Under the pieces are notes generated by a model, which saw nothing but the letters and a program-made list of their open reading frames with translations, was not told where the DNA came from and did not search any database. Positions 1-33,916 of a stretch of 33,916 bases of DNA are shown piece by piece; position 1 is the first letter of the stretch; every line of letters starts with the position of its first letter. Origin of the DNA: Dehalococcoidia bacterium (GTDB lineage Bacteria > Chloroflexota > Dehalococcoidia > DSTF01 > JACRBR01); contig JBGQBE010000037.1 in the NCBI GenBank assembly GCA_041494685.1, forward strand, positions 1 to 33,916, in the 5' to 3' direction. The position numbers and the translations under genes are program-made.

Positions 1-1
1 G

Positions 2-160
2 GACAAGATGCTCCATCTTGATATCCGCGTCCACGACCTGGAGAGCGCGGTGTCGCACGCTCTCGCAGCCGGAGCGCGACTCGCTGATTATCAGCCTCGA
101 CCTGATCTGCGCGTGCTCCTTGATCCGGCGGGCCACCCGCTGTGCCTGTTTACGGAATGA
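2..160 (+). CDS. VOC/glyoxalase-like family protein, C-terminal fragment (5' truncated by window)
   Basis: Own translation of frame 2: DKMLHLDIRVHDLESAVSHALAAGARLADYQPRPDLRVLLDPAGHPLCLFTE*. HLD..V.DL and DPAGHPxC are typical VOC C-terminal motifs. Confidence 0.8.
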   Translation, partial: DKMLHLDIRVHDLESAVSHALAAGARLADYQPRPDLRVLLDPAGHPLCLFTE

Positions 161-207
161 CGCCGCAACCGTAGCGTCCCGCCGGCGGCGTTGAGTTTGC
201 GCTGACC

Positions 208-687
208 CTAGTACGACTCGCTGGCCCAGCCGGCCTGCCCCGGTGCCTCTTCCACCCCGGCCGTAACCGACGTGAGGTTCGACGCGCCCCGCTCGCGCAG
301 CGCGTCGCGCACCCGCCGCACGACGTACTCCGCCAGGCGCTCGGCCGTCGTATTGTCGATCGGCAGCGGCAGCACCTCCGCCTTCGGCAGGACCCAGCCC
401 CGCTCCAGGAAGCGGATCTTCCAGTTGCTCATGCCCTCATCGATCTGCAGGACGCGGCTGTCGCGCTGCAACAGGAACTTGTGGTCCAGCTCGTCGCAGA
501 TCGCCTTGCCGATGCTCTTCAGCGCGGCGAAGTCGCACACCCACGCATCGTCCGTGAGCGCGCCCGCGACCTCCAGCGTGACGGCGTAGTTGTGGCCGTG
601 GAGCGGTTCGCACTGCCCCTCGAAGGTGGCAAAGTGCGCCGCCGCGAACTTCAGCTTGTTGCGCTCGACACGGACGCGAAATTCCAT
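208..687 (-). CDS. 6-pyruvoyl-tetrahydropterin synthase family (COG0720), PTPS-III or dual PTPS-I/III type
   Basis: FAAAHF, CEPLHGHNY, DELDHKFL, TTAERLA and VEEAPGQ motifs; lies downstream of folP-folK. Confidence 0.9.
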   Translation of the reverse strand: MEFRVRVERNKLKFAAAHFATFEGQCEPLHGHNYAVTLEVAGALTDDAWVCDFAALKSIGKAICDELDHKFLLQRDSRVLQIDEGMSNWKIRFLERGWVLPKAEVLPLPIDNTTAERLAEYVVRRVRDALRERGASNLTSVTAGVEEAPGQAGWASESY

Positions 688-732
688 GCGGGTAGGGTAT
701 CGGCGCCCGGCGCCACCGGCCAGCGTTCCCGG

Positions 733-918
733 CTAATCCCGGTAATCGCCCCAACCGCCCTGGCCGACGGGCGCGGGCACCGTCGCGCCGCAGATGCACG
801 GGAACTCGCCGATCCGCACCCACATCGGGAAGTTGCCCTCGTAGTGGCGGCCGCACGCCGCACAGTCGGACTGGTACAGCTTCACGTGGGGCTCGTTGAT
901 CTTCTTCTTGGGGGGCAT
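733..918 (-). CDS. Small zinc-ribbon-like protein (61 aa)
   Basis: CAACG...CICG cysteine pairs; fills the gap between co-oriented genes; 13 bp from upstream stop. Confidence 0.65.
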   Translation of the reverse strand: MPPKKKINEPHVKLYQSDCAACGRHYEGNFPMWVRIGEFPCICGATVPAPVGQGGWGDYRD

Positions 919-931
919 GGTGGCCGCCCGC

Positions 932-1201
932 TCAGGCCGCTTCGACGAAAATGTAGTAGCGGTCGTCGCGCTCGAACACGATCGGCATCTTGCCCGCCGC
1001 GCGCAGTTCGCGGATCCGCCCCGGCAGCGTAGCGCCGTGGCCGCGGATGATCGTGCTGAAGCTGAACGCGTACTCCTTGTCGCCCACCTTCACCCGCGCC
1101 GGCATGAAGGGCAGGTCCACGAGGTCGGCGTATGGTACCCACGACTCTTCGAGTTCCAGCGTGCCGAGTTCGGTCGGCGACAGCTCCAGCGTGTCTACCA
1201 C
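932..1201 (-). CDS. Hypothetical protein (89 aa)
   Basis: AGGAGG 6 nt before GTG at 1201; globular-looking sequence MVDTLELSPTELG...YYIFVEAA. Confidence 0.75.
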   Translation of the reverse strand: MVDTLELSPTELGTLELEESWVPYADLVDLPFMPARVKVGDKEYAFSFSTIIRGHGATLPGRIRELRAAGKMPIVFERDDRYYIFVEAA

Positions 1202-1276
1202 GGTCGTCCTCCTGCGTTCACGGTGCGCCGTGAGGGTCGAGTTGCGCCGGTATTGCACCGAACGCGGCAAGCTATG

Positions 1277-1849
1277 TCAATCCGGGCGCTGCGCGCCGCC
1301 GCCATCCCCCTCGTCGTCGCCGTCCGTGTCCTCCGCCTCCCACGCCCGCGCCGCCGCGTCCCACGCCGCCACGTGCGCCAGCCCCGCGAAGTCCGCGTCC
1401 TCGGCGACCTCGCCGATGCTCAGGCCCAGCACGGGGTGGCGCGCCTCCGGCGCAAGCTCCGCCAGCGGCGCCAGCACGAAGTTGCGCTCGTGCAGCAGCA
1501 AGTGCGGCACCACCAGCTCCGGCATGTCGATCGTCTCCTCGCCGTATAGCAGGATGTCGATGTCGATCGGGCGCGGCGCCCAGCGCGCCGCCGGCCGCCG
1601 GCCGATCTCGCGCTCGATCGCCTTCACCAGCGCCAGCAGCTCACGCGCCGGCAGCTCCGTCTCGACCTCGCACGCCGCGTTGTAGTAATCCGGGCCGGGC
1701 GCCTGACCCTCCAGCACGACCGCCTCCGAGCGGTAGAGCGATGACACCGCCACGACGCGACACTGCGGCTCCAGCAAGCGCAGCGCCAGCAGCAGGTTGC
1801 GCTCCCGGTTGCCCACGTTCGCGCCGAGGCCGAGGAAGACGCGCGTCAC
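1277..1849 (-). CDS. folK: 2-amino-4-hydroxy-6-hydroxymethyldihydropteridine diphosphokinase
   Basis: VFLGLGANVGNR, SSLYRS, YYNAA, RWAPRPIDIDILLYG, LVVPH..LHERNFVLAPL; GTG start overlaps folP TGA (GTGA). Confidence 0.95.
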   Translation of the reverse strand: MTRVFLGLGANVGNRERNLLLALRLLEPQCRVVAVSSLYRSEAVVLEGQAPGPDYYNAACEVETELPARELLALVKAIEREIGRRPAARWAPRPIDIDILLYGEETIDMPELVVPHLLLHERNFVLAPLAELAPEARHPVLGLSIGEVAEDADFAGLAHVAAWDAAARAWEAEDTDGDDEGDGGGAQRPD

Positions 1850-2730
1850 GCGCCCTCCTCGCGCGGCCAGCCGCGCACTACCGCGTCCGCCACCGCCGCT
1901 ACCTGCTTCATCGCCGCCACGTCGTGGACGCGGACGACGTCCGCTCCGCCCGCGATCGAGAGCGCCACGCTCGCCGCGGTCCCGAAGAGCCGCTCCTCGA
2001 CCGGCGCGCCGCCCAGCACCTCGCCGATCGTCGACTTGCGCGACGTGCCCACCAGCAGCGGCAGCCGCAGCGCGCGCAGCTCGCCCATGCGCCGCAGCAG
2101 CTCGATGTTCTGCTCCGGCGTCCAGCCGAACCCGAAGCCGGGGTCGACGATCAGACGCTCTCGCGGCAGCCCGGCGTCCGCGGCGATCCGCACCGACTCG
2201 CGCAGCCCCTCGGCGATGCGGGCGATCACGTCGCCCGGCGGCCGGCCGCGCTGGTTGTGCATCGCCACAGCGGGCAGCCCCGCATCCGCGGCGATGCGCG
2301 CGATGGCCGGGTCGCGGCGGAAGCCCCAGATGTCGTTGAGCAGGTGCGCGCCCGCCCTCACGGCCGCCTGCGCCACGGCGGGCTTGTACGTGTCGACGCT
2401 CAGCGGCACGTCCGGCAGCGCCGCGCGGATCCGCTCCAGCGCGGGTACCACGCGGCGGATCTCCTCCTCCGGCTCGACCTCGTCGAACCCGGCCTCGGTC
2501 TTCGTGACCCCCGGCCGCGTGGACTGCCCGCCGATATCGAGGATGTCCGCCCCCTCGGCCACGAAGCGGCGCGCCTGCGCCAGCGCCTCGTCGGCCGAAG
2601 ACAGGCCGTCGCCGCTGAAGGAGTCCGGCGAGACGTTGATCACGCCCATCACGTACGTGCGTGCGCCCCACGCGAAGTCGCGCGGACCGATGCGCATCAC
2701 GCGCGGCTGTGGCCCCGTGTCGGTGGACAT
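1846..2730 (-). CDS. folP: Dihydropteroate synthase
   Basis: MGVINVSPDSFSGDG, GADILDIGGQSTRPG, SVDTYK, DPGFGFG, GTSRKS, VRVHDV. Confidence 0.97.
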   Translation of the reverse strand: MSTDTGPQPRVMRIGPRDFAWGARTYVMGVINVSPDSFSGDGLSSADEALAQARRFVAEGADILDIGGQSTRPGVTKTEAGFDEVEPEEEIRRVVPALERIRAALPDVPLSVDTYKPAVAQAAVRAGAHLLNDIWGFRRDPAIARIAADAGLPAVAMHNQRGRPPGDVIARIAEGLRESVRIAADAGLPRERLIVDPGFGFGWTPEQNIELLRRMGELRALRLPLLVGTSRKSTIGEVLGGAPVEERLFGTAASVALSIAGGADVVRVHDVAAMKQVAAVADAVVRGWPREEGA

Positions 2731-2761
2731 GGCCCCATGCTAGAGGATCGTGCGGGGGGCG

Positions 2762-3937
2762 TCAGGCGCGCGCCGGCGCCAGCCCGCGGATGCGAGCGAC
2801 CGCCGGCGGCAAGATCTCCAGCAGCGCGTCGATGTCGGCGTCCGTGTTGTCGCGGCCCAGCGTCAGGCGCAGGCTGCCGCGCAGGTACTCCTCCGGCACG
2901 CCCATCGCCATCAGCACGTGCGACGGCTCCAGCGACGCCGTCGTGCACGCGCTGCCGCTGCTGGCGGCGATGCCCTGCAGGTCGAGCTGCAGCAACACCG
3001 CCTCACCCTCAAGATGCTTGAACGCGAAGCTCGCGCTGTTCGGCAGCCGCTTCGTCCGGTCGAGCGGGCCGGTGATGATCGTGTCCGGTATGCGGCGCGG
3101 TACCTCGTCCAGCAGCCGGTCGCGCAGCGCCGAGTCGTGCGCGTTGCGCGCGGCGCGTTCGTCGTGTGCCAGCCGCAGCGCCGTCGCCAGTCCCACCGCT
3201 CCCGCGACGTTCTCCGTGCCGGCGCGGCGATTGCGCTCCTGCGATCCGCCCGCTATCTGCGGCGCGAACGGTGTGCGCCCGCGCACGAACAGCGCGCCAG
3301 TGCCTTTCGGCCCATAGATCTTGTGCGCCGCGATCGAGAGCAGATCGACGCCCAGCGCGTCGATGTCCAGGTCCAGCGCGCCCGCCGCCTGCACCGCGTC
3401 GGTGTGCACCATGATGTGCGGGTCGCGCTCTTTCACGATGCGCGCAACTTCCGCGACCGGCTCGATCGTGCCGACCTCGTTGTTCGCGTATATCACGCTG
3501 ACCAGCACGGTGCGGTCGTCGAGCGCGCCGCGCAGCGCGTCGAGATCTACGGAGCCCTCGTGGTCCACCGGCAGGTACGTGACGCGAAAGCCTTCCTTCG
3601 CCAGCGCGTCGCACGTGTGGAGCACGGCGTGATGTTCGATGGCCGTGGTGATGATGTGGTCGCCGCGGCTGCGCGACGCCAGCGCGACGGCGCGCAGCGC
3701 CAGGTTGTCCGCCTCCGTCCCGCCGCTGGTGAAGACGATCTCGTTCGGCTTGCAACCCAGCACCGCGGCCACGCTCCGCCGCGCGCCGTCCAGCCCCTTG
3801 CGCGCCTCGCGCGCCTCGGCGTAGATGCTCGAGGGGTTGCCCCAGGCGCTCGTCAGGTACGGCAGCATCGCCGCGACGACGCGCTGGTCCGGCGCCGTGG
3901 TGGCCGCGTGATCGAGGTAGATGCGCCGCTCGTCCAT
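2762..3937 (-). CDS. Cysteine desulfurase (NifS/IscS class)
   Basis: IYLDHAATT, GNPSS, FTSGGTEADN, HTDAVQ, AHKIYGPKG (PLP lysine), SSGSACT (catalytic Cys). Confidence 0.95.
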   Translation of the reverse strand: MDERRIYLDHAATTAPDQRVVAAMLPYLTSAWGNPSSIYAEAREARKGLDGARRSVAAVLGCKPNEIVFTSGGTEADNLALRAVALASRSRGDHIITTAIEHHAVLHTCDALAKEGFRVTYLPVDHEGSVDLDALRGALDDRTVLVSVIYANNEVGTIEPVAEVARIVKERDPHIMVHTDAVQAAGALDLDIDALGVDLLSIAAHKIYGPKGTGALFVRGRTPFAPQIAGGSQERNRRAGTENVAGAVGLATALRLAHDERAARNAHDSALRDRLLDEVPRRIPDTIITGPLDRTKRLPNSASFAFKHLEGEAVLLQLDLQGIAASSGSACTTASLEPSHVLMAMGVPEEYLRGSLRLTLGRDNTDADIDALLEILPPAVARIRGLAPARA

Positions 3938-3995
3938 GCCAGCATCATAGCGCGGCGGGCGTCCGGCACAGGTTCGCGTCGAAGCTATGCCAGCT

Positions 3996-4817
3996 TCACG
4001 GAGCGGCGGGCGCGGGGCCCCAGCGGCGGTCCACCTCGCGCCGCACGGCCGGGTAGAACCACAGCTGCATCGCCGCCGCCAGCACCAGGCCCACCAGGCA
4101 GACGACCAGTCCCACGAAGGCGTCGGCGATGAAGTGGTTGGCGGTGAACACGATCGCCGCGAGCTGTGCCCACGGCAGCAGCAGGCCGAACGCCCGTACC
4201 AGCGGCTGCCGGATCGCGATGAACATCGATCCGCCGATGATCATCGCCCAGCCGAAGTGCAGGCTCGGCACCGCCGCGTACGGGTTGACGAACGCGCTCA
4301 TCGACTGCGCCTGGTAGCTGAGCTGGTTGTATTTCTCGATCGTGCCGACGAACTCCCCCGTCGGCAGCAGCCGCGGCGGCATCACCGGGAACGTCGCGTA
4401 GATCACGAGCGCGATGCACCCCGACAGCAAGATCGCGTCGCGCGCGACGGTGTACTCGTGCCGGCGGAAGAAGTACATCCAGATCCCGACGCCGACGATC
4501 AACGGAAAGTCCAGCCAGAAGTAGATGAAGTTGAAGAGATCGATCAGCACCTTTCGGTGCAGCACGACGTCCTGCAGCCGCGGCTCCCAGAAGATCCCGA
4601 TCGCGCGCTCCGCGTCGATGATGCGGTTCGCGTTGCGCAGCGCGTCGTCCGGGTGGTTGACCACCGCGCCGCGTACCAGGAAGTACAGCAGGAACGCCAG
4701 CGCTACGAGCCCGATCTCGAACATGTGCCGGTAGATGCGGCGACGCTGGATCGCGTCGACGATCTTGGACAGGGGCAGGGGCCGCCGTTGTGCTATGGTA
4801 GGGGCCTGCTGATCCAT
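3996..4817 (-). CDS. PAP2-superfamily membrane protein (AUR1/IPC-synthase-like)
   Basis: Several hydrophobic segments; FPVMPPRLL, NPYAAVPSLHFGWA, TANHFIADA motifs. Confidence 0.85.
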   Translation of the reverse strand: MDQQAPTIAQRRPLPLSKIVDAIQRRRIYRHMFEIGLVALAFLLYFLVRGAVVNHPDDALRNANRIIDAERAIGIFWEPRLQDVVLHRKVLIDLFNFIYFWLDFPLIVGVGIWMYFFRRHEYTVARDAILLSGCIALVIYATFPVMPPRLLPTGEFVGTIEKYNQLSYQAQSMSAFVNPYAAVPSLHFGWAMIIGGSMFIAIRQPLVRAFGLLLPWAQLAAIVFTANHFIADAFVGLVVCLVGLVLAAAMQLWFYPAVRREVDRRWGPAPAAP

Positions 4818-5337
4818 GCGGTGCCATGCTCCGTGCGTCTTCAGCGTGACGATAACGCCCCACTCTATGGTCAGCGCGCTCGCGATCGCAACCGCCGCGA
4901 TACGCCATCGCCGCTGCGTATCACACGCGCGAAACCGCGTTCGGTCACGCGCGAATCAGGCTGCCCGCGGCCGATCATCGCCGCTGTGGAAAGGGCCGAA
5001 AATTTCACCGGAGTAGTCGTCATAAAAGCCTTGATCAGCCCATGGGGCAACTGTATTCTGCGGCCTGTCCCGAGGGTAATACGACGGCCTCACACGACCC
5101 GATGCCACGCAACTGGTGCGGGTCGTTCGCCCCGGTAGGGCGGGGGAGCAGCGGCACCGCGGTGAGGCCGGGCCCGCAACTGGGTACTCCAGCCTCGGGA
5201 ACAACCACAGTCCGTTTTTCTGCTACGACGTTGCTTGTGTCCGGCCGCCCGCGCCGGGAGGGATTCGTGTTGCCAGTTGCAGGATGCCGACGCAGCGCAC
5301 GCTCGACCATCGTCACCATCGGCGGGACCTCCTCACG

Positions 5338-6729
5338 ATGACTGAACGGACCCCCGCCACCACGTGGATCGCCACCCTCGGCCAGCTCGAGATGCTGGTC
5401 ACCCGCGCCAACTTCGACACCTGGCTGCGTGACACCGTCGGCATGCGCCACGAGGACGGCTGCTTCGTCGTCGGCGTCCAGAGCGACTTCGCCCGCGAGT
5501 GGCTCGCCGCCCGCCTGCGCCCCCTCATCACCAGGACGCTGGCCCGCGTCCTCGGCCACCCGGTCGAGGTGTCGTTCGAAGTCGACCGCCCGGCCGCCAA
5601 TGACACGCCTGTTCTCCTGTCTGAGCCAGACGGTGGCGCGGACGAGATTCCGCCGTTCCTGCGGCGCTCGTCCGCGCCACCGGCGCTCAACCCGGCGCTC
5701 ACGTTCGAGGCATTCGTCGTCGGCGACGAGAACCGCCTCGCCTTCGAGGCGGCCCGCCGCGCCGCCGAGCACCCCGGCGCCGTGAACCCGCTCGTCATCT
5801 TCGGCCCGGCCGGCCTGGGGAAGACGCACCTGCTCAGCGCCATCGGCCACGCCGCCTACGCCCAGGGCCGCCGGGTGCTCTACGCCACGGCCGAGAAGTT
5901 CGGCAACGACTACAGCGCCGCCCGCGACAAGGACCACGGCTACGAGCTCTTCCGCCGCCGCTACCGCGAGGTCGACGTGCTGCTGATCGACGACATCACC
6001 TTCCTGGAGGGCAAAGAGAAGTACCAGGAGCAGCTCTTCCACGCCTTCAACGACATGCATGCCGCCGGCAAGCAGGTCGTCGTCACCGCCGACCGTCCGC
6101 CGTCCAACCTTGGCGGCCTGATCGATGCCCTGCGCTCGCGCCTCCAGTGGGGGCTCGCCGCCGACCTGCAGCGCCCGGCCTTCCCGACGCGCCTCGCCAT
6201 CCTGCGCGCCAAGGCCCGCCAGCACGCCCTGCGCCTGCCCGACGCCGCGCTGGAGATCATCGCCGAGCGCGCCTGCCCGACCGTGCGCGAGCTGGAGGGC
6301 TACCTCAACCGCGTCCTGGCGTTCGTCCCGCTCGTCGGCGGCAGCACCACCCGCGACGTCATCGAGAAGGCGCTCTCGCCGCTGACCCAGGCGCTGCCCG
6401 GGCACGGCGCCGAGCCGCTGGACGCCGACGCCATCATCGCCGCCGTCTGCCGGCAGACCGGCGTCACCGGCGCCGACCTGCGCGGCCGCAGCCGCGCCCG
6501 CGACGTCACCTACGCCCGCCATCTGGCCATGTTCCTGCTGAAGGAAGACGCCCGGAAGAGCGTCGCCGAGATCGGCCGCATGTTCGGCCACCGCGACCAC
6601 AGCACCGTGCTGGCCGGCATCGCCCGCATCGGCCTGGAGCAGACCACCCGCCCCGAGACTCGCTCCGACATCGCCACCGTCCGCGAGTCCGCCGCCCCCA
6701 CCCCCCTGCCCGTCGCCGCCGCGGGGTAG
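5338..6729 (+). CDS. dnaA: Chromosomal replication initiator DnaA (divergent domain IV; possibly a paralogue)
   Basis: Domain I FDTWL; TFEAFVVGDENRLA; Walker A GPAGLGKTHLL; Walker B VLLIDDI; LRSRLQWGL; VRELEG; domain IV IGRMFGHRDHSTVL. Start at ATG 5338 chosen by domain I position. Confidence 0.9.
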   Translation: MTERTPATTWIATLGQLEMLVTRANFDTWLRDTVGMRHEDGCFVVGVQSDFAREWLAARLRPLITRTLARVLGHPVEVSFEVDRPAANDTPVLLSEPDGGADEIPPFLRRSSAPPALNPALTFEAFVVGDENRLAFEAARRAAEHPGAVNPLVIFGPAGLGKTHLLSAIGHAAYAQGRRVLYATAEKFGNDYSAARDKDHGYELFRRRYREVDVLLIDDITFLEGKEKYQEQLFHAFNDMHAAGKQVVVTADRPPSNLGGLIDALRSRLQWGLAADLQRPAFPTRLAILRAKARQHALRLPDAALEIIAERACPTVRELEGYLNRVLAFVPLVGGSTTRDVIEKALSPLTQALPGHGAEPLDADAIIAAVCRQTGVTGADLRGRSRARDVTYARHLAMFLLKEDARKSVAEIGRMFGHRDHSTVLAGIARIGLEQTTRPETRSDIATVRESAAPTPLPVAAAG

Positions 6730-6861
6730 CCGCGAGGCACCTTACGCACCGGGAGGCTCGATGACAGATCGCAGCCAAACGAACGGCCGCATCACGTTTC
6801 ACTGCCCCGTAGCGGCGCATAGTGGTACCTTCGCGAGGAGCTAAGCCCGAAGGGAGACCCC

Positions 6862-8348
6862 ATGTCGCTCGAAGAGCTACTGCCCATCGTCCAGGGGACG
6901 GCCGAATGGCCGACGAGCAAGGACGCCGCCGACGCCGCACTCTTCAGGCCGTTGTTCGGCAGCCCCACCGGCCGCTACCGAGAGAGTGCCTCGAAGAGCG
7001 TGACGCTCCGTGCCAACCCGATGAGCGGCGAGGACGCCGTTCGCTTCGCGGCGTACATCGAGCCTTCGAACCCGCCGTCGGGCCCGTACTCGGGCATGTC
7101 GCTTGTGCTGTTCCCCGGCCAGCCCGGGGAGCCGTGCCTGATCTCGCTGGTGCTCGGAACGAACGGTCTGCACCCTGACGAGGAGATCCTCGGGCGTCCC
7201 GGGCATGCCCGGAAGGCGCAGGCCGTTTGCGCGTGGCTGAACAAGGAGCACGGCAACGGCGAACTAGTCGCCTGGGCAAAACAAGATCCGGTGCGTACAG
7301 ATACGCCCGTGCCCAATGAGATCGCGGAGAAGTTCGCGCGGTATAGCGCCGTCTTCAGCAGGTACGGCCGCGAACTCTACGCCATCTATGCGCCAACCGA
7401 CGACACGGCGAAGACGCGCGAAGCCCTCGCCGCATTCGTTGACCTGATGTTCGCGGAGCGCGGACAGATCCCTCTGGCAACCGCCCTGGACGATGCCGAA
7501 CGACTGCGGTCGCGCTGGCTCGCCTACCTCATGCCACAGGTGACGCCGGCCGAGGTCGTAGGGCTGCTGGAGAGTCGCCGCTTCGTGATCGTCGAGGGGC
7601 CGCCCGGCACCGGCAAGACGCGCATGGCGGAGGAGTTGCTCAATCGTGAGTATGGCGGGCGCGGGTTCTCCATCCAGTTTCACCCCAACACCACCTACGA
7701 AGCTTCGTGGGCGGACTGGCACCACGCCCACGCGATGAGGGCCTTGGGCTGAGCTTTGACGCGACGCGTGGGCACTTGATGGACGCCGTGAAGCTAGCTC
7801 TCGATCAGCCCGAGGGCTCCCCGGTCTTGCTGCACATCGACGAGATCAACCGCGCCGACCTGGCCAAGGTGCTGGGCGAAGCGATCTATCTCTTCGAGCC
7901 GAACGCTCCCCGCAAGATCAGGCTGCCGTTCGACTTCGGCGAGCCGTTCAGAAATGAACTCTCTCTCCCGCCGAATCTCCACGTCCTCGGAACCATGAAC
8001 ACAGCCGACCGCAGTCTCGCCATCGTCGATGTGGCGGTGCGGCGTCGCTTCGCCTTTGCGAAGCTGTGGCCGCAAGTCAGCGTGGTCGAACAGCATGGCG
8101 GCGCGCTTATGTTGCGCGCGTTCAAGGAACTCATCGACATCTTCATCGACCACGCGTCCGGAGACGCCTTCAACCTCATCCCGGGTCACTCCTACTTCAT
8201 CCAACCAGACCCGGCCGACGACCATGCTGCGCGGACGCAGTTGAAAGTCACGCTCGTTCCGCTGCTGGAGGAGTACCTCTCTCAGGGCTACGTCGTTGGC
8301 TTCTCCGAGGAGATCCGCGCGTACTTGCAGTGGATCGACAGCCTGTAA
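6862..8348 (+). pseudogene. mcrB: McrB-family AAA+ GTPase, split by a 1-nt frameshift near 7700 (real or sequencing error)
   Basis: ORF 6862-7752 has GPPGTGKT and IQFHPNTTYE; ORF 7707-8348 continues FVGGL...IDEINRADL...GTMNTADRS (McrB NxxD signature)...AVRRRF. Adding one base in tacgaagcttcgtg restores YE-S-FVGG. Confidence 0.88.
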
Positions 8349-9823
8349 TGACCACCGCCCACCCCGCGCGGCGACGCCCACCCGCGCGGCGAGCCTCTGA
8401 ACAGCGCCTTCGCGCCCCGGGTGCGACGGCATGCTTCGAGATGTCGGACTCGGCCACCTCGCGTATACCCGCCGAGGCTCTGCTGCCGGGGGCACCCGCT
8501 CGCGATGCGAATCCGCAGATCGCCCGGCTCGCCACGCAGTTCATCTCCAGTAACCGGGCGACGCTCCAGGCAATCGGTGCGGAAATGACCCAGGAGTACG
8601 ATGGCAATCGGGTTGACTTGGTGATGCGCTCCGGCAATCAGATCGGAGCCGTGCCGCTCGCATCGCCGACGACGACACGCATGGACTTTGGCCTCGTGAT
8701 CAAGCCGCGTTTTGAGTGGGCGGGCCTTGGCCTCATGCTGAGCGAGATGGGTTGGCGGATCACGCCGTCGCCGTTAGCCATGCCGTTGCTACCACGATCC
8801 GAGCGCCAGATCCCCGCGTGGGTGCTGTCGTCGATGGTGCTGGCCCGCGTCCAGGCCTTGCTCGACCAGCTCAGCCGCCGGTTTGAAGTGATCGATGAGG
8901 TGCGATCGGCGCCGCGCGGCGCCGTGGACTGGACGTCGTATGCGACGCGTTACGCCGTGCGCGGGCAGTTCCTTCAAGTCCCGTGTCGCTTTCCCGACCT
9001 TCGCGACGACCGAGAGCTGCGTGGCGCGATCCGCTTCGTGCTCGGCAAGCAGATGCGCGCGCTTGAGGGCCAACGACCGCACGGCGCGTTCGTAATTCGC
9101 CTCATCGACCTGTGCGGCGAGCTACTTGAGCGCGTACGTGACGCCGCGCCGTGCATTCCATCTCCGCGCGAGTTCGAGTCGTGGATGCGTGGGAGTCTCA
9201 AGAGCGAAACCTACCGCGCCGGGATCCAGGCCATGTCTTGGACAGTCGAAGACCGCGGCCTTGCGGGGCTGAGTGACCTGCAGGGGTTGCCCTGGGTCAT
9301 GCCGATGGAGCAATTCTTCGAAGCGTGGTCGGAGACGGTGTTGGCGATCGTCGCTCGTCGGATCGGTGGGTCCGTTCTCGCAGGACGTTTGCGGCAGACC
9401 GTTCGACCGCTGGTCTGGGAACCGCCGTACCTCGGATCACAGAAGTCCCTGATACCTGACCTTGTGCTGGAACGCGGTGACGCCACGCTCATCATTGACG
9501 CCAAGTACAAGGAACATTGGGAGGAGATGCAGGAGCGTCCGTGGGCACAACTAGAGGCGGAGTTGCGCGAGCGCCATCGCGCGGATCTGCTGCAAGTGCT
9601 CGCCTACGCCAACCTCGCAGTCACGCCGCGCATCATCGTATGCCTTGCGTACCCCTGCTCGAAGCGCACGTGGCAGTCGCCACGCGATCGCCATCGGCTC
9701 TTCCATCGCGCGACGCTGCAAGCTGGCGATCGTCAAGTTACGCTCCTGCTCACTGCGTTTCCCATGGGCCAGGACGCCGCAAGTATCGGCGAGACACTGG
9801 CGGCTGAAGTAGTTCGCGATTAG
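8348..9823 (+). CDS. mcrC: McrC-family PD-(D/E)xK nuclease subunit
   Basis: ATG overlaps mcrB TAA; PRGAVDW, MEQFFEAW, LIPDLVL...IIDAKYK, DLLQVLAY. Confidence 0.88.
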   Translation: MTTAHPARRRPPARRASEQRLRAPGATACFEMSDSATSRIPAEALLPGAPARDANPQIARLATQFISSNRATLQAIGAEMTQEYDGNRVDLVMRSGNQIGAVPLASPTTTRMDFGLVIKPRFEWAGLGLMLSEMGWRITPSPLAMPLLPRSERQIPAWVLSSMVLARVQALLDQLSRRFEVIDEVRSAPRGAVDWTSYATRYAVRGQFLQVPCRFPDLRDDRELRGAIRFVLGKQMRALEGQRPHGAFVIRLIDLCGELLERVRDAAPCIPSPREFESWMRGSLKSETYRAGIQAMSWTVEDRGLAGLSDLQGLPWVMPMEQFFEAWSETVLAIVARRIGGSVLAGRLRQTVRPLVWEPPYLGSQKSLIPDLVLERGDATLIIDAKYKEHWEEMQERPWAQLEAELRERHRADLLQVLAYANLAVTPRIIVCLAYPCSKRTWQSPRDRHRLFHRATLQAGDRQVTLLLTAFPMGQDAASIGETLAAEVVRD

Positions 9824-9835
9824 GAGGTTGTAGCG

Positions 9836-10081
9836 ATGGGCTGGACAGTACAGATCGACCCCACATCAGAAACGTGGCACATCAGCGGGAGGATGTACCT
9901 CGCGATTGAGCCGCTCCTTCGCGATTACGACATGCGGTACTGCTACATCCGGCCGTCGCAGCAGGCGCTTGAGGTAGTTCGATCGCTGGCGCCCACCGAC
10001 TTCGAGGAGGCGCGGGTGATCGGCCATGTCCTCGACGAACTACAGCGCAGGAAGCGGGTCGAGTTGCTGTTCGGCAACTAA
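9836..10081 (+). CDS. Small hypothetical protein (81 aa) downstream of mcrC
   Basis: AGGAGG overlapping the mcrC stop, 8 nt before ATG; followed by a hairpin. Confidence 0.7.
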   Translation: MGWTVQIDPTSETWHISGRMYLAIEPLLRDYDMRYCYIRPSQQALEVVRSLAPTDFEEARVIGHVLDELQRRKRVELLFGN

Positions 10082-10100
10082 CCGCCCTCCCCCACCACAA

Positions 10101-10138
10101 GCAGACAGGCCCGGTGCGATTCGCACCGGGCCTGCTGC
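10101..10138. terminator. Hairpin between convergent genes (likely bidirectional terminator)
   Basis: caggcccggtgcg-att-cgcaccgggcctg perfect 13-bp stem, extended by gcag/ctgc. Confidence 0.7.
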
Positions 10139-10176
10139 GTTAGCTCGATACTGCGCGCCGCCTGGGCGGCGGCCTG

Positions 10177-11103
10177 CTACTTACAGAAGCCTTCGAAGTC
10201 CACGCGGCACGAGTTCTTCGCCATGAAGTCCGTCACGTCGCCCTTCCGCGCGTCCCAGTCCGTGTACTGGATCGTCAGCACGCGTGTCCACGACGACATG
10301 CCGATCGTGCCCTCCACCAGGTCCGGGTCGCGCGCCATCACCACCAGGTTCTTGTGGTTGTTGATGCGGTCGTTGACCAGGTCTGTGAGCTTCTGCACGA
10401 CGTCCTGACAGGCCGCGTCGCCGTCCTTGCAGTTGTAGCCCACGAAGACGCCCGCATGCTCCAGGATGTGCGCGATCGCGTCGCGCGGCACTACCACCTC
10501 AGGCGGGTACACGTCCGGGTCCGGCGGGATCTTGATCAGGTTGCCGCCGCCGACGTCCACCCCGTTCTGCACGTTCAGGTGCTCCCCGGACGAGGGCGGG
10601 TTGCTGGCGCGGCAGTCCGTCGGCGCCGGCGTGACGATGGCAACGTTGCCGTGGGCGTCCGTGATCGCCGCCGCCGGCGATCCCGTGACGACCGGCGCGG
10701 GTGTTGGGCTGCCCGGCGTGGGCGTCGGCTGCCCCTCCGGCGCGCCCGACCACGCGACGCCCCCGCAGAACGCCATCGGCGTGCGCGTCAGCGAGAACGG
10801 GAACGAGAAGTGGCCGCGGCCCTGGCTCGCGACGAACGTCCCCGGGATGCTGCTGCTCGAGTCCGCCGCGGCCTTGTCGGCCCCCGCGACGTTGGCCTTG
10901 TTGCCGGCCTGCGAGATCAGGAACGCCAGCAGCGCTACCACCACCACCACTCCGGCGCCGATGCCGATCGGGATGATTGGCAAGCGGCCCCCGCCCGATA
11001 CCTTCACCGGCGTCCGCCGCGATGGCGGCCCGCCCGCCGCGCCGCCGCCACCACCGCCGCCACGCTGCTGTCTGCGGTCCATTCTGCGCTGTTCTCGGCT
11101 CAT
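10177..11103 (-). CDS. DUF3105-like membrane-anchored protein
   Basis: Basic/Gly-rich N-terminus and TM helix, then SNPPSSGEH, HILEHAGVFVGYNC, SSWTRVL; GGGAG RBS before ATG 11103; TATAAT at 11166-11171 (minus). Confidence 0.75.
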   Translation of the reverse strand: MSREQRRMDRRQQRGGGGGGGAAGGPPSRRTPVKVSGGGRLPIIPIGIGAGVVVVVALLAFLISQAGNKANVAGADKAAADSSSSIPGTFVASQGRGHFSFPFSLTRTPMAFCGGVAWSGAPEGQPTPTPGSPTPAPVVTGSPAAAITDAHGNVAIVTPAPTDCRASNPPSSGEHLNVQNGVDVGGGNLIKIPPDPDVYPPEVVVPRDAIAHILEHAGVFVGYNCKDGDAACQDVVQKLTDLVNDRINNHKNLVVMARDPDLVEGTIGMSSWTRVLTIQYTDWDARKGDVTDFMAKNSCRVDFEGFCK

Positions 11104-11180
11104 CTCGACTACGTCTCCCTGGCAACACACTGCGCGGCGCGCCACGGGCGCCGTCTCGCGGCGAGATTATAGCGGAGACC

Positions 11181-11275
11181 GGACTAGAGGCTGGGGACTG
11201 GTGACCGGGTTGGGGACTGAGGGACTGTGGGCCGCACGCCGCATCCAATTTCCGGTTGCCCGTCTCCAACTTCTA
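11181..11275. repeat. Degenerate ~7-bp tandem repeats (STRR-like)
   Basis: ggactag aggctgg ggactgg tgaccgg ... ggactga, then tccaatt tccggtt gcccgtc tccaact. Confidence 0.5.
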
Positions 11276-12127
11276 TTCCGCCCACCAGGCGAAGCCGACG
11301 AGCCCCGGGCCCGTGTGCACGCCCATCACCTGCGTGAACTCCGTGACATATGCTTCGGCCAGGTCGATGCGCCGCTCCGCCGCCGCCAGCAGCGCCGCCG
11401 CGTCCTCCGGCGCGTGCGCGTGGTGCACCGCCAGGTGGATGCGCCGGCCGGCCGCCGCTTCCGCCAGCAGGTCCGTCATGCGCGCGAGCGCCCGCGTCCG
11501 CGTCCGCGCCCGCGCCACCAGCTTGATGTCCGACGCGCTGAACCGCACGATCGGCTTCACCTGCAACATGCCCGCCGCCCACGCCGCCACGCGCGGCACA
11601 CGTCCGCTGCGCGCCAGGTACGAGAGCGTGTCCAGCATTGCCAGCAGCGTCACCCGCGTCGTCATCTCCTCCGCGCGCGCCGTCACCTCGTCCAGCGACG
11701 CCCCGGCCGCCGCCGCCGCCCGCGCCGCCTCGATCACCACGAAGCCCTGCGCCATCGCCGCGTTGCGCGAGTCCAGCAGCCGGATCTCCGTCCGCGGCGA
11801 CTCCGCCCGAGCCAGGTCGATGGCGTGGCGCGCCGAGTCGTACATCGCGCTGAACTGCTTCGAGACCGTGATGCAGAGCAGGGCGTCCGCGCGCCGCGCC
11901 GCCCGCCCGATCGCCTCCAGGAACATGCCGGGGGACGGCGCCGCCGTCGTCGGCCGCTCGCTCGACGTGCGCAACAGCTCGTAGAACTCGCCCGTATCCG
12001 TGCTCAGCGAGTCCACGAACGTCCGGCCGCCGAAGATCAGGTGCAGCGGCACCACCTCGATGCCCAGGCGCTCCGCCACCTCCGGCGGGATGCAGGCCGT
12101 GCTGTCGGTGACAATCGCGATGCTCAT
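11273..12127 (-). CDS. DegV family fatty-acid-binding protein (FakB-like)
   Basis: IAIVTDST, PTTAAPSPG, DSRNAAMAQG, YLARSGR, LQVKPI, VMGVHTGPG. Confidence 0.93.
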   Translation of the reverse strand: MSIAIVTDSTACIPPEVAERLGIEVVPLHLIFGGRTFVDSLSTDTGEFYELLRTSSERPTTAAPSPGMFLEAIGRAARRADALLCITVSKQFSAMYDSARHAIDLARAESPRTEIRLLDSRNAAMAQGFVVIEAARAAAAAGASLDEVTARAEEMTTRVTLLAMLDTLSYLARSGRVPRVAAWAAGMLQVKPIVRFSASDIKLVARARTRTRALARMTDLLAEAAAGRRIHLAVHHAHAPEDAAALLAAAERRIDLAEAYVTEFTQVMGVHTGPGLVGFAWWAE

Positions 12128-12178
12128 GCCGGGGAGTGTAGCGGCTGGTCGCGGCCAACTACGGTCTCCCACACCCAT

Positions 12179-12207
12179 TTGCCCCGCCGGGCCTCCCTTG
12201 CTATGCT
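12179..12207 (+). promoter_or_regulatory. sigma70-type promoter of rpsO-pnp
   Basis: TTGCCC-N17-TATGCT with extended TG; ATG follows 9 nt later with no SD. Confidence 0.6.
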
Positions 12208-12216
12208 TCCCGCCGT

Positions 12217-12486
12217 ATGACACTAGCGACTGAGAAGAAATCCGAGATCATCGGCCAGTTCAAGGGCCACGAGACCGACACCGGGTCGGCCGAGGTCCAG
12301 ATAGCGCTCCTCACCGAGCGGATCAACCAGCTGACCGAGCACCTCAAGCTCCACAAGCACGATTACCACACCCAGCGCGGGCTCCTGAAGCTGGTCGGGC
12401 AACGCCGCCGGCAGCTCGCGTACCTCAACAAGACGGATGTGACGCGCTACCGCGCGATCCTCGCAAAACTGGGCCTCCGCAAGTAA
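12217..12486 (+). CDS. rpsO: 30S ribosomal protein S15
   Basis: [50 protein letters not shown]; canonical position before pnp. Confidence 0.98.
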
Positions 12487-12749
12487 GGGTAGGAACCCGC
12501 GGAGGCCTTTCTATTTGCCCGAGTCAGGGACCGGGCGCGTGACGGAAGAAGAGAGAACAGAGTCACCCTCGAGCACGGGCGGACGGACGGGCCAGGAACA
12601 CACGGGCCCCGCCCCGAATTACGACACCACCATTACTCGAGACGTCGACGCAGCCGTGGAGCTTCGGCCGCTGCCTTTGCAGTTCAACACGCTACATCCA
12701 GGTTCAGACGTAACCTGCGACCCCATACAGGATGGAGGATCCTACAAGC

Positions 12750-15113
12750 ATGCCTGAAATCAGAACATTCTCGTGTGAGTTCGGCGGCAAGACGCTGTCC
12801 ATCGAGCACGGCCGCGTCGCCGGGCTAGCCGGTGGCGCCGTGCTGGTCCGCTACGGCGACACCACGGTGCTGTGCACCGCCACGATGGCCCGCACCCCCC
12901 GCCCCGGGATGGACTTCTTCCCGCTGACCATCGACTTTGAAGAGAAGATGTACGCCGCCGGCAAGATCCCCGGCTCCTTCTTCCGCCGCGAGGCGCGCCC
13001 CAGCACCGAGGCGATCCTCAGCGCCCGCCTCACCGACCGCCCGCTGCGCCCGCTCTTCCCGAAGGGCATGCGCAACGACGTACAGATCGTCATCACCGTC
13101 CTCTCCGTCGACAAGGAGAACGACCCCGACGTGCTCGGCACCGTCGGCGCGTCCGCCGCGCTCAGCATCTCCGACGCCCCGTTCGCGGGGCCGGTCAGCT
13201 CCTGCCGCGTCGGCTACATCGACGGCAAGTACGTCGTCAACCCGACGTTCCAGCAGCTCGAAGAGAGCCAGATCGACATCGTCGTCGCGGGCACGCGCAA
13301 CGCCATCATGATGGTGGAGGCGGGCGCCAACGAGGCGCCGGAAGACATCATCCTCGGCGCCATGGAATTCGCGCAGGAGCAGAACCAGATCCTGATCAAG
13401 CTCCAGGATGAGTTGGTCGCGGCCCTCAAGCCCGTCAAGTGGGAGTTCAACCCCGCCAAGCTGCCGGAAGAGCTCAAGGCGAAGGTCTTCGCCGACCTGG
13501 CCGGCAACGTCGACGAGTTCCTCGCGCTGGCGAAGGACGAGCGCCAGGGCGCGCTCGACGACCACAAGGCGAAGCTCGTCGTCAAGTACGGCGAGGAGTA
13601 CGGCGAGCAAGCCGTCGGCGAGGCCCTGGACGCCTTCGTGAAGAAGACCGTCCGCGAGTCGATCCTGAAGGACGACCGCCGCCCGGACGGCCGCCACAGC
13701 AAAGAGGTCCGCACCATCACGTGCGAGGCCGGCATCCTGCCGCGCGTCCACGGCACGGGCCTCTTCACGCGCGGACAGACGCAGGTGCTGAGCGTGACCA
13801 CGCTCGGCGGCGTCGGCGACGCGCAGCGACTCGACACGCTCTCCCCCATCGAGAGCAAGCGCTACATGCACCACTACAACTTCCCGCCCTACTCGGTCGG
13901 TGAGACCGGCCGCATGGGCGGCGCGGGCCGGCGCGAGATCGGCCACGGTGCGCTCGCCGAGCGCGCGCTGCTCCCGGTGCTGCCGGGCGTCGAAGAGTTC
14001 CCCTACACCATCCGCGTCGTCTCCGAGGTGCTCTCCAGCAACGGCAGCACGTCGATGGGCAGCGTCTGCGGCAGCACGCTGTCGCTGATGGACGCCGGCG
14101 TCCCGATTGCGGCGCCGGTCGCGGGCGTGGCGATGGGCTTGATCATGGGCGAGGACGGCAACTATAAGGTGCTGACCGACATCGCCGGCCTCGAAGACAA
14201 CATGGGCGACATGGACTTCAAGGTCGCCGGCACCGAAGAGGGCATCACCGCCCTCCAGATGGACATCAAGATCCAGGGCATCCCCATGTCGGTGATGCGC
14301 GACGCCGTCGCACAGGCCCGCGTCGGCCGCATGTTCATCATGGACAAGATGCTGCAGACGCTGCCCGAGCCGCGCCCGGAGATGTCTCCCTACGCGCCCC
14401 GCATGTATCGCCTGCAGATCGACCCGCAGAAGATCGGCACGGTCATCGGCCCGGGCGGCCGCGTCATCCGCTCCATCATCGAGGAGACGGGCTGCACGGT
14501 CGACATCGAGGACGACGGCTCCGTGTTCATCGGCGCGACGAACGAGGAGTCCGCGCGCAAGGCCATCGACATCATCGAGGGCATGACGAAGGACGTGGAG
14601 GTCGGCGCGATCTACACGGGCCGCGTCGCCCGCATCATGAACTTCGGCGCGTTCGTCGAGATCGCCCCCGGCAAGGACGGCCTGGTGCACATCTCGGAGC
14701 TGGCGGACTTCCGCGTGCCGTCCGTCGAGGACGTCGTGTCGGTCGGCGATGAAGTGACCGTGATGGTCACCGAGGTCGACTCCATGGGCCGCATCAACCT
14801 CTCCCGCCGCGCGGTGCTCGCCGGCGAGACCGACCCGGCCGCCGTCGTGGCGCGCCAGAAGGCGGAGCGCGAGAGTCGGCCGGACCGCGGCGGCCCGCCC
14901 CGTGGCGGCGACCGCGGCGGCGGTCGCGGCGGCGGGGGCGGCTACCGCGGCGGTGGTGGTGGCGGCGGTGGCGGTGGCTACCGCGGCGGTGGTGGTGGCG
15001 GCGGAGCAGGCGGCCCGGCGCGGAGCGCCGACGGCGGGCTGCGCGACCGGCGCCCCAACCGCGGCGAGGGCCCTCCCGGCCCGCCGAAGCCCCCGTTCCA
15101 GGGCGGCGACTAG
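12750..15113 (+). CDS. pnp: Polyribonucleotide nucleotidyltransferase with Gly/Arg-rich C-tail
   Basis: DFFPLT, AAGKIPG, RLTDRPLRPLFP, FTRGQTQ, RREIGHGALAERAL, SNGSTSM, GDMDFKVAGT, KH (IGPGG) and S1 domains; GGAGG before ATG 12750. Confidence 0.98.
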   Translation: MPEIRTFSCEFGGKTLSIEHGRVAGLAGGAVLVRYGDTTVLCTATMARTPRPGMDFFPLTIDFEEKMYAAGKIPGSFFRREARPSTEAILSARLTDRPLRPLFPKGMRNDVQIVITVLSVDKENDPDVLGTVGASAALSISDAPFAGPVSSCRVGYIDGKYVVNPTFQQLEESQIDIVVAGTRNAIMMVEAGANEAPEDIILGAMEFAQEQNQILIKLQDELVAALKPVKWEFNPAKLPEELKAKVFADLAGNVDEFLALAKDERQGALDDHKAKLVVKYGEEYGEQAVGEALDAFVKKTVRESILKDDRRPDGRHSKEVRTITCEAGILPRVHGTGLFTRGQTQVLSVTTLGGVGDAQRLDTLSPIESKRYMHHYNFPPYSVGETGRMGGAGRREIGHGALAERALLPVLPGVEEFPYTIRVVSEVLSSNGSTSMGSVCGSTLSLMDAGVPIAAPVAGVAMGLIMGEDGNYKVLTDIAGLEDNMGDMDFKVAGTEEGITALQMDIKIQGIPMSVMRDAVAQARVGRMFIMDKMLQTLPEPRPEMSPYAPRMYRLQIDPQKIGTVIGPGGRVIRSIIEETGCTVDIEDDGSVFIGATNEESARKAIDIIEGMTKDVEVGAIYTGRVARIMNFGAFVEIAPGKDGLVHISELADFRVPSVEDVVSVGDEVTVMVTEVDSMGRINLSRRAVLAGETDPAAVVARQKAERESRPDRGGPPRGGDRGGGRGGGGGYRGGGGGGGGGGYRGGGGGGGAGGPARSADGGLRDRRPNRGEGPPGPPKPPFQGGD

Positions 15114-15135
15114 TCCGCAGATTCCACAATTGAAG

Positions 15136-15196
15136 GTGCGCAGTTCACGGTCGGCGGCAACGCCGGCCGTGAACTGCGCACTGGCAACTGCGAACT
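15136..15196. terminator. 21-bp hairpin with GCAA loop after pnp, overlapping heptamer repeats
   Basis: gtgcgcagttcacggtcggcg-gcaa-cgccggccgtgaactgcgcac (one G:U); right arm continues gtgaact gcgcact ggcaact gcgaact. Confidence 0.65.
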
Positions 15197-15215
15197 TCGT
15201 CGCCTAAATCCCTCA

Positions 15216-15245
15216 TTGACACCTCTTCCGGGCCGCCGATAGACT
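15216..15245 (+). promoter_or_regulatory. sigma70-type promoter of dedA-like gene
   Basis: TTGACA-N18-TAGACT. Confidence 0.55.
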
Positions 15246-15298
15246 CGCTGGAGCCGCTGCGGGCCGTCCTCTGCGCCCGAAGTGGAGAGCGGCGCGGC

Positions 15299-15982
15299 GT
15301 GGTGGGAGGCGGTGCTCCACTGTTGCACGGTATCGAGAACTCGCTTCTCGACTTCATCACCTGCGTCTACGACGCCATCGGCTGGCCCGGCGTCATCGTC
15401 ATGATGGCGGTCGAGTCGGCGGCGATCCCGCTTCCCAGCGAACTCATCATGCCGCTCGCCGGCTGGAAGCTCATCGAGGCGAAAGGCCACGGCATCGAGT
15501 TCGTATTCGTCGCCGGCCTGTTCGGCGGCATCGGCAACACGGTGGGATCCTGGGTGGCGTACTGGGTCGGCATGTACGGCGGCCGCCCTGCCGTCGAGAA
15601 GTACGGCAAGTACATCCTGGTCTCCCGGCACGACCTCGACCTGGCCGATCGCTTCTTCAATCGGTGGGGCAACTGGGCGATTTTCGGATCCCGGCTGCTG
15701 CCCGTCGTGCGCACGTTCATCAGCGTGCCGGCCGGCATTTCCAGGATGCCGTTCTGGCAATTCACGGCGTATACGTTCGCGGGCGCCTTCATCTGGTCTA
15801 CCGGCCTTGCCTACGGTGGGTATAGACTGGGTGAGCACTACGAAGACATCCGCAACTGGATGCGCCCGCTGGATTACCCGATAGCGGCCGTCATCGCGAT
15901 TGCGGCGGTCTGGTACGTGTACCGGCACATCAAGAGGGCATGGGGGACTGAGCCTGAGGCCAGCCACGAGCCCAAACCATAG
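15299..15982 (+). CDS. DedA family membrane protein (start uncertain, 15299-15323)
   Basis: MAVESAAIPLPSELIMPLAG, YGGRP..EKYGKY, SRLLPVVRTFISVPAG. Confidence 0.92.
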   Translation: MVGGGAPLLHGIENSLLDFITCVYDAIGWPGVIVMMAVESAAIPLPSELIMPLAGWKLIEAKGHGIEFVFVAGLFGGIGNTVGSWVAYWVGMYGGRPAVEKYGKYILVSRHDLDLADRFFNRWGNWAIFGSRLLPVVRTFISVPAGISRMPFWQFTAYTFAGAFIWSTGLAYGGYRLGEHYEDIRNWMRPLDYPIAAVIAIAAVWYVYRHIKRAWGTEPEASHEPKP

Positions 15983-16082
15983 CGGCGCCTTGGCGGGGTA
16001 TCGTCGCGAACGAATATAGGCTGGCTCATCGTTCCGGGCGCGCGCGCCCGGTGAGCCTCCAGGCAGGGAGAATGAACGGCCT

Positions 16083-17231
16083 ATGATGCTCGTCCGCGTG
16101 ATCACCGCGGCCGTCAAACCGGCGCTGCTCGGCGCGGCTATCTCCGCCGCCGCCGGCGGTGCCTACCTCGCGTACGACCGCTTCGCGCCGCATGCCGATG
16201 TCTCCGCGTTCCAGAGCGTCCAGGGTCACGGCCAGAAGCTGCTGATCAGTGAGTTCGGCGACACCACAGACACCATCGTCGCGGTCGATCCGGATGACGT
16301 CGGCGCCCGCACGACGATCGCCACCATCGACCACGCCAGCGGTTACGGCGTCTTTCCGGTGCTATCGCCCGATGGCCAGGCCATCGCCTACACCGGCCTT
16401 CCGGCAGGCATCCCGAAGCCCGCGCCCGACGCGCCCGCCCAGGCGGGCGTCGTGGACGTGCGCGGCAAGGCGACGCTGCTCGCCGCCGACGCCGACCTGC
16501 TCGTGTCGCCCGTCTGGTCGCCCGACAGCCAGTCCATCGTCGTCCGTCACAGCGTTACCGCTGCGGACGGCAGCGGCACCTACGAACTCCTGCTGCTCGG
16601 CCGCGACGGCGCGCGCGCCTCGCTGACGACGTGGCGCACCGCCTCGCTCTTCCCGATCGCCTTCGCGCCGGACGGAGCGAGGCTGTACTTCGCCACGCTC
16701 AGCCCCGCCGGTACCGACCTCTACGCGATCGGTGCGGACGGCTCCGGAGAGACGAAGATCGCCCACCTCAGCGACGAGATCGCGCGCGACTGGAAGCTCT
16801 CGCCCGACGGCGCCACGCTGGCGTACTCCGTCGCCGAGGGCGGCCCGCAGCCGCAGGTCGTGACGATGACGCTCGCCCTGGCGACCGGCGTCGCCGCGGA
16901 CGCCGTACGGTCGCCGGCGGCGGCGCGCTTGGAGTTCAACCCCGCATGGCAGGCGGACGGCACGCTCACCATCGCGTCGGTGCAGCCGCAGGGCGGCAGC
17001 GCCGTCTCGGTCGTCGCCGCCGCTACCGCAAGGACCCTCACGTCGAATGACGGCGCCATCGACCTGCCGCTGGCGTGGTCGCCGGACGGCGCGAGGCTGG
17101 CGGTGCGCTCCGTCGAAGGCGCGTCTCTCCAGCAAGCGACCGCAAGCCACGTCGAGATCGTCGGCGGCGACGGCAGCCGCCGGCGCGTCTCCGACAGCGC
17201 CGACGTGCTCATCGTGGGGTGGCTGCCATGA
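16083..17231 (+). CDS. Secreted/anchored TolB-like (PD40-repeat) beta-propeller protein
   Basis: N-terminal hydrophobic helix; six repeats PVLSPDG, PVWSPDS, IAFAPDG, WKLSPDG, PAWQADG, LAWSPDG. Confidence 0.8.
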   Translation: MMLVRVITAAVKPALLGAAISAAAGGAYLAYDRFAPHADVSAFQSVQGHGQKLLISEFGDTTDTIVAVDPDDVGARTTIATIDHASGYGVFPVLSPDGQAIAYTGLPAGIPKPAPDAPAQAGVVDVRGKATLLAADADLLVSPVWSPDSQSIVVRHSVTAADGSGTYELLLLGRDGARASLTTWRTASLFPIAFAPDGARLYFATLSPAGTDLYAIGADGSGETKIAHLSDEIARDWKLSPDGATLAYSVAEGGPQPQVVTMTLALATGVAADAVRSPAAARLEFNPAWQADGTLTIASVQPQGGSAVSVVAAATARTLTSNDGAIDLPLAWSPDGARLAVRSVEGASLQQATASHVEIVGGDGSRRRVSDSADVLIVGWLP

Positions 17232-18625
17232 CGCACATCTCGCTGCACGCGGCTGCCGCGCGCATCCGCTCCCTCCGCTCGCGCCGCAACGCGCTGATCG
17301 CCGCCGCGCTGCTGGCGCTCGTCACGGTCGTGACGCCGGGCCGCGCACGCACGCCCGCCGCGAACGCCTGCGCCTTCGACACGCCGCCGACGACGTACGA
17401 GACCACGGAGGACCGCAAGCTGTACATGCAGGCGATGGACCTCGCCGGCAACGACATGCTCTTCCCCAAGGACACGTTCTTCTCGCAGGCATGGATCGAG
17501 ATGGGGCCGCGCAACAACCGCACGCACGCGCCCGTCTACGTGCCGCCGACGCTGCTGAAGTCGATCGCCTGGATCGAGAGCGACGTCTCGCAGGGCGCTG
17601 CGGCGCTGCCGTTCGGCGCCATCGGGCCCGCGCTCGTGTCGTTCGACTGCGGCTACGGCATCTCGCAGGTGACCAGCGGCATGACGACGCCGCTTGGCGA
17701 CGCCGGGCAGGCCAGCGACGACCAGGCGCTCGTGGCGACGCACTTCGCCTACAACATCGGGCGTGGCGCGGCGATCCTGATCGACAAGTGGAACGCGGCG
17801 CCGTCCGACCGGCCGATCGTCGGCATCGACACGAACAGCGACCCGCAGTTCGTCGAGAACTGGTACTACGCCGTGTGGAGCTATAACGGTTTCACCGGCC
17901 CCGGCGCCGACCGCAGCAACCACCCGATGGATCCCATCTACGGCGCCTGGCCGCGCACGCCGTACAGCTGCGGCCCCGCGACCGATGGCCTGGGCCACAA
18001 CCGCAGCCTCTACCCGTACCAGGAGCTGGTATACGGCTGCATGGCCAACCCGCCGCAGGTGCTGAGCAAGCCGCTCTGGGCGCCGCTCGCCGCGACGCTG
18101 CCCGATCTCAACAACCCGTACTGGCGCGCGCCGCTCGCGCTGGCGAACTTCCAGGCGCCGTACGACAAGATGGACCTGCCCACGCCGAAGCCCGCCCACA
18201 AGGACCCGACGCCCAGGCCGGACGCCGCCGCGCGGCTCGCCGTACTCGGCCAGCCCAAGCTCTCCGTCGACCGCCCGATGGTGCTGGTGAACGTGCGTCC
18301 GGGCCAGTCCGCGACGCCCGTGGAAGTGCGGATCACCAACACGGGCACCGGCATCCTGCCCTGGCGTGTCAGCGCCAACAAATCGTGGGTGAAGGTGTCC
18401 CTCCCCGCCGGCGTCGCCGTCGGCAGCGATCTCAAGTGCAACGTCTCGTCGCCCTGTGACCGCACAGCGGTCCTGAAGATCAGCGTCGATCCGTCGAAGA
18501 TCCTGGGCAGCGACACCGCCGTCGTGCACATCAGCGGCCTCGGATTCGGCGTCGGCGGCCAGGACATCGCCGTCTTCGTCAAGGTCAACGTCGCCATCGG
18601 CATCCCCGGCACCACCAAGAACTGA
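17228..18625 (+). CDS. Secreted SLT/lysozyme-like transglycosylase with C-terminal BACON/Ig-like domain
   Basis: ATGA overlap with upstream gene; signal peptide; VPPTLLKSIAWIES (catalytic E), GYGISQV, NIGRGAAIL, AVWSYNG; ITNTGTGILPWRVSANKSWVKVS is BACON-like. Confidence 0.75.
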   Translation: MTHISLHAAAARIRSLRSRRNALIAAALLALVTVVTPGRARTPAANACAFDTPPTTYETTEDRKLYMQAMDLAGNDMLFPKDTFFSQAWIEMGPRNNRTHAPVYVPPTLLKSIAWIESDVSQGAAALPFGAIGPALVSFDCGYGISQVTSGMTTPLGDAGQASDDQALVATHFAYNIGRGAAILIDKWNAAPSDRPIVGIDTNSDPQFVENWYYAVWSYNGFTGPGADRSNHPMDPIYGAWPRTPYSCGPATDGLGHNRSLYPYQELVYGCMANPPQVLSKPLWAPLAATLPDLNNPYWRAPLALANFQAPYDKMDLPTPKPAHKDPTPRPDAAARLAVLGQPKLSVDRPMVLVNVRPGQSATPVEVRITNTGTGILPWRVSANKSWVKVSLPAGVAVGSDLKCNVSSPCDRTAVLKISVDPSKILGSDTAVVHISGLGFGVGGQDIAVFVKVNVAIGIPGTTKN

Positions 18626-18667
18626 CGCTGACTCCGGGCGGAGTCCGCAGCAGCCCCGGCCGATCCC

Positions 18668-18696
18668 TTGACCGGCGCCAGACCGTGCCGTACACT
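18668..18696 (+). promoter_or_regulatory. sigma70-type promoter of groEL
   Basis: TTGACC-N17-TACACT immediately upstream of CIRCE. Confidence 0.8.
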
Positions 18697-18699
18697 CGG

Positions 18700-18726
18700 T
18701 TAGCACTCCCGCCAGGAGAGTGCTAG
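18700..18726 (+). promoter_or_regulatory. CIRCE element (HrcA operator)
   Basis: TTAGCACTC-ccgccagga-GAGTGCTAG vs consensus TTAGCACTC-N9-GAGTGCTAA. Confidence 0.95.
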
Positions 18727-20394
<1,668 letters not shown>

Positions 20395-20416
20395 CCGCCG
20401 CGGACTGCGCAACGCG

Positions 20417-20454
20417 ACAGCGGGGCCGGGCGGAGACGTCAGGCCCCGCTGTTT
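20417..20454 (+). terminator. Intrinsic terminator after groEL
   Basis: acagcggggcc...ggccccgctgt stem followed by tt. Confidence 0.65.
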
Positions 20455-20556
20455 ACATATGTTCAGATAGAACAAATCACATCGCGCGCGCTTGACACGA
20501 GACGATAGCCCGTAGCGCGCCGCACGCGTAACCTTGGATCATCCGAGAGGTGCCTG

Positions 20557-21003
20557 ATGTACGGGGAAACCGGACTGCTCGTGGATATCAAAGAGATCGA
20601 AACCGTCGTACAGGAAGCCGATGTCTTCGCCGCCGGCTTCCGCCTCTTCCCGGAGCGCCTGCTCATCGACACCCGCCACAACGACGACGAGATGCCCATG
20701 GTGGCGATCGTCGACCCCGTGGCGACCGTGCAGGAGCGCTTCTTCTGGCTTGGCCAGCACCGCCCGTCGCTCGGCATGCCCAGGACCTTTGAGTTCTTCT
20801 TCTGGCCGCACAGCGCGCGCTACCTCCAGGAGAGCGGCCTCTGGGAGGCCATCTGCGACCGCATCGTCGCCTCCGGCTTCAACGGCGCCCGCGAGACCTG
20901 CGACGAAGCGCTGCGCGACCTCATCGAGCGCGAGCGCCGCGCCACGGTCGAGGCGATCCGCGGCACGCACTACCAGACGCTCTGGAGCGCCCGCGAGGTC
21001 TGA
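20557..21003 (+). CDS. Conserved-looking hypothetical protein (148 aa)
   Basis: GAGAGG RBS, host-like codon use, globular composition; family not recognised. Confidence 0.8.
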   Translation: MYGETGLLVDIKEIETVVQEADVFAAGFRLFPERLLIDTRHNDDEMPMVAIVDPVATVQERFFWLGQHRPSLGMPRTFEFFFWPHSARYLQESGLWEAICDRIVASGFNGARETCDEALRDLIERERRATVEAIRGTHYQTLWSAREV

Positions 21004-21033
21004 TCACCAGGCGCGCGCAATCCGCCACTCCCG

Positions 21034-21075
21034 AACGCCGTAGGGACAGGTCTGAGGACCTGTCCCTACGGCGTT
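21034..21075. repeat. GTAG-type REP-like palindrome, copy 1
   Basis: aacgccgtagggacaggtc-tgag-gacctgtccctacggcgtt perfect 19-bp stem. Confidence 0.8.
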
Positions 21076-21102
21076 ACGTCGCCTGTACTCCCCGGTCCCC
21101 GC

Positions 21103-21129
21103 CGCCCGCCGCTTACGGCGGGCGTCTTT
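21103..21129 (+). terminator. Intrinsic terminator-like hairpin
   Basis: cgcccgccg-ctta-cggcgggcg followed by tcttt. Confidence 0.55.
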
Positions 21130-21176
21130 GATCTTGCCGTCGCCGCGGGTACGCTGCCGGCACGAAGGAGGTGCGC

Positions 21177-21818
21177 ATGGCGCAGCCGATGGTGCTGGAG
21201 CAGATCGAAGACTACGCGGCGCGGCACACCACGCCGCTGCCGGAACTCCTGCGCGAGCAGGTCGCCGAGACCGAGCGCGAGTTCGGCGGCCTCATCTCTA
21301 TGGTCTCCGGCCAGGTCGTCGGCATGACGCTGCAGACGCTGGTCTACGCCCTCGGCGCGAAGCGCGTGCTGGAGATCGGCATGTTCACCGGCGTCAGCGC
21401 CCAGATGATGGCCGCCGCGCTGCCCGACGACGGCCGCCTCGTCACCTGCGACGTCTACCCGAAGGCGATCGAGTTCGCGAAGCGCTACTTCGCGCGCAGC
21501 CCGCACGGCCACAAGATCGAGGTGCGCGAAGGGCCGGCGCTGGAGACGATGAAGACGCTGGTGCCGGGCTTCGACTTCGTCTTCATCGACGCCGACAAGT
21601 CCAACTACCTCAACTACTACGAGGCGGCGCTGCCGCTGCTCGCGCCGCGCGGCATCATCGCCGTCGACAACGTGCTGTGGAGCGGCAACGTGCTGGACCC
21701 GAAGGACGACGACAGCCGCGCCATCGTGGCGTTCAACGCCCACGTCCAGGCCGACCCGCGCGTCGTCAACGTCCTCCTCACCGTCCGCGACGGCCTGCTG
21801 CTCATCCGCCGCGCGTGA
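21177..21818 (+). CDS. SAM-dependent O-methyltransferase (COMT/CCoAOMT-like)
   Basis: AAGGAGG RBS; RVLEIGMFTGVSA, FDFVFIDADKSNY, IAVDNVLWSG, VRDGLL. Confidence 0.93.
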   Translation: MAQPMVLEQIEDYAARHTTPLPELLREQVAETEREFGGLISMVSGQVVGMTLQTLVYALGAKRVLEIGMFTGVSAQMMAAALPDDGRLVTCDVYPKAIEFAKRYFARSPHGHKIEVREGPALETMKTLVPGFDFVFIDADKSNYLNYYEAALPLLAPRGIIAVDNVLWSGNVLDPKDDDSRAIVAFNAHVQADPRVVNVLLTVRDGLLLIRRA

Positions 21819-21827
21819 CCCCAACGC

Positions 21828-21870
21828 GAACGCTGTAGGGACAGGTCTGAAAGACCGGTCTGCCCACAGG
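21828..21870. repeat. GTAG-type REP-like element, copy 2 (degenerate)
   Basis: gaacgctgtagggacaggtctgaaagacc matches copy 1 gaacgccgtagggacaggtctgaggacc. Confidence 0.7.
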
Positions 21871-21947
21871 GCCCGGCCCGCCCGCTCCCGCCTCCTCCGC
21901 ACCTGATCGCGCCGCGGCTCGCTCTCCGCCGCTGGACCGATTCCGTG

Positions 21948-23705
21948 TCAGCCGAAGCGCATGCCAAACAAGCCGCCGTCTACCGTCGCGTCCGTTAGGC
22001 GCACCGGCAGGACGTGCTCGCCAAGCTCAAAGGCGTCTCGAAATTCGTCAGGCAGCACGTCGGAGTTCATCGTCACGACGTATTGGAAGCCTCGCGCTTC
22101 GGCTTCTCTAGCGCCGACGGCGAATGCGGTAGCGACTTGGCGGGAATCAACTCCGTCAAACAAGTGACTATCATGCACGAGGAACCCAGGCCCGCCATGC
22201 CGGTCCGAAATCATTCTCATCAACATCATGTCGAAACAGAACACCTGCATGTTGCTGATACCGTGGCTCTGCGATCCGTGGATAGACACTTGCAGTTCAG
22301 GACCATTTCTCGTCGGATTGAGGGTGAGGCTACCGGCTTCCTCGTAGAGGTCAGCAGAGACTTCCTGAAAGCTAACGATCGCTTTTCGCACGACGCCATC
22401 CTGCTCGTCGTAGTCCTCGCGCAGCCTCAGCAACAGCTGGTTCCGCTCGATATCGAGTCCAGTCTTCTCGCTCTCTAGACGTTCTGCGGTGCGATGGCGT
22501 TCCCTCAGTGCTTCTGCTTGGCTCTCCGCACGCGACAGTTCCTGTTGGATTCCGGCGAATTGCTCGAGTGCGCCACCCGACTGAAGAATGGACATGATCT
22601 CGCGGCTTCGTCGGCCTATGGATTGCTTCTCGATGTCTCGTGCAGAAATACGAGCTTGAGCGGCGTCGAGTTCGCCGGATAGATAGGAGCGACGGTTATC
22701 GACGACCGATCGATGAAATTGCTGCACCTCTTCGAACCGACGGAGCGCCGTGTCGGGAAGAGTGATACCGACCTCATCAAAGAGTCGGCCAAGGTCGTTG
22801 TCCCGCGGAGGTGCCTCGGCCTCGACCGACTTTTCGAGATCAGAGACAAATTGGCGATCGAGAGTGTTGTCGTCAGACAACTCGCGGAGGCGCGTGGCCA
22901 ACTGGGCACCTTCGATCTCGAGCTCTCGGTATTGCGGTACCACTTGAAACGTCCGAACTTGGTCACCGAGTCGCTTGGAATGCTCCTCAGCGAGAGCCAC
23001 TTGGGTTCTGAGTTCAGCGGCGCTGCCTATGATTGAGCCGAAGCCGCCCTGCTTTGCTGCGCTCCGTAATTGGCCGAGCGCCTTTTCTCTGTCGCGCACC
23101 AGTTGCCATTGTTGCGGAATCGTCCAGTCGAGCCCCAAGAGGTAGGACAGAGCTACCTGTTGATCCCATAGCTGCTGCTGCTCGTACTGCTTGAAAGGAG
23201 AGGCGAATGCACCATCGGATTGCCGTCGAGCGAAATACGAGAATAGAGATCTAAATGTCGCAGAGAACTTCTGCGCGGTGTGCTGCCGGTCCAAACGGAA
23301 CATGAGTTGACCAAGAACGTCCTTCCACTCGGTATTTGAGAGTGAGAGTTCGTTCGAACCTTGGCTGCTCTTTGGCTGCACTGGCCACGACGCGGTCTCG
23401 CCCGACGATACGGCGACCCTGTTCGGCCGCCCGCCAGAGCGCTCAACGGTGACCCTGCTACCACCGAGATCGAACTCGATACCAAACCGGTATGGGCTAA
23501 GTTGCTCATTGCGGAAGATTGAGCCCGGGTCAGCGTTTCCTCCCATGAGGAAGTGGATGAGCTCCACGAAGCTGGTCTTACCGGAGCCGTTCCGTGTTTG
23601 CCGCTCGGTCGCGCCGGGCGCGCGATCTGCGACCAGAATGTTGAGCCCACTACGCAGCTCAAGGTTCTTGAAACTGGGCAGGTCGCTAAATATTCGATGG
23701 ATCAT
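21948..23705 (-). CDS. Lamassu/ABC-three-component SMC-like ABC ATPase (LmuB-like, DUF2326-type C-terminus)
   Basis: N-terminal Walker A RNGSGKTS, central coiled coil, [13 protein letters not shown], Walker [21 protein letters not shown]. Confidence 0.88.
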
Positions 23706-23946
23706 CGCGCCTAGTCAATCGCCCGGAAGTGTACTCAATCGCACTGACGGCATATAGGAAGTCGAGTGCCAAGACGAACCAGTCGAAGGTGATCGGAGTT
23801 CGACCACTCAATCCAGTCCTGCGTTCCCGTTGCGTTTCGCTCCAGAGCCTCGAGACAGTCTTCGGCTGGTCTAGCAGGCGTAACAGTTGGGCCGCGACTC
23901 CTAAGATCGACGTGTCCGCGCTGAGCCTCTTCGTCGGAAGTATCAC
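23686..23946 (-). CDS. ABC-three-component middle component (LmuC-like, 86 aa)
   Basis: MILPTK...TVSRLW...[14 protein letters not shown]; overlaps both neighbours. Confidence 0.85.
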
Positions 23947-24866
23947 GTGCCCTCTGCTGGGCGTTCAAAGATGTCGCACTGCTCAAAGAGATGTGCGATC
24001 ACGGCCAAGACCGCCGCTTCGTGCCTCGGCGTGCCCCGCATGCCTCCTCCCGCAAAGGCCTGAAGGTCCGCGAAGATCTCATCCGGACCCATACCCGCTT
24101 CCCGTAAGCGAACATACTCAGCACGAAACGCCATGGCTACGCGATCTCCGAGCAGGGGGTCGTGCCACCGCTGGAAGAAGTCTTCGACCAGGTTCGCGCG
24201 GGTCATGTCGAGCCGAAGCAGTGCGGCCACGTCCTCCGACAGGGCGTTCGCCGCGAGTTTACGTGCCGGTACCGGACGCATGTCGGAATCGTCCGTCGGT
24301 TGAGCGTGAGCGATCGTCCCGGTAACGACTTGGATTTCGTCAAACCCGACGGACAGCATCGCGCGCTGTGACGGCGCCGGGCCAAACACCATCTCAAGTT
24401 CGGCGATCCCTAGCGCAGACACCTCTGTCCAGAGCTCCGCGAAGCCGAAGTGCCCGACGGCTACGTCGGTAGACTCGCCGTCCAATTCCAAGAGCTTCTT
24501 CGTGATCGGCGGCGAGAGCCCTTCGCGCGAGTTGTGTACGAAGCTCCAACAGTCAAAATGCTCCGCCCAGTATGGTAAGCACTCGTGAAAGTCTTCATCG
24601 ATCTTCTTGATGGCGGTCGCGGCGTCCATGTCGTTCGGCGCGTACACTTGGAAGATGACGCGCTTGGATCTCAGATAGCCATCGTTCTTGCGGTCTCCCT
24701 CGCGGCCCCATGGGCGTACACGAACGAAGTCCGACGGATAGCGCAGCTCCATGATCTCGCAGAAGAGATTCTGAAATTCCGAGCCGCGTTTCTTATGAAA
24801 GTCCCGCTCAAACACTACGTCGTAGTAGGCGCGCGATGGGTCGCGAGTGCCGAGATCGCTCGTCAA
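23943..24866 (-). CDS. ABC-three-component effector (LmuA-like): restriction-endonuclease-fold N-domain plus system-specific CTD
   Basis: GGAGG before TTG; EFQNLF...GDRKNDGY...FQVYAP; C-terminal RKLAANAL...HLFEQCDIFE typical of ABC-3C CTDs. Confidence 0.8.
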   Translation of the reverse strand: MTSDLGTRDPSRAYYDVVFERDFHKKRGSEFQNLFCEIMELRYPSDFVRVRPWGREGDRKNDGYLRSKRVIFQVYAPNDMDAATAIKKIDEDFHECLPYWAEHFDCWSFVHNSREGLSPPITKKLLELDGESTDVAVGHFGFAELWTEVSALGIAELEMVFGPAPSQRAMLSVGFDEIQVVTGTIAHAQPTDDSDMRPVPARKLAANALSEDVAALLRLDMTRANLVEDFFQRWHDPLLGDRVAMAFRAEYVRLREAGMGPDEIFADLQAFAGGGMRGTPRHEAAVLAVIAHLFEQCDIFERPAEGT

Positions 24867-24927
24867 TGATCCTCCGCATCTCCGCTGCGCAAGGTTACCA
24901 CGCGAGGCAGTCGCCCGCCCCCCCCAC

Positions 24928-26280
24928 TCACCCGTCCAACACCCCCGCCTCCCGCTGCTCCTCGATCCACCGCCGGAACTCCCCCTCCGGGTCCTCCACC
25001 CCCAGCTCGTCCGCCGCGCGGCGCCGGCTGTGGATGCCCGCGCCCACCAGCGCCCGCTCGTCGTCGACCAGCCGGCTGCGGTCCAGCGGCAGCACGCTGC
25101 CCCACACCACGCGCGAGCGATACGGCGAGTAGCCCACGCGCGGCTGCGCGTACTGCTCCAGGATCCGCAGGATCATCTCGTTGCGCCGCCGGTACGCCGC
25201 CGCGCGGATCAGCCGCTTCCGCTGCACCTTCTTCAGCAGCGGGTCCAGCTCCACGTTCAGCGCCACGCCCGACAGCCCGGAGCGGTTGTCGCCGAACGCC
25301 GTCCGCGGCGACTCGCCCAGGTCGTGCAGCGCCCGGTAGATCAGGTCCACGTAGTCGGCGTGCAGCTTGACGCCGCCGCCCTGCAGCAGGTCCAGCAGGT
25401 AGGCGCGCGCCCGCTCCGGCAGCTCCCACACCGCGCCCGGCATCACCGCGATGTCCGTCGACTCGCTGACGTTCTCCAGCACGGCGATCGGGTTGCCGCT
25501 CAGCTCCAGGATCATCGAGAGCTGCGTCAGCGCCCGGTTCAGCTCGCGCACCGGCTCCTTGATCGCCGGCAGGTCCGAGACGCCCCAGAACTGCTTCGGT
25601 TCGCGGATGTTCGGGTAGATGACGAACGGGATGAAGCCGTACGGATTGTCGCGCTCGTCGATGCGCGTCCCGTCCGCCCACAGCTCGAACCGCTCCGCCG
25701 TCCACACCTCCACGATCTCGACCGCCGCCGCCTGCGTGCCGGCGCGGGCGCGCGCGCCCTTCGGCGTCACGCCGTACATCGTCCGCGCGGACTCCGCGTC
25801 GAGGCTGTAGCGGCTCGCGACGCGCCACACCCGCGACACGTCGTCGCCGCACCACCACGCGAAGATCCCCTGCACGTCCGGCGCGGTGACGCGCACGCGC
25901 TGCTCCGCCGCGTCCCACGTCACCTTGTACGCGCCGTCGCCCAGGATCGCCGCGTCGATCTCCGTGTCGAAGTCGAGCTGGTCGAGCTGGTTGGCGTCGT
26001 ACACCAGCGCCAGCGTCTGCTCGGCCGCGCGAGCGCTCGCCGCGGCCTCGGCCGTGTCGTCCGCCGGGTCCACGGCGAAGTTCAGGCCGGAGACCAGGTA
26101 CGACGTCGTCTTGTCGATGATCGTCTTCGCGTAGTTGAAGACGAGGCGGCGGTTCTTCTGCCGCAGCATCGACGCCGGCCACTGGTCGCCGCCGTAGAAC
26201 GCCAGGTGCTCGCCGTAGCGGCGCAGCCGCGCCGCGTCCATCTGCCGGATCTGCTGCGGGATCGTCTGTGTGGCGGTCAT
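24928..26280 (-). CDS. Phage portal protein, SPP1 gp6-like (450 aa)
   Basis: FYGGDQW, LVFNYAKTIIDKTTSYL, NPYGFIPFVIYPN, GVSDL, SGVAL; GAAGGAG RBS; ATGA overlap; downstream of terminase. Confidence 0.85.
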   Translation of the reverse strand: MTATQTIPQQIRQMDAARLRRYGEHLAFYGGDQWPASMLRQKNRRLVFNYAKTIIDKTTSYLVSGLNFAVDPADDTAEAAASARAAEQTLALVYDANQLDQLDFDTEIDAAILGDGAYKVTWDAAEQRVRVTAPDVQGIFAWWCGDDVSRVWRVASRYSLDAESARTMYGVTPKGARARAGTQAAAVEIVEVWTAERFELWADGTRIDERDNPYGFIPFVIYPNIREPKQFWGVSDLPAIKEPVRELNRALTQLSMILELSGNPIAVLENVSESTDIAVMPGAVWELPERARAYLLDLLQGGGVKLHADYVDLIYRALHDLGESPRTAFGDNRSGLSGVALNVELDPLLKKVQRKRLIRAAAYRRRNEMILRILEQYAQPRVGYSPYRSRVVWGSVLPLDRSRLVDDERALVGAGIHSRRRAADELGVEDPEGEFRRWIEEQREAGVLDG

Positions 26281-26660
26281 GTGCGTGCTCCTTCCCGTTG
26301 CGCGCCTGCCAGCGAGGCGCCCTGCTCGTTGAGAATGCGGAAGATGCTGCGTCGCGTCAGCCCGTACGTGTCCGCGAGCAGCCCGATCGGCGCCCGGTAG
26401 CGATGCCGCAGCAGCGCGATCTCGCGGTCGCGCGACGCCGCGCCCGGGTTGCGCGGCCGCCGCGGCTCGTCGAACTTGCAGCGCTCCAGCGGGCAGCCCA
26501 GGCAACTCGGCGAGGCCTCGCAGCCGGTATCGCGGTAGTCGGCGTGCTCCGGCAGCGTGTCGCGCCGCACCAGCGCCAGCGGCTGCGTGCGCGGCGGCAG
26601 CAGCCGCAGGCGCGTCCGCCTGCCGCGCGGCGGTACATCGTCGTATCGCAGTGCCACCAT
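26277..26660 (-). CDS. Cys4-cluster plus Mor-like HTH putative transcription regulator (127 aa)
   Basis: C-x5-C-x2-C-x4-C (GCEASPSCLGCPLERC) then RDREIALLR...LADTYGLTRRSIFRIL; GGAGGAGG RBS. Confidence 0.7.
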   Translation of the reverse strand: MVALRYDDVPPRGRRTRLRLLPPRTQPLALVRRDTLPEHADYRDTGCEASPSCLGCPLERCKFDEPRRPRNPGAASRDREIALLRHRYRAPIGLLADTYGLTRRSIFRILNEQGASLAGAQREGART

Positions 26661-26699
26661 CTGGTCCTCCTCCCCGCCCTGCCCCTCTCCGCTGCCGCG

Positions 26700-28124
26700 C
26701 TACGCCTCGCGCACGCGGCCGGTCGCGGCGCGCCGCTGCCGCGCCGCCGATGCGCGCACGAGCAGCGCCGCGCTCACCAGGTAGTCGTCGTGCCCCTCCG
26801 CCGGGTCGACGTAGAAGTTCATCGTCGAGTTGGCGCGGTACGTGTGCCGTGCGCGCTCCGCCTGCCGCCAGAACTCCCCGTGCTCCGGCGACTCGTCGCC
26901 GCGGTACGCCTTCAGCCGGCCGCCGTTCACCGCCGCCAGCAGTCCGAAGCCCAGCTGCGACTTGCTCTCCGCCGTGAACTTCACGGCGTCCACGCGCGAG
27001 CCGCCGAGCGCCGCCGCCAGCAGCCGCGCCGCCGTCTCCCCGAGCCCCGTCGCGTCCACGCCGACGCGGTGCACGCGCCACACGTTGCGCAGCAGGTCGA
27101 TGAGCTGCGGCAGCAGCGTCTCGTGCGGCACGCCGGTCCACGCGTAGTGCTCGATGATCTCGACGCGCGGCTCCGCGACCAGCGCGCCCGTCGGCGGGTA
27201 CACCAGCCGTCCGACCGTCAGCACCGTCGCGTCGTGCCCCGCGCCCGACGCCGCCTCTGCCCCCGTCGGCGCGTCCGCGTCGCCGCCCGCAAGATCCAGC
27301 CCGGCGGCGTAGTCTTCGCCCGCGACGGGCGCGCGCAGCCGCTCGTGCGCCCCGGCGAGCTGCGCCCGCTGCGCGGCGGTGAACAGCCGTCCGCCGCCGG
27401 CGATCGGCTGCAGGCAGTACTGCGTCAGGAAGAGCGGGTGCGTGTCGCCCAGGCGCCGCCGCTCCGACTCCACGTACGCCGCGTAGGCCGGATTGTGCCG
27501 CGCCACCACCTGCCAGTCGTACTCGAAGTGGCGGCGCACGCCGTCGCGGCGCTCCGCCTCCAGGTTCGCCTGCTTCGCGCGTTCCAGCAGCGTCGTCTCG
27601 TCCCACGCCGTGCCGTAGTAGACGGTCGTCGCGTTCGCCGTCGCCGCCATCGGCCGGAACTCGCGGTCGAACTTGTCGATGTCGACGTCCTGCGCCTCGT
27701 CCACCTCCAGCAGCAGCGACGCCGTGTGCCCCACGACGTGCGCGCCGCGCTCCGCCGAGAGGAACAGCACCCGCGCCTGCCCCGCGACGATCGCGTTCGG
27801 TTCACGCCGCGCGATCGGCCCCAGCCCCGCCTGGCCCAGCCGCAACCACAGCCGCCGCATGCTCATCGCCAGCTGCGGCTGGAACGTCGGCGCGCACTTG
27901 ATCGCGTCCGACGCGGCGCCGCGGCGAGAAGCCGCCGCCAGCAGCAGCGTCTCCACCTGCGCCGACAGCTCGTTCTTCCCGCCCTGCCGCGCGATCTCGA
28001 TCGTGATCGTGTGCCCCAGCCCCTCGCGCACCGAGCGCAGGATCGCCCGCCCCGCCTCGCGCTGGTACGGGCGCAGGACGGGCAGCGAGGCGGGCCCGCG
28101 GCGTCGCACTGTCGCCGTACTCAT
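26700..28124 (-). CDS. Terminase large subunit (474 aa)
   Basis: Q-motif LRPYQ, Walker A ARQGGKN, Walker B LLEVDEAQD, coupling YYGTAW, RNase H-fold nuclease GLDLA / VDATGLG / GHDD; ATGA overlap. Confidence 0.88.
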   Translation of the reverse strand: MSTATVRRRGPASLPVLRPYQREAGRAILRSVREGLGHTITIEIARQGGKNELSAQVETLLLAAASRRGAASDAIKCAPTFQPQLAMSMRRLWLRLGQAGLGPIARREPNAIVAGQARVLFLSAERGAHVVGHTASLLLEVDEAQDVDIDKFDREFRPMAATANATTVYYGTAWDETTLLERAKQANLEAERRDGVRRHFEYDWQVVARHNPAYAAYVESERRRLGDTHPLFLTQYCLQPIAGGGRLFTAAQRAQLAGAHERLRAPVAGEDYAAGLDLAGGDADAPTGAEAASGAGHDATVLTVGRLVYPPTGALVAEPRVEIIEHYAWTGVPHETLLPQLIDLLRNVWRVHRVGVDATGLGETAARLLAAALGGSRVDAVKFTAESKSQLGFGLLAAVNGGRLKAYRGDESPEHGEFWRQAERARHTYRANSTMNFYVDPAEGHDDYLVSAALLVRASAARQRRAATGRVREA

Positions 28125-28405
28125 GCCGTCAGCCTCAGCACCAGCTGCGTCACCACCGCGCCCGCGACCACGAACAGCAGCCCGTTGATCCGTGTCCGCA
28201 CCTCCGCCACGTCCCGCTCCAGCGCCCGCAGCCGCTCCGCCACCAGCATCCGGAACGCCGGCGCGCTCATCGACTCGATCGGCTCCGCGTCCGCCGCGCG
28301 TGCCCGCCGCATCCGACGCCCGAAGCGCGCCAGCGCGCGCGACAGCGCGTCGTCCGGCGGCGTCTCGGCGCTCGTCTGTGTGTGCTGCGGCCCTTCCTGC
28401 GTCAT
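28121..28405 (-). CDS. Coiled-coil plus C-terminal TM protein (XhlA/holin-like architecture, 94 aa)
   Basis: GAGGAG RBS; ERLRALERDVAEVRTRIN then GLLFVVAGAVVTQLVL. Confidence 0.65.
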   Translation of the reverse strand: MTQEGPQHTQTSAETPPDDALSRALARFGRRMRRARAADAEPIESMSAPAFRMLVAERLRALERDVAEVRTRINGLLFVVAGAVVTQLVLRLTA

Positions 28406-28416
28406 GCCCACGCTCC

Positions 28417-28752
28417 TCACACGTCGTCGCCATTGTCGGACGCGCCGAACAGCGACTCCGCCACGCGCTCCAGCGCGCCCCCAACGCTCTCGCCGAGCTC
28501 CTGCGCCTGCCGCGGACTCATCCGGTAGCGCGCCCGCGCCGTCCGCACGATCAGCCCGACGCCCTTGAACATCAGCTCGAAGTCGTTCGGGTTCTCGCGC
28601 AGGTGGCGGTCCAGCCGCGTCCGCAGCAGCGCCAGCTCCGCGTCCACGTTCTCCAGCGCCGCCGCCTCCGCCATCTCCGTCGCCTTGTCGATGGCGCGCG
28701 AGTAGAAGTTGGCCGCGCGTGCGTGCGCCCGCCGCTCATCGTCCCTGCGCAT
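28417..28752 (-). CDS. Helical protein (111 aa), candidate terminase small subunit
   Basis: GGAGG RBS; NFYSRAI...VDAELALLRTRL; size, helicity and position upstream of TerL. Function is inference. Confidence 0.55.
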   Translation of the reverse strand: MRRDDERRAHARAANFYSRAIDKATEMAEAAALENVDAELALLRTRLDRHLRENPNDFELMFKGVGLIVRTARARYRMSPRQAQELGESVGGALERVAESLFGASDNGDDV

Positions 28753-28918
28753 CGCCGTCCGCCTCCGTCTCCGGCCGCGACAGCAGCGCCAGCACGTCGT
28801 CGATCGTGCCCGGCGGCAGCGTCCGCGCCGCCATCGCCACCCCCAGCAGCAGCCGCAGCGCCACCCGCTCCATCTCGCCCCGCCGGATCGCCGACCGCAT
28901 CGCCGCCTCGCCCGTCAT
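28736..28918 (-). CDS. Small hypothetical protein (60 aa)
   Basis: GGAGGG RBS, ATGA overlap with upstream gene; MTGEAAMRSAIRRGEMERVALRLLLGV... Confidence 0.6.
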   Translation of the reverse strand: MTGEAAMRSAIRRGEMERVALRLLLGVAMAARTLPPGTIDDVLALLSRPETEADGDAQGR

Positions 28919-29238
28919 CGCACCCTCCGCAGGATCAGCATCGAGAGCAGCAGCGTGCCCGCCAGCAGCGTCGCGCGCGATGCCAGCCACGGCGCGGTCG
29001 CGAAGTACGGCGCCGTGTCCGCGCCCAGGCGGTGCGCCGCGTAGAGCGTCTGCGCGAACGCCGCCTGCACGGCGATGCCCGCGTTCAGCGTCGCCAGCAC
29101 GGCGGCCGCCAGGCGCAGGCCGCGCTGCTCGCTGCGCAGCCAGTGGCCCGCGAGCCAGGCGGCGTTGAACGCGGCCGCGACGGCCGTCGTCGCGTCGGCG
29201 GCGAAGATCAGTGAAGGTCCGGCGTCCACGCGTCGCAT
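28915..29238 (-). CDS. Small membrane protein with about 3 TM helices (107 aa), first gene of packaging operon
   Basis: GGAGAAAGG RBS; three hydrophobic stretches; basic C-terminus RRVR. Confidence 0.7.
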   Translation of the reverse strand: MRRVDAGPSLIFAADATTAVAAAFNAAWLAGHWLRSEQRGLRLAAAVLATLNAGIAVQAAFAQTLYAAHRLGADTAPYFATAPWLASRATLLAGTLLLSMLILRRVR

Positions 29239-29285
29239 GCCTTTCTCCGTAAAGGGTGGGCGGGGTGGAGAACGTCCTGGCCGGT

Positions 29286-29315
29286 ATACTAGAACAAACG
29301 TTCTATTGGAGTCAA
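29286..29315 (-). promoter_or_regulatory. sigma70-type promoter with LexA (SOS) box in spacer
   Basis: Minus strand TTGACT-N18-TAGTAT; palindrome TAGAAC-AAAC-GTTCTA at 29290-29305 matches the GAAC-N4-GTTC box of Firmicutes/Actinobacteria/Chloroflexota LexA. Confidence 0.85.
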
Positions 29316-29424
29316 GCCCCGCATGTCACATCCGCCGTTGTTGCGCCGTGGACGGCGCTCAGCGCGCAGGGGGGGATTGACGGGTCAAGAGCACTGGTAT
29401 ATATCCTTAGTAGATCGGAGTTGC

Positions 29425-29577
29425 GTGGCAGATACCAAGAAGATCGGCGTGGTCATGCTGAAGGGGTGCCGCTGCCGTTGCGGGCACGAGTGGTTGCCGC
29501 GTGGCGATGAGACGCCGCGCGTCTGCCCTACATGCAAGTCCCCCAACTGGGATAAGCCTAAGCAGGCGGCGAAGTAG
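29425..29577 (+). CDS. Small zinc-ribbon protein (50 aa)
   Basis: GGAG before GTG; CRCGHEW.PR....PRVCPTCKSPNWD; TAG abuts ATG of the R-M gene. Confidence 0.7.
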   Translation: MADTKKIGVVMLKGCRCRCGHEWLPRGDETPRVCPTCKSPNWDKPKQAAK

Positions 29578-31548
29578 ATGCCGCGCAAGAAGCCCCACGT
29601 TGCGCCTGCCGCGCCGCCGCTCACCTCTACGAAGCACGAGACGGAGGTCGAGGCCTACGACTACATACGCCGTCAACTCAGAGAGCTTGGGTGGGCTGTC
29701 AGGAACCCCAGCCTTGGCACCGGCGGTCACGTATGGACTCAAAATCAGTGCTTGAGCCACCCAGCAATCAAGAGTGCCCTGGGCACGACCCGTCCCGAGA
29801 ACATCGTAAGACTCACGGAGCACTATCTGTGGGTCATCGAGTCCAAGGCCGCGAGAAAGGACATTGATCTCGCGGTGCATGAAGCGCAAAACGACTATGC
29901 CAAACCGATAAACGATCTCAGCGGTGATGTGGAGGCTTTACTGACCTCGGGCGTCGCGGGAGATGAGGCGTCCGGCTACGCGGTGCGGACGTTCATTCGG
30001 CTCGATGAGAGGTGGCGGCAAGTCACCATTAACGGCCAGGAAGCGACGGGCCTTCTTTCCCCTGACGACGTGCGCGTCTTGTTGGAGGGCGGGACCTCAG
30101 ATATTCACGAGTTCGCGCCACCTCAATGGCTCTTTCTTTCCGCAGCAGAGCGCATCAACAAAATCCTTCATCAAGGCGGCATAAACAAGGAAACTCGTGC
30201 CAGAACAATTGCGGCGCTGCTGCTTTCTGTCGTGGATCAGCCGCCGAATCTCGACACTGAACTCTTAGTCTTGATCGAGGAAATCAACGCACGCAGCAAG
30301 TCGATTCTCACCAAGAACGGTAAGCAGGAGTTTGCTCCCTTCGTCCACATCCTTCCACCGACAAACTCGAACAACCATTTCAAATTTCAAGCCGCGCTCG
30401 TAAAGACCATTCAAGAACTACTGAACCTGAACATCAGGTCAGCCATGAACTCAAGCACTGACGTTTTGGGTGAGTTCTATGAAGTGTTTCTCAAGTACGG
30501 GAACGGGGCGAAGGAAATCGGCATCGTTCTCACGCCGAGGCACATCACTCGATTTGCTGTGCAGGCTGTTGGTGTCGGTCCGACCGATGTCGTGCTCGAT
30601 CCTGCTTGCGGGACAGGCGGCTTCCTGGTCGCAGCCTTCGATCATATTCGACAAACGGGCACGCCCTCGCAACTCGATCGATTCAAGCAGCGCAACCTTT
30701 TCGGCATCGAACAGGAGTCGTACGTTGCTGTCCTCGCCATCGTCAACATGATCTTTAGGGGGGACGGCAAGAATAACATCATCGAGGGCAACTGCTTTAC
30801 CACAAACTTGATCGCTAAGAGCAAAGACGGATACCCCTCCGCCGCGTACGTCAAGGAAGCGCCAAAACTTGGAACACAGGCGGTTACGCGTGTCTTGATG
30901 AATCCACCATTTGCGGTGCCGGGTTCCCAAGACAAGGAATACAAGTTCGTTTCGCGGGCGCTTGAATTGATGGTGGATGGCGGCATCCTGTTTAGCCTAC
31001 TACCCATGGACAGCATGTTCGGCGCGAACGAAGAGAAGGTCTGGCGAGAAACCGAATTGCTTCCTCACCACACACTGCTCTCCGTTATCAGCCTGCCGGA
31101 CGAACTGTTCTACCCGGCAGCATTGAAGCAGGTCGTGGCTGTAATCATCCGAAAGGGCTTTCCCCATCCCAAACAACAAGCTGTGTTCTGGGCACGGATC
31201 GATGAGGACGGCCACCTAAAAGTCAAAACCCGGAGGCTCGAAGCTTCGGAAATGCGCCCACCTCGGATGGCGAACGATGACATACCGCAAGTCTTACCCC
31301 ACCTACGAAGCTTCGTAAACAACCCATCAGGAACTTCCGTCAATGAGCCAATGCTCTGCAAGACGGCAGCCATTAACTTTGATGATCCGCTGCTGGAGTT
31401 GCTTCCCGAAGCATATCTAGACAGTGCCATTCCGACTCATGCCGAGCTTGAGGCGGAAATCGATCGTATGGCCCGAGAGACCGCAGCCCAACTCATTCGT
31501 TTCGGCACGGAACGACTTGCGGGAGCCTTCGATGGCAACAATAGCTAG
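29578..31548 (+). CDS. Fused endonuclease/N6-adenine methyltransferase (BcgI alpha-like, type IIB R-M)
   Basis: N-terminal RPE...VIESK; DVLGEFYEVFLKY, GIVLTPRHI, motif I LDPACGTGGFL, motif IV MNPPF. Confidence 0.85.
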   Translation: MPRKKPHVAPAAPPLTSTKHETEVEAYDYIRRQLRELGWAVRNPSLGTGGHVWTQNQCLSHPAIKSALGTTRPENIVRLTEHYLWVIESKAARKDIDLAVHEAQNDYAKPINDLSGDVEALLTSGVAGDEASGYAVRTFIRLDERWRQVTINGQEATGLLSPDDVRVLLEGGTSDIHEFAPPQWLFLSAAERINKILHQGGINKETRARTIAALLLSVVDQPPNLDTELLVLIEEINARSKSILTKNGKQEFAPFVHILPPTNSNNHFKFQAALVKTIQELLNLNIRSAMNSSTDVLGEFYEVFLKYGNGAKEIGIVLTPRHITRFAVQAVGVGPTDVVLDPACGTGGFLVAAFDHIRQTGTPSQLDRFKQRNLFGIEQESYVAVLAIVNMIFRGDGKNNIIEGNCFTTNLIAKSKDGYPSAAYVKEAPKLGTQAVTRVLMNPPFAVPGSQDKEYKFVSRALELMVDGGILFSLLPMDSMFGANEEKVWRETELLPHHTLLSVISLPDELFYPAALKQVVAVIIRKGFPHPKQQAVFWARIDEDGHLKVKTRRLEASEMRPPRMANDDIPQVLPHLRSFVNNPSGTSVNEPMLCKTAAINFDDPLLELLPEAYLDSAIPTHAELEAEIDRMARETAAQLIRFGTERLAGAFDGNNS

Positions 31549-32488
31549 TCTCTTCAAGCTGCATCGATCAAGGTCTGTGGCCTACGACGACCACGCACCG
31601 GGTCTCGTACCTTTCATCAGCAACGGTGAGCACGACGCTGGTGTACTCGGGTACGTGGAGCCACTTCCGGGCGAGACTGTCTTTGACTTCGTCGGAGTAG
31701 TGGTGTCGGCTCTGAGTGGCGCTGCGGTTCATGCGCCGCCCTACATTGCTCGCGGTGGAGCTGGAAGCGGTCTAGTCGTTCTTGAGCCGCGTGAAAAAAT
31801 GTCGCCACAACAGTTGGCGTATCTCGCGGCCTATTTCAACCGCACGGCCAAGTGGCGCTTCCACTGGTACAGGCAGCTAACGACGGATCGGCTCCTTCCC
31901 ATTGAGATGCCTGCCGCAATACCTCCGGGCGTCCGGTTTCCCGTTGAGAAGGTATTGCCTCCGCAGTTAGCGCCAGCGAAACGACCCAGTTGGCGCGGAA
32001 CGTTCGCGCCGGTTGCATTAGACACCATCTTTCATCTCAAGTCTGGCGATCATCACGTACTCGGCGACCTATTGCCGGGAAAGACGCCTGTAGTTTCATG
32101 CGGTGATGGAGACAACGGGATCGCAGGCTTCCACGACGTGCCTGCCCCGTATCAGGGGTCACTAACCATTGCCTTTAACGGAATGAACACCTTGACGACG
32201 AAGTATCATCCCTACCGCTTCGCCGCAAAAGATGATGTTGCAATATGCACCCCGAGGAAACCTCTTCGATTGACGAGCCTGCTGTTCGTTCAGGTAATGC
32301 TCAACCGAGAACGCTGGCGCTATTCCTACTACCGCAAGTGCTACATGAACAAGCTGCCCAGGTTTGAAGTGCCGTTGCCCTTCAAGAATGGCGGCCTAGA
32401 CGAAGACCTTATGGAGATGCTTGTGACCACCGCTCCTTATTGGGACTACCTCAAGACATGGACCTCTGGGACGGACGCCTTCCTTTAG
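31532..32488 (+). CDS. R-M specificity subunit with two TRDs (BcgI beta-like)
   Basis: Internal duplication VPFISNGEHDAGVLGY / TPVVSCGDGDNGIAGF and KWRFHWYRQ / RWRYSYYRK; overlaps the RM gene. Confidence 0.82.
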   Translation: MATIASLFKLHRSRSVAYDDHAPGLVPFISNGEHDAGVLGYVEPLPGETVFDFVGVVVSALSGAAVHAPPYIARGGAGSGLVVLEPREKMSPQQLAYLAAYFNRTAKWRFHWYRQLTTDRLLPIEMPAAIPPGVRFPVEKVLPPQLAPAKRPSWRGTFAPVALDTIFHLKSGDHHVLGDLLPGKTPVVSCGDGDNGIAGFHDVPAPYQGSLTIAFNGMNTLTTKYHPYRFAAKDDVAICTPRKPLRLTSLLFVQVMLNRERWRYSYYRKCYMNKLPRFEVPLPFKNGGLDEDLMEMLVTTAPYWDYLKTWTSGTDAFL

Positions 32489-32636
32489 GGGCAACCCAGT
32501 CGTTATGAGGCAAGAGCCCGCCTTGCGGGAGCCGGGCCCCCCTCGGGTGATCCCCCGGATTTGGAGATCGCGCCGCACACCCCCTAAGTTCGCAGGCACA
32601 TGATCTGAGTCGATGCGAAAGTGGGAGGTTGCTGCC

Positions 32637-33485
32637 ATGCCACGTGCCAAGCCTAAGTCTGACGTCGGCCGCGCGATGACGCGCTTCAACGCCCTGCGCC
32701 ACGGGCTGACCTCCACCGCGCCCGTGATCCCCGGCGTCGAGTCGGACGACGAATGGGAGTCCCACCGCGAGGCCATCGTCGCCGACCTGGCCCCCGCCGG
32801 CGCCACCGAGTCGGCACTCGCCGAGCGCATCGCCGCGCTGGCGTGGCGGCTCCGCCGCGTCGAGCGCTACGAGTCCGTCGCCATCGCCGTCGGCCGCGAG
32901 CGCGTCGACCACGACGTCGCCCTGCGGCAGCGCCGCCTCGGCCTGCCCGCCACCGTCGACCAGGCGCAGCTCCTCGTCGAAGACGCCCACCGCTGCCTCG
33001 ACATCGTCGAGCACCTGCTCGACACGCCGCCCGCCACTGGCCTCGCCGCCGCCGACGCGGCCGCCATCATGGAGGCGCTCGCCTCGTCCGCCAGGGCCGA
33101 CGTGGCCACCTACGTCGAAGGCATCGACGAAGCCGCGGACGGCGGCGGGTGGACCGTCGGCCGCCTGGTCGCCGTGATGGAAGCGCTCGCCGCGCGCGAC
33201 GGCGAGGCCTTCGTCGACGTCCTCGCCGCCGCTGTCGCCCGCGCCCGCACCGTCGCCGGCGACACCCGCCTCTCGCTCGTCCGCCTCGACGAAGAGATCG
33301 ATCGCCTCCGCCGCGAACGCCTCCTCCCCGACGCCCCCACGCTCGACAGGATCATGCGCCACGAGGCCAATCTCAACCGCATGTTCTACCAGGCCCTCAA
33401 CCAGCTCGAAGCCGCCCAGTCCCGCCGCTGCGGCGCCCCAACCCCCCTCCACCGCATCCAGGCCTACGGCCTCCCCGGCGGTTAG
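32637..33485 (+). CDS. Hypothetical helical protein with NALRHGL...WRLRR motif (282 aa)
   Basis: GGGAGG RBS; FNALRHGLTS, LAPAGATESALAERIAALAWRLRRVERYE, RHEANLNR; host-like GC. Confidence 0.8.
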   Translation: MPRAKPKSDVGRAMTRFNALRHGLTSTAPVIPGVESDDEWESHREAIVADLAPAGATESALAERIAALAWRLRRVERYESVAIAVGRERVDHDVALRQRRLGLPATVDQAQLLVEDAHRCLDIVEHLLDTPPATGLAAADAAAIMEALASSARADVATYVEGIDEAADGGGWTVGRLVAVMEALAARDGEAFVDVLAAAVARARTVAGDTRLSLVRLDEEIDRLRRERLLPDAPTLDRIMRHEANLNRMFYQALNQLEAAQSRRCGAPTPLHRIQAYGLPGG

Positions 33486-33513
33486 CGGAACGCGGTGCCG
33501 CATGCCCAATCAA

Positions 33514-33631
33514 GTTAAGCTCCGCCCGCCGAAAGACCCGCAGCATCATCCCCGTAGGGACAGGGCTTCAGCCCTGTCCGCCCGGCCGTTCAGCTCCGCC
33601 CGCCGAAAGATCCGCAGCATCATCCCCGTAG
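33514..33631 (+). repeat. Two 44-bp direct repeats around a REP-like hairpin (copy 3)
   Basis: 33514-33557 and 33588-33631 differ at 2 positions; GTAGGGACAGGGC-TTCA-GCCCTGTCC spans the first junction. Confidence 0.8.
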
Positions 33632-33773
33632 TCCGCCCCGCCTCCGGTCGTCGCCGTGCCGTCGCCGCGCCCCAGGCGATCAGGGCGCCTCTCCCGGAAA
33701 GGTCGAAATTACAAAACAGGTACATCGCCAGATACGAATCGCGAAACATAACTAAAACGGAGGTACCCCAACC

Positions 33774-33801
33774 CAAGGTTCCAGGTTCTAAGTTCTAGGT
33801 T
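33774..33801. repeat. Four tandem heptamers CNARGTT
   Basis: caaggtt ccaggtt ctaagtt ctaggtt. Confidence 0.65.
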
Positions 33802-33916
33802 CTTCGTCCCGAAATGTGCCTGTAACATCGATCCGGTACAGTCTGGGTCGCGGGAGGAGACGGCGGCGGGGAGCCGTCGCGAGTTCATCGATATGGAGCA
33901 GGCGAATGGCTGGATA

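Follow-up and report, generated by a model that had tools for sequence, protein, structure and literature searches.

The seven-gene operon described here is probably the packaging and portal locus of a phage-derived, gene transfer agent (GTA)-like particle system that has long been inherited vertically in Dehalococcoidia. It occupies the minus strand (24928-29238) of the window, the whole 33,916-nucleotide stretch of DNA analysed here (contig C37 of a Dehalococcoidia bacterium), and the genes of the system fall at three places in this genome, on contigs C37, C1 and C14. The system possibly represents a novel type of GTA, which would form particles, fill them with random host DNA and transfer that DNA. 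No description of the system was found in the literature searched.

The operon genes mostly overlap (Table 1). ATGA overlaps join TM107 to p59 and p99 to TerL, the p111/p99 junction is a GTGA overlap, p59 and p111 share 16 nt and CysHTH and portal 7 nt, and a 39-nt gap separates TerL from CysHTH. All seven reading frames are intact, and codon-position GC marks them as the coding ones (GC3 0.83-0.94). An earlier note had described seven co-oriented genes, mostly overlapping or ATGA-coupled, a host-like composition unlike that of the lower-GC cassettes on either side, and a window devoid of integrase, repressor, replication, capsid or tail genes. The layout is confirmed by ORF coordinates and junction sequence, the composition by a GC of 0.71-0.76 in the operon vs 0.55-0.62 in the flanking cassettes (genome ~0.685), and the last claim is borne out by the 31 window ORFs scanned, none of which matched those families.

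Table 1. Position, strand and basis of the features in and around the operon (window coordinates).
Feature	Position	Strand	Basis or remark
PDC-M68 / ABC-3C two-gene candidate defence cassette, downstream of portal	21948-24866	-	PADLOC, Pfam
Portal (451 aa), SPP1 gp6 family, last gene	24928-26283	-	PF05133 + phrog_64
CysHTH (127 aa), Cys4 zinc-ribbon + HTH	26277-26660	-	Alignments, orthologue HTH matches
TerL (474 aa), ATPase + RNase H-like nuclease	26700-28124	-	Terminase_6C, motifs, fold
p99 (99-aa coiled coil + C-terminal TM segment)	28121-28420	-	ATGA-coupled to TerL
p111 (111-aa all-helical protein)	28417-28752	-	ORF
p59 (59-aa protein), second gene	28737-28916	-	ATGA-coupled to TM107
TM107 (107-aa membrane protein), first gene	28915-29238	-	ORF + GC3
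Promoter + operator region of operon	29283-29329	-	Sequence read
-10 TAGTAT	29291-29286	-	Sequence read
LexA-type palindrome TAGAAC-N4-GTTCTA	29305-29290	-	Overlaps the -10
-35 TTGACT	29315-29310	-	Sequence read
Upstream GTGACA element	29329-29324	-	Sequence read
Type IIG restriction-methylase + specificity-subunit-like genes, divergent from operon promoter	29578-32488	+	PADLOC, Pfam

The portal protein matched Pfam SPP1_portal (PF05133; 1.4e-19) and phrog_64 (2.1e-28), and the only sequence match of TerL was Terminase_6C (2.5e-5). Walker A (RQGGKN), Walker B (LLEVDE) and the acidic residues of the nuclease are invariant across 22 diverse TerL orthologues, in agreement with the initial reading of intact ATPase and nuclease motifs. 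The best Foldseek matches of the TerL AlphaFold model (mean pLDDT 69, with a poorly modelled ATPase domain) are phage large terminases, namely HK97 (4e-10), PhiV-1, T4 gp17 and Sf6, and its nuclease domain reached TM 0.7 against the G20c TerL nuclease. Most of the 120 TerL homologues listed are unnamed or called 'hypothetical protein'; one is named terminase.

The small proteins differ in their conservation among the 16 loci of relatives in which sequence upstream of TerL is available. p99, whose true start is likelier the ATG at 28405, was found in all 16; it carries a TM-like hydrophobic segment at residues 77-99, and its weak PHROG matches are all of unknown function. p111 was found in 14 and evolves fast (33-45% identity, crude dN/dS about 0.9). 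It matched nothing in Pfam, PHROG, NCBIfam or PDB, and among named Atlas clusters T5_Terminase_small comes closest (0.81, under the limit of reliability of the tool), a weak lead that does not confirm the label of small-terminase candidate first given to it; p111 is a possible, unproven small terminase, and none was identified among the operon proteins with these five resources. In TM107 (tblastn matches in 7 loci, no family match) clear hydrophobic 19-mers start at residues 43 and 85, and a third, weaker one is N-terminal; the protein may be holin-like. The least conserved member of the operon is p59, with a tblastn match in one locus.

CysHTH was matched in 18/18 relatives' loci. All four cysteines of its C-x5-C-x2-C-x4-C motif are invariant in a 15-sequence alignment, and the fourth is missing in one sequence (L071) of a 27-sequence alignment. 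HTH_23 or HTH_7 was recognised in 12 of 15 orthologues and Sigma70_r4 in 7 of 15; the window's own copy had no match in the HTH-family search. The deepest branches of the portal tree all fall among contigs without a CysHTH match, in which TerL lies at most 83 nt from portal. HTH type and position suggest a regulatory role, so that CysHTH may be a transcription factor dedicated to the system, or alternatively a DNA-recognition subunit.

Scanning both strands of 24600-29500 for sigma-70-like promoters returned a single one (0.1 expected), TTGACT-18-TAGTAT (29315-29286), and a perfect TAGAAC-N4-GTTCTA palindrome sits within it. This 16-mer has only two copies in the 3.29-Mb genome, the other preceding an SOS cassette of imuB-like and dnaE2 genes; the operon promoter carries one of the two best predicted LexA-type operators of the genome. 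The shorter GAAC-N4-GTTC also precedes an MrfA-like helicase gene and a ComM-like gene and adjoins DinB_2 and SprT-like genes, and lexA and recA have boxes with one mismatch. The design of the operon promoter recurs upstream of TerL in 39/60 relatives' loci. SOS-box control, as initially proposed, is hence supported at the sequence level, and the operon is apparently switched on by DNA damage. In this genome neither the capsid nor the adaptor promoter has a LexA-like box, even with one mismatch allowed, so their co-induction with the operon is hypothetical. In this genome's family, capsid and tail promoters have lost the palindrome but keep the upstream GTGAYC element and the -35; the motif common to capsid and adaptor promoters also precedes unrelated genes.

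The head genes predicted to lie elsewhere in the genome were indeed found: C1 holds scaffold and epsilon15-type capsid genes, and C14 has genes for an adaptor, for a gp27/VgrG-like hub that bears a beta-propeller and for a small 69-aa protein. All three loci are flanked by housekeeping genes. The capsid matches NF045672 (epsilon15 gp7 equivalog; 5.6e-61) and phrog_212 (8e-74), the scaffold protein is a coiled coil, and the Pfam SU10_adaptor match (5.7e-7) comes from the G048 and G046 orthologues of the adaptor. The hub model (pLDDT 91.5) matches Mu gp44, VgrG and hubs of contractile injection systems (E 1e-14 to 1e-11). Hub identity is 44-62% within the family and 33-37% outside it, indicating much faster evolution; such fast divergence resembles that of cell-recognition proteins. 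Sister families have these genes in a single block adjoining dnaN, and this contiguous layout, seen in G048, G046, G058 and IMG/VR contigs, is read as ancestral. A 132-aa protein follows the capsid gene in 9/10 genomes of families f3 and f4, in 0/35 of this genome's family and not in this genome. We recognised no endolysin or other lysis enzyme in the three loci, and found no tail fibre; the genome encodes Mur ligases and penicillin-binding proteins, so the cell makes a wall that needs breaching.

The system is near-universal among relatives rather than patchy. Portal is present in 53/61 (39/41 high-quality genomes, across five families), capsid in 54/61 (38/41) and hub in 52/61 (39/41), and across the sampled class portal occurs in 187/301 genomes (159/253 high-quality). 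The three genes tend to co-occur, and all are absent from the one-contig genome G056 and from G059. Portal is reduced to a 63-residue fragment in G051, and mobile elements interrupt portal or capsid genes in G039, G041, G044 and G047. With two losses and four interrupted genomes, the system is dispensable. TerL, CysHTH and portal are kept, in order, in all 18 relatives' loci inspected. In trees of 21 genomes, every strongly supported clade was common to portal and PNPase, with identities of 75-86% within the family and 66-74% to other families for portal, and 78-88% and 58-65% for PNPase. Over the same 20 genome pairs, dN/dS was 0.13-0.54 for portal (median 0.30) and 0.16-0.49 for PNPase (median 0.26), a crude Nei-Gojobori estimate in which dS is compressed by a GC3 near 0.9; capsid gave 0.11-0.20 in 10/11 same-family pairs. 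Selection on portal is purifying and as strong as on PNPase, and the genes of the system are intact and constrained like a housekeeping gene. The nearest relatives are chromosomal and not within prophages. Distribution, synteny, tree, selection and nearest homologues, all named in the earlier note as checks on its reading of a domesticated system, favour that reading. One low-GC branch of the portal tree has contigs of possible real phages (L181, L183) nested within groups of chromosomal copies, and genes may therefore have been exchanged with phages.

Domesticated genes could also serve a purpose other than gene transfer among kin. Packaging after damage might release DNA through altruistic lysis, or dispose of damaged DNA or store it; the particles might also kill competitors, or act against infecting phages as decoys or in an abortive response. 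All the evidence for domestication fits such roles equally well, SOS control suits a response to stress or infection, no recipient-side function is known, and the operon spot has gathered defence cassettes in this genome. We nevertheless consider these roles unlikely. The complete DNA motor with its conserved nuclease, together with capsid, adaptor and a hub that evolves fast and bears a lectin-like propeller, is equipment for delivering DNA at a cell surface, and killing or decoy would need no packaging. The neighbours match the defence models PDC-M68B (1.8e-160) and PDC-M68A (5.6e-28) and the families CTD10 and DUF2326 on one side, and the defence models REase_MTase_IIG (2.1e-45) and Specificity_II (2.9e-11) and the family N6_Mtase (3e-29) on the other. 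Nothing at the 18 relatives' loci matched either cassette (GC 0.57-0.62 and 0.54-0.57, respectively), and 0/7 operon proteins match a PADLOC model. The distance from the end of the portal gene to the O-methyltransferase gene (window 21132-21818) is 0.7 kb in G001 and 3.4 kb in G010. The defence genes on both sides are, as far as these comparisons tell, insertions specific to this genome, and the anti-phage role once suggested by the neighbourhood is left unsupported by low-GC, non-conserved cassettes.

Decidedly less probable is a selfish element, a grounded small phage or a satellite with mobilisable parts, persisting by transfer. Related contiguous modules do occur on IMG/VR contigs, some of which nest inside the chromosomal clade, and in some (L181, L183, L194) TerL abuts portal and the gene order is permuted, consistent with small circular genomes. 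Against this, integrase, replication and repressor genes are absent from all three loci, which lie on three contigs, the portal tree tracks the host tree and the nearest relatives are chromosomal. Epsilon15-type coats form a T=7 head holding about 40 kb, and the particle head here would be no larger. If so, since at least about 85 kb separate the capsid locus from either end of the contig, one such head could not carry all three loci, and the system could not move itself. Finally, a decaying prophage remnant without function is scarcely credible: the window has no neighbouring phage genes and some relatives' copies carry frameshifts or interruptions (several of these in assemblies of low quality or from long reads), but seven intact frames, invariant catalytic motifs, constraint equal to that of PNPase, the wide carriage of the operon and a fully host-like GC and codon-position GC oppose it, and conservation and selection data contradict it.

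If the operon belongs to a vertically inherited GTA-like system, DNA damage would lead to LexA cleavage and derepress it, and CysHTH would then act on the capsid and tail promoters through their GTGAYC and -35 elements. A procapsid would be assembled from scaffold, capsid and portal and filled with DNA by TerL, adaptor and hub would close the head into a stubby-tailed particle, and the released particle would deliver DNA to neighbouring cells in the fashion of a GTA.

RcGTA of Rhodobacter capsulatus is described as having a multilocus 'genome' (Hynes et al. 2016, PMC5026251). To the extent covered by the available text of that account, both systems keep head, tail and packaging genes of phage origin in the chromosome, lack genes for replication and integration, occupy several loci, are widely and vertically retained in a large taxon and are linked to host regulators. 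The hosts differ (Chloroflexota here, Alphaproteobacteria for RcGTA), and there is no homology beyond common folds, an NCBIfam search of the 12 system proteins giving no match except to capsid models. The tail of RcGTA is long, unlike the stubby adaptor and hub tail predicted here, which goes with an epsilon15 gp7-type capsid. RcGTA particles and transfer are proven, whereas the Dehalococcoidia system is known here from genes alone. According to the available text, LexA acts on RcGTA indirectly through CckA (PMC6363796), while here the putative LexA-type operator lies within the structural-gene promoter itself.

This last arrangement recalls the Bacillus thuringiensis phage GIL01, whose late promoter P3 is controlled by LexA and requires a small element-encoded DNA-binding protein at the -35 for late expression (Fornelos et al. 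2018, PMC6182141). As far as the available text of that report goes, the likeness is that host LexA, not a phage repressor, acts on boxes inside a virion-gene promoter (a LexA-type box being predicted here). GIL01 is a replicating temperate tectivirus and not a non-mobile chromosomal gene set, its activator gp6 is a LexA homologue where the candidate here is a Cys4 protein with a sigma-region-4-like HTH, and it has a gp7 corepressor, of which none is known in the Dehalococcoidia system. CysHTH may also be likened to GafA/GafYZ-type activators as portrayed in the available text (PMC6363796, PMC9638019, 10.1101/2023.11.12.565669), since a small cluster-dedicated regulator would link a global host signal to structural promoters; the likeness is by putative role only, and the CysHTH gene stands within the packaging operon, with TerL and portal as its neighbours.

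By the capsid and adaptor matches given above and the gene order TerL, portal, scaffold, capsid, adaptor, tail tip, the system resembles short-tailed phages of the epsilon15/SU10 kind. No cultured phage is close, the best identity among 50,697 phage records being 24% for portal and 41% for capsid. Unlike epsilon15/SU10 modules, this one has no recognised fibre, tailspike, lysis, replication or lysogeny genes, and at its tail tip a beta-propeller is joined to a hub of the gp27/Mu gp44/VgrG type, a fold that best matches baseplates of long-tailed phages and contractile injection systems.

The packaging genes form a run of seven co-oriented ORFs on the minus strand of the window (TM107, p59, p111, p99, TerL, the Cys4-HTH protein CysHTH and portal; p-names give the length of small proteins in amino acids). 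Neighbouring genes overlap at five of the six junctions, at two of these through ATGA, and codon-position GC identified the frames as the coding ones. This agrees with the earlier note, which had described mostly overlapping or ATGA-coupled genes of a base composition unlike both flanks: GC is 0.71-0.76 in the operon vs 0.55-0.62 in the flanking cassettes, and GC and GC3 are host-like (the source genome, of which the window is one entire 33.9-kb contig, C37, is 97.6% complete with 3.29 Mb in 87 contigs and has ~68.5% GC). As that note had also stated, no integrase, repressor, replication, capsid or tail family was found among the 31 window ORFs scanned. The other window genes comprise dnaA, an McrBC-like system, rpsO, pnp, groEL and further housekeeping genes, and the presence of dnaA makes the packaging operon origin-proximal. 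The McrBC-like restriction system is of lower GC, follows dnaA directly, and consists of ORFs for AAA_5/nSTAND-like ATPases, with a possible frameshift at 7650-7752, and of an McrC-like gene.

Coordinates of the features discussed (window positions unless a contig or a fetched locus, L-number, is named; G-numbers are genomes, G000 being the source genome)
Feature	Position	Strand	Remark
TM107	28915-29238	-	ORF, operon gene 1
p59	28737-28916	-	ORF, operon gene 2
p111	28417-28752	-	ORF, operon gene 3
p99	28121-28420	-	ORF, operon gene 4
TerL	26700-28124	-	ORF, operon gene 5
CysHTH (Cys4-HTH protein)	26277-26660	-	ORF, operon gene 6
Portal	24928-26283	-	ORF, operon gene 7
PDC-M68 / ABC-3C pair	21948-24866		downstream of portal; low GC
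Type IIG restriction-methylase gene and specificity-like gene	29578-32488		upstream of operon, divergent; low GC
dnaA and McrBC-like restriction system	5080-9823		
O-methyltransferase	21132-21818		
290-aa ORF	32613-33485 (region 32548-33485)	+	paralogue C47:18916-19471
Hub gene	L132 (G000:C14:14000-33999) 8895-10871		predicted seven-blade-like beta-propeller and gp27/VgrG-type hub
Extra small genes p132, p126, p120 of families f3/f4	L128 (G048:C1:960000-979999) 8152-8953 and 11590-12136		
Haemolysin-III-family gene of family f5	L129 (G046) 16576-17241; L130 (G058) 1790-2440		
Portal-splitting inserts	L037 (G041:C1:625000-644999) 4074-18314; L038 (G039:C3:222000-241000) 2295-16743; L184/L206 (IMGVR_UViG_2708742476_000001)		

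The portal protein clearly belongs to the SPP1 family (PF05133, 1.4e-19; phrog_64, 2.1e-28). TerL is divergent: by sequence it matched Terminase_6C only (2.5e-5), a profile of 22 orthologues retrieved nothing from PDB sequences, and most of the 120 homologues listed are unnamed or annotated 'hypothetical protein'. Its ATPase and nuclease motifs, previously described as intact, are invariant across the 22 orthologues (Walker A RQGGKN, Walker B LLEVDE, the YGT motif, and nuclease residues D277, D357 and D446-D447), giving TerL the combination of ASCE ATPase motifs and C-terminal RNase H-like nuclease acidic residues that defines large terminases. The AlphaFold model (pLDDT 69, with a poor ATPase domain) had its best Foldseek matches in the large terminases of HK97, PhiV-1, T4 and Sf6; the matches to HK97, T4 and Sf6 TerL were full-length, with a TM of ~0.7 for the nuclease domain.

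The label 'TerS' initially given to p111 was not confirmed, nothing beyond position supporting a small-terminase identity. This protein had no Pfam, PHROG, NCBIfam or PADLOC match, its profile gave only chance helical matches in the PDB (E of at least 0.12), and Atlas returned only hypothetical Chloroflexota clusters, with T5_Terminase_small at 0.81, below the tool's reliability line. No small terminase was recognised by Pfam, PHROG, NCBIfam, Atlas or PDB profile. In CysHTH, a C-x5-C-x2-C-x4-C arrangement and the HTH that follows are conserved; the four cysteines are invariant in a 15-sequence alignment, and the fourth is missing in one of the 27 sequences of a wider one. Twelve of 15 orthologues matched HTH_23 or HTH_7 and, at lenient thresholds, seven matched Sigma70_r4 and three Mor, while the window's own copy had no family match and the CysHTH profile found nothing below E 0.36 in the PDB.

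Head genes do lie elsewhere in the genome, as had been anticipated. The genome search for the HK97 capsid family gave one match, on contig C1: a 295-aa capsid whose gene follows that of a coiled-coil protein of 185 aa rich in Ala and Glu, the pair being flanked by hemA-like and luciferase-like genes. This capsid is an NCBIfam equivalog of epsilon15 gp7 (5.6e-61; phrog_212, 8e-74) and was present in 54 of 61 relatives. We rejected its identification as an encapsulin because of the scaffold-like coiled-coil gene upstream, the gp7 equivalog match, and the sister families that join portal, adaptor and hub in the same block. In f3 and f5 (families of the order are numbered f1 to f5) the capsid gene lies a few kb downstream of portal on the same contig. 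The complete chromosome of G048, from f3, has the order packaging genes, portal, three unrelated opposite-strand genes, scaffold, capsid, p132, p126, adaptor (SU10_adaptor, 5.7e-7), a 660-aa protein, p70, p120 and dnaN, beside which the whole cluster ends. With the proteins of this cluster we found a third locus in the source genome, on contig C14 between rpsF-ssb-rpsR and an M20 peptidase gene, encoding an adaptor of 213 aa, a 658-aa protein (hereafter hub) and a 69-aa protein. No integrase, replication or repressor family was matched among the genes flanking the loci on C1 and C14.

The hub model (pLDDT 91.5) resembles in part gp27, Mu gp44 and VgrG-type hubs (E 1e-14 to 1e-11; TM ~0.7 to Mu gp44), and also matches beta-propeller lectins at ~1e-8; from secondary structure, the predicted propeller was placed in the all-beta N-terminal part. 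The gene was found in 52 of 61 relatives (39/41 high-quality genomes) and evolves fast, with identities of 44-62% within the family and 33-37% outside, i.e. 33-62% vs 66-92% for portal and capsid. Such divergence is as expected of a part that recognises cell surfaces, and a hub with the modelled beta-propeller could bind cells. The gene set of the cluster differs between families, since p132 is present in 9/10 genomes of f3 and f4, in 0/35 of the source genome's own family and in none of 50 genomes of f1, f2 and f5; a search of the source genome with p132 of G048 did not find it either (best E 0.27).

The earlier note had named distribution, synteny, tree congruence and dN/dS as the checks on its claim of domestication, and all four came out in its favour. 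Portal is near-universal among relatives (53/61; 39/41 high-quality genomes), with none of the 31 genera missing and five families of the order represented. Among 301 genomes sampled evenly from the class it was present in 187 (159/253 high-quality genomes; 111/177 genera), with identities of 52-86% among the matches listed and with small complete genomes among the hits, and was wholly missing in some families of this sample (0/20, 0/9 and 0/7). These counts include the unpublished genome G021, which was left out of trees and rate estimates. Of 73 species-representative hits, all but one, titled just 'uncultured bacterium', were labelled Chloroflexota, Chloroflexi, Chloroflexia, Dehalococcoidia, Dehalococcoidales or Thermomicrobiales. 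TerL, CysHTH and portal kept the same order in all 18 wider loci fetched; in those extending upstream of TerL we found p99 in 16/16, p111 in 14/16, TM107 in 7/16 and p59 in 1/16.

In maximum-likelihood trees built for portal and for PNPase with one set of 21 genomes, every strongly supported clade was common to both and there was no supported conflict, the shared clades being the home family (100/100), three pairs or triplets within it, and pairs from f2 and f5. Across the same genomes, portal identity (75-86% in the family, 66-74% outside) was as high as or higher than that of PNPase (78-88% and 58-65%). Portal is under purifying selection, with a median dN/dS of 0.30 vs 0.26 for PNPase (crude Nei-Gojobori estimates, same 20 genome pairs); since a GC3 near 0.9 compresses dS and inflates absolute dN/dS, only the comparison counts. 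Values were 0.11-0.20 for capsid in 10 of 11 same-family pairs, and medians reached 0.41 for TerL and 0.43 for CysHTH, with ~0.9 for p111. Losses coincide: portal, capsid and hub are all missing from G059 and from the single-contig genome G056, and all that G051 keeps is a portal fragment.

A prophage or cryptic remnant does not fit the lack of an integrase, the near-universal spread, the host-like GC and GC3 and the intact, constrained genes. A phage satellite (PICI or capsid-forming PICI) is likewise rejected by the lack of integrase and replication genes, the fixed position and the vertical descent. The data show a domesticated system with a multilocus organisation. It has been inherited vertically over the long term under purifying selection in its host lineage, and its portal, TerL, scaffold, capsid, adaptor and hub are identified, chromosomal and free of replication, integration and lysogeny modules, traits that mark a gene transfer agent (GTA).

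An anti-phage function, which had been raised because of the defence neighbours, fared worse. None of 18 relatives' loci matched either defence cassette, and in two same-family genomes the O-methyltransferase gene lies 0.7 and 3.4 kb from portal, so that these neighbours are recent insertions rather than partners; 0/7 operon proteins matched a PADLOC model, and we rejected a defence role of the operon. The spot between O-methyltransferase and portal holds different DNA in different genomes.

The stretch 24600-29500 contains a sole sigma-70-like promoter, TTGACT-18-TAGTAT at 29315-29286 (1 found, 0.1 expected), and no terminator-like site. The SOS box claimed for the operon was recovered here as a LexA-type palindrome, TAGAAC-N4-GTTCTA, lying between and over the promoter hexamers, with a GTGACA element upstream. 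This 16-mer occurs twice in the genome, its twin preceding an imuB-like and dnaE2 pair, a classic SOS mutagenesis cassette, with an identical promoter design. An exact GAAC-N4-GTTC in a promoter-like setting also precedes an MrfA-like helicase gene and a ComM-like gene, other exact boxes adjoin DinB_2 and SprT-like genes, and lexA and recA have boxes with one mismatch. The bare 12-mer is modestly enriched in the genome (44 vs 27 in shuffles, 1.6x) and the 14-mer box was found three times vs 0.3 in shuffles. In 39/60 relatives' loci, a region of at most 2 kb upstream of TerL contained all three parts of this design, the exact box lying directly against the -10. A palindrome located in the promoter and shared with canonical SOS genes has the properties of a LexA operator of the Cheo-box type, and the motif evidence supports a predicted SOS control of the operon through it. 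In a search for sequencing runs, all 24 that were listed were DNA metagenomes.

At the scaffold-capsid and adaptor promoters of the source genome we found no LexA-like box, allowing one mismatch. They share instead the motif GTGATCC-N-GCTTGGAG(A/T)TCGC, whose capsid-locus version is kept in 8 of 11 same-family loci with a scaffold match, the other three having near-variants. The scaffold and p132 promoters of G048 carry GTGACA, a -35 and a degenerate box abutting TATTCT, and an ancestor probably had the palindrome at all promoters, two of which lost it in the home family. The family-type capsid motif is absent upstream of the adaptor in the relative G010, which is hence uninformative. CysHTH is a candidate for a factor that would link the putatively LexA-controlled operon with the promoters of capsid and tail, a logic whose nearest described counterpart is the late promoter of GIL01 (PMC6182141); a TerS-like role of CysHTH in DNA recognition is just as plausible. 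In a FastTree of 87 portal sequences, midpoint-rooted and thus not setting the polarity, the deepest branches are all IMG/VR contigs with no CysHTH match and with TerL at most 83 nt from portal, and all chromosomal copies near that of the window possess CysHTH.

Known phages are distant, the best matches among 50,697 GenBank phage records having 24% identity for portal and 41% for capsid. IMG/VR yielded 41 loci at 45-66% portal identity, many of which look like chromosomal fragments; its contigs show the contiguous order TerL, (CysHTH), portal, scaffold, capsid, (p132), adaptor, hub and p69, brackets marking genes not always present. A few contigs of 13-17 kb, with TerL abutting portal and a permuted order, may be small short-tailed phages. 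In one low-GC branch of the portal tree possible phage contigs nest among chromosomal copies, making exchange with phages possible.

Several relatives carry an insert of ~14-15 kb that interrupts portal near residue 230. In both inserts examined (G041 and G039) a large serine recombinase gene adjoins the N-terminal portal fragment; that of G041 looks like a prophage, since it also has a prohead protease, and the two inserts are not homologous (tblastx, nothing at 1e-10). Split capsid genes were found in G039, G044 and G047 too, and it seems that the conserved particle genes are used as sites of integration.

As for release, no endolysin or other lysis enzyme was recognised at the three loci. 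The genome has Mur ligases and PBPs, so the cell makes peptidoglycan, and the idea that a holin alone would suffice in a cell with no wall was rejected on these grounds. Holin activity might come from TM107 and p99, both of which have membrane-like segments. Genomes of f5 carry a gene for a haemolysin-III-family membrane protein between portal and scaffold. Its product is a possible release factor. No tail fibre was found. The three loci lie on three contigs, the capsid locus at least ~85 kb from any end of C1. Epsilon15-type coats form a T=7 head, and a head no larger than this, a size we assume, could not carry the whole set.

On balance we lean towards a putative GTA function as the most likely reading of the system. 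Like RcGTA (PMC5026251), it is multilocus and vertically kept, and it is predicted to be host-controlled. Unlike RcGTA, it represents a different predicted particle type with no structural-protein homology detected: an NCBIfam scan of 12 system proteins retrieved only capsid models (the epsilon15 gp7 equivalog and a weak HK97) and chance coiled-coil hits. It also has a LexA-type operator on a structural promoter, whereas LexA acts on RcGTA indirectly through CckA (PMC6363796). A more detailed joint reading is tentative, and we give it somewhat less than even chances: a class-wide Dehalococcoidia GTA would have arisen independently from a small short-tailed phage and be fired by the SOS response directly, via the LexA operator on the packaging operon; the Cys4 and sigma-region-4-like factor encoded between TerL and portal would relay the signal to capsid and tail promoters; and serine-recombinase prophages would use portal and capsid genes as sites of integration and could in this way turn the agent off and on.

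A literature search, with subscription journals and supplements outside its scope, found no paper on these genes or on a GTA in Dehalococcoidia or Chloroflexota. Dehalococcoidia include organohalide-respiring bacteria and abundant sediment and subsurface bacteria; to our knowledge, they are difficult to culture, genetic tools for them are largely missing, and GTAs have been shown experimentally in only a few lineages. If the reading is true, a Chloroflexota GTA would be a further, independent domestication, of a different particle type with an epsilon15-like head and adaptor and hub as its tail, and with a simpler, directly testable control logic in the LexA operator on the packaging operon. 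A native DNA-delivery particle would then explain gene flow in Dehalococcoidia, e.g. of reductive dehalogenase islands, and might become a tool. The system is also a clean example of a phage head module dispersed and rewired after domestication, being contiguous in some families and in three loci in the source genome, where only the packaging operon has kept the LexA box.

The GTGAYC...CTTGGAG motif was rejected as a marker of further system loci because it is not specific, fronting unrelated genes and a seven-copy repeat family. The family-type motif also fronts the 290-aa ORF of the window, which has only a chance-level Cas1 match, and its paralogue on contig C47; both lie behind a promoter-like GTGATCC...TTGGAGATCGC motif, as the capsid and adaptor loci do. 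A related promoter and 5'-UTR element occurs at seven sites (window 32548 and six elsewhere), each followed by a GAAC-N4-like box, and at other places of the genome several of these repeated elements are followed by the motif GGTCGAAATTACAAAAC. Window 33490-33700 has a ~40-nt unit in two direct copies and, close to the end of the contig, short tandem repeats of the GGTTCT type.
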